A DNA stretch of 61,248 bases, the filler included, from a candidate division TA06 bacterium SM23_40 (GTDB lineage: Bacteria > LJUI01 > SM1-40), in the NCBI GenBank assembly GCA_001303705.1. It is 4 parts of 4 records of this genome, joined end to end, with 100 filler letters (N's around TTAATTAATTAA, not from the genome) between each part and the next. Parts side by side here need not be neighbours in the genome. Positions count along the whole stretch, not along the records: positions 1 to 21,454 come from LJUI01000053.1; 3 more parts are not named here. One strand, given 5' to 3'. The position numbers and the translations under genes were made by a program. Each line of letters opens with the position of its first letter. The first letter of the stretch is position 1. Positions 1 to 61,248 of the stretch are shown one piece after another. The notes beneath the pieces were generated by a model, which was not told the DNA's origin, did not search any database, and was given only the letters and a program-made list of their open reading frames with translations.

Positions 1-943
1 CAACGATGACATCGGATCCGGCCCCTATCACCACGGCTGTAGGCAATGCGAAGAGTATTGACACCCGCAGAGCCGTTTCGTATGTCCGCTTCGTCGCCTC
101 CACAGACCTGGCGAAGCGAGCAGCCATATTGGGCAACAGAGTCCCGCTCAAACTGCCCTGAAAGATGCGTATGACACGGAGAAACCGGAAGGCGACACCG
201 TACAGCCCGACGCTCGTGACGCCAGTCATGAAGGAGAGCATGATGATATCGATTCTCTGCGTTATCAAGCCCATTGCCTGGATCAGGGCGATGGGCAAAC
301 CATCCGTGAACAGCCGAAAGCAGAACTTGATGTCGATGTTGAACCGAAACCGCGCAAAGTAGCGCCCTACGACCACCAGGAGAGCGAATGTCCACAGGAA
401 GGAGGCGGCAATAGCCAACACGACCTGAGCCTCCAGACCGTACCCGGCTATGAGGAGGCCGATCGCGATCACAGTCTGACCCACGGAGAATAACAGGTTG
501 AGCCCGGTAGTGATCTCCATTCGCTCAAACGCCCTGATGATGCTGGCACTCGATTGTCGCATGCCGTGGAGAAGAATCGTCGAGCAGGCGAGGGCGATCA
601 GCCGCACGATCCGCGGCTCGTAGTCAACCATCAGCGTTGCAATGATTGCCACCGCCCAGGCGACGATACTGAAGACCGTCATCATCGTCAGCGCGTTTGA
701 GTAGATGTAGTCCACATCCTCCTTCGACCGCGATACGGCCCGCACGATAACAGGCCCGAGTCCGAAGTTCGCGAGAAGCCCGCCGAAGAATATGAACGAG
801 AAGATTGTCGTAAACACGCCGTAGTCTGTCGCACCGAGGTACCGTGCGAGAAAGATGGCCAGCACGAAGTGCGTCACCATCTCAGACGCACGCCCCACCA
901 CGAGGACGACGAAGTTCTTGGTTATGGTCGCAGCCTGACGCAT
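1..943 (-). CDS. wzx: Wzx-type polysaccharide flippase (3' end runs off the window)
   Basis: Read manually; absent from the ORF track because it has no stop in the window. ATG at 943 after AGGAGAG. MRQAATITKNFVVLVVGRASEMVTHFVLAIFLARYLGATDYGVF is a typical Wzx N-terminus, followed by hydrophobic helices. Confidence 0.85.
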   Translation of the reverse strand, partial: MRQAATITKNFVVLVVGRASEMVTHFVLAIFLARYLGATDYGVFTTIFSFIFFGGLLANFGLGPVIVRAVSRSKEDVDYIYSNALTMMTVFSIVAWAVAIIATLMVDYEPRIVRLIALACSTILLHGMRQSSASIIRAFERMEITTGLNLLFSVGQTVIAIGLLIAGYGLEAQVVLAIAASFLWTFALLVVVGRYFARFRFNIDIKFCFRLFTDGLPIALIQAMGLITQRIDIIMLSFMTGVTSVGLYGVAFRFLRVIRIFQGSLSGTLLPNMAARFARSVEATKRTYETALRVSILFALPTAVVIGAGSDVIV

Positions 944-1074
944 GATCGATACTCTCTCCTCATCCCATCGAGCCCCGGGACCCTCCATCCCCCTGGCAGA
1001 TCTCGGCCGGCGTCTCGCTCCTTGCGCGGAGAGCCAAATCCATCTCCAGACGGACAGATTCTCTGCTCGTGCGC

Positions 1075-2769
1075 TTACCCAACATATCCAAGCCCCCTCA
1101 GCATCTCCTCAACCTTATCTTCCTCCTGATCCGAGTAGGAGAAGCGCCTCTCGGCTCCCGTCCCAGGAATATCCTGTGGCTCCTCGGAGGCGGGCGGATG
1201 GTCACGCAGGTACTCGTCCCTGATACCTCCCTCCAGAATGCGACCGTCCATGTCGCCGGGGACCGGCAGACCCATCAGATAGAGGATAGTGGGCGCTATA
1301 TCAACGATCTTTGCCCCCTGGAGCCGTCTGTTCTGTCCGGTCGCCGGCCCGGCCATGATGATCATCCCGTTCAACCGGTGTGTCGCGCAATGGTGATAGG
1401 CCGGCTTCTGGAGCACAGGTCCGACCGTAGGATCGTTGCGCGGAACATACCGCAGTCCTTTCAGGAGGTAGATGATATCGGGCGCACCTTCGACATATGG
1501 ACCGGCGTACAACTCCTCCCGCCGCTTGACCAGCTCCACGATGGGCGTCCCGTCGGAACCATTCGTGAGGCAGGCGAGCCGCTCGATGATCGAGTCACGA
1601 AGCCGCTCATACTCTTCGCCGGGCGTGACGATCCCCTCTCGCTCCCTCCCCGCGACATTGAGAACGATACTCCCGCCGCAGCCACCGATAAGCGGGGCAT
1701 AGGCCACAGTGCGGCCCCAATCTATATGCGCGAGGCGATCCCGTCTGCGACGCGGAAGACGGGGATGCATGCGTCTCATCGATCCCGGGACGAGGCGCCC
1801 GATACGCCCGAGCCGGCGGCCGCGCAGTATATCCTCCAGCGTCTTCGTTGTCCGGCGGACCTGGTAGCGCGGAAGACGGCCCACCCGCCGCAGCCGGAGC
1901 AACCCCTCTTTCATCAGCCACCTGTTGCAGAAGAAGTAGTGGCTGAACGGACCCGCCCCATGATCAGACATGACGACGACGGAGACATCCTCTCCCACCT
2001 TCTCCAATATCTTCTCTATGGCTCGGTCCACAGCTCGGTACATCTGTGGTATGACAGAATCGTACTTAGCAGACTCCTCGGGGTTGAGTCGACGGTATTC
2101 CTCGTTCCAGAATCTCCACGCGGTGTGCTGCACGATGTCTGTGGCACGAAAGACAACGGCCGCCAGATCCCAATCATGGTTCGTGAGGAGATATATCGCG
2201 GTCTCCATCTTTCTCCTCACATTACCGAACATGTGCTCGAGGCACTCGATCGGCCCAAGTTTGCCGCGCACATAGGAGGGCACGATCTGGTCCTCGAACG
2301 GATACTGACCGACATGGGCCACGATCTCTGCGTGAAGTTCGGGCGGCATCGTGATGATGGTCTCTCTGGACGGGGCGAGAAAGGTAGCGATCATCAGGCC
2401 ATTGATCCGCCAGGGAGGGAAGGTCATCGGGACATCGATGACGATGGAGCGACGGTCCTTTGAACCGGCGATATCCCAGAGAGTTGGGGCACTGATCGAT
2501 CGCGACGTCGCGACAGGCCAATCGTACGTCTCCGGCTCGCGCACACGAAAGCCATACACGCCGTGCTTCCCTGGACTCTTGCCGGTCATGAACGAGGTCC
2601 AGGCAGGCCCCGTCATCGGAGGAATGGTCGATTCGAGCTCGCCCCACGCACCTTGCTCCATGAGGCGGGCCAGCGTAGGGACGAGGCCTTGCTCGATCAG
2701 CGGCCCGATGACATCGAATGTGCCGCCATCGAGTCCGAAGATGACCAATCTATTCCTCTGCCTACTCAC
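1075..2769 (-). CDS. AlkP-superfamily (type I phosphodiesterase/nucleotide pyrophosphatase-like) protein, paralogue 1, with C-terminal LGY tail
   Basis: Motifs IFGLDGGT, STIPPMTGPAWTSFMTGKSPGKHG, DIVQH, SDHG, THRLNG. Ends EEDKVEEMLRGLGYVG. No signal peptide. Confidence 0.9.
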   Translation of the reverse strand: MSRQRNRLVIFGLDGGTFDVIGPLIEQGLVPTLARLMEQGAWGELESTIPPMTGPAWTSFMTGKSPGKHGVYGFRVREPETYDWPVATSRSISAPTLWDIAGSKDRRSIVIDVPMTFPPWRINGLMIATFLAPSRETIITMPPELHAEIVAHVGQYPFEDQIVPSYVRGKLGPIECLEHMFGNVRRKMETAIYLLTNHDWDLAAVVFRATDIVQHTAWRFWNEEYRRLNPEESAKYDSVIPQMYRAVDRAIEKILEKVGEDVSVVVMSDHGAGPFSHYFFCNRWLMKEGLLRLRRVGRLPRYQVRRTTKTLEDILRGRRLGRIGRLVPGSMRRMHPRLPRRRRDRLAHIDWGRTVAYAPLIGGCGGSIVLNVAGREREGIVTPGEEYERLRDSIIERLACLTNGSDGTPIVELVKRREELYAGPYVEGAPDIIYLLKGLRYVPRNDPTVGPVLQKPAYHHCATHRLNGMIIMAGPATGQNRRLQGAKIVDIAPTILYLMGLPVPGDMDGRILEGGIRDEYLRDHPPASEEPQDIPGTGAERRFSYSDQEEDKVEEMLRGLGYVG

Positions 2770-2870
2770 GGATCCGCCTCCATTCCTCTGAGCACCTCAG
2801 CATCTGCCCACATGGCATCGCTCCAGGCACGTATCCAGCCCCGGCCGGCATATCCACGCTCCGCCTACTC

Positions 2871-4556
2871 CTAGCCGAGATATCCCAATTCGCCGAGGTC
2901 CCTCTTGATGCGCCGACGTTCCTCTTGTGAGAAGACCTCCCGGGCGGTATCTGCCTCACCTGCCGGCTCTTCTTTTGCCACAGACCACCGTTCCGGATGC
3001 CGGGCCGCATACTCCTCGCGCAGCGCCCCGGTCAGTACGGCCCCGTCCATGTCGGAGGGGATCTCCATTTCCAGTAAATGCAGGACCGTCGGTGCCAGGT
3101 CCACGATCTGCGCTTCCGCCAACTCAAATCCACTTCTGATGGCAGGCCCCCTCATCATGAGGACGCCTTCCATACGATGCATGCCCAGTCGCTCCTCATC
3201 CGGCTCAGTGATCAGCGCGCGGGCATACGGTAGTACCTGACAGCGGAACTTATGATCGGTCGTCAAGAACGTGATATCCGGAGCCTTGTGTGCCAGGGGC
3301 CCGGTATAGATATCCTCCGGCACCCAGACCTGAGAGATCACCGGCTCGCCTGTTGCAGGATCCCGCAGGGAGCGCAGGCCCTCAATGATCTCCCGGCGCA
3401 GCCTCTCACGCTCTTCTCGTCCCACCTGCTTTCCCCGCTTTCCGAGACTCGGAGTGTTGATGGTGATCTTTATGGGACTCGACACAACGTTCGCAAACGC
3501 CCGGGTGCGGGACCAGTTGACAATCTGTGTCCGATCGCGGCGCAATCGGGGAAAGGGTAGCCTGACGTCACCCAGACGTGCGGGGAGCGCGCGGCCCACC
3601 GCCGCCAGGCCGAGCTTGTCCAGCGCCGCCCGGATCGCGGCCCACCTCACATGAAGCCGGAGAGTCGCAACTGACGGCCATGGCTTCAGTGCGAGGAACC
3701 CTTCATTGTGCAGCCACTTGTTGACATGGAAGCACCGCTTGACCGGGCCAGCACCGTGATCGGACATGATCACCGCCGTTGTACCATCGCCGACGGCGTC
3801 GAGCAATTCGGCAACAACTCCATCGAGAACCTCATAGTACTGATCGATCATCTTGTGGTACATCGCCGTCTCATGCGGGCGTTCGCGCCTATACTCCTCA
3901 TCCGTGTACCGAAAGCCATAGTGCTGAATGACGTCCGGCCCGCGAAACACCACCGCGAAGAAGTCGACGTCATACTTCCTCAGCAGATAGAGAGCTGCCT
4001 GCTTCCGCTTCTCTGTATGGTCGCAGACGCTCCTCAGACCGCCGAGAATGTCGCCGGCGGCGAACGATCCAACGAGCTCCCGCTCCATTGGATAAGAACC
4101 GATCTCCTTGAGCAGATCGGTCTGAAGTGTGGCAGGATAGGTGAATTCGCTCTCCTGCGACGGCGTGAACATTCCCGCAACCATGTACCCGTTGACAGGG
4201 GTGGGCGGGAATGTCATCGGGATATCGATCACCCCGACACGCATACCGCGCTCGCCGATCAGGTCCCAGAGCGTCTTCCCCTGCACCCAGGTAGCATTCG
4301 GCCACAACACTTCCTTGTCGGCGCCAACACAGATCATATCGAATACGCCGTGTTTGCCCGGGTTCTTCCCGGTCATGAACGAGGCCCAGGCAGGCGGCGT
4401 CACTGGCGGCACGGTCGACTGGAGTACTCCCCATGTCCCCTCTTCCATGAACCGACGGAATGTCGGCAGTCGCCCTGCCTCTGCCAAAGGGCGTATAATG
4501 TCGAGGGTGGCTCCGTCCAGACCTATGACCAGTACCTTAACGTTCCTCCCGGCCAC
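2871..4556 (-). CDS. AlkP-superfamily protein, paralogue 2, with LGY tail
   Basis: VIGLDGAT, STVPPVTPPAWASFMTGKNPGKHG, SDHG. Ends EERRRIKRDLGELGYLG. Start placed at GTG 4556 behind GAGGAG (ORF track extends to 4622). Confidence 0.88.
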   Translation of the reverse strand: MAGRNVKVLVIGLDGATLDIIRPLAEAGRLPTFRRFMEEGTWGVLQSTVPPVTPPAWASFMTGKNPGKHGVFDMICVGADKEVLWPNATWVQGKTLWDLIGERGMRVGVIDIPMTFPPTPVNGYMVAGMFTPSQESEFTYPATLQTDLLKEIGSYPMERELVGSFAAGDILGGLRSVCDHTEKRKQAALYLLRKYDVDFFAVVFRGPDVIQHYGFRYTDEEYRRERPHETAMYHKMIDQYYEVLDGVVAELLDAVGDGTTAVIMSDHGAGPVKRCFHVNKWLHNEGFLALKPWPSVATLRLHVRWAAIRAALDKLGLAAVGRALPARLGDVRLPFPRLRRDRTQIVNWSRTRAFANVVSSPIKITINTPSLGKRGKQVGREERERLRREIIEGLRSLRDPATGEPVISQVWVPEDIYTGPLAHKAPDITFLTTDHKFRCQVLPYARALITEPDEERLGMHRMEGVLMMRGPAIRSGFELAEAQIVDLAPTVLHLLEMEIPSDMDGAVLTGALREEYAARHPERWSVAKEEPAGEADTAREVFSQEERRRIKRDLGELGYLG

Positions 4557-4603
4557 GCTCTCGGTCTCCTCTCCCTGAAGGGAGCCATCAACGAGATCCA
4601 GAT

Positions 4604-6301
4604 CTATCCCAGATATCCCCACCCACGGAGTCGCTCGCGGACCTCCTCAGCCTCTTCCTCGCTCACCGCCTCCCGTTCCTCGCGCGCCTCAGTGGCTGCC
4701 ACACCTCGCTCCTCGTACACCACCGGATGGTGCGCCCGATACGACGGGGTCATGGCCTCCTCGAGCGGTCGTCCCTCCATCGCCTCGGGGACGGGAACGC
4801 CCAGGAGATGGAGTACTGTCGGCGCCACGTCCACAATCTTGGCTCCGTCCAGCCGTGCACCGGCCTCGACCCCCTCACCCATCACAAGCAATATCCCCTC
4901 CTCGCGGTGCGATCCCGAGTGCCACCGCTCCGTCTCGATGAGATGACGGGGATAGATGTAATCAGTCAGCTTGCAGCCATAATCTTCTGCGCGCACGATC
5001 AGATCCGGTGAAGACCCGCTCTGCTCGCCCCTGAACACTTCTTCCTTTCGGTACACACGATCTACGACCTGCTCACCCGTCTGCGGATCCCGCAGCGCGA
5101 GCAGACCGCGTTCGATCTCCTCGCAGACTTTGCGGTACTCTCCGTCCGGTTCGACAATGCCTTCCGGCTCACGACCGCGCACATTGACGTAGATGGCTTG
5201 CTCCGCGAGGCTTCCCCCATAGGCGCGCGTCCGTGCCCAGTCTATGACCTTGTACGGATTGATCGCTTTGCGCGGATCCAGATCCTTCCAATTCCCACCT
5301 CGTAGCCCGGGGAAAAGCCGCCGTGTCGTGAAGTACCGCACCCCCATCTTCGACAGCAACTTGTAGAGGATTGCGGGGAGCCGGATCCGCCACAGAGGAT
5401 AGGAAATCGGACGCAGGCGCAACAGGCCCTGTTGTCGCAGCCAGACGTTCATATGGAACATCTTGGTGTTGGGCCCTGCCCCGTGATCAGAAAGGACGAC
5501 GACAGTCGTCCCCTCTCCTGCGCGATCGATGATCTCCCCGAGTGCGGTATCGAGGAATTCGTAGAATCCGTGTATCACGCCGCCGTACCGCTCTGCGAGC
5601 ACTGAATCAAAGGCCGGGTGCGCCCGATCCATGTACTTCCAGAAGAAGTGCTGAACGCGATCTAGAGAAATGAAGACAGCAGTAAGGAGATCCCATTCGT
5701 AGCGATCCATCAGGTAGAGCGTAGCCTGCTTCCTCTGCTCCTCAACACGATAGAACTTCTCGATCAATTCCTCTTTCTCATCCGTGAAGAAGAAGGGTAG
5801 CGTATCGACCTCGGGAAGATAGCTTCCAAGCCGACCGCGCACTTCGTCGAGGAGCCCCGGCGGATGGGTGGCGGTCTCGCGCCTCAGCCCTGCGGCGCCC
5901 ATGAAGCCGGGAAGGACGAACCCATCGATCACTTCGGGCGGATAGGTGAAGGGAACGTTGATCGCTCCCACGCGCCTCCCATTGCGGCTGGCCACTCCAA
6001 ACAGGCTCTCCCCCCGCATGGTGAGACGGCTCGTCACCTCCCGCCGGAATCTGCCGCGCAGCGGGCCGAAAAACCCGAAGATCCCGTGGCTTCCCGGGTT
6101 CTTCCCGGTGAGAAACGATGCCCACGCAGGTGCCGAGAAGGGGGGTACTGTCGAGCGCAGTCTCCCCCACGCCCCCCCTTCCATCATGCGTGCGAAGGTC
6201 GGCAGCTTGCTATCCGCTACGAGTGGTTCTATGACGTCGAAGGTGGCTGAGTCGAATCCAATGACGAGCACCTTCCTGCCAGTTCGCCCCTGCTCCGCCA
6301 A
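4604..6301 (-). CDS. AlkP-superfamily protein, paralogue 3, with WGY tail
   Basis: VIGFDSAT, STVPPFSAPAWASFLTGKNPGSHG, DRVQH, SDHG. Ends EEEAEEVRERLRGWGYLG. Start placed at TTG 6301 behind a purine-rich RBS. Confidence 0.88.
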   Translation of the reverse strand: MAEQGRTGRKVLVIGFDSATFDVIEPLVADSKLPTFARMMEGGAWGRLRSTVPPFSAPAWASFLTGKNPGSHGIFGFFGPLRGRFRREVTSRLTMRGESLFGVASRNGRRVGAINVPFTYPPEVIDGFVLPGFMGAAGLRRETATHPPGLLDEVRGRLGSYLPEVDTLPFFFTDEKEELIEKFYRVEEQRKQATLYLMDRYEWDLLTAVFISLDRVQHFFWKYMDRAHPAFDSVLAERYGGVIHGFYEFLDTALGEIIDRAGEGTTVVVLSDHGAGPNTKMFHMNVWLRQQGLLRLRPISYPLWRIRLPAILYKLLSKMGVRYFTTRRLFPGLRGGNWKDLDPRKAINPYKVIDWARTRAYGGSLAEQAIYVNVRGREPEGIVEPDGEYRKVCEEIERGLLALRDPQTGEQVVDRVYRKEEVFRGEQSGSSPDLIVRAEDYGCKLTDYIYPRHLIETERWHSGSHREEGILLVMGEGVEAGARLDGAKIVDVAPTVLHLLGVPVPEAMEGRPLEEAMTPSYRAHHPVVYEERGVAATEAREEREAVSEEEAEEVRERLRGWGYLG

Positions 6302-6346
6302 GATTTCCTTTCTCCTCCATGCCAGCACGCCGAGCTCGGGGCTCAC

Positions 6347-7969
6347 CTAATCGAGATACCCCAGGCCTGCAAGCTGTCTCATTATGGCTTCCTCTTCGTC
6401 CTTCCTATATCCTCTCTCCTCGAGGTCGATCCTCGCAATCTCGGCCTCCGTCACCTTCACTTCCCTGCTTCTGAGCAGCTCCTCATCGAGCCCCTCTATC
6501 AGGACGCGACCGTCCATAGCGGCCGGGACCGGCAGTCCGAGGAGGTAGAGGAGCGTCGGAGCGATGTCGACCAGAGATGCCTTCTCGAATCGAGCGCCGG
6601 ACGCTGCGTGCGGCCCGGCAGCGATCAATATGCCGTCCATCCGGTGTGTTCCGCCCGTCTGGGTGGTGAAGAGCTCCCGGCACGTCGGCCTATTGTGCTG
6701 TTGATACCTCATCTCCTTCATCTGAAATAGTATATCAGGGGCCAGCTCCGCGAATTCGCCACAATAGACCTCCTCTCGGAACGAGATCGTATCGACCACA
6801 CACTCGCCAGTCTCTAGATCGACCAGCCGTTCGAGCTCGCTCGCGATGCGGCGGCGCAGGTCCCCGTACTCACCACCCCCACTCGCCGCCCCTGCCCCGC
6901 CGTCACGCACATTGATATAGATGCCGAAGTTCCCCGCAAAGGCATCGCTCTTCTCCCAGTCGATCCCGTTCCCGCCCGTGCGAAGCATCGGCAACCGGAC
7001 GACGATCCCCTGGAACCGGTCCGGAAGTCTGGCCGCCAGCCCGCCGAACCCGCATCGCGAAAGAATCCTGCCCACCGTCGCCCGCCTTACCGCCAGCCCC
7101 GCTCCAATCCCCGGCCAGCGGGGCTTCGCATAGCAGAGAAATCCGTGCTCGTTGAGCCAACGGGTGGTGCAGAAGGCTTTGTCGAGATCCCCGAAGCCAT
7201 GATCTGACATCACGAGGACGGTTGTCTCGTCACCGACCTTTGCCATCAATTCGCCAATCCACCGATCGACTGTACGATATGCCTCGGGTATCGCCTCCTC
7301 GAGAGCGCCGCCATGTCGGTAGTGACTCCAACACAGGTGCTGAATCCGGTCGGTCAGTCCGTACACCACGACGAACAGATCCCATTCATCTCGATCGATG
7401 AGATAGGTTGCCGCACGGTGTCGCTGCTCTTCGATCCCCCGGTACCTCCGCGTCCACTCGTTCAGATCGACAGGTACTCCCCGCGGCGGATTCTGCTCCA
7501 GCGGATACTCGCCGAGCGCATTCTCTAACGCAGAGAGAAGTGCGGGCGGATGGACGAAAGCATCGTCCTTTGTCGGCGCGGGCACGCCGGAGATCATGCA
7601 TCCTCGGATCGGCCAACAGGGATAGGTGACCGGCACGTTGATGGCCACAGTGCGCCCGCCGGCCCGGTCGACGATCTCCCAGATAGTAGGCGACTTGATG
7701 GAACGAGATGTTATGAGATGGCGCACTCCACGCCTGATAGCATCGGGAGAGAGCTCGGAGAAGTTGAATATCCCATGCTTCCCCGGATTGACGCCAGTCA
7801 TGAACGACACCCACGCCGGCGCGGTGACCGGGGGAATTGACGATTCGAGGGTACCACGTGCCCCCCGATCGAGCACCCGTGCCATGTTGGGAAGCTCGCC
7901 CCGCGCGACCATCGGATCGATCACATCGAATGTCGCGCCATCGAGCCCGATCACAACTGCCCGATCCAC
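6347..7969 (-). CDS. AlkP-superfamily protein, paralogue 4, with LGY tail
   Basis: VIGLDGAT, SSIPPVTAPAWVSFMTGVNPGKHG, DRIQH, SDHG. Ends DEEEAIMRQLAGLGYLD. Start placed at GTG 7969 behind GGAGGTGA. Confidence 0.88.
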   Translation of the reverse strand: MDRAVVIGLDGATFDVIDPMVARGELPNMARVLDRGARGTLESSIPPVTAPAWVSFMTGVNPGKHGIFNFSELSPDAIRRGVRHLITSRSIKSPTIWEIVDRAGGRTVAINVPVTYPCWPIRGCMISGVPAPTKDDAFVHPPALLSALENALGEYPLEQNPPRGVPVDLNEWTRRYRGIEEQRHRAATYLIDRDEWDLFVVVYGLTDRIQHLCWSHYRHGGALEEAIPEAYRTVDRWIGELMAKVGDETTVLVMSDHGFGDLDKAFCTTRWLNEHGFLCYAKPRWPGIGAGLAVRRATVGRILSRCGFGGLAARLPDRFQGIVVRLPMLRTGGNGIDWEKSDAFAGNFGIYINVRDGGAGAASGGGEYGDLRRRIASELERLVDLETGECVVDTISFREEVYCGEFAELAPDILFQMKEMRYQQHNRPTCRELFTTQTGGTHRMDGILIAAGPHAASGARFEKASLVDIAPTLLYLLGLPVPAAMDGRVLIEGLDEELLRSREVKVTEAEIARIDLEERGYRKDEEEAIMRQLAGLGYLD

Positions 7970-8068
7970 CGTTCTCGTCACCTCCCACAGGCCGTCGACA
8001 CCGTGGATTCTCGTTGCCGGAAGAGGCAACGCACAGATAGAAGTCTTTTATACAGCATAGAGGAATTC

Positions 8069-9424
8069 TCAGTCGACGAGGGACCGCCCGTCCACATCTG
8101 ACGGAATGGGCACCCTGAGCAGGGAAAGCACGGTCGGCATCACATCGACGATCGAGAACTCGTCACGCGTGATCTCTTCTCCTCTGATGAATAGAAACGC
8201 ATCCTCAAAGGTGTGCATCCCGACAAGCTCTCCCTTATGCGTCAGCTCGGGCCTGTTCAGCGCTCCCTTCAGATCGTAGCCCCTCCGGGGTACGGCAATC
8301 AGATCCGGCGCCGCGTCGAATGAATCACCGAAATATATCTCCTCTCTCTTCACAACCTTCTCGATCATCTGTTCGCCACTGTCGGGATCAGTCAGCTCGG
8401 CGAGTCCCTCGGCGAGCTCGGCCCGCACCCTTTCGTACTCATCCCCCGGTGCCACGCTCCCCTTCGGCTCCCTCCCACGAAGATTCACATAGATGCGACC
8501 CGGGTCGAGGCTGAACGCCCGGGACCGCTCGTCGATCTCCTTGATGGACTGCTCGTTCTGATTATCGAAGACGAGCCATCCCCCATCGACAAGCCAATGG
8601 TTGATGTACACTTCCTTCTTCAGGGTGCAGAATCCATGGTCCGAGAGCACTGCCAACGTTGTTCTCCCATCGAGTCGGGAGACCAGGCCCGCGATCATCT
8701 CATCGATCTTCCGGTAGTAATCAAGAAATGCGGCAGCGTACGGCCCTTCACCAAGCTCCATCTGTTCCCAGAGAAAGTGATTGATCCTGTCCGTGCCCAT
8801 GAAGTGGGTCATGAAGAAGTCCCACTCTTCGTGTTCCATGAGGTAGAACATCGTCGCCGCCCGTCTCGACAAGACTTCGTTGAGGTCATCCAGAAACGGC
8901 GTCTTGTCCTTCTCCCTTCCCTTCCATGGATCGACATCGATGCGATATCCGAGTTCCGAGAGTTTCCGCGCGAGCTGCCGAGGATACGTTGCCTTGTTGA
9001 GGTCCGGGGACAGAAAGCAGCCGACGAGGAAGCCGTTAACCTCGCGAGGCGGATACGTCACGGGAACGTTCATCACACCCACGCGTCTGCCGGTCCGCCC
9101 GATCACCTCCCACAGCGTGTCGCTCTTCATATCGGTGGAGAGCGGTATGTAGGTATCATAGGTTCGAGGCCGCCGATCCTGGAATCCGTATATGTTGTGT
9201 TTCCCCGGATTCTTCCCTGTCATGAACGACGACCACGCCACCGAGGAAACGGTAGGCAGCACGGAGTTCATCCGCTTCCACGAACCATCCCCGAACAGGC
9301 GACCGAGATGGGAGAAGACACTCTCTCCGATCATCCTGTTGACAAACGAATAGGGCACCCCATCGAGGCCCACAACCACCACACGTCTCTTTCCTCCTCT
9401 CCGCAATCCTCCCAGAAATCGCAT
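8069..9424 (-). CDS. AlkP-superfamily protein, paralogue 5 (short form, no LGY tail)
   Basis: VVGLDGVP, SVLPTVSSVAWSSFMTGKNPGKHN, DRINH, SDHG. Ends DGRSLVD. Confidence 0.9.
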   Translation of the reverse strand: MRFLGGLRRGGKRRVVVVGLDGVPYSFVNRMIGESVFSHLGRLFGDGSWKRMNSVLPTVSSVAWSSFMTGKNPGKHNIYGFQDRRPRTYDTYIPLSTDMKSDTLWEVIGRTGRRVGVMNVPVTYPPREVNGFLVGCFLSPDLNKATYPRQLARKLSELGYRIDVDPWKGREKDKTPFLDDLNEVLSRRAATMFYLMEHEEWDFFMTHFMGTDRINHFLWEQMELGEGPYAAAFLDYYRKIDEMIAGLVSRLDGRTTLAVLSDHGFCTLKKEVYINHWLVDGGWLVFDNQNEQSIKEIDERSRAFSLDPGRIYVNLRGREPKGSVAPGDEYERVRAELAEGLAELTDPDSGEQMIEKVVKREEIYFGDSFDAAPDLIAVPRRGYDLKGALNRPELTHKGELVGMHTFEDAFLFIRGEEITRDEFSIVDVMPTVLSLLRVPIPSDVDGRSLVD

Positions 9425-9513
9425 AACTCACTTTCTCCTCAAGCCCTGAGTGCGATCAAGCGAGCTGCCAACGAGAACGGCCACCCGCGGCCCGCGGATA
9501 GCCAGAAAGAGAC

Positions 9514-10131
9514 CTAGAGATACCCGAGGTTTGTCAATCGTTCCTTGACTTTCTCCTCCTCCTCCTTGGTATAGACTCCCTCTCCGCCTTCGGCCGTCTC
9601 CCCCTCCCCGAGGTACCCGAGCTCACGCAGCTTAGCCATCACCTTCTGCGCACTCTCCCCGGGAGCCTCTTTGTCAGTATCGACGACTACCTCCGGGGCG
9701 AGCGGCTCTTCATATGGATCGTCTATCCCTGTGAATCCCTGTATCTCACCGGCGCGGGCCTTCTTGTACATGCCCTTCACATCCCTCTGCTCGCATACCT
9801 CCACCGGGCAGCGGACATACACCTCCACGAAATTACCGATCTCCATACGCGCGTGGTCGCGGATCGCCCGATAGGGTGAGATCGCAGCGGCGATGGTGGC
9901 AGCGCCGTTTCGGGTGAGGAGCTTGCAGACAAACGCGATCCGCTTGATGTTCGTATCCCGGTCCTCTTTGCTGAAGCCCAGTCCCTTGCTCAGGTTTGTG
10001 CGCACCACGTCGCCATCCAACACTTCGACGTTTCGACCGGTCGCTCGGATCTCTTTCTCCACGATCTGCGAGACGGTTGTCTTGCCCGAACACGGCAACC
10101 CGGTGAACCAGACAGTGAACCCCTTGGCCAT
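9514..10131 (-). CDS. cysC: Adenylyl-sulfate (APS) kinase with an extra C-terminal LGY tail
   Basis: [13 protein letters not shown]-loop, [52 protein letters not shown]. Confidence 0.97.
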
Positions 10132-10153
10132 TCTCGACTCCTTTCCTCTTCGC

Positions 10154-11542
10154 TCAACTGATGGCCTTCCCTTCCATATCGCCGGGGATATCGATACCTA
10201 ACAGACTGAGGACTGTCGGCCCGCAATCTACGATGTGCAACCCCTCGAGCCTGCCCTTCGGCGCTCCATCCGGATTGTGCATGATGAAGATGCCGTACTC
10301 CGCGTGGTTCGCGTCGTCCGGGCCGGTATCGTTCTCAAAGGTATGCACGGTATCGAGGCCGATGCTCCCCACCGACCGCCAATCGAGATCGCCGAAGTAG
10401 ACGATGAGATCTGGAGGAATCCCCTTCACCTCTGAATAGATCTCCTGAGGCCTGAAGACGCGCGTTCCGATATTGCGCCCCTCGGGATCTTCGATCGCCT
10501 CCAACTTCTCCTTCAGCTCATCCCGCACCTTCTCGTAGTCCTGAGGAGCAATGATGCCGGCCGGCTCCCGATTCTTCACGTTCAGGAACAGCCGGCCGTA
10601 GTAACCTCCATCCCCCCAAGCCATGGTATTCGCCCAGTCTATATCGTCCGGCTCGAGCCGTCGGACCCGGTCCGGCCTCTTCTTCAGGCGGAGATAGCCC
10701 TCCCGGATCAGCCACTCATTGAAACAGATGCCGCCATCCATCTTCTTGGCGCCATGATCGGATACGACCATTACCGCGGTGCGATCATCGACGAGATCGA
10801 GTGTCTTGCCGACCTCGTCGTCCACATACCGGTAGTAGTCGAGGATGGCAGACTCATAGCGTGACCCTCGTTGGTACTTCGGATGCTCTGTGTCGAAGTA
10901 CTTCCAGAATCCATGGTGTATCCTGTCGATTCCCATGTCGACCACCATGAAGAAGTCCCATGGCTTCTTTCGCATAAGGTATCTCGTCAACTCGAACCGG
11001 TTGGCTGTCATCTCGTAGATCTGCTTCAGCAGGGAATCTTTGTCGTCTGTGCGGAAGTTGTCTACGTCGAGGATATATCCGCCAATTGCTTCATTGATCT
11101 CCTGCTTCAGGCTTGCCGGATAGGTGTACTCGCTGTCAGTACTCGGCGTGAGGAAGCACGTCACCAGGTACCCATTGACTGGTTTGGGCGGATAGGTCTG
11201 AGGCACACCCAGGACCACCACGTCCCTGCCGTGACGCGACAGGATATCCCAGACTGCATCCTCCCTCACCAGCGTCGAATTGGCGAAAACAAGCTTGCTG
11301 TATGAGTAGTCGCCCCGGTTTCGGAAGCCATAGAATCCAAGCCTTCCCGGATTCTTGCTCGTCATCATTGACGTCCACGCAGGGACAGTGATCGGCGGCA
11401 CGATCGTCTGGAGTGGTCCGTACGCCCCTCGCGCCATCACACTGCTGAGGTTCGGGAGCCGATCCCGCCACCGATCGAAGACAAGCTGCGGAGTGGCACA
11501 GTCCAGTCCGATCACAAGAACCCTCTTCGTTTCACTTCCCAT
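10154..11542 (-). CDS. AlkP-superfamily protein, paralogue 6 (short form, no LGY tail)
   Basis: [52 protein letters not shown]. Confidence 0.9.
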
Positions 11543-11575
11543 CGTTCACTGACCTCCGGCATTCAGGCGATGCAA

Positions 11576-12736
11576 TCACAATTGCTGATAGTATTCGCGG
11601 AGTATCTCCACAACCTCCGGCCGCGAGAATTCCACCGGCAGATCCTCACCCTTCTTGAGGAGCTCACGAACCTTCGTGCCGCTCAGGTACACGTGATCGG
11701 ACTCTTTGTGAGGACACGTCTTGAACGAAGCCATAGTCTGACATCTCTTGCAATAGAATGCGTTGTCGAAAAAGAGCGGCCTGATACCCAATTCCTCTTC
11801 GGTGAAGTCGTCGAATATCTTCTGGGCATCGAATGGGCCGTAGTACTTCCCGACGCCCGCGTGGTCGCGGCCGACGATGAAGTGGGTGCAGCCATAGTTC
11901 TTCCGCATGATCGAATGGAAGATCGCCTCCATGGGACCGGCGTAGCGCATCGCAGCCGGCAGCACGATGAGCGCCGTCCTGTCCCCTGGATAGTAACCCT
12001 CGAGCAAGACCTCATAGCATCGCATGCGGACCTCGGCCGGGATGTCATCCTTTTTCGTCTCCCCGACAAGAGGATGAAGCAGGAGGCCGTCGCATATCTC
12101 CAGGGCACACTTCTGTATATATTCGTGAGCCCGATGGACCGGATTTCTCGTCTGGAAGCCCACAACCGTCTCCCAGCCCTTCGACCTGAACAGCTCCCTC
12201 GATTGGGCGGGATCGAGCCGATACTTCTTGAAGTCGTCGTGCCGCGGCCTCTCGAGAACAGTAACCTTACCGCCCAGCGTGATCTCTGCTGTCTCATACA
12301 GGCGAGCAACCCCGGGATGATTGGCATCGGTCGTCCCGAAGACCGCCTGCGCCTCCTCCTCTCTATTCCGTCTATAGACGTCCTCCACCTCGATAATGCC
12401 GAGGCGCTTCCCGGTGTCATCGACCAGGGCTACATCCACTCCCTCCTTAATCTTGGCCGCCTCCTCCTGCGTCGCTGAGAGCGTGATCGGAATGGTCCAG
12501 ACAGTCCCGTCGACAAGGCGGTGCTCTCTCACCACTGTACGGTAGTCCTTCTCACACATGTAGCCCTCGAGAGGGCTGAATCCTCCGATGGCGAGCAGCT
12601 CGAGATCCGAGAGTTCGGTGCCCTTCAAACGGATCGCAGGCAGCTCACCAATGCGCGCACTCAGCCCCTCCCGAGCCTCACCATCGACCAGTCGGTTGAC
12701 TAATTTCCCACCGTGTGGCGAGATCTGCTCGTGCAT
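11576..12736 (-). CDS. sat: Sulfate adenylyltransferase (ATP sulfurylase, Sat type)
   Basis: [47 protein letters not shown] 12736 behind GGAG. Confidence 0.97.
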
Positions 12737-12799
12737 CGTCTTCCTCCACACTGTCAGGAGCGGACGCTGACCCGCGGCTGCCCTACAGCAGCGCCGCAA

Positions 12800-14071
12800 T
12801 CATCCGCCGCTCGTCGTCACCGCCACCTCCTCATTACCAGTTGAAAGCCCGTACGTATCGTACACAAACAGCCTGAAGTAGTACGTCGTCGCCGGAATCA
12901 GACTCCGGACGGTATAAGACGTTGCCCCCACATCCGTGATCGAGACGATCAGCTCCCCGTTCTCCTCGGTGACGCCCGGTTCAGGCCCCATGTAGAGATT
13001 GTAGGAGGCAAAGTCCACGTCCCCCGACTCGCTCCAGAAGAGGCGAACGGTATCCGGCCCGACGACGAATGGCGGAGCGAACTCGACGCCATGCGGGGGC
13101 TCATTGATCGTTATCCTGCTCGAGGCAGCCACGGGTGTCGCCTGGTTCATGGCTACATCAGTGAAGGCCCCGACAACAAGCGCGTCGAAGACCTCATCAC
13201 CGGACTGCACAACGTAGTCTACCTCGTATACCCCATCGTCCGGCTGTACATCACCACCCGTACCATCATCCCACAGAAAGATGAAGTGCTGATCTCGGAA
13301 CGCTACCCGTGCTGTCCCGCCTGGCTCCCCTGCGACGACCGTGAAGTGTATGATATCGCCAACCAACATAACCTCTCCGCCCGTATCCTCTGTCACCTCA
13401 TCGATATGTGCGTAGGTGTCGAGGATGATACTGTCCGAGACGGGAGCGGTCGCCAGGCCGCCGCCATCGCGGAACCGGGCGTAGCTGTACTTCATTCCAT
13501 CCCCTGCCGTCAGCGTCCAATCGATAGGTCCCTCAGAAAACGGCTGCCACTCGGCTCCCTGGAAGGTCTCGTCATTGCTCAGAATCATCTCGACGATATC
13601 GGCGAAGGCAGAGAGGGTGAGGACGACGGATCGTGAGTTCGTGTACGCCTCGCCACCATTGATGGTGATGGAATAGCTACGGGGCACGGCCGATACGGGA
13701 CCAGCACGATGCCCCTCGATCCCGCGTTCATCGACCGCGCCTACGAGGTACGAGAACTCAATACCGTTGACCAGACCCTCGTCCACATACGAGAGGTCAG
13801 TCGTGGCGGCGAGCCTCCTGGGCCCCCCGGATCCAATGTGACTGCGATAGACTAGGAAATGATCGACAGCCGAGAGATCGCCGTACCGCCAGCTCAGCGT
13901 CACACTGCGATTCCCCGGCACCGCAACGAGTGAGTCCGGCGCCGGCAATGCAGAGCCACCGCCGTCTGGATCCCCGGGGTTAAGAAAGACCGGCGGTGCA
14001 TGCTGCTTGTCACAGGAGACAAGCCCTGCCAGCGCCAACAGGCCGCTGGCAAGACTCAGAGCGATCTTCAT
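12800..14071 (-). CDS. Lipoprotein with fibronectin type III domains
   Basis: Lipobox-like LAGLVSC; FN3-like segments at both ends; central DDGTGGDVQPDDGVY acidic loop. Confidence 0.75.
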   Translation of the reverse strand: MKIALSLASGLLALAGLVSCDKQHAPPVFLNPGDPDGGGSALPAPDSLVAVPGNRSVTLSWRYGDLSAVDHFLVYRSHIGSGGPRRLAATTDLSYVDEGLVNGIEFSYLVGAVDERGIEGHRAGPVSAVPRSYSITINGGEAYTNSRSVVLTLSAFADIVEMILSNDETFQGAEWQPFSEGPIDWTLTAGDGMKYSYARFRDGGGLATAPVSDSIILDTYAHIDEVTEDTGGEVMLVGDIIHFTVVAGEPGGTARVAFRDQHFIFLWDDGTGGDVQPDDGVYEVDYVVQSGDEVFDALVVGAFTDVAMNQATPVAASSRITINEPPHGVEFAPPFVVGPDTVRLFWSESGDVDFASYNLYMGPEPGVTEENGELIVSITDVGATSYTVRSLIPATTYYFRLFVYDTYGLSTGNEEVAVTTSGG

Positions 14072-14135
14072 CGACTACTCCCTACAGAGCCAATCTTTGC
14101 GCCAGCGGGGGATGACGCAGATGAGAGAGCGCAGG

Positions 14136-14945
14136 TCAATGGCAGGGCCACCACTGGAATGCGATACTGACACCGAGCGAGAAGTCCATCGGTTCCGGCG
14201 CAGCGCCGCCACTCGAAACCGAGCTATAGCGGCCAGCGCTGACGCCTACCTCCACGCCAGCCGGGTCGTACACGACAGCGTCAATGACGGCAATCGCCCA
14301 GATTCCGGCGGCGACATAGGTGGCGTAGTTCATGTAGTCATGTGAACGTTCCACATTCCGATAGTTCTTCTCAACTTCCTGCCGAAGCCTCACAATATCG
14401 CCAACATAGGTGGCCTCTTCATACCGAAGTACCGACTCTTCGTATCGCTCGACTTCGTCCTGGTAGTTCCGCCTCAGTAGATACGCCGATCCGGCGGCGA
14501 GTATCTCGCCGCAAATGAAGGTCCAGCCTTTTCGGTTCTCTCCCGCGTACAACTGCCCCCATCCCGGTATGACGAGCGAACGGGCCGCGGCGCTCATCCT
14601 GCTCTTGGGCGCAAGGGCAAAGGCTAGACGCAGCGTGTCGCCGGCGACAAGTCCTACGTCGAGCGTCCTCGTCTCAAATCTCGGATGCTCGATCGTCAGA
14701 CGGTAGCTTCCTCCGGGCAAGTCACTGCAGCGAAACGGAGTATATCCCCTCACCGTCAGTATGCCGGACAGGCACACCGAAGTTCTCGCCGGTGCTGTAT
14801 CCAGCACGATCGCAGCGCCATCATAGCCGAGCCCGCCTCCCGAGATTCCACCTACCGCCGCGGCAGATCCAGCGCACCCCTCACCCCACATGCCCGTGAT
14901 GAAAAAGGCCAAACACACGACAGCCAACGTCGGAAGCATCTTCAC
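14136..14945 (-). CDS. Secreted/membrane protein with a PEGA-like domain and a 'PGWGQ' membrane domain
   Basis: Signal peptide; GYTPF...LPGGSYRLTIEHPRFE (PEGA-like); RSLVIPGWGQLY. Start placed at GTG 14945. Confidence 0.7.
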   Translation of the reverse strand: MKMLPTLAVVCLAFFITGMWGEGCAGSAAAVGGISGGGLGYDGAAIVLDTAPARTSVCLSGILTVRGYTPFRCSDLPGGSYRLTIEHPRFETRTLDVGLVAGDTLRLAFALAPKSRMSAAARSLVIPGWGQLYAGENRKGWTFICGEILAAGSAYLLRRNYQDEVERYEESVLRYEEATYVGDIVRLRQEVEKNYRNVERSHDYMNYATYVAAGIWAIAVIDAVVYDPAGVEVGVSAGRYSSVSSGGAAPEPMDFSLGVSIAFQWWPCH

Positions 14946-15168
14946 GATCGTCTTCCCTCGCTTTGAGCTGCATGTCTGCGTCAAGCGGCCCGAAGGCCCT
15001 GCCCCCCTGTCATCCGGCGCCAATTGCAGATCGGGACGTTCGACCCCTGCAATAAAAGGTGGTGCAACAGATTGGCGCTGCACCAACGAGGCACACAATC
15101 TTCGCTGATTGGCCTAGGTCTCTGCAGCGACAGGCGTTCCGTCCCTGGGGAGAAACGCCACACGTCTA

Positions 15169-15198
15169 AGTATGCCACTGTCATAGACTAGTTGTCAA
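15169..15198 (-). promoter_or_regulatory. Putative sigma70 promoter for the PEGA-FN3-sat-cysC-AlkP gene run
   Basis: TTGACA-N18-CATACT with TG upstream of the -10 element. Confidence 0.5.
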
Positions 15199-15348
15199 TA
15201 GCGAAAACCCCTGCTCGGCCTGTCGGGGCCGCAGGCCTCTGTCCACGTAGCAAAGCGGCCGCCTCACTGGACGGCCAGTCGGATAGACGCGCAAATGCGC
15301 GCCCATTCTGGTCAGTGCACACGCCAATCGCCACCCAGAGGCAGGCGG

Positions 15349-16664
15349 CTATGCCGCGCCGTTGCCCCTGATGACGGCCGGAATCGTCCGGAGCATGATC
15401 GCCAAGTCGAGCTTTAGCGACCAGTTATCTATATACTTGAGATCGAGGTTAACCCACTCGCGGAACGGCGTATCGCTTCTCCCCCCTACCTGCCACAGAC
15501 AGGTGAGCCCCGGCCTCATCGACAGCCTCCTCTGCTGCCACCAGTCGTAATGCTCCACTTCCGCAGGGATGGGCGGACGGGGACCGACAAGGCTCATTTC
15601 ACCCTTCAGAACGTTGAACAACTGGGGCAGCTCATCAAGGCTGGTCTTCCTCAAGAACTTACCCATTCTCGTGATGCGAGGATCGTCCCGTATCTTGAAC
15701 ACCGGCCCGGTCCCCTCGTTCAGACAGAGGTCAGCTTGATGAGCAGCGCTACGAGCAGGAGAAGCGGAGAGAGCAGGATAAGAAGGAAGGACGAGACAGC
15801 GATGTCGATGAGTCTCTTGATCTGAAAGCTCAACCCGGCACGCGGCCCGCTGGAGATGTCCAACAGCGGGATGTCGTCGAGAACAGCGAACGAGTCTGTT
15901 GCCACCTTCAGGCGGAAGAGGTCTGAAGGTACACGTACCGGCACCCCACACTCCTCGCAGAGCGCCACGATCTCCTCGATACGTTTGTAGAACGATTTGA
16001 TCGGCAGGGTGATGTACACCTCGTCGATCACGTATCGGTGAAGCACATCTTCGAACTCTTTCAGATTCCCGATTATCGTGACATCATCGTTGACGAAGGG
16101 CGTCCGGTGGGGCCCTTCGGTGTCGTCGATGTAGCCGAGCAAGTGGAGCCCGTAACCGCGGTTGTCGGTGATCTTCTTGCCCAGACGCCGAGACCGGTTG
16201 TTCGTTCCTATGATGACGACATTACGGTAATTGTAGCCGAGCTTCCTGAGTGTTCGGAGACTTCCCCGTATCACCACCCGCGAGACCCCGAGAACGCTCG
16301 TATCGATCAACCAGAAAATCAACAGGAAGGTCTTGTCCAGACGCAATGGATTGAGGAGAAGTACGACCAATGCTCCCGCCGCGATGGAGATCGTTGTAAC
16401 CTTTGCGATGTCGAGATACTCTCTCCTCAGTTTGGTCGTTCTCTTCGACGAGTAGAGGTGAAAACGATCCGAGACCACCAGCCACGCCACTATGTAGACG
16501 AGAAGTAGCAGCACGCCGCTACCCACGAAAGCCCTGCGTTCGTACTGCAGCGGCGAGAACTGCCACTCCCAGATCGCCCAGCTGACGCCGAACGCGAGAC
16601 CGGCGATCAACAGATCAGCGCCCGTCAGTATTCCCGTCAGTAAGTTCGCATACCGCTTAAGCAC
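15349..16664 (-). pseudogene. Priming polyprenyl glycosylphosphotransferase (WcaJ/EpsE-type sugar transferase), frameshifted near 15720 (possible assembly artefact)
   Basis: N-part ends ...IKLTS; C-part in another frame reads [18 protein letters not shown]...LDELPQL...SLVGPRP...RPGLT. The conserved segment between them is missing. Confidence 0.85.
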
Positions 16665-16702
16665 CGCCCCAGCCCTCCATCGTTACGCCACCCACTGCTA
16701 AT

Positions 16703-17829
16703 CTAGCGCCTCGAATCTGGTGGATCGACGACCCGGAGCACAAACAGGTCCAGGCTCGATGATATCCACGGATAGGTCCCCACCTTGGTGCAGATAAGGT
16801 AGTATCCCTTGCCCAGAGGAACCTTGGCCTGATCATACACCTCCAGACTACCACCTTCCAGCTCTCGAACTCCTGGACGGAGGTCGTGTTATTGACGTAC
16901 GTAAGGCTCCAGTGCAGTGTATCGCCACGGGTGATAGTCGTCGTATCCGGAGAGAAGATGACGGAGACATCCGGCTGCCAGTGTGTCAGGTAGATGTCCT
17001 GATCGCCCACACCGCCGGGCTTATTTGAGGCGAAGCCCATAGTGAGCCCGTCGAGGGTCCTTGTGGCGCAGTTGTCGTCGGCTGTCGTGTTGACGGGTGC
17101 TCCGAGATTCACCGGCTGTGTCCACTCTGAGCCGTTCCAGTACGAGGACCAGAGATCCTGCCCGCCCATCGTCCCCGGCCGCGTCGAGGTGAGGATAATA
17201 CGGCTATCGTCGAACGAAATGACCGGGTGACGTTCATCCCATGCAGAGTTGAGTTCGTAGACATTCTCCGGCTCGCTCCATCCCGACGGGGTCCATTCAG
17301 TGCGCCAGATATCGTTCCCGCCATACGTGCCGGGCCTTTCCGAAGCGAAGTACATAACACGTCCATCTGCAGTGACGGTGGGGGCGGCGTCTTCCCAGAT
17401 AGTGTTTATGGCCGGCCCGAATGAGATGGGCACGCCCCACTCGCCGCCAGAGCGTATGGACTTGAAGATGTCGCGACCGCCCATTGCCTCGGACCGGTCG
17501 GAGCTGAGGTAGACGATACTGCCCCCGGCTGAGACACAGCTCACTGCATCGAGAGCGCTGGAGTTCAACTGCTCGCCCAGGTTCTGCGGGGATGACCACG
17601 CCGCACCGGTCCAACCGGAGACCCAGACATCGATACCGCCTGATCCGCCCGGCCGTGCACTGCCCAGGAAGATCGAGTCCCCCCACGCACTGAGCGCGGG
17701 TGACATTTCCGTATAGGGAGTATTGAGCTCAACCTGGTTCACCGGCACGCTCCACCCCCCGAACGCCACCCCACACGCCATACTCCCCACCCCGAGGAGA
17801 ACCGCAGCAACGACCGATAGACGTCTCAT
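16703..17829 (-). CDS. Secreted PD40 (TolB-like) repeat protein with a C-terminal beta domain; frameshift near 16850
   Basis: Signal peptide and repeated S-x-RPGG-x-GG-x-DIW motifs. The C-terminus continues in another frame (SLEVYDQAKVPLGKGYYLICTKVGTYPW...DLFVLRVVDPPDSRR*), stop at 16703. Confidence 0.75.
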
Positions 17830-17948
17830 CAACAACAACTCCTTTGCCAATTGTCCCTTGCGTGAGCCGCGAGCTCACCTCGCCCGACCACACCGCAACC
17901 AAGAAGCTCCCTGCATTTTGGCCCGCAACGCAGAGCCACTATCGATTG

Positions 17949-20174
17949 TCATCGATAACCGAGGCCAGAAGGGTCCCTTCCGGTATGTCGTACATCCTCG
18001 ACCACCGCTCTCTGCTCTGATTCCGGGACTGGACGGAGATAGATCTCCCAATTCCCATCACGATTGTCCTGCCAGGCAACGAACGCCTGGCCATCGGCGA
18101 CGTCGATTGCGGGGTTGATGGAGAGCATAGTTCCCGCTGAGAGCGCCGCTTCTGTGCTCCACGTATCGCCTCCGTCCGTGCTCTCCTTCCAGAAGATCTC
18201 CCCCCTCCCTGACTCGTAGTCCGTCCAGACGATCCAGAGGTGTTGCCCGGAACAGGCCAGCCGTGGAGAGAGCGCTCCCTCCGCCGAATTCGTCAACTGC
18301 TCGGCCGTCAGCCAGGTGTCCCCACCGTCGGTGCTCTTCCGAAACAGAATCTGCCACTTCTCATCCACTTGCTCGGACCAGACCGCGTAGGCAGTCGTGT
18401 CGTCGACGGCGATGTCGGACAGCCGGGATGCCTCGGCTGACTGACTCAGATTCTCCTCATGCACCCAGGTCGCACCACCATCAGTACTCCTCGTATAGTA
18501 CGTCTCCCAATTCTCATCGACAAAACTGGTGTAAACGGCATGTATCGCGGCACCTCCGTGGCCAACGCCTCCCGGCTGAGCATGGCACAACTCCAGCACT
18601 TCCCTGGCGCGGATCATGGTATCCCATGTCACGCCGGTATCGCTCGATGCGACGAATGCCGGCTGCATCGCCTTCTGCCTCTGGGGATGTTTGGGCAGGC
18701 CTGTGACGAAGCAAGCAACGTCCCCGCCCGATGCCGCCATGGTAGGGAAGAAAGTGCCGTACTTCTCGGGCGTCAGGTGAGCCGGCTCGGACCAGTTGAG
18801 CCCGCTGTCGGTGCTCCGGCTATGCCGGAGCTCCCAATCCAACGTCGTCGGCGACCCCGGTCTGATTACGAACTCGACCCAGGCGAGATGGAGCACGCCT
18901 GCATCTACCGCAAGCAGCGGCGCTATCGCATACGCATCGACGAGCAGGGTGTCGGGCGACCACGTATTCCCCCCATCGGCGCTCTGCTTGAAGTAGATGT
19001 GAGAAAGCCCATCTCGGGTGTCAGCCCATGCAACATACAGGCTCTCTCCATCACAGGCAAAACTCGGCGACTCGGAACGCGCGCCGTCGTCGGTGAGCCG
19101 CGCCTCATCGAGCCGCCCCATGGAGGATCCGTTCCGATCGAGCGCGGGTTCTCCGATCCAGCGACCTGGAATGAACATCTCGTCCATCACGCCCCCCTGA
19201 GCATATGGCGTATCGATGCCCATGAGGGCGGCGATCGTTGTGCAGATGTCGATGTGATCATGGGCAACGGTCACCACTTCATCGGCCATGACATCCGGAC
19301 CCAGCCCGAGGAAGATGAGGCGCCGGCTGCCGATATCCGACTTCGTATGATGGTGGTAGTCGGCCTGATCGCGCCCGTGGTCGGTGGTGAGCAACATCGT
19401 CGTCTTGTCTTTGTAATACGTATCGGTATACGGCGGGATCGCCTGTATCTTCTTCCAGAACTCGAAGATCAGTGAGTCGACGTGCTCGATCGCCGCGATG
19501 TACTCGTCCCAGTTCCGGTGCCCACCCAGATCGACAGCAAAGAAATTGACCATCATGAGGTCCGGCCGCTCATCGTCCATCACCTGCTGAACCCACGCCC
19601 AGACCGTATCGTCCTCGGCATGCAGGGAGTCGGCGTCATACCGCAAGTACGCCCCAAGGCTGTCGCCATACGTGGGATAGAGGCTCCGGTCCAGATCACG
19701 CAGGACACCATTGCCGGTCAGGATCCAGCATCTGTTCCGCGGAGCGCCGGTCTGCTTCCGATAAAGCTCGAACAGGGTCGGGTACAGCGGCAGATCTGTG
19801 TCCGGCGGATTCCAATGATTGTTCGGGGCCCACCCATCGAGCCGGTTCCCATTGAGCATGAGACCATGGGATGGCGTCGACTGCGTCTTCAGGGTGTTGT
19901 ACAGATTCTTGTACATCGTCCCATGGGGAACGAGGCTATCCCAGATGACCGGGATATGCTGGTGTGTCGGGTCCCCAAAGGATTCACTCCAACGCAGGCC
20001 GTCGATCACCACGAGAAAGACGTATTCCGTCAGGAACTCGTCTGCGGCGTGCGCTCCCCGAAGGGGAACGATGAGCCACACAATACCGAATGTCAGCATC
20101 GCAATGGCTCTCCACGCGCGCCGGGCACCACTTCTCGTCACCCGTTCGACTGTCATTTGCATCTTGCTATACAC
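17949..20174 (-). CDS. Secreted AlkP-core protein fused to a BNR/Asp-box (sialidase-like) propeller
   Basis: Signal peptide ending AHA; VVIDGLR, STPSH, DLGGH, TTDHG; repeated S-x-DGG-x-TW Asp-boxes in the C-terminal half. Confidence 0.8.
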   Translation of the reverse strand: MYSKMQMTVERVTRSGARRAWRAIAMLTFGIVWLIVPLRGAHAADEFLTEYVFLVVIDGLRWSESFGDPTHQHIPVIWDSLVPHGTMYKNLYNTLKTQSTPSHGLMLNGNRLDGWAPNNHWNPPDTDLPLYPTLFELYRKQTGAPRNRCWILTGNGVLRDLDRSLYPTYGDSLGAYLRYDADSLHAEDDTVWAWVQQVMDDERPDLMMVNFFAVDLGGHRNWDEYIAAIEHVDSLIFEFWKKIQAIPPYTDTYYKDKTTMLLTTDHGRDQADYHHHTKSDIGSRRLIFLGLGPDVMADEVVTVAHDHIDICTTIAALMGIDTPYAQGGVMDEMFIPGRWIGEPALDRNGSSMGRLDEARLTDDGARSESPSFACDGESLYVAWADTRDGLSHIYFKQSADGGNTWSPDTLLVDAYAIAPLLAVDAGVLHLAWVEFVIRPGSPTTLDWELRHSRSTDSGLNWSEPAHLTPEKYGTFFPTMAASGGDVACFVTGLPKHPQRQKAMQPAFVASSDTGVTWDTMIRAREVLELCHAQPGGVGHGGAAIHAVYTSFVDENWETYYTRSTDGGATWVHEENLSQSAEASRLSDIAVDDTTAYAVWSEQVDEKWQILFRKSTDGGDTWLTAEQLTNSAEGALSPRLACSGQHLWIVWTDYESGRGEIFWKESTDGGDTWSTEAALSAGTMLSINPAIDVADGQAFVAWQDNRDGNWEIYLRPVPESEQRAVVEDVRHTGRDPSGLGYR

Positions 20175-20180
20175 GGACCT

Positions 20181-20292
20181 TGCTCCTTCTCCAGATTGTT
20201 CCTGCTCAGGATTGCTCCTACTTCAGATCGCTCCTACTCCAGATTGTTCCTACTCCAGATTGTCCCTTCTCCAGATCGTCTCTACTCCAGAT
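20181..20292. repeat. Seven tandem 16-bp imperfect repeats (consensus TGYTCCTACTCCAGAT)
   Basis: Units start at 20181, 20197, 20213, 20229, 20245, 20261 and 20277. Confidence 0.95.
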
Positions 20293-20952
20293 ATAACCGT
20301 TCTCCCCGGACAGATGTTCCTGCGCGGCTGCATATGACCCCGGGACCCGGGCAACGTGCTCACACACGCCAGACGCCGATACATATGGAAAAAGACGAAG
20401 GGCAACCAGGATGTCAAGAAGTGAGAAGCCCGGTTCGCTTCTGTGTTGCCCCTACGCCAAGCGCGTGAGGCTCCTACACCTTGGTTGCCCCATATCCTAT
20501 CCGCTATCCTACAGATTCAGAGGCGGAGAATTGGAGGTGTACTCCTCTCTATCCTTCTGCCATCAGGCTCCCTGCCCGGGCACCACGGCATGACCGCGGA
20601 CCGAGCTGCAGCAGATACGGGCCAGAATCCAGGCTCTCTATCGCTTCTCCCCGGCCTCTCACAGCTCTTCATTCCCCTGGAATCGCATTACCTCAGGGGA
20701 GCAAGAAATATGCCACGGCAGCCGACTGTCTGGGCCGGAATCCACTGTTGTCTAAGTGCCAAGCCCCCAATATGTTGGTGCGCCGCGCCCGGCAGGTACC
20801 ATGAGACCGATCGATCACGATCTCGTCAGCCTGCACGCCTCCTACACACGGCAGCACAAATTATGCAACTGGCTGCACATATCGTGACCCTCACCTCACC
20901 GAAGGGCTGCCGGGGGCGCAGGCTGCCGCAATGCGGAGACACGATCGAGCGC

Positions 20953-20997
20953 AAAAAAAAGGCCTCCCTACGCACGCTTGCCGCGGCAGTGAAGGCC
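20953..20997 (-). terminator. Rho-independent terminator
   Basis: GGCCTTC...GGAGGCC stem followed by T8 on the minus strand. Confidence 0.75.
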
Positions 20998-21057
20998 CCA
21001 TTCGCTCCATCCTCTCCTCATAGCAGCACCCACCCTTTGCTTCTCCCTTCTTGACTG
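20953..21057 (-). ncRNA. Candidate ~105-nt small RNA of unknown family
   Basis: Bounded by a near-consensus sigma70 promoter and an intrinsic terminator; purine/GGA-rich body. Confidence 0.55.
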
Positions 21058-21063
21058 TTCCCC

Positions 21064-21092
21064 ATTCTACCCTCAAGAACCGCTTTTGTCAA
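21064..21092 (-). promoter_or_regulatory. Sigma70 promoter
   Basis: TTGACA-N17-TAGAAT. Confidence 0.8.
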
Positions 21093-21454
21093 GCAAAAAT
21101 TTCACACACGCCAGAGGCTGCGCCGGGGCCACAGAAACCCGATTCCGCACATTTCCTTGCGGTAGGCAAGGGCCTCAACCCTCGACGGCGACGGATCAGA
21201 TTACCCACCTGCCAAGCCCGAAACACGGCGGCGGATGCCGGGCGGAATGGTCGCCACGCAGAAGATGCCTGGGATCTGTTTGTCGCGTATCGGGGCTGCC
21301 GTTGGGATGTCGCGACATCGGAGACGGCAGCCACCATCTCCGCCCGCACCATGATCATAGGGCCTGTCGAATAAGGCGTACCACCCCCCTGCCCGGAAAC
21401 AGGATCCGCGTCCGTGCATTCGTGGCCGCAGGCGTCGTCATCGAAGAGAGGATG

Positions 21455-21554
21455 NNNNNNNNNNNNNNNNNNNNNNNNNNNNNNNNNNNNNNNNNNNNTT
21501 AATTAATTAANNNNNNNNNNNNNNNNNNNNNNNNNNNNNNNNNNNNNNNNNNNN
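21455..21554. other. Artificial contig linker
   Basis: N-run containing TTAATTAATTAA (stops in all six frames). Confidence 0.98.
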
Positions 21555-21845
21555 GGTATGGACAGGGGCGCTCTCTCTGGCCGCCGACTCGACGCGCATC
21601 AGCCTCATGAACTCCGTGAACCCTACGCCTGCCTGGCAGCGGCCCTCGCAGGCCCGGCAGGTGAGGCAGGACCAGAGATCCGACTCGCCAGCGACTTCCT
21701 CACCCAATCCGACGATGGCGCGCTCAACGGCAAGACGAGGAGAGAATCGACAGCCGACCCGGGAGAGCGGGCAGCTCCCCGTGCAGATACCGCACTCGAG
21801 ACAGCGGTATGCCTTCGTCTGCCCGATGATCTCCTCGTAGGTCAT
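21555..21845 (-). CDS. HdrD-like Fe-S protein, N-terminal 2x[4Fe-4S] part (truncated by contig end)
   Basis: CLECGICTGSCP and WSCLTCRACEGRC; paralogue of 32887-34029. Confidence 0.8.
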
Positions 21846-22312
21846 CGCCGGGCGCCTCCTGCCTCCTCGACTCCACCGGGAGTGCGGGAAGAGACCGATC
21901 TATCCTCCCTGCTCATGGGACCGAGGTCGCGGATCCTCTCGACAAACTCGGCCATTACCGCAGCAAACCTCCCGGCCTCGGCTGCGGATATCCATTCTAA
22001 CCCCAGTCGCCTCTCGTCTATTCCCGCAGTCCGGGCCAGGCGGATTGTCATCTCCATCATCTCCTGGCAGCGCTCATTGCCGTCGACGTAGTGGCAGTCA
22101 CCTATATGACATCCCGTCACCAGAACACCATCGGCGCCCTGGCGAAATGCCTCGAAGATAAGAGAAGCGCTCACCCTGCCGGAGCACATCGTCCGGATCA
22201 GCCTGACTGACGGGGGGTACTGGAGCCGGGACACGCCCGCGCTGTCAGCCCCCGCGTATGAACACCAGTTGCAGGCGAAGACGATGATGTCAGGCTCCCA
22301 GTCCTCTCTCAT
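21842..22312 (-). CDS. mvhD: MvhD/FlpD-type [2Fe-2S] subunit
   Basis: [35 protein letters not shown]. Confidence 0.92.
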   Translation of the reverse strand: MREDWEPDIIVFACNWCSYAGADSAGVSRLQYPPSVRLIRTMCSGRVSASLIFEAFRQGADGVLVTGCHIGDCHYVDGNERCQEMMEMTIRLARTAGIDERRLGLEWISAAEAGRFAAVMAEFVERIRDLGPMSREDRSVSSRTPGGVEEAGGARR

Positions 22313-24090
22313 CGTACCCCTCCCGCGCTCCCCCCCTCGTCACCGTGGCGGGCTCCGGCCAACAGGGCGGGACGAGCCGCGCGCAGCATGGCACGGATCT
22401 GCTCGTCTGTGAAATGGAAGAGGGTCATCGCGCCACTCGGGCATCGCGCGGCACAGACGCCGCACCCCTTGCACAACACTTGATTGACCCTAGCGACCGC
22501 AAGTCCCCGTTCGTTCTCCACCATTTCGATCGCCGCATATCTGCAGAGGTCTCGGCACAGGCCGCAGCCACGACAGATCGCTTCATCGATATCGACCACT
22601 ACCGGCTCGACGACGACCTTGCCATTGACGAGCGGCACCAGAGCGCGCGAGGCCGCAGCCGAAGCCTGCGCACACGCCTCGGATATCCGACACGGCCATC
22701 GGGCGGCGCCACAGAGGAACATACCCTCGGTCGCGAAGTCGACCGGCCGCAGCTTCACGTGCGCCTCGAGGAAAAAGCCATCCTTGTCGACCGGGACTCT
22801 GAGCATCTGACCCAGGGACCGCGCATCCGGACGGGCCACCATCGGCGTCGACAGGACGATCAGATCGGCAGGAAGAAGGACCTCCTCTCCCAGCAGCAAA
22901 TCGTATATCCGCACACCCCGGCTATCGACGAGAGGGGGACGCTCTGGATCGTATCTGGCGAAGACGACTCCCGCCTCCCGTGCGCGCGCAAACCAGTCCT
23001 CGAACTCGGTGCCATAGCCCTGGATGTCGCGATAGAGCACGTACACGCTCCTCCCGCTGTCTTCCTCGACAAGCATTGAGGCGTTCTTGATCGCGTTGGC
23101 ACAACAGACACGGGAACAGTACTCGCGCTCGGGCAGCCTCGCCCCGACGCACTGGATCATGACGATGGTTCCGGCCTCGACAGACCCCTGGCTCATCCGG
23201 CGCGCAAGCTCGAGCTGTGTGATGACACGCTCCCCATCGTACCCGAACAGGCCGTGGGGCTCGAGCACGTCGGCCCCGGACGCGACCACGATGACGCCCG
23301 CTTCCAGTTCTCGCTCATCCCCGCCCGTGCGAACGGTGAGGACATAGTTGCCGATGAATCCCCTGACACCTGTCAGCTCGGTAGCGGTCAGTACCTCGAT
23401 GTGCCTGTGTTCGATCACCCGGGGGATGAACTCCTCGAGAACCTCGCGCGCCTCCCTGCCGGAAGGGTACAGACGGTAAAGACCCCGGAGCCGCCCGCCG
23501 AGGTCGGGCTCACGCTCGATGAGCACTGTATCGAATCCCGCATCTCCCAGATCGAGTGCCGCGTTCATGCCGGCGATCCCGCCCCCGATCACCACCGCTC
23601 TCCGGTCGACATCGACTTCAATCGGCTCCCTCGGCCCGAGCCTGGCCGCCTTGGCCACCGCCATTCGCACCAGCGCCGCCGCCTTCTTCGTCGCCCTCTC
23701 CTTATCATCCATATGGACCCAGGAGCACTGATTCCTGATGTTCGCCATTTCTACGAGATAGGGATTGAGACCCGCCTCTCCACATACCTCGCGGAACAGA
23801 GGCTCGTGAGTCCTCGGGCTGCAGGCCGCGATGACAACTCTATTGAGGTTATGTTTGCGAATGGATTCGGATATTTCCTTCAGTCCGCTCTCCGAGCAGG
23901 CATACATCGTCGTCACCGAGTAGACGACCCCAGGGGATGCTCCGGCCTCCCTGGCCACAGCATCGACATCGAGAAACCCGGCTATGTTCGTGCCACAGTG
24001 GCAGACGAAAACACCGATCCTCAACTGATCGGCGCCTGCCTCCGCGGCAGATCTCAGACTCCCTGGTCCCATTTCTGTCCCCTGAGTCAC
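22309..24090 (-). CDS. hdrA: HdrA-family flavoprotein (second module of a split pair)
   Basis: [59 protein letters not shown]-terminal 2x[4Fe-4S]. Confidence 0.9.
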   Translation of the reverse strand: MTQGTEMGPGSLRSAAEAGADQLRIGVFVCHCGTNIAGFLDVDAVAREAGASPGVVYSVTTMYACSESGLKEISESIRKHNLNRVVIAACSPRTHEPLFREVCGEAGLNPYLVEMANIRNQCSWVHMDDKERATKKAAALVRMAVAKAARLGPREPIEVDVDRRAVVIGGGIAGMNAALDLGDAGFDTVLIEREPDLGGRLRGLYRLYPSGREAREVLEEFIPRVIEHRHIEVLTATELTGVRGFIGNYVLTVRTGGDERELEAGVIVVASGADVLEPHGLFGYDGERVITQLELARRMSQGSVEAGTIVMIQCVGARLPEREYCSRVCCANAIKNASMLVEEDSGRSVYVLYRDIQGYGTEFEDWFARAREAGVVFARYDPERPPLVDSRGVRIYDLLLGEEVLLPADLIVLSTPMVARPDARSLGQMLRVPVDKDGFFLEAHVKLRPVDFATEGMFLCGAARWPCRISEACAQASAAASRALVPLVNGKVVVEPVVVDIDEAICRGCGLCRDLCRYAAIEMVENERGLAVARVNQVLCKGCGVCAARCPSGAMTLFHFTDEQIRAMLRAARPALLAGARHGDEGGSAGGVR

Positions 24091-25379
24091 TCCCGGGCCC
24101 CTGTCAGGGCCTTGAAGGCCTTGGCCGCAGCGGCGGATCCCCCTGTGACCGAATCGGGGATGTCGAGCGGCTCACGGCAATAGCCGCAGGCGTAGATACC
24201 CGGTACCGATGCCTGTACCGGCGACAGCGGGTCGCTCGCCACGAACCCATAGGCGTCGAGATCGACTCCCAGTCGCCGGGCCAGATCCCCGATCCCCGCG
24301 CTCGGCACGAGCGCCGTGCAGAGGACGACCAGATCGGCAGTGCCCTCGCCCAGCCAACCGGTGTCCGTATCTTCGTACCGGATCGACAATCGATGCTCTT
24401 TTCCGGCGACGACCTCCGCCACGCGACCGCGAATGTACGCTACGTCGTACATCTCTCTCGCCCGGCGTAGATATTCCTGAAACCCTTTCCCCCCGGCCCT
24501 GAGATCCATGTAGTAGATCGTAGACCTCACCTCGGGATCGTGTTCGGCGGCGAGAATCGCGGCCTTCGTCGCATACATGCAGCAGACAGCCGAGCAGTAG
24601 GGGCTGTTGCGCCGATCCCGGGATCCGACACACTGGATGAATCCGATCCGACGCGCATGGCCGCCATCGGAAGGCCGGCAGACGTGCCCTCCGGTCGGGC
24701 CCGCGGAGGACGTGAGCCGCTCCAACTGGAGGGACGTTATCACATCCGGGTGCCGCCCGAACCCGTACTCGCCCATCGGCGTGGGATCGAAGCAATCATA
24801 CCCGACCGCAACGATGATCGCGCCGACCTCTAACGTCACTGTTTCATCCTGTTGTTCGAAATCGATGGCCCCGATGTCGCAGAACCGGAGGCATACGCCG
24901 CATTTCTGTTTCTCCAGATAGATACAGTGCTCGCGATCGATAGTGAAGGCCGCAGGCACCCCTTGATCGAAGTAACTGTAGATGGCCTTGCGGTTGGCAA
25001 GACCCATCTCGAACTCATCCGGCACATCCACCGGGCACTTCTCTGCGCAGCGGCCACAGGCAGTACACAGATCTTCCTTCACGTACCGCGCGTGCTTCCG
25101 CACGGTGACGGTGAACTGGCCGACTGAACCGCTGATCCCTTCTACCTCGCTCAGCGTGAGCAGCTCGATGTTCGGATGTCGACCGACATCCGCCAGCTTC
25201 GGCGCAAGTATTCAGATGGAGCAGTCATTCGTGGGGAATGTCTTCGCCAATTGCGCCATGCGTCCCCCGATAGAAGGATTCTTCTCGACGAGAAATACTC
25301 TCACCCCTCTATCGGCGAGATCGAGCGACGCCTGGATCCCGGCTATGCCGCCACCGATGACCAGCACACTCCCTTCCAT
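24087..25379 (-). CDS. hdrA: HdrA-family flavoprotein, probable selenoprotein (in-frame UGA at codon 56, 25212-25214)
   Basis: ATG 25379 behind [21 protein letters not shown]...[24 protein letters not shown] continues in frame into ORF 24087..25103. SECIS-like hairpin downstream. Confidence 0.88.
25173..25192 (-). promoter_or_regulatory. Bacterial SECIS-like hairpin
   Basis: CGGATGTC-GGTC-GACATCCG; the loop starts 27 nt after the UGA. Confidence 0.75.
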
Positions 25380-25736
25380 CAGTCCCCCTATCCATCAGAC
25401 AGGCAGCGCGGGCCCCGAATCCGTGTCTCAAGCAGCCCACTCCGCTGCCTCTCACGTTCCTACCTGGCACTCGACAGGGAGAATCTGTCTCACACTTAGT
25501 GCCCGATATCCGCCCCGACTATGCTTCCTCCTCCCCTCCGTATTCGGTGTGAGGGGCACGGTACCTCGCCCCGGTTCCATCCCGGCGAGGGGGATACCAG
25601 CCAGTTCCTGCTCCGCCCCACAGCAGGCGAGGGGTCCCCGGGTGCGGAACCCCGCCCGGTCGCTCAGGAGCGGTTACGGGAAGGGCGGGCAGGGCGGCAG
25701 CCCCGCGAAGCTCGGCGAGAACTGCCGCCGCCCCAA

Positions 25737-26663
25737 TCAGAGAGGAAGATGCTTCAGGTTGTCTTTGTAGATACCGGCCGACTTCTGGAACAGGTCTTTC
25801 TCCTCCGCCGCCATCTCGACCTCGACGATCTTCTCCACTCCCTTTTTGCCGAGAACCGTCGGCACGCCGATGAATACGCCTTTCACCCCGTACTCGCCTT
25901 CGAGATAGCACGAGACCGGCAATAGCCGGCGGGTACCCTTGAGCAGACATTCCAACATCTGCACTATGGCGGCCGCGGGAGCATAGTATGCACTCCCCGT
26001 CTTGAGGAGGCCGACGATCTCTCCCCCCGCCTTTCTCGTCCTCTGGACGATCGCATCGAGGCGGTCCTTGGGAATGAGTTGCGGAACGGGCACGCCGGAC
26101 ACACTCGCCGAACTCGCGAGCGGCACCATCGAGTCTCCGTGGCCGCCCAGCACCATGGCCTGCACATCGACACTGGAGATGCCCAGCTCCATGCCGATGA
26201 ACGTCCGGAATCTGGATGTGTCGAGGATCCCTGCCATCCCGAACACCCGATTCTTGGGAAAACCCGTCAGTTTGTAGGCATAGTAGGACATCACATCCAG
26301 CGGATTCGTCACCATCAGGAGCATGCAGTCCGGCGCGTGTTTGATGACGTGATCCATGCAACTCTTCACGACTTCTGCGTTGGCCTTCAGTAAATCTTCC
26401 CGCGACATGCCCGGCTTGCGGGCGAATCCTGCCGTCATCACGACAACGTCAGAGCCCTTCATATCCTTGAAGTCATTCGTGCCGACAGTGCTGCATCCGA
26501 ACCCCACGACCGGCCCTGACTCATAGAGGTCGAGGCATTTGCCCTGAGGCACGCCCTCAATGATATCGACGACGACGACATCGCACATCTCTTTCGCAGC
26601 AAGAAGGACTGCGGTCGTGGCACCCACATGTCCGCCACCGATGATGCTCACCTTCTTCTCCAT
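25737..26663 (-). CDS. mdh: Malate dehydrogenase (LDH-like type)
   Basis: GGGHVG, TAGFARKPGMSREDLL (Arg specificity loop), VTNPLD, LGGHGDSMVP, LLKTGSAYYAP. Confidence 0.95.
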   Translation of the reverse strand: MEKKVSIIGGGHVGATTAVLLAAKEMCDVVVVDIIEGVPQGKCLDLYESGPVVGFGCSTVGTNDFKDMKGSDVVVMTAGFARKPGMSREDLLKANAEVVKSCMDHVIKHAPDCMLLMVTNPLDVMSYYAYKLTGFPKNRVFGMAGILDTSRFRTFIGMELGISSVDVQAMVLGGHGDSMVPLASSASVSGVPVPQLIPKDRLDAIVQRTRKAGGEIVGLLKTGSAYYAPAAAIVQMLECLLKGTRRLLPVSCYLEGEYGVKGVFIGVPTVLGKKGVEKIVEVEMAAEEKDLFQKSAGIYKDNLKHLPL

Positions 26664-26732
26664 TGACACCCTCCTTCTGACTGGTCAGACGGTGATACAA
26701 CCCACTCAGACATTCCTCCCTCTTCCTTCGAA

Positions 26733-28007
26733 CTACACTCCAACATCGCCGGGATCCCGTACCTGCACATTGGGGACAACGACATTCGCATCGGTCAGGA
26801 CGAGCACACGAGCGTCCTGCCCCACCTCCCCGAGCGCCCTGTCGATCGCCCCCTGGACGTCCGAGGCCGCTTCGACGAAGACCCTTTCGAGAACGCCGGG
26901 GGGAAGGTCCGTTACCGCACAGACCCTGACCCGCTCGAGCACATCCGCGAAGCGTGCGGCCGTATGATCACCCAGGCGATACGGCCGCTCCCCGATGATC
27001 GCCCGGACATCACCCGGGTTTTCGACTCCAGCAAGGATCTCGTGGAACGTGCTGGGCCCGACCCCCTCACGACAGCTCGAAACAAGGATCAGTATGCCGC
27101 CGTCTCTGACCGCCAGACTGGCATGCTGTATCGCCTTGTGTGACTGATAGAGGTCGATGTCCATCGGGGGATTGACGACAGCGATGACGACGTCCATCAG
27201 TCCATGTACCGGAACTGAGGCGATCTCTTTCGCCGGCCCCAGCGACGCGGCAAATGCCGCACCGAGCTCACCCGCACATGCCGAGGCAAGTCTGCGCTTG
27301 CCGTCGATCACGAACTGAAGGGCGAAGACGTTCTCTTCGCCGATGACCTCCATCGCCTCGAGCATATCCTCGTGCACCGGATTGCCATCCAACTTGAGAC
27401 ACTTCGCATCGGGAAGCAATGCCAGGCGATGGTTTCCCTCTATCGTCCTGTAGGCGGAAACTCCGGGCAAGAACGACTTCCGCCCTCCGGTGAAGCCCGC
27501 GAAGTAATGAGGCTCGAGGGACCCGATCACCACGACTCGGGATGCGTCGCGTACCCTCCTGTTGATGGCCACCTCCGTACCCCGGCTCGTGCGGCCGAGC
27601 GTGATCATCTCCTCATCATCGCGAGCACGGTGGATCTGAATACAGGGCCGAATCCGACGCAGCATCCTGCCGAATATGTAGCTCAGGCCCGCCTCGTCAG
27701 GAACACGATGGGACCCGGTCGCGACGACTACGGAGACCTGCCGCGTCCCGAATGCATCCCAGACGTGTTCGAGCGCCATCGGCGTCGGCGTCGCCCTCGA
27801 CGGGTCGTTGACGAGAACGACGACGTCTTCGGCATCGGCGATGAAGTCATCGAGTCCGGGACGGCCGAGCGGCTGCTCCAGGGCCCGTACCAACAGGGCC
27901 TTCTCATCATGCTCGGGAGCGGAGGAAGGGCCGTAGACCCCGACGAGATTCCGGTCGGGGATCTCGATCTGGTCGAAGCTCTCGTGAGGGCCAATCGCGA
28001 TCTTCAC
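26733..28007 (-). CDS. larA: LarA-family nickel-pincer hydroxyacid racemase/epimerase
   Basis: VNDPSRATP, ATGSHR, EPHYFAGFTGGRKSFLPG, NPVHEDM, DLYQSHKA, CREGVG. Start placed at GTG 28007. Confidence 0.85.
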   Translation of the reverse strand: MKIAIGPHESFDQIEIPDRNLVGVYGPSSAPEHDEKALLVRALEQPLGRPGLDDFIADAEDVVVLVNDPSRATPTPMALEHVWDAFGTRQVSVVVATGSHRVPDEAGLSYIFGRMLRRIRPCIQIHRARDDEEMITLGRTSRGTEVAINRRVRDASRVVVIGSLEPHYFAGFTGGRKSFLPGVSAYRTIEGNHRLALLPDAKCLKLDGNPVHEDMLEAMEVIGEENVFALQFVIDGKRRLASACAGELGAAFAASLGPAKEIASVPVHGLMDVVIAVVNPPMDIDLYQSHKAIQHASLAVRDGGILILVSSCREGVGPSTFHEILAGVENPGDVRAIIGERPYRLGDHTAARFADVLERVRVCAVTDLPPGVLERVFVEAASDVQGAIDRALGEVGQDARVLVLTDANVVVPNVQVRDPGDVGV

Positions 28008-28057
28008 AGTTCCGTCTCGATCCGCCGGGGGCCTCCGCCGTTCTCCTGTCCCCGTGC

Positions 28058-28483
28058 TCACGCACATCCGGAGAGCGCACGGGGACCGAAGAAAAACCCG
28101 ATCTCGGCCCGCGCCGTCTCAGGAGAATCAGAGGCGTGTACAACATTGGCCTGGATCGTCGTCCCCATGTCACCTCTCACCGTGCCGATCTCGGCTTTCG
28201 CGGGATCGGTGACGCCGACCAGCTCCCTCAGTCCCTGCACTGCCCGATCCGCCTCGAGCAGCACGACGACAACAGGCCCGGATGTCATGAACTCAACGAG
28301 CGGCCGGTAGAATGGTTTCCCCCGATGGATGGCATAGAACTCACCCGCGCGCTCATCATCGAGTCGGAGCATCTGGATTGCGCACAGCCGAAACCCTCGG
28401 GCTTCGACTCTGGCGATCACCTCCCCCACCAATCCCCTGGCCACCCCATCGGGCTTCACGATCAGCAGCGTCCTCTCACTCAC
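28058..28483 (-). CDS. ndk: Nucleoside diphosphate kinase
   Basis: ERTLLIVKPDGV, HRGKPFY, TSGPVV, NVVHASDS. Confidence 0.97.
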   Translation of the reverse strand: MSERTLLIVKPDGVARGLVGEVIARVEARGFRLCAIQMLRLDDERAGEFYAIHRGKPFYRPLVEFMTSGPVVVVLLEADRAVQGLRELVGVTDPAKAEIGTVRGDMGTTIQANVVHASDSPETARAEIGFFFGPRALSGCA

Positions 28484-28501
28484 ACGACTCCTCTCGAGCT
28501 C

Positions 28502-28648
28502 CTAGCCCTTAGAGGCTTCTTCCTTCAACCGACGTACGCTATTGCTGCCACACTTGGGACAGCTCCGTTCCTCGATCTTGTCAGGATCGTATGAGTCCGT
28601 ATATTCGTGATTGCACCGCAGGCACTTGAATTTCGCTTCCTCAGCCAT
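28502..28648 (-). CDS. 48-aa zinc-ribbon protein (not in the ORF track)
   Basis: MAEEAKFKCLRCNHEYTDSYDPDKIEERSCPKCGSNSVRRLKEEASKG*; RBS GAGGA; fills the gap between hdrA-mvhD and ndk. Confidence 0.8.
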   Translation of the reverse strand: MAEEAKFKCLRCNHEYTDSYDPDKIEERSCPKCGSNSVRRLKEEASKG

Positions 28649-28672
28649 TCCGATCCTCGCTCACTCGATCGC

Positions 28673-31147
28673 TCACGTCTTGGCGACCTCGACCGGCTCC
28701 TTCTTCGCTTTCTTGGGCTTCTTCTTCGGCTTCTTCGCCTTCTCCGTCAGAATCCGTTTCGTCTCCTCTACTTCTTCCGGGGTGACGGCCTTACGTAGCT
28801 CCTCTATCTCGCGCATTACCTTGGCGAACTTCTGCCCTTCAGCCGCACTGATCCACTCCAGCTGAAGCCGCTCTGGCCGGATCCCCTCTCTCTCGAGCTT
28901 ATCCCAGAGCTTCTCCACCCGCCGCTGCGTCCAGCGGTTCGCATCGATGTAGTGGCAGTCGGCGAAGTGGCACCCGGAGACGAGGACCAGTGGCGCACCC
29001 TTACGAAATGCGTGGAGTACAAACTCCTGGTCCACGCGGCCACTGCACATGGTCCGAATCAGGCGCGCGTTCGGCGGGTACTGGAGGCGCGAGATCCCGG
29101 CGAAGTCCCCGCCGGCGTAAGAACACCAGTTGCAGGCGAAGACGACGATCTTCTCCATGGGATCTTCCTCGAGGATCGCATCGATCTGGGCGATGATCTG
29201 AGCGTCCTCGAAGTGACGCATCGTAATCGCCCCGAACGGGCACTCGGCCGCACACGTGCCGCATCCGGCACACGATGCCTCGATGACGACAGCAGGAGTG
29301 CGTTTCTCTTTGTCGGCGATGATCGCATGATAGGGACAGACGTTGGCACAGATGGCGCAGCCTGTACAGATCTCGGGATCGATGACCGATGTGATTGCCT
29401 CGACGCTTATGCGCCCCTGACTCATGAGGATGTTGGCCCGGGCCGCCGCCGCTGAGGCCTGGGTGACGCTGTCCTTGATATCCTTGGGAGCCTCGCTGCA
29501 CCCCGCAAAGAAGACGCCACGCGTAGGCGCATCAACAGGCAGAAGCTTGGGGTGGGCCTCCATGAAGAATCCATCGGATGTCGCCGAGAGCGTGAACAGT
29601 CCTTTGAGACTCTCCATGTCCCGTCTCGGCTCGACCCCCACGGAGAGGATCACCATATCCGCGCGATGCTGCTCGAGCTGGCCGCTCGTCGTATCTTCCA
29701 CACTCAGGATCAGGTCCTTTGTTGCCGGATCCTCCTCCACTTCGCCAGGCAGGCCCCTGATATACTGCACCCCGAGTGCCTTGCTCCTCTGATACAGATC
29801 TTCGAATCCCTTGCCGAACGCTCTGATATCCATGTAGAACACCTTGATATCCGTCTCAGGCCAGTGATCCTTGATCAGCAGACTGTCCTTTACTGTGTTC
29901 ATACAGCAGACGTTGCTGCAGTACGGCTTGCCCCGCTGCTGCGATCGGGACCCGACACACTGGATGAACGCGACCCTCTCCGGCTGGCGCCGATCGGTCG
30001 GGCGCACAAGATGCCCCTCGGTGGGTCCGCCCGAGTTGATGAGCCGCTCGAACTCGAGACTGGTGATCACGTTCTCGTATCTCGTATATCCGTACTCATC
30101 CTGCTCGGTCGGATCGTACACATCCATCCCGGTGGCGACGATGACCGTCCCGACGTTGAGGGTAACTTCCCGGTCGGTCATGTCATAGTCGATGCACTCT
30201 TTTTCGCACTTTTCGAGACACTTCCCACAAGCTATCGGATTGTGCCCCAGGCAGGCCTCCATATCGATGACGAACGCCGAAGGAACGGCCTGGGGAAATG
30301 GCTGGTAGATCGCCTTCCTCGTGGAGAGACCGATGTTAAATTTATCGGGGACGACGACCGGACAGACTTCCAGGCAGTCTCCGCACGCGGTGCATTCTTT
30401 CTCATCGACGTAGCGGGCACGCCGACGCACCGTCACGTTGAAGTTCCCGACGAACCCCGTTGTTGCTGCGACTTCGCTGTAGGTCAGAAGCTCGATCCGT
30501 GGATGTCGACCGACATCCGTCATCTTCGGACCGAGTATTCATATGGAACAGTCCATCGTGGGATATGTCTTGTCGATCTGAGCCATGATCCCCCCGATGG
30601 ATGGCTCCTTCTCCACGAGATAGACCTGATATCCGGCGTTCGCCAGGTCGAGCGATGCCTGTATGCCCGCGATCCCACCCCCGATGACAAGGGCCTTCCG
30701 CTCTACCGGCACCTCGAGTTCTTTCTGCTCTCTGAGGAGTGCCGCCCGCCACACCGCCATCTTGACGAGGTCCATCGCCTTGCGTGTCGCCGCCTCCGGT
30801 TCATTGATGTGTACCCAGCTACAGTGTTCGCGGAGGTTGGCCATCTCCAGAAGGTACGGGTTGAGGCCCGCCTGCTGAATCGCAGCACGAAACGTCGGCT
30901 CGTGCATGCGAGGAGAACACGATGCGACGACGACCCGGTTCAGGTTATGCTCACGGATGTGCTGCTTGATGACCTCCTGCCCTGGCTCAGAACACGTATA
31001 CTTGTCGTTGCTTGCGATGACAACATGGGGCAACCCCTGAGCGAACTCGGTGACAACACCGCAGTCCACCGTGCCAGCGATGTTCCTGCCGCAATCGCAA
31101 ACATAGACGCCGATACGCAGCTCCTCACCGTGATTCCCATCGTCCAA
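28673..31147 (-). CDS. hdrA: HdrA-MvhD fusion, probable selenoprotein (in-frame UGA at 30539-30541, codon 203)
   Basis: ORFs 30539..31195 and 28673..30523 are in the same frame: [25 protein letters not shown]-terminal MvhD domain ([17 protein letters not shown]). Start TTG 31147 behind GGAGGTGA. Confidence 0.9.
30501..30518 (-). promoter_or_regulatory. Bacterial SECIS-like hairpin
   Basis: GGATGTC-GGTC-GACATCC; loop 27 nt after the UGA; identical to the core of the hairpin at 25173-25192. Confidence 0.75.
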
Positions 31148-31249
31148 CGAAATCACCTCCTCAGGCCTTCGAGCTCCCACGCTCACCTCGTACATCCAAT
31201 AGGAGATCTCTCATCGTTCTCACCACGACACTATTCATCGCCCGGCGCC

Positions 31250-32128
31250 TCAGCAGACGCGAGCGAGAATGCTGTCAACCTTGACACGATGCAGGTCCAG
31301 ACCCAGCTCTTCAATGCTGAATCCCTGAGCTATGCCCAACAACTGGCAGTAGTAGATGACCGGTATCTCGTACTTCTCATCGAACTTCCGTGCCACCATG
31401 ATCTGGCCGAGATCGAATGAACTGAAACATGTGGGGCAGATGAGCCCCATGCAATCTGCTCCGGCCTGTGAAATCGAGGCGAATATATCCCGCGTCATCT
31501 GGATCGGTATCTCATCGCTCAGGCACCCTTTCCCGCAACAGAGGAGACGCTCCCGGTGGTTGATCGGAGTCGCCCCTGTCGCCTCCACGAGTCGCTCCAG
31601 TATCTCCGGGTAATCGGCGTCGTCGACGTGCATGATCTGAGAGGGCTTCAACAGATGACAGCCGTAATGTATTGCCACTTTGATGTCATTGAGCGGCCTG
31701 GTCACGCTCTCGCGAATGCGGTCTACGCCGACGTCATCACGCAATACCTCTACGAGATGCCTCACCCTCGTGGTCCCCTCATACCGCATTCCGATCCTCG
31801 CCAGCCGCCGATTTATCCTCTCCTTGAGTTCCTCGTCCTCGGCCAGGAGGAAAGACGCCTCCCGCAGCGTGGAGGTGCACCCACTGCACGCGGTCATCAC
31901 ATCGACATCCTCCTCCTCCGCGACTGCGAGATTCCGCGCCGCCACTGCCAGCCACTGCTCCTTGTTCCTCGCCTTGAAGTAGATCGGATCAGGGCAGCAG
32001 GTGAAGCGGTCAATATCGACCAGCGGGACTTCGAGCCTCCCCAGCGACCTCCGTATCGATGCCTCCATCTGGGGGTACTTCGCGGGAATCATACATCCCC
32101 AGAAGGGCGCGATCTTCCGTTCATTCAT
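31250..32128 (-). CDS. hdrB: Heterodisulfide reductase subunit B
   Basis: FWGC, TCCPDP, ARNLAVAE, CSGC, HYGCHLLKPS, CCG, CPTCFSSFDLGQ. Confidence 0.93.
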   Translation of the reverse strand: MNERKIAPFWGCMIPAKYPQMEASIRRSLGRLEVPLVDIDRFTCCPDPIYFKARNKEQWLAVAARNLAVAEEEDVDVMTACSGCTSTLREASFLLAEDEELKERINRRLARIGMRYEGTTRVRHLVEVLRDDVGVDRIRESVTRPLNDIKVAIHYGCHLLKPSQIMHVDDADYPEILERLVEATGATPINHRERLLCCGKGCLSDEIPIQMTRDIFASISQAGADCMGLICPTCFSSFDLGQIMVARKFDEKYEIPVIYYCQLLGIAQGFSIEELGLDLHRVKVDSILARVC

Positions 32129-32802
32129 CTGTTGCTCCGCTTTGTCGTGCGTGGCTTCTTTCTTCCGACCTTCTTCGCGGACGCCTTCCCGCCGGATGCC
32201 TTCTTCGAAGGCTTCTTCTCCACCCCTGCCCTCTTTTCCGGCCTCACCTTCCCTGGACCCTCCTGAGAGCCCGCCTTCGAACCCAAGGGCTCCAGAACCT
32301 CGCCCGCCCCACCACCAGACGGCACTTCTCCTTCTTCGGGGTCCGCGAGAATCGCCGTTAATTCCTCGACCGGCACTCTAGGTATGGGATCGAGGCCCAG
32401 TTTCTCACGGCGCCTGTTCACCGACTCCGAGAGGACCGCGCTGTGTCCTCTAGAGCTTATCATCTCGGCGAACTTATTCACCTCATCGGGCAGCACCCCT
32501 CTCTCGGCGGCCATGTTCTTCAGGGCGATAATCACCTCAATCGGCCGCACGTCCTGGGGGCACCGCTCGTAGCATGTATAGCAATTGGTGCACAGCCAGA
32601 TTACCGAATCAGCGCCGATCAGCTCCTCCTCCTGACCGAGCAGTGTCTTGAGCAGAATCGTGCGCGGGTTGAAGTCCTCTGAATATCGCGCCGCCGGGCA
32701 ACCCGCGACGCAGGCGCCGCACTGAAGACAGTAATTGTGGTGGTCACCGCCGATCGTACCATCCAGCTGTTCCCGGAACGTAAACGCTATCTTACTGCCC
32801 AT
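32125..32802 (-). CDS. hdrC: Heterodisulfide reductase subunit C with a Lys-rich tail
   Basis: CLQCGACVAGCP, IWLCTNCYTCYERCPQDV. Confidence 0.92.
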   Translation of the reverse strand: MGSKIAFTFREQLDGTIGGDHHNYCLQCGACVAGCPAARYSEDFNPRTILLKTLLGQEEELIGADSVIWLCTNCYTCYERCPQDVRPIEVIIALKNMAAERGVLPDEVNKFAEMISSRGHSAVLSESVNRRREKLGLDPIPRVPVEELTAILADPEEGEVPSGGGAGEVLEPLGSKAGSQEGPGKVRPEKRAGVEKKPSKKASGGKASAKKVGRKKPRTTKRSNR

Positions 32803-32886
32803 ATCTCAGTCTCCATCTGGCCCGCCCCAGGCCTCCGTATTCGGGCGCCGATCATATGTCGCAGCCCCCGGGCCGGCGACGCCCTA

Positions 32887-34029
32887 TCAACCGACGACGC
32901 CCCCGATGAGAGCCATAAGATCAGTTATTTCGAGCCGGCCCTCTATCTCCTTGCCGCGTTCGGACTGTGCACACCGAAAGTGGATCTGACACTTGGGGCA
33001 TGCCGTGACGAGGACCTCTGCTCCGGTAGCCGCCGCCTCCTTCAGGCGCATATCCTGTAAACGCTTGCTGAACGCCGTGCAGTTGGTCCATGACCCGACT
33101 CCACAGCAGATTGCATTCTTTCGATTCTTCGCCATCTCCAGTAGTTCGAGGCCACCGATTGCACCGAGGGCCTGTCTCGGCTCATCGTATACACCCAGAT
33201 GTCTGCCGAGCCGACACGGGTCCTGGTACGTCACGCCCTTCTGCAATGCGCCGAGCTCCAACTGACCCTCACCAAGCCATCCCGCCATGAGCTCACTGAT
33301 GTGGACAAACTCGAATCCGGGGTCACCGAATAGTCGCGGGATCTCCACCCTGAACACCTCGTAGCACTCCGGGCAGGAGAAGATGACCCGCTTTGCCCCG
33401 GCAGTCTCGAGCAGCGCGAGGTTGTGCCGTGTCAGCCGCTTGAAGTTCTCTACGTCGCCGCTCCACAACAGATCGTGTCCGCAGCACCGCTCGTCGGGCA
33501 GGACGGCTGGCGTGATGCCCATCGCATTCAGCACCTTGACGACGCCTCTGGCACCGCTCAACGTATCGACCCCGAGTTCGGAGAAGAAAGCGTCGAAGTA
33601 CGGCAGGCAGCCGACGAAGTACACATCCTCTCCTGCCGCTGACGTGCTGAGTGAGCCATCCAGCCATTCCAGTCTATTCTGTTGCAGTTCGGGAGCTGTC
33701 TGTATCCGCATCAGAGACTGTATCGCCCCACCGTGGGAGCAGGCACCCTCCTCGCCGACACCGTGAGCGCCCTCGCGCACAACCTTGACGAGCTCGATGT
33801 AGTCGATCGCCGCCGGGCAGCGGAGATCGCACTGCCGGCAGGTCAGGCACGACCAGAGCGACTGATCGTGATAGAGGTTATCGTATGAGTTGCGCGCGGC
33901 TCGTACAACGATCGATCGAGGCGAATACCTACCGTCGTACCGAGAGACCGGACAGATGCCGGTGCATTTGCCACACTCCAGGCAGGCATACGCCCTGGTC
34001 TTCCTCACTGCCTCGGCTATTGCTTCCAT
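32887..34029 (-). CDS. HdrD-like Fe-S protein (2x[4Fe-4S] + 2 CCG domains)
   Basis: CLECGKCTGICP, CLTCRQCDLRCP, FVGC, ERCCG, YQDPCRLGR, CCG, TACPKC. Confidence 0.88.
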   Translation of the reverse strand: MEAIAEAVRKTRAYACLECGKCTGICPVSRYDGRYSPRSIVVRAARNSYDNLYHDQSLWSCLTCRQCDLRCPAAIDYIELVKVVREGAHGVGEEGACSHGGAIQSLMRIQTAPELQQNRLEWLDGSLSTSAAGEDVYFVGCLPYFDAFFSELGVDTLSGARGVVKVLNAMGITPAVLPDERCCGHDLLWSGDVENFKRLTRHNLALLETAGAKRVIFSCPECYEVFRVEIPRLFGDPGFEFVHISELMAGWLGEGQLELGALQKGVTYQDPCRLGRHLGVYDEPRQALGAIGGLELLEMAKNRKNAICCGVGSWTNCTAFSKRLQDMRLKEAAATGAEVLVTACPKCQIHFRCAQSERGKEIEGRLEITDLMALIGGVVG

Positions 34030-34487
34030 GACGCTTCCTTCTCCTCATCGCTTGCCGACCGGATGCCGGCCAGCGGGCTCCTCCCCACCTTCTTCACATC
34101 GGCGACGAAGTCCCTTATGACCTGGGCCCACTTCGGCGCCTCGGCGGCCGATATGCGCTCCAGACGCAGTCGTTCCTTCTCCAGGCCGAGGAGGTGCACA
34201 AGCTGCTCAACCTTCTCATACTGATCGCCAGCCCGCCTGGCACCGAACAGGTAGTGGCAGTCCTCAATATGGCATCCCGACACGAGCACCCCATCAGCCC
34301 CCAACTCAAATGCCTTCAGGACAAATGACGGGTTGATCCGTCCGGCACACATGACGCGAATGACACGCACATTGGATGGATACTGCATCCGTCCAACGCC
34401 TGCACTGTCCGCCGCGGGATAGCTGCACCAGTTGCAGGCAAATGCTACGATCTTCGGCTCGAATTCTTCCGATACTTCAGCTCCCAC
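34017..34487 (-). CDS. mvhD: MvhD/FlpD-type [2Fe-2S] subunit
   Basis: [29 protein letters not shown]. Start placed at GTG 34487 behind GGGAGG. Confidence 0.9.
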   Translation of the reverse strand: MGAEVSEEFEPKIVAFACNWCSYPAADSAGVGRMQYPSNVRVIRVMCAGRINPSFVLKAFELGADGVLVSGCHIEDCHYLFGARRAGDQYEKVEQLVHLLGLEKERLRLERISAAEAPKWAQVIRDFVADVKKVGRSPLAGIRSASDEEKEASWKQ

Positions 34488-34569
34488 CGATCGACCTCCC
34501 CGGGAGTAATCGCTGTCGTTCAATACATCGCTATACGTTGGCTCAGGCGAGTCTGCTTTCACTCGGTCT

Positions 34570-37500
34570 CTATCCTACGAGCATGGCCTCGACCATGGTC
34601 TCGATCTGCTCATCGGTGAAGTGACGGATCTGGGCTGCACCGCTGGGGCAGACTGAAGCGCAGGTCCCGCACCCTTTGCAGAGCGCCTCGTTCACCTTAG
34701 CGACGAGCCTGCCATCCTCCAGCTCCACAACTTCAATCGCATGGAACTCACACACTTCAGCGCAGGTGCCGCACCCTCGACACCTCATCTCATCGATGAT
34801 CGACGTGATCGGCTCGAGGGTGATCGTATCCCGGGCCAGAAGCGAACCGACACGCGACGCGGCTGCCGAGGCTTGCGCAATGGAATCTGCAATGTCCTTA
34901 GGCGACTGCGCACATCCGCAGAGGAAGATGCCTTCTGTCTGAGTATCGACAGGACCGAACTTCGGGTGAACTTCGAGAAAAAATCCGTCGACACTCCGCG
35001 GGATCTTGAGCATTGTATGGAGCATCGCCGTCTCCTCCTCGCGCGGCACCATCCCCAGTGACAGCACTACTGCGTCGACGTCGAGCTCCAAGTCGGTCTC
35101 GAGCGATCGTTCGTGAATGATGACTTTCGCCGCGCGCCCATCCCCCTCAACCCTTGGCGGTTCCTCAGGCCAGTAGCGGATGAACAGCACCCCGAGACGT
35201 CTCGCATCCCGGTACATCTCCTCAGCCCCACGCGAGTACACCCTGATATCGCGGTGGAGCACGACGACATTCACGCCACGACGACGCAGCTCGATGGCCT
35301 GCTTCAACATTGCGTGACAACAGTACCGGGAGCACTCGGGATTCCCTTTCTCACCCCTCGAGCCCACACACTGGACATAGGCAACAGTGCGAACAGGCCC
35401 CCCCGCGATCTCAACCGGGCCCTCCCCCCCGAGCATCTTCTCGAGCTCCATATTGGTGATGACATTGGGATAACGACCGTACCCATACTCATCCTCGGGC
35501 TTGTACAGGTCAGCTCCTACCCCCAGGACAATCGCGCCGATAGATAGCTTCTCCTTCTCGTCATTCGAGCGCCTGAGCGTAACATCGAAGTTGCCGACGA
35601 ACCCTACAATGTCTTCCACTTCAGTCCCGGTGCGAACCTCAACTCCCAGAGAATTCAGCTCCCTGACCTTCTCCTCGATGAGCTCGCGGCCTGACCGGCC
35701 ACTCGGATAGAGTGAGGTGAGTTCCACCACTCTACCACCCAGCTGGTCGGCCTTCTCGACAAGGTAAACCTTGAAGTCCCTGGCGGCCAGATCGATCGCC
35801 GTCTGGATGCCGGAGATCCCCCCGCCAACGACCAGGACATCGTGCCCGACCTCCAGATCCCTTGGCGCCAGCGGGTCGAGCAGCCGTGCTCTGGCGACAG
35901 ACATCCGGATCAGATCAGCGGCCTTGCGAGTCGCCGCCTCCGGCTCGGCCTGATGCACCCAGGAACATTGATCGCGGATGTTCGCCATCTCGAACAGAAA
36001 TGGGTTGAGACCGACCTTGGCGCAGGTCTCGCGGAAGATCGGTTCGTGAGTCCGCGGGGTGCATGCGGCGACCACGACCCGGTTCAGACCATGCTCGCGA
36101 ATCGCATCCTGAATCTTCCGCTGGGTCGTCTCGGCGCAGGCAAAGAGTACTTCCTCGATATGGGCGACACCGGGCAGACTCTCCATGCGCTCGACAAGGC
36201 CGGGCACATCGACGACCGCCGCGATGTTCAGGCCGCAGTCGCAGACGAATATTCCGACCCGCGGCTCCTCGGCCAGCTCGAGCGGTGGGATCTCCACCTT
36301 CTCCGGCACCACACGCTCGCCAAGCACATGGCGCGCCGCGAGAGCCGCCACACCCGACGCCTCGGCAATCGAATCGGTGATATCCTTTGGCCCGGTGGCA
36401 CACCCTGCCAGATAGATACCCGGCCTCGTCGAGTCGAGCGGGTACCAGACATCGTCGCGGCACTTGAAGAACGCATCGGTGCCGAGCTCAATTCCCAACA
36501 CCGTCCCGAGGTCTGCCGTCCTCTCCGGCGGCACCAGGGCGGAGGCGAGCACGGCCATATCGACCCGCATGGACTCAATCCTGGCGCGCTCGGTGTCCTC
36601 ATAGTGGATGAAGAGATCGCCGGTCTCCGGGTCTTCCTCTATCTTTGATGGCTTTCCGCGTATATATCGTGTCTTCGCCTCCGGATCCTTCGACCGGAGA
36701 TAGAAGGCCTCAAATCCCTTGCCGAACGCCCGTATGTCCATATAGAAGATGATCGCCTCGGTTCCCGGCGCATGCTGCTCTAGCAGGAGGGCGTCCTTTA
36801 TAGCATTCATGCAGCAGATGCGACTGCAGTAGTGGATCCCACGCTTCTCAGACCGCGAACCGACGCACTGGATGAACGCCACCCGCTCCGGCTCCTTCTC
36901 ATCGCCGGGCCGTACCAGATGGCCACGGGTGGGGCCACTCGCGCTCAGCAGGCGCTCGAGCTCCAGTGAAGTGACCACGTTCTTGAATCTCTTGTACCCG
37001 TATTCACTGATCATCTCGGGATCATAGTAGTCGAGTCCGGTAGCGACGACCACCGCGCCCACATGGAGGTCGACGAACTCGTCTTCCATCCCATGCCGGA
37101 TTGCATCGGGCTCGCACGCCGCAACACAGGCCTTGCACTCAGAGCACCCGGCGCAGTTGAGACACCGCTTCGCCTCAGATACCGCCTCAGATACCGCCTG
37201 CTCCTCATCAAATCCGAGATCGACCTCGCGGAAATCACCGGCCCGCTCACCCAACTCCAGCGTCGGCATCACCGCACGCGGCGCCTGTCCCACCCCCCTC
37301 GTATCGGGCTTCACATCCGTCTCAAACGGACCCTCACCCTCACGCCCCACCGCCATATCCGCGCCACGCAGATACCGGTCAATCGATATCGCCGCCTTCC
37401 TCCCCTGCGCCATCGCCTCGATATACGTCCTCGGACCCGTAACCGCATCACCTCCCGCAAACACTCCGGAAACGCTCGTCGCAAGCGTAACGGGATCCGC

Positions 37501-38631
37501 AGCGATCGAACCCCACCGCGTAATCTCCAGATCAACACCCTCGCCAACACCCTCCAGATCCGGAGACTGGCTGATCGCCGGCACCACCATGTCGATCTCC
37601 ATCCTGAACTCAGACCCCTCGATCGGTATCGGACGACGACGACCTGACTCGTCAGGCTCACCCAGCTCCATCCGCACACACTCCATCGCCACTACCTTCC
37701 CACCAGACCCGATCACCTTCGTCGGAAGCGTCAAATACTCGATCTTCACTCCCTCGTGCTCCGCCTCCACGATCTCACGCTCCATCGCTGGCATCTCAAC
37801 TCGCGACCGCCGGTAGACGATGCTCACATCCTCGCACCCCAGCCGCAACAGCGTCCTCGCCGCGTCTATCGCCGCATTCCCTCCTCCGATCACCGCAGCT
37901 CGCTTCCCAACCCGCACCTTCTCGCCAAGATTCACCGAGCGCAGAAACTCAACCGCACCCCATACACCCTCCAGATCCTCACCATCGATCCCCAGCTTCC
38001 GGCTCACATGCGCCCCGAGACCGAGAAAGATCGCACCATACCCCTCAGCCACGAGCTCCTCGAGCGTGACCTCACGCCCGATCCGCGTGCCGAGCCTGAA
38101 CTCCACTCCCAGCCTCTTCAACACATCGATCTCGCCCTCCAGTAGATCCCGCGGCAGCCGGTAGGAAGGAATCCCCACCGCAAGCATCCCGCCAAGCACC
38201 GGCAGAGCCTCGAACACCGTCACCCCATAGCCCCGGCGCCGCAGATCATAGGCCGCCACCAGACCGGCCGGACCTGACCCCACAATGGCCACCCGCTCCT
38301 CACGCTCCTCCGCGATCTCAAGATCCCACTCCAGATCGCTCTCACGGTCCGCGACAAACCGCTTCAGAAAGTCGATCGCGATCGCCTCATCGATGGTCGC
38401 CCGCTCGCAGGCAGCTTCACACGGATGATGACAGACACGCCCGGTGATGCCCGGAAACGGGTTGCGCTCCCGCACCAGGGCCAGCGCCTCCCGATACTTC
38501 CCTGCCGAGATGAGGGCGGTGTATCCCTGCGCATTCACGTGCAGGGGACAGGCGGCCTGACAGGGCGGGGTGCCCTGACGGTCGATGACGAATTTGTTGG
38601 GAACGGCCTGAGGAAACGGCCGGTAGATGGC
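34570..38631 (-). CDS. Large HdrL-type protein: HdrA module with an inserted GltD-like NAD(P)H oxidoreductase, plus a second HdrA module (5' end truncated by contig edge)
   Basis: Frame is open to the gap (AIYRPFPQAVPNKFVID...PPCQAACPLHVN). GRVCHHPCE, GSGPAGL, GGGNAAIDAAR, YRRSR, then two IQCVGSR/VQCVGSR HdrA cores and a C-terminal ferredoxin. Confidence 0.9.
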   Translation of the reverse strand, partial: AIYRPFPQAVPNKFVIDRQGTPPCQAACPLHVNAQGYTALISAGKYREALALVRERNPFPGITGRVCHHPCEAACERATIDEAIAIDFLKRFVADRESDLEWDLEIAEEREERVAIVGSGPAGLVAAYDLRRRGYGVTVFEALPVLGGMLAVGIPSYRLPRDLLEGEIDVLKRLGVEFRLGTRIGREVTLEELVAEGYGAIFLGLGAHVSRKLGIDGEDLEGVWGAVEFLRSVNLGEKVRVGKRAAVIGGGNAAIDAARTLLRLGCEDVSIVYRRSRVEMPAMEREIVEAEHEGVKIEYLTLPTKVIGSGGKVVAMECVRMELGEPDESGRRRPIPIEGSEFRMEIDMVVPAISQSPDLEGVGEGVDLEITRWGSIAADPVTLATSVSGVFAGGDAVTGPRTYIEAMAQGRKAAISIDRYLRGADMAVGREGEGPFETDVKPDTRGVGQAPRAVMPTLELGERAGDFREVDLGFDEEQAVSEAVSEAKRCLNCAGCSECKACVAACEPDAIRHGMEDEFVDLHVGAVVVATGLDYYDPEMISEYGYKRFKNVVTSLELERLLSASGPTRGHLVRPGDEKEPERVAFIQCVGSRSEKRGIHYCSRICCMNAIKDALLLEQHAPGTEAIIFYMDIRAFGKGFEAFYLRSKDPEAKTRYIRGKPSKIEEDPETGDLFIHYEDTERARIESMRVDMAVLASALVPPERTADLGTVLGIELGTDAFFKCRDDVWYPLDSTRPGIYLAGCATGPKDITDSIAEASGVAALAARHVLGERVVPEKVEIPPLELAEEPRVGIFVCDCGLNIAAVVDVPGLVERMESLPGVAHIEEVLFACAETTQRKIQDAIREHGLNRVVVAACTPRTHEPIFRETCAKVGLNPFLFEMANIRDQCSWVHQAEPEAATRKAADLIRMSVARARLLDPLAPRDLEVGHDVLVVGGGISGIQTAIDLAARDFKVYLVEKADQLGGRVVELTSLYPSGRSGRELIEEKVRELNSLGVEVRTGTEVEDIVGFVGNFDVTLRRSNDEKEKLSIGAIVLGVGADLYKPEDEYGYGRYPNVITNMELEKMLGGEGPVEIAGGPVRTVAYVQCVGSRGEKGNPECSRYCCHAMLKQAIELRRRGVNVVVLHRDIRVYSRGAEEMYRDARRLGVLFIRYWPEEPPRVEGDGRAAKVIIHERSLETDLELDVDAVVLSLGMVPREEETAMLHTMLKIPRSVDGFFLEVHPKFGPVDTQTEGIFLCGCAQSPKDIADSIAQASAAASRVGSLLARDTITLEPITSIIDEMRCRGCGTCAEVCEFHAIEVVELEDGRLVAKVNEALCKGCGTCASVCPSGAAQIRHFTDEQIETMVEAMLVG

Positions 38632-38731
38632 NNNNNNNNNNNNNNNNNNNNNNNNNNNNNNNNNNNNNNNNNNNNTTAATTAATTAANNNNNNNNNNNNN
38701 NNNNNNNNNNNNNNNNNNNNNNNNNNNNNNN
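38632..38731. other. Artificial contig linker
   Basis: N-run with TTAATTAATTAA. Confidence 0.98.
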
Positions 38732-39406
38732 GGGTGGTGCCAGAGCCGGCACTGCCATCCCTTGCGTTGCATGATCCGGTGAACCTTCTTGATGTTGACC
38801 ACAATCCCGTCCTTGAACCGCAGAAAGGCCCATACTCGCCGATACCCAAAGGTCTCATGGGCATCGAGGATCGCCCGAATCCGCCGGGCCAACGCCTCGT
38901 CGATCCTGTCGCTTCGCCTCGCACTCTCTCGGCACTTCGCCTGTACCCACTTGTAGTAGCTCGACCGATGGAATCCCAACGCCGACGCAATCACTCCCAA
39001 GGGATACCCCTGGCCCCGCAACGCCTCGATCTCATCTACCGATGGGTGGTGCGGTGCGCGGTTTTTTTTAGAATCTCATTCTCCATCGTCAACTGGCCCA
39101 CCTTCCGCTCCAGCGTGCTGATGAGCCTCGCCTGGCCGCCATCCTCCCGGCGCCGGCGCTCCTTGAGGGCAGTGCGGCCTCCCTCGAGAAATCGATCCCG
39201 CCAGGCATACAGCTCGGCCTGGCTGATGCCATGCTCCCGGGCCAGCTGGGCTGCGTCACCACCCCGCAGCAGCTTCAACACGAGCTGTGACTTCCGCTCA
39301 CTCGACCATCGACGTACCGTCTGGGGACTCGTGGACATCGGTTCCTCCTTTCCCTGGGTCCCCATTTTGTCACAAACCGTGTCGACTCCTCAAGGGGGTC
39401 AGTATA
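38732..39406 (-). mobile_element. IS3-family insertion sequence, left part (truncated by contig edge)
   Basis: Left end TATACTGACCCCC at 39406; OrfA HTH (LAREHGISQAELYAWR...LTMENEILKK); A8 slippery run at 39062-39069; -1 frame OrfB with RSSYY and FGYRRVW...NIKKVHRIM. Confidence 0.88.
39036..39338 (-). CDS. IS3 transposase OrfA (fused to OrfB by programmed -1 frameshift)
   Basis: ATG 39338 behind AAGGAGG; HTH plus leucine-zipper pattern. Confidence 0.85.
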   Translation of the reverse strand: MSTSPQTVRRWSSERKSQLVLKLLRGGDAAQLAREHGISQAELYAWRDRFLEGGRTALKERRRREDGGQARLISTLERKVGQLTMENEILKKTAHRTTHR

Positions 39407-39545
39407 ATTTGTGCCAACTTCCTGCATCACTCCTCGTAATTGACCGCACTCATCGTAGTCATCGTAAAACGAACTTCCGCCTTCTCGGACAACGAGTTAG
39501 GCGGAAGTCGTTACTTGACAAACAAGTATGTTGTTGTGCTTGGAT

Positions 39546-39588
39546 CGGATTTTGAGTCCGGTGCGTCTGCCAGTTCCGCCACTTCGGC
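39546..39588 (-). tRNA. 5' fragment of tRNA-Leu(CAA); variable arm, T-arm and 3' acceptor strand absent
   Basis: GCCGAAGTGGCGGAACTGGCAGACGCACCGGA-CTCAAAA-TCCG, then unrelated sequence. Confidence 0.85.
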
Positions 39589-39637
39589 ACTGCCCCGGCG
39601 GTCTGCGGCATGGGTTGAAACGGATCCTCTTCTACGG

Positions 39638-39666
39638 AGAATAGCGCCTGCTTCGCCGCGAGTCAA
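39638..39666 (-). promoter_or_regulatory. Sigma70 promoter upstream of the tRNA-Leu fragment
   Basis: TTGACT-N17-TATTCT. Confidence 0.65.
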
Positions 39667-39680
39667 CCACTTTCTCCCCT

Positions 39681-40155
39681 TGTCAGCCCAGAGCAGGGAT
39701 GTCACGTTCTTGCCGAAGCAGACACGTCCTGTTCTGTCGAACCAGAACATTGTCACGTTGCTGCTGCAGCGCGTTCTCTCGCCTCTCTCACCGCGAAATA
39801 CAACGTTAGTTTACCCAAAACAGAGAGCTCCTGAACTGTCGAACCAGGACATAGTGACGTTGCTGCTACGCGCCGTTGAGCTGCCTCTGTCAACACCGAG
39901 CAGGGATGTCCGGTTCTTGCCGAAGCAGACATGTCCTGTTCTGTCGAACGAGGACATTGTCACATTGCCGCTACAGCCCGTTCCCCTGCCTCTGTCAACA
40001 CCGAGCAGGGATGTCCGGTTCTTGCCGAAGCAGACATGTCCTGTTCTGTCCAACGAGGACATTGTCACGTTGCCGCTACAGCCCGTTCTCTCGCATCTCT
40101 CGCCGCGAAATAGAATGTCCATTTACCCAAAGCAGGGATGTTCTATTCTGTCCTG
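39681..40155. repeat. About 4.5 tandem ~105-bp repeats in two variants (A-B-A-A-B')
   Basis: GAGCAGGGATGTC recurs at 39691, 39898 and 40003; the B variant (CCGCGAAATA...TTTACCCAAA) occurs at ~39791 and ~40103. Confidence 0.9.
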
Positions 40156-40290
40156 TCTGTCCCGGCACAGGCATCTCTCTCTCTCTCTCTATATATATGC
40201 TCCTTCCCCTTTCTCCCCGAAAGTGGCCTGTACTGCCTTCTCCAGGGGTGATCGGCGGGCAAGGCTCCCCGGGGCGCGGGCCATTTCCCA

Positions 40291-40319
40291 TTGACAGCGC
40301 CACTTAGCCATCCTATGAT
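40291..40319 (+). promoter_or_regulatory. Sigma70 promoter
   Basis: TTGACA-N17-TATGAT upstream of the 1552-aa gene. Confidence 0.8.
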
Positions 40320-40412
40320 ACAGGACAATGGACCTCGTACGTGTGCAACAGAAGCGGCCGGAACAGGGCTGACGCGAGGTGAAAAACACGTCGATCTGAA
40401 GAGAGGTAGACC

Positions 40413-43400
40413 GTGCGAAGCGCGAAGGCAGTGGTAGCGATCATAGCCGGCATTGTGGCGGCTCTCTCCGTCTCTGCTGGTGGAGGCTCGGACTCGTCTG
40501 CCGGTGGAACGGGAGGCGGAGGGCCGGGCGAGGAGGTTTTCACGATCACTCAGACCGTGGAGATCCCGCCCCGCGGGTACCATGTCCTGCGTTGGCGGAG
40601 CGACATTCGTCGCCTCGACGTGCTCGAACCATTCTCCCGGCAGTCGCTCCTCCCCCCGGAGACAGAGCGACAGGTGGAACGCACGCCGGCCTGGATACAG
40701 GACGACCTCCGCTGGACCCTTTCGGAACTCGCGCGCATCCCGATCGAATCGGGAGAGGGCGCCCGGCCGAGGTTCTCCGATGTGGACGGCGATGGACTGG
40801 AGGATCTGGTCCTCTTGTCTGACGCGGGATCAGTGCGCGTGTTCCGCGCACCGGGTTGGGTGGAGGTGAAGGACGACCACCTGCAGGGGGCCAAAGCAGC
40901 GGGGGTATCCCGGGGAGACGCTTCGTTCGATGCGGCGAAGAGGGCGGCAGCGGCCGCGGGAATCGAGGGGGCGGCGACCCTGTTCGATCTGGACGGGGAT
41001 GGTGTGCTCGATCTGGTCGCGTGCCGGGACGATGGCACTCTTGTCGCGCGTAAGGGAAGAGACTACACACAGGAACTATCCGGTTTCGAGGGGATCGTTC
41101 TCGACGGGCCGGCCGCTCCGGCTTTCGGCGATGTTGACGGAGATGCCCTATCCGATCTGGTGCTCGTCACCGAGGAGGGGAGGGTCCTCTTGTACGGCAA
41201 CTATGGGAGCCGTGACGAAGCAGCGTTCCTCGTGTACTCGACCCACCCCAGGCTCACCTTTCCTATGGATGTCGGGTACGGGAGCCGTCCGGCGTTCGCC
41301 GACATCGATGGTGATGGGGAACTCGATCTCGTCACCGGGAGCCGAGATGGCCCGCTCAGGTGTTTTCTCGGGCCTGACTGGGTTGAGCATCATGGCCTCT
41401 TCCTCGCCCAGATCGATGTCGGGGAGTGGGATGCCCCTGCCCTGGGCGATCTAAACGGGGATGGTGCCGTGGACCTCGTCGTGGGTGATGCCGCGGGAGG
41501 GATCCACCTGTGGTGGGGCCCGGACTGGCACAGAGAGCCATCGATCCCCTGGGAGGCCGTGAGTGGATATGCATCGCCTGCCATCGGTGACATTGATGGC
41601 GACGGGGTGGCAGAGCTCATCGTGGGCGACGTCGACGGATCTGTCACTATCTTCGAGATCTCCGGAGAGTCGCGGCCTGGCGAAACCGTCGCACCGGGTC
41701 GATCGTGCGCACCGGCCGTGGGGGACGTCAATGCGGATGGGAAAATGGATCTGGTCATCGGGACTCAGCTCGGAGAGCTCGTCGCTCTGGTCGGACCTGA
41801 CCTCGAGTCGGATACGACACTTCTCCCCGGCGCCGATGTGGGTGAGCTGGCGACCCCTGTCGTGGTCGATCTCGACGGCGACGGTCTTCCCGAAATCGTC
41901 TCGGGGAATCTCGATGGGCGGGTATTCGTCTTCGCCGACGTCGATGGGAGGTATGTCGAGCGATCCTCGTGGGAGTTCGCTTCTTCGGGGAGGACGGCCA
42001 CGATTGAGGACTACTATGGGCGGTACTTCCCCGAGCGCGAGGAGCTGCTCGGGTGGAATGATCTCGAGGCGCTTGAAACGGTTACCGATCTTCTATCTCG
42101 CTGCCCGCGGGAGCAGATCGACGAGGTGGCGTTTGCACTCGCACACACTCCGGCCGAGGTGCTGCGGGCCATGATCAGGTTGGGTGAGCTCGACCTACTC
42201 CTCGAGAACGCGCGAGATATCTATGACATGGCGGGGCGCCTCCCCTATGCCAGGCTCGTGGAGAACGGGGAGGAGACGGTGCTCGAGCACTGTCTCGACG
42301 GCGGGAGGTGGGAAGCTCTGCCGAGGGAGATCTACTACTGGTGGGTCGTCCACCCGCGGATCCTGTACGAGGTGCCGGCCCGGATCGATGCGTCGTATTG
42401 GGAGAAGCCACCCGAGTACTACGGCCAGGACCGGACGACGTGGCTCAGACATGAGCCCACGCCCGACATCCACGATCCCGAGGCCGATGGCGTCTTCTGG
42501 CGGTCTGCCCTGCCCTTCGATCGGCGATATGGTACGACGCTCTTCGAGGGAGTAGGGGCAGCACCCACAGTCATGGATGCGATCGAGCAACTTCATCGCT
42601 GGATCAGCTGGCAGGAGCCGGGCGCGTTCATGAGCTTCGGGTACGAAACACAGGATCTGCAGCCGATGGTCATCCTTGCAAAGGCCTATGGATCGTGTGG
42701 CGAGCAGTCGATCCTCACGGCCGCCTGCTCCCGGTCGATGCTGCTTCCAACGCTCGTCGTCTCCGACCGGGGAGAGGACCACCAGTGGAACGAGTTCTAC
42801 TACCTTGGAGAGTGGTACCACTGGGATGTGAATAATCCACTGCCGCGCGGCATCGGATCTCCCTGGGTCTCATGCGAGGGGTTGGAGCGGAGGGGGAAGA
42901 CCGTCTCTGCGGTGACCGCCTGGAGGGGGGATGATGTGATGCACGACGTCACCACCCGCGTCGTCAACCCCTCAGGCGTCGAGTACACGTCATGCGGACG
43001 CGGGTACACCGACACAGGGCACCTGACGGTCGTCGTCGAGGATCGAGAGGGTCTGCCGGTCGATGGTGCACTCGTTGTCATCAAGAGCCACTGGGAAAGG
43101 CGGAACCTCGTCAGTGTCTGGGGGTACACTGACCCCCGTGGGAAGGTGGAGTTCGATCTCGGGTACGAGCCGTACGGCGGTTACACCATCGAGGTGCTCT
43201 CCCCGTACGGTACCGCAGGGACGACCAACTTCTCCATCGATGAGGGCAGGTCCCATACCGCCTCCTACCGGCTCCCCTGCTCCCGGATCGAGACGCCGCC
43301 GCCCCTGCCGCGGGGAGGAGCGCTCGCCGCGTGGGAGCCGGTGGGGGCCGAGAGGGGGGAGGGCGTGACGCCGATCGCCAGTCCAGGGGCGGAGCGAGTC

Positions 43401-45071
43401 TCCTTCTCCTTCGCAGTGGAGGGGGGACGGCAGTACCGGCCCAATTTCGTCACACATAGCCCGTACCGGATCGGCGAGTATCTGAGCGAACGGGCGGGGT
43501 ATCGCGGCACTCGACGGTATGTCGCGGAGGTGCGCGAGCACGACCAGGTCTCCATGTTCGCGCTGGGGAAAGAAGGATATCTCCGAGCATTGGATGGCTC
43601 CGTCCCGTGGAAGGCGGGGCTGGCTGAGAGGGCGCTCCGGGAGGCGGTCTGGGATGCTGCGAGTGATGCGTATATCATCTTCCACAACGGCGCGGAGCGG
43701 ACATCGGCGGTCGTCACGATCACCGCGGATCTTGCCGGGGAGACGGAGCCACCCGAGGTGACGATCGATCAGCCCACGATCTCCCGGCGCCGGGTGGGAG
43801 ATGTGATCGGGTTCTCCGGCGAAGTGAGCGACAACCTCGGGATAGGAGGATTGAGGCTGAGCTTCGACGGCGGTTATTCGTGGAGGGAACTTCCCCCCGC
43901 TTGCATCAGCGCCGGGGGGGAGGGCCCGACCGGGGTGAAGAATGAAGGCGGCGGGAGAGCGGGCGGGAGCGGCGGTGCCGCGGGGACGGGAACCACGTGG
44001 AGATACGAATGGGCGACGGCAGACAGCGGCCCCGGGCTCGGCGGTCAGTATTCGGTGCTCGTCGAGGCGCACGATATGGGTGGGAACCGTTCCAGGGCCG
44101 GGCCCGTCGAACTCACCGTCTCGCGCTCGGCCGACTTCTCCGACCAGGTCGTGCGCCAGGACGATCCATCCTCGCCCCTTCCCTCGGTGAGCTGGATCTG
44201 GGGGCCGCTCCGCGTTCCGGAGGGGGAAAGGCTCATGGAGATGCACACCGTGGGGAAGAGTACTGACCTCGATGTCGATCTGTACCTCTATCGCGATGCG
44301 AACAGGAACGGGGTGATCGACGGTCCAGGGGAGCAGGTGGCGACATCAGCAGGTCCCACTGCTGAGGAGCGGATACATCGAGACTCACCGGAGCCCGGGA
44401 CATACTGGCTCTATGTGCAGGGGTTTGATGTGCCCGGGGATAGCGGCGTCATCGACGTCTTCTCGGCAGTTGCGCATCCGCTGGGGATCCTTCGCTCCAG
44501 AAGCCCGGTCGGCCCGGTGAATGAGGCGCAGCAGGAAGAAGGGCTGCTTGAGATCCGGGTTCAGGTGAAGAGCGTTGCCGCCATCGGCCGGGGAGACTGG
44601 GAGATCACCGTAGATGGCGAGGATGTTATCTCGGCGAGCAGGTTCGAGGAGGGCTGGATCCGGTACGCGCCGTCCGAGGCCTACTCTTGTGGCTCCACTC
44701 ATGAGGTCGTCGTTCGCGTGGGCGATCTGGCCGGTAACGAAGATGAACAGACGTGGACATTCGTCATCGACCGGTCGCCTCCGCGCCTCACCATACTCGC
44801 TCCGGGCCAGGGAGCCCGCGTCCGGAACGGCCTCCAGCTCCTCGTGGAGGCACGTGACAATGAGGAGCTCCGTGCGGTGCGGTATCGCGTCGGCGGGGGA
44901 ACCTGGACGGCGATGTCGCGCGTGCGCAACAGGCCGGGCCGGTTCGTCGCCACCTGGGATGCCGAGCATGTCGTTCCCGGCCATCATCGTCTGGAGATAG
45001 AGGCCGTCGACCGGGCGGAAAATCGTACATCTCGGATCGTCCGGGTGACGCTCGTTGAGAGCGGGAAGTAG
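40413..45071 (+). CDS. Large secreted protein: FG-GAP/VCBS repeats + transglutaminase-like Cys-His-Asp domain + Ig-like/PPC domains
   Basis: Signal peptide; many P-x-x-x-D-x-DGDG-x-x-DL repeats; YGSCGEQ...DHQWNE...WYHWD; DVDLYL...PGTYWLYV; C-terminal Ig-like domains. Confidence 0.85.
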   Translation: MRSAKAVVAIIAGIVAALSVSAGGGSDSSAGGTGGGGPGEEVFTITQTVEIPPRGYHVLRWRSDIRRLDVLEPFSRQSLLPPETERQVERTPAWIQDDLRWTLSELARIPIESGEGARPRFSDVDGDGLEDLVLLSDAGSVRVFRAPGWVEVKDDHLQGAKAAGVSRGDASFDAAKRAAAAAGIEGAATLFDLDGDGVLDLVACRDDGTLVARKGRDYTQELSGFEGIVLDGPAAPAFGDVDGDALSDLVLVTEEGRVLLYGNYGSRDEAAFLVYSTHPRLTFPMDVGYGSRPAFADIDGDGELDLVTGSRDGPLRCFLGPDWVEHHGLFLAQIDVGEWDAPALGDLNGDGAVDLVVGDAAGGIHLWWGPDWHREPSIPWEAVSGYASPAIGDIDGDGVAELIVGDVDGSVTIFEISGESRPGETVAPGRSCAPAVGDVNADGKMDLVIGTQLGELVALVGPDLESDTTLLPGADVGELATPVVVDLDGDGLPEIVSGNLDGRVFVFADVDGRYVERSSWEFASSGRTATIEDYYGRYFPEREELLGWNDLEALETVTDLLSRCPREQIDEVAFALAHTPAEVLRAMIRLGELDLLLENARDIYDMAGRLPYARLVENGEETVLEHCLDGGRWEALPREIYYWWVVHPRILYEVPARIDASYWEKPPEYYGQDRTTWLRHEPTPDIHDPEADGVFWRSALPFDRRYGTTLFEGVGAAPTVMDAIEQLHRWISWQEPGAFMSFGYETQDLQPMVILAKAYGSCGEQSILTAACSRSMLLPTLVVSDRGEDHQWNEFYYLGEWYHWDVNNPLPRGIGSPWVSCEGLERRGKTVSAVTAWRGDDVMHDVTTRVVNPSGVEYTSCGRGYTDTGHLTVVVEDREGLPVDGALVVIKSHWERRNLVSVWGYTDPRGKVEFDLGYEPYGGYTIEVLSPYGTAGTTNFSIDEGRSHTASYRLPCSRIETPPPLPRGGALAAWEPVGAERGEGVTPIASPGAERVSFSFAVEGGRQYRPNFVTHSPYRIGEYLSERAGYRGTRRYVAEVREHDQVSMFALGKEGYLRALDGSVPWKAGLAERALREAVWDAASDAYIIFHNGAERTSAVVTITADLAGETEPPEVTIDQPTISRRRVGDVIGFSGEVSDNLGIGGLRLSFDGGYSWRELPPACISAGGEGPTGVKNEGGGRAGGSGGAAGTGTTWRYEWATADSGPGLGGQYSVLVEAHDMGGNRSRAGPVELTVSRSADFSDQVVRQDDPSSPLPSVSWIWGPLRVPEGERLMEMHTVGKSTDLDVDLYLYRDANRNGVIDGPGEQVATSAGPTAEERIHRDSPEPGTYWLYVQGFDVPGDSGVIDVFSAVAHPLGILRSRSPVGPVNEAQQEEGLLEIRVQVKSVAAIGRGDWEITVDGEDVISASRFEEGWIRYAPSEAYSCGSTHEVVVRVGDLAGNEDEQTWTFVIDRSPPRLTILAPGQGARVRNGLQLLVEARDNEELRAVRYRVGGGTWTAMSRVRNRPGRFVATWDAEHVVPGHHRLEIEAVDRAENRTSRIVRVTLVESGK

Positions 45072-45171
45072 ATACTGTCGGGCCGCCTCGTCCCGATCAA
45101 AGTAGCGGAAGGCCGATCGCGGCGAGGCGTCGCAGACCCTTTCTGAGACGCACGCAGCAGAGCGGGAATCG

Positions 45172-46470
45172 ATGCGACAAGTCTTCATCATCTCGTACTT
45201 TTTTCCACCCCTTGGGCTGGCCGGGGTCCAGCGGACACTCAAGTTCATCAAATACCTCCCTTCGTACGGGTGGCGAGCCACCGTACTCACGGTGAAGGAA
45301 GTCGACTGGTTCGTCAGAGATCGGACGTTGCTCGACGAGGTGCCCGAGGATGTCGAGGTCATCCGCACTGAATCTCTGGAACCCTTCCGATTGACCCATC
45401 TCCTCCTGCCCCGCCGCGGCAGCGGCGTGAGCCAGGCACAATTTCTCCTGCGGCGCGGCCCGTTTCCCTATTTGAACGATTTCCTCTTCGTTCCCGACGG
45501 CAAAGTCGGCTGGGTACCGGCCGCCCTGGGGCAGGCACGGCGGGCGGCCCTCGCCGATCACTTCGATCTGATCTACTCTACTGCACCCCCGTACAGCGCC
45601 CATCTGCTGGCCAGCTTGCTGAAGCTCCATACCGGCCTACCGATGGTGATCGACTTCCGGGATTCGTGGAGCGACAATCCGTTCACTCGTCGCCCCACCC
45701 CGTTCCACCGGGCGCTGGTGTCGTACCTGGAGCGTCGGACCTTGCGGCGCGCCGACGTGGTCGTTGCCGTCGATCGAGCCATCGCAGGACTTCTCGCCCG
45801 CAAGCTCCGTCCGGAGGAGCAATCGAAGGTGAGGGTCGTCGAACAGGGATATGATCCGGAGGACTTCCTGGTGCGGCCGGCACCCCGCGATCGCCGATTC
45901 ACGATCGTGTACACCGGCACGTTCATCGGTGATAGGACATGTCGGTATCTGTTGACTGCCCTCAGTCACCTGATCGTCCAGGGGCGTATCCCGCGCGATG
46001 ATGTGAGGGTCTGCTTTGTCGGTGCGAGAGCCAGGTCAGAGGAGCAAGTCGCTACGCGGCTCGGGCTGGACGAAGTTGTGGAGTTCATCCCCTATGTGCC
46101 TCACCGCGACAGCATCTCCTATCTTATGAGCGCAGATCTGCTGTGGCTGATCATCGGGCCCGATGAAGGGGAGACGATCGCAACCGGGAAGTTATACGAG
46201 TACCTCGGCGCGAGGCGGCCAATTCTGGCGAGCGTGCCCCGTGGTATGGCCCAGGAACTCATCGAGTCGACAGGCGCTGGAATCGCTGTCCATCCACGGG
46301 ACGTTCCGGGGTTGGAGCGCGTGCTGTTGCAACTGTACCGGAACTACAAGCAGGATAGGCAACTGCCGGAGATCCCCCCCGAGGTGGCCGCGCGCTTCGA
46401 TCGTCGCTATCTCACGGGCAAACTCGCAGCCATCTTCGACGAAGCTGTCCGGGCCCGGGGTCGAGCATGA
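45172..46470 (+). CDS. Glycosyltransferase family 4
   Basis: YFFPP...GVQRTLKFIKYL, STAPPYSAH, DFRDSW, GKLYEYLGA. Confidence 0.88.
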   Translation: MRQVFIISYFFPPLGLAGVQRTLKFIKYLPSYGWRATVLTVKEVDWFVRDRTLLDEVPEDVEVIRTESLEPFRLTHLLLPRRGSGVSQAQFLLRRGPFPYLNDFLFVPDGKVGWVPAALGQARRAALADHFDLIYSTAPPYSAHLLASLLKLHTGLPMVIDFRDSWSDNPFTRRPTPFHRALVSYLERRTLRRADVVVAVDRAIAGLLARKLRPEEQSKVRVVEQGYDPEDFLVRPAPRDRRFTIVYTGTFIGDRTCRYLLTALSHLIVQGRIPRDDVRVCFVGARARSEEQVATRLGLDEVVEFIPYVPHRDSISYLMSADLLWLIIGPDEGETIATGKLYEYLGARRPILASVPRGMAQELIESTGAGIAVHPRDVPGLERVLLQLYRNYKQDRQLPEIPPEVAARFDRRYLTGKLAAIFDEAVRARGRA

Positions 46471-46978
46471 CTTCGCAGTCGGCTATCCGGCCCGTGCACG
46501 AGATGAGCGACAGATGTGAGCGACTATCGGATGCTCGAATCGACGGAGAGTTGATGAGATGGTGCCCGCCTGACGTAGGGAATGGTGAGCACCTCATCGC
46601 CTCTGCCCTCGCTCGACTTTCGGGCACGCGAGGGAGCGGGCGTTGAAGGTGATCGACAGCGACTGCGAAATCGGCTCCTCTCCCGGGAGAGGAAGCGGGT
46701 AAGGGAGGACCGTGCTACTCGCCGGGGAGGGAGACAGCAAACCGGGAAGGGGGAGACCAGACGGGGAAGAAAAACTAACTCTTGACTAGCGTAGATAAAT
46801 GTGGTAAGGTTATCAAAATGACTGCCCCGGAGCGGCCGTATGCGGCCTGCGGGGGAGCCGATATCCCGCCATTGTGGCGGGTCGATTGATGATTATGGGA
46901 GCCGGGGCACCTGGCGACGGAGGTAGGTGTATATCTCCGGGCTGCCTGGCTGAGCGAGGGGCGGAGGAGCGGTAGAGG

Positions 46979-49459
46979 ATGCGATGGGTCGGCTATGTGC
47001 TTCTGGCAGGGGGACTTCTAGGCTTCATCATGGTGTGGGGGGCCGGCGCTGGCCCTCTCTTTTTTCCTGCCAGACGGGACTTCGAGGTGGGGTACACACC
47101 AACTTCCCTCACTGCAGCAGATCTGAATGAAGATGAATTCGTGGATCTCGCGGTAGTCAATGCGGGAGCGAGCACGATCTCCATCATGGTCGGCGATGGC
47201 GAGGGCGGCTTCTCTCGCCTGGCAGAGATCACAATCGGCGGCGAACCCCGTGCAGTGACCGCCGGTTATTGCAATGGGGATGAACACTGGGATCTGGTTG
47301 TGGTCGAGCGCCAGGGGAACGGGGTGTACGTTCTCCTGGGGAATGGGCACGGCGGGTTCCAGGTGAACGGCCCGTTCACGGTAGGTAACGGTCCCCGCTG
47401 GGTGGCGATCGGCGATTTCAACGAAGATGAGAGCGCTGATGCGGTGGTGGCGAACGAGTTCGATGCCAGTGTCTCCGTGCTCATAGGTGATGGTCAGGGG
47501 TCGTTCGAGCGAGTCCAGCACTATGCTGTGGGCGACGCGCCGTCCTCGATCGCGGTGGCCGACTACAACGAGGATACCCACCTAGACCTTGCCGTGGCCA
47601 GCGAGCTGGACAATGAGGTCGACGTGCTTCTGGGAAATGGCAACGGGGCCTTCATGTCTCTCGATCCTCTCCCTGTCGGGCAGCATCCCCGTTCCGTGGC
47701 CTGCGGCCTCTTCGATGAAGACGACCATATAGACCTTGCCGTGACCAATCTCCTGAGCAATTCCATCTCTGTCCTCCTGGGCGATGGCCAGGGCGGGTTC
47801 GGCCAGGCGTCGACGTATCAGGTAGGTCCAGGACCGTGGGGGCTGGCTGTGGGAGACGTCGATGGGGACGACGTCGTCGATCTCGCAGTCTCCAACTTCT
47901 CGCTCGGTGCGGTCTCGGTACTTCGTGGTAATGGTGGAGGGGGATTCCAGCTGATCGGGAGGTATGTCGCCGGGACCGGTCCTCGTACCACACTCCTCGA
48001 GGACCTCAATGCGGACGATCACCTCGATATCGTGACCGTCAACTTCTGGATCAACTCCATTTCCACCCTGGTGGGTGACGGGACCGGGCAGTTTGCCGTC
48101 TGCCCATCGTTCGACGTGGGAACCGGACCGCTCGCTGTTGCGGTCGGCGAGTTCTCCCAGGACGGTCATCTGGATGTCGCCGTGGTGGATGAGCTCGATA
48201 ACGACGTATCGGTACTGTTGGGGGACGGCTCAGGGGACTTGGGCGATCTCGCGAGTTATCCGGCGGGAGCGTACCCCCAGCACATCGTCGCTGCTGAACT
48301 GAATAACGATGATGTCAACGATCTGGTGGTGGCGAACAACATGACAGGGACTGTCGCGGTGCTTCTCGGGCTGGAGCACGGCGGATTCGGCGAACCTACG
48401 CCCTTCGATGCAGGGAGCGGACCGTGCTGGGTCCAGCCGCTCGACTTATGGTCTGATGGTCATCTCGATCTCCTCGTTGCTGATTCCTGGAGCGGAATGG
48501 TGGCAGCGCTCCGTGGTGATGGCCTCGGCCATTTCGGCGAGCCGATCTTCTATGGCGTCGGCCTTGATCCGCGGTCGATCGGCGAGGGAGACTTCAACGA
48601 AGACGGTAACCGCGATGCAGCGGTGGCCAACTACATGAGTGGCAGTGTCACGGTCTTTGTCGGTGATGGGCAGGGGGGACTTGACGAGATCGGTACGTTC
48701 CCTGTCGGCGCGGGGCCGCGGGCGATTGCGGTTGGGGATTTCAATGAGGATGGGCATCAGGATCTGGCTGTGGCCTGCGAGTCCGACGGGATGGTCTCGG
48801 TGCTCCTCGGGCTCGGGTCAGGATCGTTTCAGACAACGCTCGGGTTCAGTGCCGGCATGGGTCCTCGGGCGATCGCGGTCGGGGAGATCGATTGCGATGG
48901 ACATCAGGATCTGGTCGTGGGAGCAGAGTGGAGTCGTACTATTGTTGTTTTCTTGGGCGATGGGGTAGGGAGATTCACGGAGGCAGGCCAGTTTGGCGCG
49001 GGACAGGGGCCGACTGCGGTCGCTCTCGGCGATCTAGATGAGGACGGGCATCAGGATGTTGTGGCATCGAACTACCTTGGCGACGATATCTCGGTCTTGC
49101 TCAACGCAGCAGTCTCGCCTGTCTCAGTGACGGTGATCCCACACGACCCCATGCCGCTTGTCTTCCCAAGGCCATATCTGGCGAGGGCGAGAGAGATCGT
49201 GGCCAATCATAGTCATGACTCAGTGCGGGTGGGCGTGGTCGCTGCTGTCATCGATTCTGAGGGCGATACCTTGCGGGTAGGAACACGAGTCCTCAATCTT
49301 CCGGGGCAGTCTGTCTCCGAGGTCCACAGAGAACTGGTAGTTCCTGCCTCGCTCCCGCCCGGCAGCTACCGATTCGTGGTGACGGCATACCGTCTTGCTG
49401 GCGAGGCTCGCCCGCCTCGTCTGGATCGCTTCATTCTGCCGATTGTGCTCAAGGAGTGA
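46979..49459 (+). CDS. Secreted FG-GAP/VCBS repeat protein with a C-terminal beta domain
   Basis: Signal peptide; about 14 repeats of GP-x-x-x-A-x-GDFNEDG-x-x-DL-x-V-x-N...VSVLLG-x-G-x-G-x-F. Confidence 0.9.
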   Translation: MRWVGYVLLAGGLLGFIMVWGAGAGPLFFPARRDFEVGYTPTSLTAADLNEDEFVDLAVVNAGASTISIMVGDGEGGFSRLAEITIGGEPRAVTAGYCNGDEHWDLVVVERQGNGVYVLLGNGHGGFQVNGPFTVGNGPRWVAIGDFNEDESADAVVANEFDASVSVLIGDGQGSFERVQHYAVGDAPSSIAVADYNEDTHLDLAVASELDNEVDVLLGNGNGAFMSLDPLPVGQHPRSVACGLFDEDDHIDLAVTNLLSNSISVLLGDGQGGFGQASTYQVGPGPWGLAVGDVDGDDVVDLAVSNFSLGAVSVLRGNGGGGFQLIGRYVAGTGPRTTLLEDLNADDHLDIVTVNFWINSISTLVGDGTGQFAVCPSFDVGTGPLAVAVGEFSQDGHLDVAVVDELDNDVSVLLGDGSGDLGDLASYPAGAYPQHIVAAELNNDDVNDLVVANNMTGTVAVLLGLEHGGFGEPTPFDAGSGPCWVQPLDLWSDGHLDLLVADSWSGMVAALRGDGLGHFGEPIFYGVGLDPRSIGEGDFNEDGNRDAAVANYMSGSVTVFVGDGQGGLDEIGTFPVGAGPRAIAVGDFNEDGHQDLAVACESDGMVSVLLGLGSGSFQTTLGFSAGMGPRAIAVGEIDCDGHQDLVVGAEWSRTIVVFLGDGVGRFTEAGQFGAGQGPTAVALGDLDEDGHQDVVASNYLGDDISVLLNAAVSPVSVTVIPHDPMPLVFPRPYLARAREIVANHSHDSVRVGVVAAVIDSEGDTLRVGTRVLNLPGQSVSEVHRELVVPASLPPGSYRFVVTAYRLAGEARPPRLDRFILPIVLKE

Positions 49460-49506
49460 AAGCCCGGCCGGGCAGCGAGCGATCGAAATGACAATACCCT
49501 ATGGTG

Positions 49507-49536
49507 GGCCCCGCAGACTCATGAGTCTGCGGGGCC
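49507..49536. terminator. Perfect 30-bp palindrome between convergent genes (probable terminator/stability hairpin)
   Basis: GGCCCCGCAGACTCATGAGTCTGCGGGGCC is its own reverse complement; no clear U-tract. Confidence 0.55.
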
Positions 49537-49702
49537 TTGGACCGGAGGTGGGAAGCTTGCATGATGGTTGTGAAGAGGCCGCCCGGCAAGGGTGGGTGAT
49601 GTTTTCGTCAATTGCATGTGAGCATCACATAGTACCGGGCGGCCTAATGCTGATAGACCGGAACGACTCATAGTATCGAGAAAGCTCTTCGATTCCTTCC
49701 TC

Positions 49703-50323
49703 CTACCCTCTAACGCCGCGGCTCAATGGTCGCGTTTGTCGCGTTTCGGTCATCTGGTAGATTGCCAGCTGGTGGATCTGGTCGACGAGTGCTCCCAGAT
49801 CGAACGGTTTCGTGAAGAAGGCGACAGCGCCGCAGGCAAGAATCTTCCTCCTCATTCCCACTTCCCCCGGACCGCCGATGGCGATGACTTGAGTGTGACG
49901 GCTCAAGGGATCGGCTTTTATCTTCTTGCAGACAGCGACGCCGTTGAGATCTGGCATCGTGATGTCGAGCAGGACGATATGTGGTCGGAATCTGCCGATT
50001 TCAATGAGAGTGCCGATGCCATCGGGCGCGGTTCGGAGGTCGAACCTCTGCTCCCGCTGACCGAGTGCTTCTCGGAGGACAGTGATCATTCCCTCCTCGT
50101 CTTCGGCTATCAATATCCGGGTCCGTGGCTGCTTCAGATCATCCGGAAGCGGCATCCTCCTCTCTCTGAGAAAGGCAAGCAGGTCGGACTCCATGACACG
50201 CCGATGTCCGCCTGGTGTGCGGTAGCCTGCCATCAGGCCCTGATCGATCCACGTGCAGACCGCCTTGCGATCACAGCGGAGCATCCTGCTGATGCGGTGT
50301 GTCGTGAAGATGCGTTGCATCAC
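49703..50323 (-). CDS. Response regulator with an N-terminal excisionase/MerR-like HTH
   Basis: WIDQGLM-x-GYRTPGGHRR; REC domain ILIAEDE...LLDITMPDLNG...KPF. Confidence 0.85.
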   Translation of the reverse strand: MMQRIFTTHRISRMLRCDRKAVCTWIDQGLMAGYRTPGGHRRVMESDLLAFLRERRMPLPDDLKQPRTRILIAEDEEGMITVLREALGQREQRFDLRTAPDGIGTLIEIGRFRPHIVLLDITMPDLNGVAVCKKIKADPLSRHTQVIAIGGPGEVGMRRKILACGAVAFFTKPFDLGALVDQIHQLAIYQMTETRQTRPLSRGVRG

Positions 50324-50501
50324 GGCCTTACTCCCGCCTGTGCCCCTCGTCCTTTAACCCCGCTAATACCGAAATTCCACTTTCCCCTTCTCGGACGCAC
50401 AAGGGTAACGGAAGTGGGGAGTCGTGTCAAGTGAAAAATGAGGAATCTGTTCATGATCTAACCATACGCAAAAAAAGTGGACAGGAACCCGCCTTTTTCG
50501 C

Positions 50502-50575
50502 TTGACACGGAATGGCGATTCCCATAGAATGGCAAACCGCGGCAAGTTGTGGTGAATAGTGGGGAGAACGTGTAA
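50502..50575 (+). promoter_or_regulatory. dcw promoter with putative MraZ boxes
   Basis: TTGACA-N17-TAGAAT (50502-50530), then GTGGT/GTGGG/GTGTA at about 10-bp spacing. Confidence 0.75.
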
Positions 50576-50586
50576 CGAGGTGTCAC

Positions 50587-51030
50587 GTGACCAGGTTGAA
50601 AGGTGCCTATCTGAACTCCGTCGATCCGAAGGGGAGGATCAGTGTGCCGGCGCGATTCCGGAAGGCACTCGAATCCGATGGCCACCAGACCTTTGTGCTA
50701 ACGAGCGGTTTCGATCCCTGCCTTTTGCTCTACCCCCCCGATCAGTGGCGCAAGGTCGAAGCGTGGCTCGATTCACTTCCCATTGAACAACGCGCATGGC
50801 GGAACCTTGTCCGCCGGTTTGCCGCGTACGCACACGATGTCGCGTTTGACAAACAGGGAAGGATCACCGTACCCCCGGTCCTCAAGGAGTACGCCAAGCT
50901 CGACAGAGAAGTCCTTGTTATCGGGGTGTTCGACAGACTTGAGCTATGGAATCCATCCCTATTTGACGAACACGTCAAGGCATCGGAAGCATTCGATGAG
51001 CGACATGCCCCGGAGGCTTTTCGCAAGTAA
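50587..51030 (+). CDS. mraZ: Division/cell wall cluster regulator MraZ
   Basis: VDPKGRISVPARFR, DKQGRITVP, GVFDRLELW. Confidence 0.96.
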   Translation: MTRLKGAYLNSVDPKGRISVPARFRKALESDGHQTFVLTSGFDPCLLLYPPDQWRKVEAWLDSLPIEQRAWRNLVRRFAAYAHDVAFDKQGRITVPPVLKEYAKLDREVLVIGVFDRLELWNPSLFDEHVKASEAFDERHAPEAFRK

Positions 51031-51041
51031 GGTGGGGGATC

Positions 51042-51962
51042 GTGCATACACCTGTGTTGGCACGAGAGGTGATCCGCTTCCTTCGGTGCCGGCAGGGCGA
51101 CATCACGATCGACTGTACGGTTGATGGCGGAGGCCATGCTGAGGCAATCCTCAGGGCCTGCGGAGAGTCCGGGAGACTCATAGGGTTCGATTGGGATGAT
51201 GAGGCCATAGCAGCTGCTCGGGAGCGACTTGCTCCGTTCGGTGACCGCGTCGAACTCCACCACGACAGCTTTGTGCAGGGGCTGCAGGCACTCGCGCCGA
51301 ACTTCGCCAATCTCGTCGCTGGTATCCTGTTCGATATCGGGGTCTCTGCGGCCCAGATCGAGCGAGGGGAAAGAGGCATGAGTTACCGGCATGAGGGTCC
51401 TCTCGACATGAGGATGGATCGGAGGAGTACGAAGACAGCCCGCACGCTCATCGACAACAGCTCCTGGCAGGACTTGGCTCGCATTATTCGCCGCTACGGA
51501 GAGGAACCCCGAGCCCGGACGATTGCGCGTCGTATTGCTCTCGCCCATCAGCGTAGGCCTATCGAGTCGACTGCTGAGCTTGCCCGCATCATCGAACAAT
51601 CCGTTCCGCGGCCCTTTCGGAATAAGGCACTGGCCCGGACCTTCCAGGCGATTCGCATCGCGGTGAATGATGAACTCGAAGAGTTCGAGCAGGGGCTTCG
51701 TGCGGCGTTCCCTCTTCTTCGGATCGGCGGTCGGCTTGTCGTCATTTCCTACCATTCTCTTGAAGATCGCATCGCAAAAGAGACGTTCAGGCGCTGGGCA
51801 GTAGGGTGCACCTGCCCTCCTGGTCTACCCCAGTGCATCTGCGGAGGCCAGAGTCGGTTCAAGATTCTGACACCCAGGCCGGCGCGGCCGACATCGGGCG
51901 AGACTATGAGCAATCCCAGGGCGCGTAGCGCCAAGCTCCGCGCCGGGGAGAGGCTCGGCTAG
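51042..51962 (+). CDS. rsmH: 16S rRNA C1402 N4-methyltransferase
   Basis: HTPVL, DCTVDGGGHA, PLDMRMD, ISYHSLEDR, NPRARSAKLR. Confidence 0.97.
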   Translation: MHTPVLAREVIRFLRCRQGDITIDCTVDGGGHAEAILRACGESGRLIGFDWDDEAIAAARERLAPFGDRVELHHDSFVQGLQALAPNFANLVAGILFDIGVSAAQIERGERGMSYRHEGPLDMRMDRRSTKTARTLIDNSSWQDLARIIRRYGEEPRARTIARRIALAHQRRPIESTAELARIIEQSVPRPFRNKALARTFQAIRIAVNDELEEFEQGLRAAFPLLRIGGRLVVISYHSLEDRIAKETFRRWAVGCTCPPGLPQCICGGQSRFKILTPRPARPTSGETMSNPRARSAKLRAGERLG

Positions 51963-52040
51963 TATCGCGAGCCCGTCGATCGATCAACCCACCTACTCAC
52001 GGTAATCATTGGCCGAACCTATTGCGGAGGTAAACCGGAG

Positions 52041-52364
52041 ATGGGCAGCCCGAACAGGCTTGTGTGGTCGTTTCTGCTCGTTCTGTTCATGTTCACGTTG
52101 GTCATGCTCTATATCGGCGAACGATTCTCCGCTGTACGGCTCGTTGGCGAGATCCAGCGCCTGCATCAGATGCGGACTGATCTCGAGCGGCAGAACGCGC
52201 GTCTCCGCATCGAACAGGACGAGCTCTCTTCCCCGCGACGCATAGAGCAGGTGGCGAGCAACATGCTCGCAATGCGATATCCAGACGACGGCCAGATGGT
52301 CTATCTCTGGACGTCGGATCCCAGGGAGATGCGGGTGGCGCTGTTGCCGTCCACCGAAGAGTAG
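52041..52364 (+). CDS. ftsL: Cell division protein FtsL
   Basis: Single TM helix plus coiled coil ending LSSPRRIEQVA; lies between rsmH and ftsI. Confidence 0.85.
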   Translation: MGSPNRLVWSFLLVLFMFTLVMLYIGERFSAVRLVGEIQRLHQMRTDLERQNARLRIEQDELSSPRRIEQVASNMLAMRYPDDGQMVYLWTSDPREMRVALLPSTEE

Positions 52365-52379
52365 CAGGGAGAGGACCGG

Positions 52380-54314
52380 GTGCTCGGACAACCCCAGAGG
52401 CGTCGTGTAGTGGGCGTTGCGCTCGTCGGAGTGCTCTGCTGGTGCGGGGTCGGGTATCGTCTGTGGACGATCCAGGTCGCCCGCAGCGCCCAGTACAGGA
52501 AGGAAGCTCAGCGGCAGCATGAGCGTCGTATCGAGATCTCTGCAGATCGAGGTTCGATCCTCGACCGGCGGGGCGAGCCGCTGGCGGTCGTCTTGGAGAC
52601 TGAGTCGATCTACGCCATACCGTCACGGGTCGGAAATCCGAACGAGCTGGCGAACTACTTGTCGAGACTCGGTCTCGCGGACTACTCTGAAGTCCGGGCA
52701 TCTCTCGAGTCCGACGAGGAGATCGTCTGGCTGGCGCGGCGAGTGCCGCTCTGGGTAAGGGACGAACTCGAGAGTGAAGATCGGGACGGCGTGTACATGC
52801 GCCGCGAGCGACGGAGATGCTATTCCCGTGGTTCGCTCGCGGGAAACCTTATTGGATTCGTCGGGGTCGATGACACCGGCCTCGAGGGGATCGAGTACGA
52901 GTATGACAGTCTGCTCAGGGGCATGCCCGGCTTCGCTATCTTACAGAAAGACGCGAGCGGTCGTGTGTACCCGCTTCCCGAATACCCACAGGAGCTCTCC
53001 GAGTCGGGGTATGACCTTGTGCTCACGATCGACGCGATGTGTCAGCAGATCGCGGAAGAGGAGCTGGCTCATGGGGTGGCGAGTTCAGGAGCAGCAGGTG
53101 GCTCGGTCGTCGTACTCGATCCGACGACGGGAGAGATCCTGGTGATCGCCAATCAGCCCGGATATGACCCGAATCTGCGCGGTCAGGGCTCGCCTGATCA
53201 GTGGCGCAACAGAGCGGTGACCGACCTGTTCGAACCGGGTTCGACGTTCAAGCTCGTTGCCACAGCTGCTGCCCTTGAGGCCGGCCTACTCGCTCCCGAG
53301 GACAGCCTCGATATCGGAGACGGAGTGGTCGAGATCCAGAACCACACTATAACTGATGCGCACCCAACATCCGGATTCGTCTCGTTGACGGACATCGTAG
53401 GCCTCTCGAGTAATGTCGGTATCATTCATGTGGCGAGGGCCGTGGACAGGGAACGGCTCTATCTCATGGCGAGGGGCTTCGGCTTCGGGGCTAAACCGAA
53501 CGCGGGGCTCCCGGGCGAGGGACGGGGGATACTCAGCCGGCCCGATACGTGGGATGAGATCCACTTCGCCAATCTCGCGCTCGGCCAGGGCATCTCCGTC
53601 ACGGCACTTCAGATGGCATGTGCCTATTCCGCGATAGCCAATGATGGGATCCTCATGCGGCCATTCATCATCAAAGAGGTAGTTGGCCGCGATGGGGATC
53701 CGGCAGAGACGACCGCGCCGCAGGAGATCAGGCGAGTCGTCTCCCGCGAGACTGCACGCTCCCTGACTGAGATGCTCGTCGGCGTAGTAGAAGAGGGGAC
53801 CGGGACGCGGGCACGTATCCATGGCATTTCGATAGCGGGGAAGACAGGGACAGGACAACAGACCGGTCCCTCAGGGGGGTACAGCGAATACAGGGTTGTT
53901 GCTTCGTTCATCGGATTCTTCCCGGCCGAGGCGCCGCGTCTCGTGATAGGGGTGACGATCGACCAGCCTGTGAGAGATCGCTGGGGAGGCCAGAGCGCAG
54001 CGACAGTCTTCAGGAAGATCGCGGAACGGATTCTCCGGGTGCCAGCCTATCGGTTCGAGATACTCGCCCGCCGGCACGCGATCGAACCGCGACCGGAAGT
54101 ACCCACTGGGGCAACGCGATCGGTTCGGTCCTACCCGGAGCTGATCCCCGTCGAACGGGACACAGGATCGACGGTCATCCCTGATGTCATCGGCTCGACG
54201 GCACGGCGCGCGCGGCAGGCTCTGATTCAGGTTGGACTCGAGGTGCAGATGACTGGCAGCGGCATCGTCGTGAGGCAGGATCCGGCAGCCGGGTCTCGGG
54301 TGAGGTGCGGGCAG
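52380..54314 (+). CDS. ftsI: Class B penicillin-binding protein FtsI with a PASTA domain (truncated by contig edge)
   Basis: RGSILDRRG, GLEGIE, EPGSTFK, SSN, AGKTGTGQ. Confidence 0.93.
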
Positions 54315-54414
54315 NNNNNNNNNNNNNNNNNNNNNNNNNNNNNNNNNNNNNNNNNNNNTTAATTAATTAANNNNNNNNNNNNNNNNNNNNNNNNNNNNNN
54401 NNNNNNNNNNNNNN
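54315..54414. other. Artificial contig linker
   Basis: N-run with TTAATTAATTAA. Confidence 0.98.
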
Positions 54415-54486
54415 CCTCGCTCACATACCTCGCTCACATACCTCGCTCACATACCTCGCTCACATATCTCGCCCACATACCTCGCA
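54415..54486. repeat. 13-bp tandem repeat CCTCGCTCACATA (about 5.5 copies, open at the contig edge)
   Basis: Four exact copies from 54415, then degenerate copies. Confidence 0.9.
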
Positions 54487-54519
54487 CCCGGAATCGATTC
54501 CGGTGCTTCGCCACGGCGC

Positions 54520-55428
54520 CTAGGCTCGAGGATGGGCCTGCCGATATGCCTTCTTGATCCGGTCAGTCGTCACATGTGTATAGACCTGAGTTGTCGATAG
54601 CGACTCGTGTCCGAGCAGTTCCTTCACCGCTCTGATGTCCGCCCCCCGGTCGAGCAGGTGTGTGGCGAACGAATGCCGCAACGTATGAGGGCTCGCCTCG
54701 CTCAGCCCCACAGCCAGCGCGAGGTACTTCTTCACTATGCGCTGGATGCTCCGCGTAGTGAGGCGCCTGCCGAAGCGGTTGAGGAACAGAGCTCGCTCGT
54801 CACCGCCTCTGCTTCCGTCTGGCGGGAGAAGCTTGCACCTCAGTTCCATATATCGCCTGACGGCCCCCTCGGCAGCCCGCCCGATGGGCACGACGCGTTC
54901 CTTACCGCCCTTGCCCCACACCCTCACCAGGCCCGTCGACAGGTCGACGTCCTCTCTGTCGAGCGCGACGAGCTCCCCCGCCCTGATCCCTCCCCCGTAC
55001 AGCACCTCGAGGATCGCCCGGTCGCGCCTTCCTGTGGGGTCGCTGCCGCTCGCTGCCTCGAGTACCGTCGCCGCCGACTCCTCGCTCAGGAACGTCGGCA
55101 ACATCCGTCCCCGCCGGGGGCCGCGCAGCGCGGCCGCGGGACTCACCTCCACCGCTCCCTCCTCCACCAGATACCGAAAGAAGACCCGGATCGTCGACAG
55201 CTTCCGCTCTATCGAGCGTCTGCTCCTCCCCCGAGCGATCAGGTCGCTCAGGAAGCGCCTCACCACGCCACTGTCGACCTCTCGCGGCGTGATATCGTCG
55301 CGCCCCAGTAGCCCTCTGGCGAAGTCACGGAGCTGGTTCAGATCAGACCGATATGCGGCGACCGTCCGGGCGGAGAGATTCCGCTCTGCCCGAGCGGCGG
55401 CAACGAACCGTTCGATCATCCGTTCCAT
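54520..55428 (-). CDS. xerC: Tyrosine recombinase XerC
   Basis: RDRAILEVLYGGGIR, GKGGKERVVP, SPHTLRHSFATHLL, LLGHESLSTTQVYTH, AHPRA; topA-trmFO-xerC synteny. Confidence 0.9.
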   Translation of the reverse strand: MERMIERFVAAARAERNLSARTVAAYRSDLNQLRDFARGLLGRDDITPREVDSGVVRRFLSDLIARGRSRRSIERKLSTIRVFFRYLVEEGAVEVSPAAALRGPRRGRMLPTFLSEESAATVLEAASGSDPTGRRDRAILEVLYGGGIRAGELVALDREDVDLSTGLVRVWGKGGKERVVPIGRAAEGAVRRYMELRCKLLPPDGSRGGDERALFLNRFGRRLTTRSIQRIVKKYLALAVGLSEASPHTLRHSFATHLLDRGADIRAVKELLGHESLSTTQVYTHVTTDRIKKAYRQAHPRA

Positions 55429-55503
55429 CGATGTTCGTCTCATTGGCGGGACTGCACACCGGGGGTGGCTCTCGTCGAGGGACAACGAGGAGTCACCCTC
55501 CCT

Positions 55504-56913
55504 CTAGGTGGACCAACCCATCTGGAGACGCGGCGCGGCTCCTGACCCGGACGCGGGCCAGGTCTCACCGCTCTCCTCCTGACGGCCCATCCATTCCTCC
55601 AGCTCCCGGAGGGCCCGCTCGGCCTTCGCTTTCCGGCGTGCCTTGCCCCTCACATCCTCATCGGGGGAGGGAAGTATGCCGAAATTCGCGTTCATCGGCT
55701 GGTGCCGCCAGGGTGCATCGCGGGTTACATAATTGAGAAGAGCACCGACCATCGAGGTCAAAGGAAGAACGGCCGGAGGAAGCGCCCTCGCCAGGCGTGC
55801 CGCGTTGATGCCGGCGACGAGGCCGCTCGCCACGGACTCAACATACCCTTCGACCCCACATAGCTGCCCGGCGATATATGTTCGTGCGCGGGCCCGCAGC
55901 TCGAGTGTCTGTTTGAGACAGCGGGGACCGTCGATGTAGGTGTTGCGATGTACGCTCCCATAGCGCAGGAACTCCGCACGCTCCAACCCCGGTATCATTC
56001 GGAAGACGCGTCTCTGATCCTTCCTGACGAGCTTCGTCTGGAATCCGACGAGATTATACATCGTGCAGGCCCGGTTCTCCGGCCGCAATTGAACGACCGC
56101 GTACGGCCTGCGCCCCGTCTTCGGATCTGTCAGCCCCACTGGCTTCATCGGACCGAACCGGAGGGTGTCCTCTCCCCGGCGCGCCAACTCCTCTGCCGGC
56201 AGACATCCCTCGAAGTAGGGCACGTCGCGCGACGCCTCCTCCAGCGATTCGAACTCCCGCAGCGGGAACCGCTCGCCATCGAGGAGTGCAGTCCGGAAAG
56301 CCCTGTACTCGCTCTCCCCCATCGCCGCATTGAGGTAGGCAGGGTACCCGCCGTAGCGTGACGCAGCGAACAGGGCGGCCATGTCCAGACTGCCGGAGGA
56401 TACGATCGGCGAGATGGCGTCGTAAAAGTAGAGGTAGTGGTCGCCGATCACCTCTCCCAGGGCTCGCGCCAGCGTCGCGCTCGTGAGCGGACCGCTGGCC
56501 ACGACCGTGATCCCCTCCGGCAGCTCCTGCACCTCATCCCGGACCAGAGAGATCGACGGATGCGATTCGATCAGGTTCGAGATCCGCTGAGAGAACTCCT
56601 CGCGATCGACTGCCAGCGCCTTGCCAGCGGGAACTGAGGTCTGGTCAGCAACACGCATGACGAGAGAGCCAAGCCGCCGGAGCTCTTCCTTCAGCAGCCC
56701 GGGCGCGCTCCCCGGTTCGTCAGAACGGAGCGAATTGCTGCATACCAACTCGGCGAGCTTCGAGGTCCGGTGGGCCTCGGTCATCGTCCCCGGCCGCATC
56801 TCCCGGAGGATGACCTGGAGACCCCGTTCCGCTATCTGGTAGGCTGCCTCGCATCCCGCCAGGCCGCCTCCAACGACCGTAACGGCCGGCAGCCCCTCGT
56901 GGCGCTTACTCAT
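55504..56913 (-). CDS. trmFO: FAD/folate-dependent tRNA U54 methyltransferase
   Basis: GGGLAGCEAA, ELVCSNS, YFYDAISP, YFEGCLP, YNLVGFQT, HRNTY. Confidence 0.96.
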   Translation of the reverse strand: MSKRHEGLPAVTVVGGGLAGCEAAYQIAERGLQVILREMRPGTMTEAHRTSKLAELVCSNSLRSDEPGSAPGLLKEELRRLGSLVMRVADQTSVPAGKALAVDREEFSQRISNLIESHPSISLVRDEVQELPEGITVVASGPLTSATLARALGEVIGDHYLYFYDAISPIVSSGSLDMAALFAASRYGGYPAYLNAAMGESEYRAFRTALLDGERFPLREFESLEEASRDVPYFEGCLPAEELARRGEDTLRFGPMKPVGLTDPKTGRRPYAVVQLRPENRACTMYNLVGFQTKLVRKDQRRVFRMIPGLERAEFLRYGSVHRNTYIDGPRCLKQTLELRARARTYIAGQLCGVEGYVESVASGLVAGINAARLARALPPAVLPLTSMVGALLNYVTRDAPWRHQPMNANFGILPSPDEDVRGKARRKAKAERALRELEEWMGRQEESGETWPASGSGAAPRLQMGWST

Positions 56914-59024
56914 GTTCGGTCTCTGCCCCGCACCGCAGACACTTCTCGATCTCGCCCTTGACGCGACTGCGCTTCAGCACGAGAAAGGGCGCCCCGCATT
57001 TGGCGCAGCGTGTCGGGATGGGCTTGTCCCACGTGGCGAAATCGCACTTGGGATAGCGGCTACACCCGTAGAAGGTCCGTCCCTTCACGTGACGTTCCAC
57101 CAGCTCCCCCTTGCATCCCTCTCGCCCGCACGGGATGCCCAGTCCCAGCGGGCGCGTATGCCGGCAATCCGGATATCGGGAGCAGGCGAGAAAGCGTCCG
57201 TACCGGCCGCGCTTGATGATCATCGGCGCGCCGCATTCCTCGCAGACCTGATCTGTTGTCTCCTCCTGCTCATCGAGGGGCCGAGTCTGCTTGCATTCCG
57301 GGTATCCCGAGCACGCGATGAACTTCCCGTACCTGCCCCACTTGATGACCATCGGCTTTCCGCATGCAGGGCATGCCTCGTCAGTCTCTTCCTGTAGGCT
57401 GTTCTTCAACTCAGCACTGATCGACTCGGCCCTGTCGAGGGTGTGTCGAAACGGCTCGTAGAATTCCCGGATCACGGCGATCCATTCGATATCTCCGGAT
57501 TCGATTCGGTCGAGCTCCTCTTCCATCGTCGCCGTGAATCCGATGTCGAATATCTCCGGGAAGTTGGCGATAAGGAGGCCATTCACCGTCTCGCCCAGCT
57601 CAGTCGGTGCAAACCGCCCTTTCTCCTTCGTCACATAGCGCCTGGTCTGGATGATACTGACTATCGGTGCATAGGTGCTCGGCCGCCCGATGCCCTTCGA
57701 CTCCAGCTCCTTCACCAAGGTGCCCTCGGTGTACCGGGAAGGCGGCTCGGTGAAGTGTTGCTCGCACGTCACATCGACGAGCTCAACGCGTTGACCCTTG
57801 GTCAGCTTCGGCAGCCGACGCTGCTCTCCCTCGCGCGCCCGTCGCTCCTCACTGCCGCCGCGCAACACGAGGAAGCCCTGGAAGGAGATGACGGATCCCG
57901 TGGCCCGAAGGGAGAACCGTCCCGCTCTGATCTCGGCCCGCGCGGTATCATAGACCGCGTTCGCCATTTGGCTGGAGCAGAAGCGCTGCCAGATGAGTTC
58001 ATAGAGTCGGTACTGGTCGCGGTTCAGGTACTGCTTGATCGACTCGGGTGTCCTTTCGATGTGCGTCGGGCGAATCGCCTCGTGGGCCCCCTGTGCCGTC
58101 TTCTTGGTCGCGAACACACGTGCTCGCGGTGGAAGGTACTGTTGACCGAACTCTTTTTTGATGAACTGGCGCACCGCGCCCACCGCCTGGCTCGAGACGC
58201 GGGTGGCGTCGGTACGCATATAGGTTATGAGTCCAACGCTCCCTTCGCTTCCCAGCTCGACACCCTCGTACAGCTGTTGCGCCACTACCATCGTCTTCCT
58301 GGCGGTAAACCGAAGCCGGCGCGAGGCATCCTGTTGCAGTGTACTCGTTATGAACGGCGGGGGCGGCCGACGCTCTTTCTTCTTCTCTTCGAATTCGTCT
58401 AAGCTTCGCCTGAAATGTCTCGCCGCTATCATCGGAGAGCGTTGTCAGGATCGACCAGTACTCGGTCGTCTCGAATGATCTGATCTCCCCTTCCCGCTCG
58501 CATATCAACCTGAGAGCCACGGTCTGAACACGCCCCGCACTCAGGCCTGAGCGCACCGTTCTCCACAGGAACGGACTCACCTTATACCCGACGAGCCTGT
58601 CGAGGATCCTCCTCGCCTGCTGAGCATCGACCTTTCGTTGATCGATCTGCTGGGGATCGGCGAGCGCCGCCTCGACAGCGGCCTTCGTTATCTCATAGAA
58701 GAGAATCCGACGGACCTTATCGCCGTCCTGTAACTCGCGCGAGATGTGGAACGCGATCGCCTCCCCCTCCCGATCCGGGTCGCAGGCAACCCAGATGTGA
58801 GACGCGTCCTTGGCCGCCGTCTTGAGCTGCTTGAGTATCTTCCCCTTCCCGCGGACCGTGATGTACTGCGGCTGGAATCCGTTCTCGATATCGACACCGA
58901 GCTTCGACTTGGGGAGATCCTTGAGGTGCCCCATAGAGGCCAGCACCCGGTATCGAGAGCCCAGTATCCTCCCGATAGTCCGCGCCTTTGTGGGGGATTC
59001 GACGATCACCAGTTCTCGCGCCAT
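56906..59024 (-). pseudogene. topA: DNA topoisomerase I, frameshifted near 58400 (probably an assembly artefact)
   Basis: [23 protein letters not shown] in the first [29 protein letters not shown] and zinc fingers in the second. Confidence 0.9.
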
Positions 59025-59096
59025 CCCGCTGCTTCCTTCCTCTCACGGCTGACTATGTTGAACCACGCGGCCGATCCGGCGCCGCGTCTCGATTGC

Positions 59097-60065
59097 CTAA
59101 CCACCGCCAAGGAGCTCGAGCACCGCCTCCATGTCGGCGGGCAGGGGAACCTCACATCGAATGCGCTCTCCTCCCACGGGATGGATGAACGCCAATCTCA
59201 CCGCGTGGAGGAGCTGCCGCCCGGCGGCGCTGCGAACCGCCGTCGCCCTCTCCCACAGCGGCCGCTCTATCGGCAGAGAGGCCAGCCTGCCACGCCCTCC
59301 GTATGTCGCATCCCCGACGACCGGATGGCCCATGTGCGCGCAGTGGACGCGTATCTGATGAGTGCGCCCGCTCTCGAGTGATAGCTCCAATAAGGTCGCG
59401 ACATCGAACCGCACCACGACACGGAACCGCGTCGCCGCATGTCGCGCAGCAAGCGGGGTCACTGCCATCCGTGTCCGGTCGACGACGTGCCGACCGATGG
59501 GAGCCTCGATCCGACCTTCATCGACGCCGACCGATCCCCAGACAATGGCACGGTAATCACGTTTCATCTCCCGCGTGGAGAGCTGACGGCTCAACACCCG
59601 GTGCGCGCGGTCGGTCTTGGCGACGACGAGAAGTCCAGAGGTATCTTTATCGAGCCGGTGAACGATCCCCGGCCGCAACCCTCCCCTGTTCGCGAGTTCC
59701 GGCGAGTGGTAGAGGAGCGCATTGACAAGCGTCCCTGTCCGCACAGGCCCCGCCGGATGGACAATCATCCCTGCCGGTTTGTTCACAACCAGAAGGTAGC
59801 TGTCTTCGTACGGGATCTCGAGCGGCATCTGTTCCGCCTCGAGCACCGCTGCCTCGGGCGCGGGGAGATGGATCGATATCTCCTCCCGGGGCCTGACCCT
59901 ATAATGGGGCTTTACCCGGCCTCCGTCAACCAGTATCTCGCCTGCGTCGATGAGGTGACGAATCTGCGTGCGTGAGAGGGGAATGCCGATCGTAACGAGG
60001 TAACGATCGATCCGGGTAGGCCGTTGATGGGTCGGTACAGCGTGCGTCTTCAGCTTGTGCTTCAT
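59097..60065 (-). CDS. rluD: RluA/RluD-family pseudouridine synthase
   Basis: S4 domain, [32 protein letters not shown]. Confidence 0.9.
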
Positions 60066-60808
60066 CGATGCTGCCCGAGCGAGGCTATGCCGAGCGCCTC
60101 CTGCTGGGCCTTTATGAGGAGACGGATCGAGCGCTCTGCCTGTGTGACCATCGTACGGAGTTCTTCCACGGTGAAGGGACGGCCCTCCGCAGTGCCCTGG
60201 ATCTCGACCAGTCTCATCGATCCGGTCATGACGACGTTCATGTCGACTTCGGATTGGCTGTCTTCCTCGTAGTTCAGATCGACGATGATCGCAGAATCGA
60301 TGATGCCTACGCTCACAGCCGAGACGAAATCCTCGAGCGGTATGTGATCGAGCACCCCCCCGCGCCGCAATCCCTCGAATGCGTCATAGAGCGCCACGAA
60401 TCCGCCTGTGATGGAGGCTGTCCTCGTTCCGCCGTCAGCCTGGATGACGTCGCAGTCGATGGTGATCATGCGCTCTCCCAGGGCGGATAGGTCCGTCACC
60501 GCACGCAGCGAACGGCCGATAAGCCTCTGGATCTCATGTGTCCTTCCCGAGGCCCGCCCGCGCGCGTGCTCCCTGGGCACTCTCTCTCTCGTGCTGCGGG
60601 GGAGCATGCCGTACTCGGCGGTCACCCATCCCTGACCGGCACCCCGCAGCCACCCGGGAACCTGATCGATGACCGTGGCGGCGCATATCACCTTCGTCTC
60701 ACCCATCTCCATCAGGACCGAACTCTCTGCATGTTTCAGATAGTTCCTGCTGATGGTGACAGGACGGATCTCATCTGGTGCTCTTCCGTCTACTCGCTCC
60801 CAGTCCAC
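60062..60808 (-). CDS. rph: Ribonuclease PH
   Basis: [50 protein letters not shown]. Confidence 0.97.
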
Positions 60809-60870
60809 AGGCTATTCCTCTTCGTAAGGCCCGTCGCAGTCCGGTCCGCCCGTCTCGGCTCCAGACCGCA

Positions 60871-61248
60871 CTAGTCGTCAATGCTCAATTTCATCAGATG
60901 ATCGATCGCCTCGCCGAGAAATCGCTGACCGATCTCGCCGAATCGGGGCGGAATGTCGCTCAGATAGAATCGGTGTGGTGCCCGCTCTCCCTCTTCTTTT
61001 CCGAGATTGAGAGAGTCCAGGGCCGATTGTACTGCGAGCGCCGTCTCCACGGCAGAATCGACGAGGATCACCTTGTGCCCGATTGTCTCGGAAATGACGG
61101 GTTTGAGCAGGGGATAGTGCGTGCACCCGAGGACGAGGGCTCCGATCTCAGCCTCTTTGAGGGGATCGAGGTATTCCTCGGCGATCAGTCTGGTCGCGGG
61201 GCGCAGAAGCCAATTCTCCTCGGCGAGCGGGACGAACAGGGGACAACT
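60871..61248 (-). CDS. murI: Glutamate racemase (5' part outside the window)
   Basis: CPLFVPLAEE...LVLGCTHYPLL...LVDSA...FYLSD. Confidence 0.93.
   Translation of the reverse strand, partial: SCPLFVPLAEENWLLRPATRLIAEEYLDPLKEAEIGALVLGCTHYPLLKPVISETIGHKVILVDSAVETALAVQSALDSLNLGKEEGERAPHRFYLSDIPPRFGEIGQRFLGEAIDHLMKLSIDD

Follow-up and report, generated by a model that had tools for sequence, protein, structure and literature searches.

A gene cluster encoding sulfate activation enzymes and a series of AlkP-fold proteins was found in the window, a stretch of 61,248 nucleotides from the candidate division TA06 bacterium SM23_40. The window joins four contigs with runs of N between them, and only positions 1–21454 form a contiguous piece. 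On balance, we favour a Wzx-dependent polysaccharide operon that has its own PAPS supply, in which AlkP1 would hydrolyse PPi, AlkP2 would be a pAp phosphatase and the longer AlkP paralogues would tailor the glycan. The run of genes lies on the 21.4 kb contig C175, where all of the genes that an earlier note on this DNA had placed in a single co-directional run are present on the minus strand, in the order sat, AlkP1, cysC, AlkP2 to AlkP6, wzx. The features in and next to the run are:

2–988, minus strand: wzx flippase, N-terminal 329 aa, truncated by the contig end (PF01943, 4.3e-30)
1075–2769, minus strand: AlkP6, long type, 564 aa, T nucleophile, cytoplasmic (no hydrophobic stretch) (PF01663, 2.1e-38)
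2871–4622, minus strand: AlkP5, long type, 583 aa, T nucleophile (PF01663, 5.7e-38)
4604–6346, minus strand: AlkP4, long type, 580 aa, S nucleophile (PF01663, 1.5e-45)
6347–8029, minus strand: AlkP3, long type, 560 aa, T nucleophile (PF01663, 3.5e-40)
8069–9424, minus strand: AlkP2, short type, 451 aa, S nucleophile (PF01663, 1.2e-47)
9514–10131, minus strand: cysC, APS kinase (PF01583, 2e-64; NF002059, 266 bits, cut-off 244)
10154–11542, minus strand: AlkP1, short type, 462 aa, T nucleophile (PF01663, 7e-52)
11576–12799, minus strand: sat, ATP sulfurylase with a PUA_2 domain (PF01747, 3.7e-100; PF14306, 5.5e-56; NF003166, 569 bits, cut-off 387)
12800–14071, minus strand: fn3-domain protein directly upstream of sat, with a lipoprotein-like N-terminus (PF00041, 5e-8; N-terminal hydrophobic stretch with a terminal C)
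14136–15098, minus strand: PEGA/DUF5683 membrane protein
15349–16664, minus strand: priming polyprenyl-phosphate sugar-phosphate transferase, two overlapping frames (Bac_transf, 1.7e-46, and CoA_binding_3, 1e-20, on two ORFs; EPS_sugtrans/WcaJ models)

The priming sugar transferase said to lie upstream is indeed there, but it is split over two frames in this assembly (15349–15951 and 15720–16664) and is separated from sat by the PEGA/DUF5683 and fn3 lipoprotein genes. In another assembly (L082), the transferase is a single 476 aa ORF that includes 114 extra bases. The count of six AlkP genes holds for the run on C175, but the whole genome contains 10 of the PF01663 kind. Three of these are on contig C59 together with two GT2 genes, and C59 is probably the continuation of the C175 operon beyond wzx. 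When compared with full-length Wzx homologues, the wzx piece in C175 corresponds to residues 1–317 and the piece in C59 to residues ~310–466 (E 1e-9); an ORF open at its 5' end, at the right edge of C59, probably encodes the C-terminal part of Wzx.

Gene content, orthology, synteny, fusions and co-occurrence were computed here. Judged by sequence, AlkP1 is an orthologue of the NPP-like enzyme of archaeal sat clusters, and the pyrophosphatase assignment of its T. onnurineus member is taken from published papers. AlkP1 falls in a tight orthologue group that is sited between sat and cysC in both bacteria and archaea and forms a clade of 63 rows, archaeal rows included, with SH-aLRT support of 100. 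It shares 47% identity with protein P0167 of P. yayanosii (E 1e-162); AlkP2 and AlkP4 share 30% each. Among 76 non-identical metagenome loci encoding relatives 41–65% identical to AlkP1, Sat or CysC directly adjoins the AlkP1 orthologue in 36. Counting only loci with sufficient sequence on the side concerned, the immediate upstream neighbour is Sat in 24 of 65 and the immediate downstream neighbour is CysC in 27 of 57. Sat–AlkP1 fusions of ~860 aa (PUA_2, ATP-sulfurylase and Phosphodiest) make up at least 120 protein clusters and are frequent in Chloroflexota. The fusion proteins are 57–66% identical to AlkP1 over 99% of its length, and Pfam bears out the architecture in L084, L085 and L119. 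In Archaeoglobales, an AlkP1 orthologue (45–50% identical) was found in 23 of 41 genomes. Four of the six Archaeoglobales loci examined (L176, L178–L180) share the order Sat, a protein of ~320 aa, AlkP1, CysC, a protein of ~248 aa; Sat was not found by BLASTP in the other two, L175 and L177. The two unnamed genes were assigned to DHH and TauE by Pfam in L176 and L178, which puts the DHH pApase inside the archaeal module, with sat on one side and AlkP1 on the other.

The archaeal cluster has been described in P. yayanosii (PYCH_17530–17560) and T. onnurineus (TON_1704–1707) as ATP sulfurylase, DHH pAp phosphatase, type I phosphodiesterase/nucleotide pyrophosphatase and APS kinase. In PMC8268124, the NPP-like PYCH_17550 is 'speculated' to degrade PPi, and P. 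yayanosii is said to have no known sulfotransferase. TON_1705 is named a pyrophosphatase in PMC4463584, and Table 1 of PMC9653972 gives it a kcat of 2.1 per s and a Km of 18.8 µM and lists the family-I PPase of the same organism at about 3e4 per s. As the kcat of TON_1705 is low by comparison, its PPi hydrolysis could be a side activity. AlkP1 shares a clade with the archaeal NPP-like member and, like it, lies between sat and cysC. The bacterial module differs in having no DHH gene and a second AlkP paralogue after cysC instead, and here it is embedded in a polysaccharide operon of the Wzx type that carries seven more paralogues. ATP sulfurylase–inorganic pyrophosphatase fusions known from stramenopiles and haptophytes (PMC2275785) similarly join the sulfurylase to an enzyme able to remove PPi, but the partner is described there only as 'inorganic pyrophosphatase', whereas here it is an AlkP-fold domain of the NPP family.

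Because its orthologue group sits at sat/cysC, because members of that group are fused to Sat and because its archaeal relative is a reported pyrophosphatase, AlkP1 is most likely a by-product hydrolase. As it matches an enzyme reported from the same pathway in archaea, it probably does not represent a new sulfotransferase. In the scheme that we favour, Sat, AlkP1, CysC and AlkP2 would form a conserved four-gene supply module. Sat generates APS and pyrophosphate, CysC converts APS to PAPS, and AlkP1 would most likely split the pyrophosphate via a phospho-Thr intermediate at a two-metal site. Removal of PPi would pull the unfavourable sulfurylase reaction forward, and this would explain the frequent fusion to Sat. 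A pure Sat-helper role does not predict the AlkP1 orthologues that have neither sat nor cysC adjoining (25 of the 47 loci with both flanks), some of which adjoin UDP-glucose dehydrogenase and epimerase genes.

AlkP2 may be a pAp phosphatase, a role that we infer from its position; it would then most likely clear pAp, the second inhibitory by-product. The AlkP2 clade (18 rows, SH-aLRT support 100) includes genes located downstream of cysC in nine metagenome loci and in L003 and L062. In other loci the same place is held by DHH, PHP or SurE phosphatases, with a PHP protein after cysC in L091 and directly after AlkP1, with no cysC between them, in L096 and L097, and SurE after cysC in L113. Against a pAp role, the AlkP2-clade genes of Anaerolineales adjoin an epimerase and a PMT-like glycosyltransferase rather than cysC.

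The absence of signal peptides and the Thr or Ser nucleophiles noted earlier were both borne out. A crude Kyte–Doolittle scan detected no hydrophobic stretch of 19 residues in any of the six AlkP proteins, and the PxxT/SxxAW motifs of AlkP1 to AlkP6 have T, S, T, S, T and T, in that order, with C/SxPxR absent from the nucleophile motif in all six. A CWPIR does occur in AlkP3, at residue 138, but it lies away from that motif. All 10 paralogues have identical residues at the positions aligned with the six metal ligands of NPPs. The AlkP proteins resemble NPP/ENPP enzymes and PhnA (PF01663) in fold, in the aligned two-metal ligand set and in the nucleophile. They differ in being cytoplasmic, in their low identity to solved members (12–16% for AlkP4 against ENPP1, Xac NPP and PhnA) and in the replacement of the conserved Asn of HGIxGN, which contacts the transferred phosphoryl group in NPPs, by Phe (as in AlkP1) or other residues. 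The long type further differs in an insertion of ~100 aa and a C-terminal tail ending LGY. ENPP1, ENPP3, Xac NPP and PhnA are the nearest solved folds (AlkP4 model pLDDT 83), and in a sequence search of the PDB, AlkP4 had a marginal match and AlkP1 none.

The long paralogues (AlkP3–6 and those on C59 and C62) are an older, separate family of polysaccharide loci that is statistically tied to the PAPS module. There is no sat or cysC inside 10 kb in 72 of 78 long-type loci, and the neighbours include GT4 (26 loci), wzx (18 loci), GT2, Wzc, Wza and Wzy. In the tree, AlkP5 groups with AlkP6, with the C59 gene at 3434–5248 and with genes of L005 and L019. Among Chloroflexota genomes, 24 have both long paralogues and AlkP1, 11 AlkP1 only, 13 paralogues only and 253 neither, such that AlkP1 is carried by 24 of 37 genomes with paralogues and 11 of 264 without (Fisher p 5e-18, phylogeny ignored), and the paralogues and AlkP1 module are often 3–13 kb apart in the same contig. 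Likewise, all nine Archaeoglobales genomes with long paralogues have AlkP1, compared with 23 of 41 overall. With the adjacency counts and fusions above, AlkP genes are functionally tied to sat/cysC far beyond chance, as the earlier note had anticipated.

The earlier note had also reported that PAPS reductase, sulfite reductase and canonical sulfotransferases were missing from the part visible to it, and this extends to the whole MAG (89.8% complete), where neither reductase and no Sulfotransfer_1/2/3/5 family member was found. The MAG's only sulfotransferase-like genes, P0001 and P0242, are on two other contigs amid phage capsid, portal and adaptor genes. No canonical sulfotransferase was found on C175 or on C59, the probable continuation of the locus to the left of position 1. 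Since the MAG has no PAPS or sulfite reductase and polysaccharide genes flank the module, the module probably serves sulfation rather than assimilation. That sat and cysC belong to ordinary sulfate assimilation and are among AlkP genes incidentally is very improbable: APS kinase is common generally (found in 11 of 14 controls and in 42 of 50 genomes with AlkP genes), but the interleaved order is kept across phyla and domains and Sat–AlkP1 fusions exist.

Within the locus, the long paralogues are the sole candidates for the sulfate-transfer step. The idea that they, and perhaps AlkP2, are a new class of PAPS-dependent glycan sulfotransferases, each forming a sulfo-Ser/Thr at a two-metal site and serving one position of the lipid-linked repeat unit, is tentative and a good deal weaker than the scheme we favour. 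Such a role is possible as no canonical sulfotransferase is present in the locus, where the long paralogues are co-directional with sat and cysC in a MAG that makes PAPS without a PAPS reductase. The Chloroflexota and Archaeoglobales associations also point this way, as do the 15 of 35 AlkP1-bearing Chloroflexota genomes with no PF13469 or PF00685 match and a home-built sulfotransferase HMM that matched in only 2 of 78 and 3 of 76 AlkP loci. Seven tandem paralogues, with distinct orthologues in other phyla (L005, L019), would fit differing specificities. However, we know of no AlkP-fold Ser/Thr sulfotransferase and a literature search found none, the sole characterised relative is a reported hydrolase, and sat and cysC are absent from the vicinity of most long-type loci. 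In eight of the 50 AlkP-bearing genomes no APS kinase scored above the family cut-off; these are MAGs, and six of them have a Sat or CysD-like gene. Canonical sulfotransferases are present in 23 of the 37 paralogue-bearing Chloroflexota genomes, and share a cluster with AlkP genes in G032:C45, G175:C443, G238:C30, G316:C37, G379:C9 and G301:C1. The original proposal that all six AlkP proteins are sulfotransferases, each for its own position, is not supported given these genomes, the orthology of AlkP1 and the phosphatase slot occupied by AlkP2; the earlier interpretation as a whole is partly supported.

Phosphate chemistry is an equally doubtful account of the long paralogues, which would then be cytoplasmic pyrophosphatases, phosphodiesterases or phospho-group transferases acting on nucleotide sugars, NDP by-products or the polyprenyl-pyrophosphate-linked repeat unit, with sat and cysC feeding an unrecognised or unassembled sulfotransferase, which may be missing from an incomplete MAG. 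PF01663 membership, the full set of aligned metal ligands, the Ser/Thr nucleophile, the closest solved folds, the PPi hydrolysis reported for an orthologue in the sister clade and the prevalence of the family in polysaccharide loci without sat or cysC are consistent with this, but it leaves both the strong genome- and contig-level tie to the AlkP1/PAPS module and the need for seven paralogues unexplained, and no donor-synthesis genes for phospho-substituents (CDP-glycerol, CDP-choline etc.) were seen on C175 or C59. It is less probable still that AlkP1 itself is a sulfotransferase or other PAPS/APS-using enzyme with PPi hydrolysis as a side activity in archaea. The low reported kcat, the retention of AlkP1 beside UDP-glucose dehydrogenase and epimerase genes, the Phe in place of the NPP Asn and the archaeal run of Sat, pApase, AlkP1, CysC and TauE, with an exporter-like gene but no known PAPS consumer, would suit it. 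Identities of 45–65% over bacteria and archaea instead suggest a universal small substrate, in L092, L128 and L146 a canonical sulfotransferase is found four genes away from AlkP1, and the Sat–PPase precedent (PMC2275785) accounts for the fusions more simply. Under the favoured polysaccharide operon scheme, the long paralogues (AlkP3–6 and the three on C59) are predicted to be cytoplasmic two-metal Ser/Thr enzymes that probably modify the lipid-linked repeat unit, or precursors of it, during synthesis of a sulfated glycan, a role that we infer.

Canonical PAPS-dependent sulfotransferases (PF00685, PF13469) occupy the same genomic position beside PAPS synthesis genes in glycan clusters, but the AlkP proteins have no sequence or fold relationship to them. 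A mechanistic model for the transferase reading is provided by LtaS, EptA/MCR-1 and OpgB (PF00884), whose acceptors are glycans or lipids and whose catalysis is covalent, through Ser/Thr. They are anchored in the membrane and have extracytoplasmic domains, unlike the C175 AlkP proteins, which have no membrane segment and score under the PF00884 cut-off. LtaS-like genes proper, encoding 5–7 TM helices and PF00884 without CxPxR, adjoin AlkP genes in other loci.

The 61-kb window joins four contigs of the MAG (C175, C176, C177 and C180) with runs of N between them, and only C175, which is present in its entirety at window positions 1-21454, belongs with the finding. As the N runs are contig joins, the genes to the right of 21454 are not its neighbours. 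The minus strand of C175 carries, in order, genes for a 741-aa BNR/AlkP-like protein, a PD40/OmpA-like protein, a priming transferase, a PEGA/DUF5683 protein and an fn3 lipoprotein, followed by sat, AlkP1, cysC, AlkP2 to AlkP6 and wzx. The co-directional run from sat to wzx described in the earlier note is real and non-random, and all of it is on this strand. The features needed here are:

17949-20174, minus strand: 741-aa protein with BNR repeats and a region partly matching the AlkP superfamily (below cut-off for both the Metalloenzyme and the Sulfatase model), upstream of the priming transferase gene
15349-16664, minus strand: polyprenyl-phosphate sugar-phosphate (priming) transferase, split across two overlapping frames
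21455-21554, 38632-38731 and 54315-54414: N runs at the contig joins

In L082, a locus from another assembly of the same organism, the priming transferase is a single 476-aa ORF with 114 extra bases and 11 mismatches, and the corresponding region of L083 differs again from both versions. The split is probably due to assembly collapse or strain variation. The wzx gene on C175 encodes the first 329 residues before the contig ends. This piece matches PF01943 (4e-30) and includes seven hydrophobic segments, and so has the family match and multiple membrane helices of a Wzx (MOP) flippase.

The MAG (2.88 Mb in 189 contigs, 89.8% complete) includes 10 strong PF01663 genes, six in C175, three in contig C59 and one in contig C62. 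A phylum-level genome search returned only the window's own genome and no relatives. The minus strand of C59 begins with a 5'-open 201-aa ORF, followed by a GT2 gene, three AlkP genes, a second GT2 gene and a weak GNAT-like ORF. Residues 1-317 of full-length Wzx homologues align to the C175 piece and residues from approximately 310 to 466 to the 5'-open ORF of C59. There is no exact overlap between the contig ends. As the two Wzx pieces are complementary, C59 very probably follows C175 and continues the locus beyond wzx, which would place nine AlkP genes in one run. The AlkP copy in C62 is surrounded by GT4 genes and genes for asparagine synthase and a DegT aminotransferase.

All six AlkP proteins in the window match PF01663 (NPP/Phosphodiest) in Pfam at 132-178 bits, against a cut-off of 23, while PF00884 reaches 18-19.5 bits in two of them, against a cut-off of 25, and does not match the other four. 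In the alignment, the nucleophile in the PxxT/SxxAW motif is T, S, T, S, T, T across AlkP1-AlkP6, and C/SxPxR is at that position in none of the six, in agreement with the earlier note. D14, D206, H210, D262, H263 and H413 are invariant in all 10 PF01663 paralogues of the MAG. We take these columns to be the two-metal ligands of NPPs (D, D, H, D, H, H), and the alignment with PhnA agrees. At the Asn of the HGIxGN motif, which in NPPs contacts the transferred phosphoryl group, PhnA has N, whereas the six AlkP proteins of the window read F, F, F, F, M, F. No hydrophobic segment was found in any of the six, which bears out the reported lack of signal peptides. Formylglycine sulfatases (PF00884) were rejected on the missing C/S-x-P-x-R and the sub-threshold PF00884 scores, and AlkP transferases of the LtaS/EptA type on the missing membrane anchor and on family, which is PF01663 and not PF00884.

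A PDB sequence search returned no match for AlkP1 and only a marginal PhnA match for AlkP4, and NCBIfam has no model for the window proteins, returning only weak PhnA, iPGM or arylsulfatase fragments. The predicted model of AlkP4 (pLDDT 83) has an NPP-like fold. The solved structures nearest to it are ENPP1, ENPP3, Xac NPP, PhnA and ENPP6, at 12-16% identity, with a Foldseek E value of 7e-16 against ENPP1 and TM-scores (target length) of 0.65-0.70 against Xac NPP, PhnA and ENPP5.

When the whole MAG (89.8% complete) was searched, no match was found to Sulfotransfer_1, _2, _3 or _5, the PAPS_reduct family or NIR_SIR. No AlkP or other ORF on C175 or C59 matches PF00685, PF13469, PF03567, PF17784 or PF19798, and the C62 stretch around the AlkP copy includes no canonical sulfotransferase. 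The result for C59 covers the sequence beyond base 1 of the window, where the earlier note had proposed a sulfotransferase scan, insofar as C59 is the very probable continuation. The MAG does contain two paralogous sulfotransferase-like genes with a P-loop-like GxGRCGTK motif and weak Pfam support, each in a phage structural module on a small contig:

C114, 3024-3794 (L081): sulfotransferase-like gene
C36, 12156-13001 (L201:8157-9002): sulfotransferase-like gene

One product, P0001, matches Sulfotransfer_4 at 29 bits, above the cut-off of 22.8; the other, P0242, matches Sulfotransfer_3 at 22 bits, below the cut-off of 27, and a home-built sulfotransferase HMM at E 4.5e-19. The genes around them encode SU10-like portal, capsid or adaptor proteins. 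Apart from this phage-context pair, the MAG bears out the earlier report that PAPS reductase, sulfite reductase and canonical sulfotransferases are missing from the locus, and the host locus thus encodes PAPS synthesis without a recognisable consumer, which is the strongest argument for the earlier proposal that all six AlkP proteins are non-canonical sulfotransferases, each serving one position of a lipid-linked repeat unit.

That the AlkP family is tied to PAPS synthesis was upheld by gene adjacency, by gene fusions and by co-occurrence in Chloroflexota. A metagenome scan with AlkP1 yielded 79 loci. Three at 100% identity, and thus from other assemblies of the same organism, were set aside, and the 76 counted (41-65% identity) include several close relatives and so are not independent. 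Sat or CysC adjoins AlkP1 in 36 of the 76. Where the upstream flank is 600 bases or longer, Sat is directly upstream in 24/65 loci, and where the downstream flank is 300 bases or longer, CysC is directly downstream in 27/57. Both flanks are available in 47 loci, of which 17 have both genes, five have one and 25 have none. Sat and AlkP1 form a single ORF in four metagenome loci, three of them confirmed with Pfam:

L084, 1110-3755: Sat-AlkP1 fusion ORF
L085, 5156-7789: Sat-AlkP1 fusion ORF
L119, 909-3698: Sat-AlkP1 fusion ORF

At least 120 protein clusters (P0002-P0121) represent proteins of approximately 860 aa with PUA_2, ATP-sulfurylase and Phosphodiest domains that are 57-66% identical to AlkP1 across 99% of its length. 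These fusions are common, mainly in Chloroflexota, and their annotation goes no further than 'ATP sulfurylase' or 'sulfate adenylyltransferase'; our literature searches found nothing on the architecture. The Sat-AlkP1 fusion is a recurring architecture of sulfate activation hidden under 'ATP sulfurylase' names. Among genome contigs, L003 has all four module genes, arranged as AlkP1, CysC, AlkP2, Sat, L062 has AlkP1, CysC, AlkP2, and L065 has a Sat-CysC fusion followed by AlkP1. At the level of whole genomes, co-occurrence with cysC, a check proposed in the earlier note, was uninformative, as APS kinase scored above the cut-off in 42/50 AlkP-bearing genomes but was also found in 11/14 controls. 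The eight AlkP-bearing genomes with no APS kinase over the cut-off (Sat in two, a CysD-like gene in four) are all MAGs, so the absence is not decisive.

AlkP1 orthologues (45-50% identity) were found in 23 of 41 sampled Archaeoglobales genomes. In four of six fetched loci (L176, L178-L180) the order is Sat, a protein of approximately 320 aa, AlkP1, CysC and a protein of approximately 248 aa; BLASTP did not find Sat in the other two (L175 and L177). Pfam identified the two unnamed proteins in L176 and L178 as DHH and TauE. Sat also adjoins AlkP1 in a Bathyarchaeia genome. The Pyrococcus yayanosii protein P0167 ('Type I phosphodiesterase / nucleotide pyrophosphatase'), our reference sequence for archaeal orthology, is 47% identical to AlkP1 over its full length (E 1e-162) and shares only 30% identity with AlkP2 and AlkP4. 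In a tree built from 178 members of the family (quick method, midpoint root), archaeal rows are nested inside an AlkP1 clade of 63 rows with SH-aLRT 100. AlkP1 alone among the six was assigned to the NPP-like proteins of sat clusters, on orthology and on its position between or beside sat and cysC.

The Archaeoglobales run of Sat, DHH, AlkP1, CysC and TauE is the same cluster as that described by PMC8268124 in P. yayanosii, T. onnurineus, Ferroglobus and others: ATP sulfurylase, a DHH pApase, an NPP-like protein and APS kinase, adjoined by a TauE-like gene. There, PYCH_17550 is a 'type I phosphodiesterase/nucleotide pyrophosphatase' that is 'speculated' to degrade PPi. PMC4463584, citing Lee et al. 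2009, lists TON_1705 as a pyrophosphatase and TON_1706 as a PAP phosphatase, and Table 1 of PMC9653972 gives TON_1705 a pH optimum of 9.5, a kcat of 2.1 per s and a Km of 18.8 uM. An ATP sulfurylase-inorganic pyrophosphatase fusion in stramenopiles and haptophytes has been explained as pulling an unfavourable reaction (PMC2275785). Our comparisons show the archaeal sat-cluster enzyme to be a member, judged by sequence, of a large bacterial and archaeal orthologue group, and the most economical reading is that AlkP1 would act as a PPi-removing helper of Sat. It is improbable, though conceivable, that the AlkP1 group is itself the missing PAPS user and the in vitro pyrophosphatase activity of the archaeal enzyme a side activity; in favour of this, no sulfotransferase is known in P. 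yayanosii according to PMC8268124. With AlkP1 as PPi-removing helper, the proposal for all six proteins does not hold as made: AlkP1 drops out, AlkP2 is doubtful and AlkP3-AlkP6 stay in contention. This corrects an attractive over-reading: among the six proteins proposed as sulfotransferases, one corresponds to an archaeal sat-cluster enzyme that is reported as a pyrophosphatase.

AlkP2 belongs to a clade of 18 rows (SH-aLRT 100) that is separate from the AlkP1 clade in the same tree. An AlkP2-type gene follows cysC in the window, in L003, in L062 and in nine metagenome loci. Elsewhere, positions close by are occupied by other phosphatases: L091 has a PHP protein after cysC, and in L096 and L097 such a protein directly follows AlkP1, with no cysC between; L113 has SurE after cysC, together with a CysQ-like gene close at hand; and the archaeal module includes the DHH pApase. 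Read as cases of displacement, these arrangements make AlkP2 a candidate pAp phosphatase. However, AlkP2-clade genes in Anaerolineales are next to genes for an epimerase and a PMT-like glycosyltransferase, not to cysC.

The long paralogues AlkP3-AlkP6 are set apart from AlkP1 and AlkP2 by approximately 100 inserted residues and by a C-terminal tail that ends in LGY, and in the tree the groups formed by long proteins are older and more diverse. Their family, which goes by no name other than 'alkaline phosphatase family protein', has thousands of members, encoded in polysaccharide loci across Chloroflexota, Verrucomicrobiota, Archaeoglobales and numerous candidate phyla; the ESM Atlas likewise returned only unnamed clusters of that description, the largest with 1241 members. 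Neighbours in 78 genome loci from a family-alignment search include GT4 (26 loci), wzx (18 loci), GT2, PF00884 proteins, Wzc, Wza and Wzy. Both sat and cysC are present in 4/78 of these loci, and any trace of either in 6/78. For each of AlkP4, AlkP5 and AlkP6 there are separate counterparts in the tandem gene arrays at L005 and L019, so the duplications are old and have been kept.

Among 301 Chloroflexota genomes, including the unpublished G236, with up to five candidates scored per genome, an AlkP1 orthologue was found in 35 and other paralogues in 37 (E of 1e-30 or lower). The two coincide far more than expected (24 with both, 11 with AlkP1 only, 13 with other paralogues only, 253 with neither; odds ratio 42, p 5e-18, uncorrected for phylogeny), and at least 10 genomes encode both on one contig at a distance of 3-13 kb. 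In Archaeoglobales, AlkP1 is present in 9/9 genomes with long paralogues, against 23/41 overall (p 0.002). That the long paralogues are part of sulfated-glycan biology is clear.

Whether AlkP3-AlkP6 and the C59 copies themselves transfer sulfate is less certain, and we consider it possible but doubtful, level with a role in phosphate chemistry. A missing consumer argues for sulfate transfer: no PAPS user is known for this MAG, for Pyrococcus (per the literature) or for 15 of 35 sampled AlkP1-bearing Chloroflexota genomes, which have no match to PF13469 or PF00685. The home-built sulfotransferase HMM matched only 2/78 and 3/76 AlkP loci, and Pfam found no canonical sulfotransferase among 133 ORFs of 20 module loci. 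Set against this, PF13469 or PF00685 is found in the other 20/35 AlkP1-bearing Chloroflexota genomes and in 8/13 paralogue-only genomes, compared with 4/20 controls without either, and canonical sulfotransferases share a cluster with long AlkP genes in six genomes (G032:C45, G175:C443, G238:C30, G316:C37, G379:C9 and G301:C1). Pfam found no canonical sulfotransferase among the neighbours in a further set of 93 ORFs from seven loci, and the only canonical case from the neighbour scans is one protein group, c33, in L092, L128 and L146. Literature searches for an AlkP-fold sulfotransferase found nothing relevant.

If the long paralogues do transfer sulfate, which we hold as a tentative minority view, they would be a second, unrecognised class of carbohydrate sulfotransferase, using PAPS via a covalent sulfo-Ser/Thr at a two-metal centre, with the Sat-AlkP1-CysC-AlkP2 module dedicated to donor supply and by-product removal. 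The catalogue of microbial producers of sulfated polysaccharides would then need revising, with a bearing on marine and soil carbon cycling and on glycan engineering. Either way, a concrete problem has been isolated: a big cytoplasmic AlkP-fold family genomically tied to PAPS synthesis and sulfated-glycan loci.

Two groups of proteins that recur beside AlkP1 were considered as hidden sulfotransferases and rejected. One (c8) is a conserved multi-pass membrane protein of approximately 275 aa with no Pfam family, and the other (c3), with 5-7 TM helices and PF00884 but no CxPxR, is LtaS-like. The set recurring beside AlkP1 in L086, L089, L093, L156, L158 and L085 consists of these two proteins and two AlkP proteins of approximately 700 aa. 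In one lineage (L105-L112 and L102-L103), AlkP1 heads an operon that also encodes an NAD-dependent epimerase and one or two proteins of the UDP-glucose-dehydrogenase family; some members have Sat and CysC flanking it, and others do not. In a Caldithrix MAG, a 122-aa Sat remnant with PUA_2 only (L067:9411-9779) is directly upstream of two long AlkP genes, which suggests a decayed PAPS module. Finally, in a locus from a Nitrospirae MAG, the long AlkP genes are interspersed with genes for soluble PF00884 proteins that carry an SGSH_C domain and lack C/SxPxR (L019:1724-2998 and L019:10401-11684).

Follow-up and report, generated by a model that had tools for sequence, protein, structure and literature searches.

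A conserved C-terminal Leu-Gly-Tyr tail on APS kinase and AlkP-fold enzymes: a candidate docking handle of split sulfate-activation systems

Introduction

[quoted passage not shown] As presented in that source, such tails have family-specific sequences and act only between identical subunits. [quoted passage not shown] A covalent Tyr intermediate has been shown for the C-terminal 'acyl shuttle' motif FXYXXF of the DltX microprotein and MBOAT proteins (PMC12148441). At the level of gene order, an archaeal cluster of copG, ATP sulfurylase, DHH pApase, type I phosphodiesterase/NPP and APS kinase is described for P. yayanosii (PYCH_17520-17560; PMC8268124) and T. onnurineus (TON_1704-1707; PMC4463584). 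Its NPP gene is listed as a pyrophosphatase in T. onnurineus (TON_1705; PMC4463584) and is speculated to degrade PPi in P. yayanosii (PYCH_17550; PMC8268124). The accessible text of these Thermococcales cluster papers makes no mention of a shared tail (PMC8268124, PMC4463584).

Here we examine a C-terminal tail ending in Leu-Gly-Tyr (the LGY tail) in a 61,248-nucleotide stretch of DNA, the window, from the candidate division TA06 bacterium SM23_40 (GCA_001303705.1), and in other genomes. Like the tails of S. meliloti choline sulfatase, RlPMH and SpAS1 (PMC5870055), the LGY tail of AlkP-fold enzymes is a partly helical extension beyond the AlkP-fold core; unlike the published AP-superfamily tails, it is one conserved sequence on PF01663 enzymes, PF00884 enzymes, APS kinase and putative ribbon-helix-helix (RHH; CopG/Arc/MetJ) proteins. 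With the CysE-CysK pair (PMC5562914) it shares a setting in sulfur assimilation, a flexible C-terminal tail and the occurrence of the same tail on unrelated proteins, docking of the LGY tail being our proposal. In CysE the tail is a short, extended peptide that mimics the substrate through its last Ile (PMC5562914), whereas the LGY tail forms a capped helix some 16 residues long. As with DltX and MBOAT proteins, an invariant Tyr lies near the C-terminus in a motif that is either fused or carried on a separate small protein, but FXYXXF serves acyl transfer by membrane MBOAT/SGNH proteins (PMC12148441), whereas RLxxLGY[LI] is carried by soluble enzymes and regulators. We propose, with moderate confidence, that the tail is a portable C-terminal docking handle that joins pathway proteins in 'split' sulfate-activation systems, by which we mean systems with separate Sat, CysC and AlkP-fold enzymes. 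A literature search covering mainly open-access journals found no description of this tail, which is widespread and, it appears, undescribed.

The sat-cysC operon and its AlkP-fold enzymes

The operon lies inside a polysaccharide locus and runs in the order sat, AlkP (10154), cysC, AlkP (8069) and four further AlkP genes. These genes, and a more distant AlkP-like protein, are listed below.

11576..12799, minus strand: sat, ATP sulfurylase (PF01747 plus a PUA-like domain)
10154..11542, minus strand: tail-less AlkP-fold enzyme, 10154-type, 462 aa (PF01663)
9514-10131, minus strand: cysC ORF, 205 aa; stop codon 9514-9516
8069..9424, minus strand: tail-less AlkP-fold enzyme, 8069-type, 451 aa (PF01663)
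6347..8029, minus strand: tailed AlkP paralogue, 560 aa (PF01663); tail 20-mer 6353-6412
4604..6346, minus strand: tailed AlkP paralogue, 580 aa (PF01663); tail 20-mer 4610-4669
2871..4622, minus strand: tailed AlkP paralogue, 583 aa (PF01663); tail 20-mer 2877-2936
1075..2769, minus strand: tailed AlkP paralogue, 564 aa (PF01663); tail 20-mer 1081-1140
17949-20174: seventh, distant AlkP-like protein, tail-less (weak Metalloenzyme/Sulfatase matches plus BNR)

All six AlkP paralogues of the operon belong to the superfamily, with PF01663 scores of 131-178 bits (cutoff 23). D14, D206, H210, D262, H263 and H413 (10154 numbering) are invariant and T/S52 is kept in 9/9 aligned sequences, the six paralogues included; we take the Asp/His motif residues of the window enzymes to be metal ligands and T/S52 to be the nucleophile. 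The same tail ends four of the paralogues, as originally predicted, each ending being present exactly as quoted and on the minus strand. The two tail-less PF01663 paralogues do flank cysC, and the distant AlkP-like protein at 17949-20174 lacks the tail too. Tailed enzymes extend about 55 residues beyond the last core motif, where the tail-less paralogues end. A PDB sequence search with the tailed AlkP and the 10154-type profile returned only distant matches (PhnA, 6.5e-7 over residues 13-100; arylsulfatase, 7.2e-5), and the PDB holds no structural template for either family. The window ORFs scanned include no MBOAT or SGNH domain. An encapsulation peptide, as used in microcompartments and encapsulins, was considered and rejected, as the 39 window ORFs scanned include no shell genes.

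The succession of sat, AlkP (10154) and cysC is that of the archaeal cluster, from which the window differs in having no RHH and no DHH gene in the operon and five more AlkP paralogues. The cluster order is also seen in Asgard loci, where RHH-tail, Sat, (DHH-motif gene), AlkP (10154-type) and CysC follow one another in 12 of 20 regions. The likeness of the 10154-type AlkP to TON_1705 and PYCH_17550 is one of cluster position and Pfam family alone. Sitting in the slot of an archaeal NPP gene that is listed or speculated as PPi-degrading (PMC4463584, PMC8268124), this enzyme makes doubtful the original suggestion that CysC channels PAPS to the flanking AlkPs.

CysC itself has the following parts.

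9610..10131, minus strand: APS kinase core, residues 1-174 (family-model and structure matches)
9577..9609, minus strand: Gly/Glu linker, residues 175-185, [11 protein letters not shown], predicted disordered
9517..9576, minus strand: appended tail, residues 186-205, [20 protein letters not shown], helix predicted over 189-202
9478..9504, minus strand: hairpin of 12 base pairs (8 G-C), directly 3' of the cysC stop, within the 89-nt gap before the next AlkP gene

Positions 9514-9610, which the original prediction gave as the tail region, therefore take in linker, tail and stop codon. The reading of CysC as a complete APS kinase with a linker and an appended tail is borne out by the ORF, by family models and by structure comparison. 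In a Pfam search it matches PF01583 at 216.7 bits (cutoff 21.1; 2e-64; residues 3-151), and NF002059 is matched at 266.2 bits (cutoff 244; residues 2-174), so that APS-kinase models span residues 3-174 end to end, with the core closing on ...KLRELGYL. The AF2 model has a P-loop kinase fold and superimposes on 5cb8_B with Z 29.3 and an rmsd of 1.1 A over 176 aligned residues. None of the solved APS kinases in the structure comparison reaches beyond model residue about 180, and hence none covers the tail. The module is tethered, as had been proposed: the model is confident in the core, falls below pLDDT 50 at residues 178-184 of the linker and is helical over 189-202, with pLDDT about 85 over 191-200.

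The native last helix of the core (residues 157-170) ends in LGYL as well, and that of the A. fulgidus (7yq0) and Synechocystis (5cb6) enzymes has the same K-[VI]-x-x-K-L-x-x-L-G-Y-L pattern, so that the tail looks like a second copy. The native helix, however, is part of the fold and has G in 66/80 and Y in 49/80 sequences, whereas the appended tail is invariant at both positions. With a DNA identity of 21/36 between the two helices in the window, nothing suggests that the native CysC helix was recently duplicated.

Sequence conservation of the tail

The tail has the consensus x[YF][ST]xEEEEx[IV]KxRLxxLGY[LI] and lies at the extreme C-terminus. Its helix of roughly 16-20 residues is amphipathic: it begins with Ser/Thr, is acidic in its N-terminal and basic in its C-terminal half, and closes on Leu-Gly-Tyr-[Leu/Ile]. 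The hydrophobic stripe is single and narrow (positions 10, 14 and 17), the acidic run occupies positions 5-8, 11-14 residues ahead of Y19, and positions 13-20 read R-L-x-x-L-G-Y-[LI]. With 0-2 variable residues following GY[LI] and a narrow functional set of carriers, the motif does not appear to be a proteasome-type HbYX tag, a PDZ ligand or a ClpX-type degron, and these candidates were rejected.

For comparison with chance, a tail HMM was trained on CysC tails only, which avoids circularity. The best true background among 1651 unrelated ORF C-termini was 7.0 bits, and the four window AlkP tails scored 27.7 (1075), 23.5 (4604), 5.1 (6347) and 2.2 (2871) bits; two of the four (1075 and 4604) thus pass alone, and the tails of the 6347 and 2871 enzymes are members only via the AlkP family alignment. 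E-values from a separate HMM that included the four window AlkP tails in training are circular for those tails. The CysC-only HMM placed 124/150 AlkP representatives and 120/120 RHH proteins above 7.0 bits, and 367 of 368 HMM matches end within 4 residues of the C-terminus. In pairwise comparison, identity of the window CysC tail is 45-50% with the AlkP tails of the window, 55-75% with 8/10 CysC tails of other genomes and 40-50% with two divergent ones (L003, L014). Tails within one genome are no more alike than tails between genomes, which we count against docking.

The tail profile against PDB sequences had its best E at 0.036 (uL13), together with L7/L12 helices, which we read as chance look-alikes, leaving no tail-bearing structure in the PDB. 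A search of the ESM Atlas with the tail alone gave no usable match. CysC residues 166-205 against longer proteins yielded none at E<=10 among 112 candidates, the query being too short for a database of that size.

Gly-Tyr is present in 224/224 distinct tails (64 CysC, 18 RHH, 142 AlkP), with Tyr never replaced by Phe, a count that leaves out 8/150 AlkP representatives not matching the tail pattern. Two of those left out end in ...LGRI and ...FGKI, with Arg or Lys at the Tyr position; the invariance of GY originally claimed thus holds for every pattern-matching tail and breaks down in these two representatives. A search for compensatory domain changes in AlkP representatives with Tyr-less tails gave one weak column (Y244), uninformative on the contact site. 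In an alignment of 86 AlkP sequences, L557, L560, G561 and Y562 are nearly or fully invariant, and the tail G and Y are among only 19 invariant columns, beside residues at conserved catalytic-site motifs. A purely hydrophobic docking helix should tolerate Phe for Tyr, and its complete absence from the 224 tails also counts against docking.

So strict a Tyr might be chemically active: swinging into AlkP-fold active sites, of its own protein or of a partner, it could carry a sulfuryl/phosphoryl group covalently or be a site of modification. This would suit a residue as invariant as those of the AlkP catalytic site in a motif whose look-alike, the native APS-kinase helix, is non-Tyr in 31/80, and it would echo the fused or separate placement of the DltX motif (PMC12148441). 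It would also fit the retention in all six window AlkPs of the residues equated with nucleophile and metal ligands and the lack of a canonical sulfotransferase among the 39 window ORFs scanned. Nevertheless, we regard it as quite unlikely. The same tail ends putative DNA-binding RHH proteins that head operons as well as exported or membrane-anchored sulfatases; two AlkP representatives, ending in ...LGRI and ...FGKI, have Arg or Lys for the Tyr; L-G-Y fits a helix C-cap common to the native last helix of APS kinase; and the archaeal AlkP of the equivalent slot is given as a pyrophosphatase (PMC4463584). The acidic run, 11-15 residues from the Tyr, is also distant. Tyrosine-sulfation sites of the TPST or RaxST type have acidic residues within about 5 residues of the Tyr, a spacing that the tail lacks, and protein tyrosine O-sulfation does not fit on this count. 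The original idea of a Tyr-sulfate carrier is weakly disfavoured.

Tail carriers

Both bacteria and Asgard archaea have the tail. Its carriers are some of the APS kinases, a very large AlkP family with 4843 cluster representatives at E<1e-30, PF00884 sulfatases and small regulators, putatively of the RHH type, at the head of sat operons. In 10 whole genomes, 22 matches at E<=1.1e-3 comprise 3 CysC, 10 PF01663 proteins, 6 small RHH proteins, 2 PF00884 sulfatases and 1 contig-end fragment. Some tailed sulfatases are exported or membrane-anchored, and many tailed PF01663/PF00884 enzymes are encoded in glycan loci and not near sat/cysC. Where the tail is carried by a separate small protein, this protein has 65-93 aa and is probably of the RHH type; in the type-2 form the tail continues almost directly from RHH helix B. 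The assignment follows source annotations as CopG or RHH and a strand-helix-helix pattern seen by eye, with no Pfam match at E<=1e-3 or 1e-4.

In the Mnt repressor a C-terminal helix assembles the RHH dimer into a tetramer, and the LGY tail might similarly self-associate, tails bundling so that tailed proteins co-assemble without a dedicated receptor. The single narrow hydrophobic stripe at positions 10, 14 and 17, the near continuity of the type-2 RHH tail with helix B and the typically oligomeric folds of the carriers speak for such bundling, which would also explain tails in different compartments. We consider it unlikely all the same, as one of the 10 genomes, an Asgard, has a single match at about E<=1e-3, on an RHH protein, and 35/47 tail-positive Asgard genomes have one match at E<=1e-5; with a single tail in a genome, heterotypic co-assembly cannot be the general role. 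Nor would a generic oligomerisation tag be likely to keep to CysC, AlkP, sulfatase and RHH proteins, as this one does in the 22/22 strong matches of the 10 genomes, one of them an unassignable fragment.

Spacing bears on whether the tail acts on its own protein. In the AlkP family the spacer between the last core motif and the tail hardly varies in length (median 31, IQR 30-32, n=116), and the core-to-tail linker of the CysC family is short (median 6 residues); these lengths are compatible both with packing in cis and with docking in trans. A role in cis only, as a structural or autoregulatory helix (stability, lid or pseudo-substrate), would agree with these distances and with the resemblance of the tail to a native APS-kinase helix that is part of that fold. 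It is nonetheless very unlikely in our judgement, given that the module recurs on three or four unrelated folds, among them small RHH proteins (65-90 aa) with little packing surface, that in the window CysC the linker consists of 11 Gly/Glu residues modelled at pLDDT below 50, and that small tail proteins adjoin tail-less AlkPs.

Co-occurrence with AlkP and Sat genes

Tailed CysC and AlkP genes occur together in each of two independent sets. An AlkP gene is in the locus of 9/11 tailed and 7/69 tail-less CysC in genome loci (p=2.3e-6), and of 8/11 tailed and 3/36 tail-less CysC on metagenome contigs (p=7e-5). The corresponding figures for Sat, 8/11 and 29/69, do not differ significantly (p=0.10). 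The usual order is AlkP (10154-type) followed by tailed CysC; the 10154-type enzyme is a conserved partner, its gene usually lying between sat and cysC, and in L022 it forms one protein with Sat. The 8069-type AlkP lies directly downstream of tailed cysC in the window, L007 and L070, and 4/4 AlkPs of this type have a same-strand tail donor within 5 kb. Small tail proteins are encoded directly 3' of tail-less AlkPs in L128 and L129, and an RHH tail protein follows a large tail-less AlkP in L001, L004, L060 and contig C53 of G010. The predicted pairing of tail-less AlkPs with tailed CysC or stand-alone tail proteins is therefore upheld by both enrichments and by the RHH neighbours, but it is not obligatory: tail-less 10154-type AlkPs without a nearby donor occur in L002, L037, L040 and L045, and tailed CysC without an AlkP in the locus in L039, L156, L157 and L159. 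Synteny of this kind may reflect only a shared pathway, without physical contact.

In the Asgard genomes the tail goes with stand-alone Sat. Among 121 of them, the tail is found in 44/49 with stand-alone Sat and in 0/9 with Sat in a frame of ~580 aa, and 5/5 of these frames examined are tail-less Sat-CysC fusions. In the 47 tail-positive Asgard genomes, stand-alone Sat is present in 44 and 10154-type AlkP in 35. The RHH-tail gene is directly upstream of sat in 15/20 fetched regions, and L075 and three clear Asgard operons (L143, L144, L146) combine an RHH tail with Sat and CysC in operons that lack a 10154-type AlkP. CysC and Sat are naturally fused in L034; there about 7 residues link the native CysC helix to Sat, and the tail is missing.

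These patterns raise the alternative that the handle docks on Sat or on the CysC core and not on AlkP, giving a non-covalent PAPS synthase of Sat and CysC with a PPi-removing AlkP nearby and with RHH proteins sensing the enzyme at the same site. All of the Asgard evidence above and the L034 fusion are in line with this arrangement. It would not, however, account for the tails of PF01663/PF00884 enzymes, of which some are exported and many lie in glycan loci, and beside tailed CysC it is AlkP and not Sat that is significantly enriched. We rate it as unlikely, although the least so of the alternatives.

Discussion

The anatomy, conservation, distribution and co-occurrence of the LGY tail are observed directly; that it binds at all, and which partner it binds, we infer. 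Among the features that count for a docking handle, the same module is found across unrelated folds, it is strictly terminal, it is tethered, its carriers form a narrow set, it co-occurs with AlkP, and small or RHH tail proteins are encoded next to tail-less AlkPs. A flexible linker followed by an amphipathic helix could serve as a protein-protein docking module, of which the CysC extension would be one copy. That the tail accompanies stand-alone Sat and is absent from genomes with Sat in the ~580-aa frame argues for a role in split systems.

The AlkP fold is most likely the receptor, with Sat or CysC the second candidate. We place the putative docking site on the AlkP-fold domain, near the active-site entrance, because the C-terminal tails of AP-superfamily sulfatases and phosphonate monoester hydrolases behave in this way, and the presence of the tail in cis on two AP-superfamily families (PF01663 and PF00884) counts for the same site. 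CysC and the RHH regulators would then borrow a tail normally carried by the AlkP-fold enzymes themselves, and in the window it might hold CysC, the four tailed AlkPs and the tail-less proteins of the operon together as one assembly. An AlkP receptor is not universal, as there are operons without a 10154-type AlkP and donor-less AlkPs, and in Asgard genomes the tail tracks Sat better.

A broader version of the chemical alternative would have the tail deliver an essential Tyr to the bimetal AlkP active site, in cis in the ~560-aa family and the sulfatases or, for tail-less AlkPs, in trans from CysC, RHH proteins and microproteins. There it would have a gating or catalytic role or shuttle sulfuryl/phosphoryl groups covalently. 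The six operon AlkPs would then make up the missing machinery for sulfate transfer, with RHH regulators sensing its state, a scenario that strikes us as speculative and rather unlikely.

If the tail is a docking handle, it would represent an undescribed assembly of sulfate activation, in which Sat, a PPi-removing AlkP, CysC, downstream AlkPs and even a regulator are held by one portable peptide, and Sat-CysC fusions would reach part of the same end covalently. The tail also makes a very large, uncharacterised AlkP family accessible by sequence, one found in glycan loci and beside PAPS genes. As enzymes of an unknown sulfate- or phosphate-transfer step in envelope polymers, the members of this tailed family are the best candidates, and the strict invariance of Gly-Tyr makes simple, decisive experiments possible.

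Gene context of the tailed CysC

The minus-strand gene run of the window, with intergenic gaps of 0-101 nt, carries sat and cysC together with six AlkP-fold genes:

12800-14071, minus: lipoprotein-like fn3 gene
11576-12799, minus: sat
10154-11542, minus: tail-less AlkP-fold gene (10154-type)
9514-10131, minus: cysC
8069-9424, minus: second tail-less AlkP gene (8069-type)
6347-8029, 4604-6346, 2871-4622 and 1075-2769, minus: four ~570-aa AlkP genes
2-988, minus: Wzx-type flippase

Further upstream, the same strand encodes a Bac_transf sugar transferase along with other envelope genes. The sat-cysC module is embedded in a polysaccharide locus, yet a canonical sulfotransferase domain was found in none of the 39 window ORFs scanned (1-28000 and 28000-61248). 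A hairpin at 9478-9504 (minus; 12 base pairs, 8 of them G-C), placed immediately past the stop of cysC and trailed by a weak run of T, could separate sat-AlkP-cysC expression from that of the five downstream AlkP genes. At 15349-16664 (minus), the initiating sugar transferase is seemingly split into two ORFs, 15720-16664 (CoA_binding_3) and 15349-15951 (C-terminal two thirds of Bac_transf), which overlap by ~230 nt in different frames; this suggests a frameshift or assembly error in a WbaP-like gene. The 741-aa protein at 17949-20174 (minus), with weak Metalloenzyme and Sulfatase (AlkP-like) matches plus BNR repeats, is a seventh AlkP-like gene of the locus and ends in ...SGLGYR without the tail. 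Elsewhere, heterodisulfide-reductase/Mvh-delta type clusters (FlpD, CCG, Fer4 and large Pyr_redox_2 proteins) occupy 22309-25103 and 32887-38538 (minus), adjoined by lactate racemase and malate/lactate dehydrogenase genes. Three stretches, 21455-21554, 38632-38731 and 54315-54414, hold paired 44-N runs, read as masked or scaffold gaps, and ORFs touching them are cut.

Anatomy and conservation of the LGY tail

A protein identical to the window CysC is annotated in the homologue listing as adenylylsulfate kinase of candidate division TA06 bacterium SM1_40. The APS kinase is complete in residues 3-174, which close with ...KLRELGYL; after these come an 11-residue Gly/Glu linker and a 20-residue tail. 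As the original prediction had it, the same module ends each of the four long AlkP paralogues, their termini matching the strings it quoted, and is lacking in the two short AlkPs flanking cysC. The latter stop directly after the last core motif. All six paralogues retain the residues that we take to be the nucleophile and the metal ligands. An AF2 model of CysC, built from 19 aligned sequences (mean pLDDT, 87.4), has a confident kinase core; pLDDT falls below 50 at residues 178-184, and residues 189-202 are modelled as a helix. In structural alignments to this model, solved APS kinases cover residues ~1-176 (5cb8_B: Z, 29.3; rmsd, 1.1 Å), and none covers the tail.

The tail consensus is x[YF][ST]xEEEEx[IV]KxRLxxLGY[LI], with hydrophobic positions 10, 14, and 17 on one helix face; its Ser/Thr start and L-G-Y end read like helix caps. 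It is strictly terminal, 367 of 368 HMM matches ending no more than 4 residues from the C terminus. As E-values from the first tail HMM are circular for the four window AlkP tails, a second HMM was built from CysC tails only and run against 1,651 unrelated ORF ends as background. True background reached 7.0 bits at most, and the window AlkP tails scored 27.7, 23.5, 5.1, and 2.2 bits; two of the four pass alone, and the other two are members via the AlkP family alignment only.

The GY pair had been called invariant. This holds for G18 and Y19 in 224 of 224 distinct tails, counted with a pattern that permitted other residues at both positions, and fails for two variant AlkP endings, ...LGRI and ...FGKI, that the pattern does not match. 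Only 19 columns of an 86-sequence AlkP alignment are invariant; G18 and Y19 are two of them, and residues at the conserved catalytic-site motifs are others. The native last helix of APS kinase, which resembles the tail, is looser (G in 66/80, Y in 49/80). In none of the tails does Phe replace the Tyr, which plain hydrophobic docking does not account for and which would fit a role of the Tyr hydroxyl. We consider the proposal that this Tyr is a sulfuryl carrier improbable: part of the evidence speaks against it, and none supports it directly.

Distribution of the tail

The tail is present on 116 of the 120 best CysC homologues, a list that is tail enriched through ranking against a tailed query; in less biased samples, CysC is tailed in 11 of 81 sources (the window and 80 genome loci) and in 17 of 80 metagenome loci. 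The ~560-aa AlkP family comprises 4,843 cluster representatives at E<1e-30, and 142 of the best 150 carry L..[LWM..]GY[LIVMFW] no more than 3 residues from the C terminus. The other eight are two that stop at the core, one with 10 extra residues past the tail, four with Lys/Arg-rich endings (including the two variants above), and one protein of 862 aa that ends differently. The tail is also carried by small proteins (65-93 aa) that show a strand-helix-helix pattern and are annotated at source as CopG or RHH (ribbon-helix-helix); for one subtype, identity is ~90% between the listed Asgard lineages. Nine PF00884 sulfatase-like proteins carry it as well (loci L093, L094, L100, L101, L108, L110, L120, L122, and L123); the tail HMM places four of them at E<=1.2e-3, and five show mainly an RL/LRALGYI end. 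In the six whose N termini were inspected by eye, these resemble signal peptides or membrane segments.

Ten whole genomes yielded 22 matches at E<=1.1e-3: 3 CysC, 10 PF01663 (AlkP fold), 6 small RHH, 2 PF00884, and 1 contig-end fragment. One genome, G006, flagged as unpublished, is the source of five of these and of locus L037. Among 121 sampled Asgard genomes, 47 have a match at E<=1e-5, and 57 of 60 Asgard matches lie in open frames of <=156 aa.

Among the related loci, an APS kinase in L033 (10001-10738) has a different C-terminal extension of ~70 residues and no LGY tail. In L060 (9998-10603), the CysC tail is degenerate, ending in ...QLQKKSYL with Ser replacing the otherwise invariant Gly, and the same operon encodes two RHH tail proteins. 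Proteins of 427 aa in L025 (9269-10552) and L026 (5918-7201) have APS kinase at the C terminus and an N-terminal half that, by eye, looks like a PAPS-reductase-type domain. A recurring trio (L001, 12757-13814; L004, 7292-8749; L060, 15213-16333) combines large AlkPs without a tail (660-793 aa), a tailed small RHH-like protein, and a 272- to 276-aa protein without a Pfam match.

Association with AlkP and Sat

The predicted pairing of tailed CysC with AlkP genes was borne out in genome loci, where an AlkP gene accompanies 9/11 tailed versus 7/69 tail-less CysC (Fisher p=2.3e-6), and in metagenome contigs having >=3 kb of flanking sequence (8/11 versus 3/36; p=7e-5). Sat enrichment in the tailed-CysC genome loci was not significant (8/11 versus 29/69; p=0.10). 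The usual order is 10154-type AlkP and then tailed CysC, and L022 encodes a Sat-AlkP fusion. In the unbiased set, all four 8069-type AlkPs have a same-strand tail donor within 5 kb. Among 11 10154-type AlkPs, five have a strong same-strand donor, two a weaker (L014) or opposite-strand (L004) one, and four (L002, L037, L040, and L045) none.

Twenty Asgard regions were fetched around tail matches and are thus selected for tails; 12 show the order RHH-tail, Sat, (DHH-motif gene), 10154-type AlkP, CysC. Three clear operons in this set (L143, L144, and L146) have no such AlkP, and the tail-less AlkPs of L128 and L129 are directly followed by a small tail protein. Across the 121 Asgard genomes, counts for both/tail only/partner only/neither are 35/12/5/69 with 10154-type AlkP and 44/3/5/69 with stand-alone Sat, so that the tail tracks Sat a little more closely than AlkP. 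Nine Asgard genomes encode Sat in a ~580-aa frame, with neither tail (0/9) nor AlkP (0/9); all five frames checked are fusions of Sat and CysC in which the kinase part has no tail at its end. From this profile, the tail accompanies split sulfate-activation systems. The AlkP-less operons, the tighter Asgard link to Sat, and the donor-less AlkPs speak against the AlkP fold as sole receptor and make Sat or the CysC core a real alternative receptor, although we consider it rather unlikely.

Possible roles of the AlkP enzymes and the tail

PMC8268124 and PMC4463584 describe an archaeal cluster, copG-sat-DHH pApase-NPP-APS kinase. The 10154-type gene occupies the slot of its "type I phosphodiesterase/nucleotide pyrophosphatase" gene and is, by position and Pfam family only, a putative orthologue. 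For that gene, PMC8268124 speculates on PPi degradation, and TON_1705 is given as a pyrophosphatase in PMC4463584 with reference to Lee et al. 2009. Tailed AlkP genes away from cysC lie in glycan loci in three of four cases examined (GT4 plus ABC-2 permease; sulfatase plus GT2; Wzy_C).

Literature searches found no published description of the LGY tail, which we read, by analogy, as a portable docking helix. The best literature anchor for docking is the AP superfamily: according to PMC5870055, C-terminal tails of choline sulfatase, phosphonate monoester hydrolases, and dimeric arylsulfatases serve oligomerization and reach the active-site entrance of the other protomer, and choline sulfatase minus its last 12 residues loses 2.5e3-fold in kcat/KM. 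The LGY tail would represent such a tail in conserved and transferable form. That it is instead a self-bundling helix seems improbable to us, and that it acts only in cis, very improbable. The tail is present in cis on AlkP-fold enzymes, from which, on the docking reading, CysC and the RHH regulators would have borrowed it, much as CdiA-CT, according to PMC5562914, enters CysK by copying the CysE tail.
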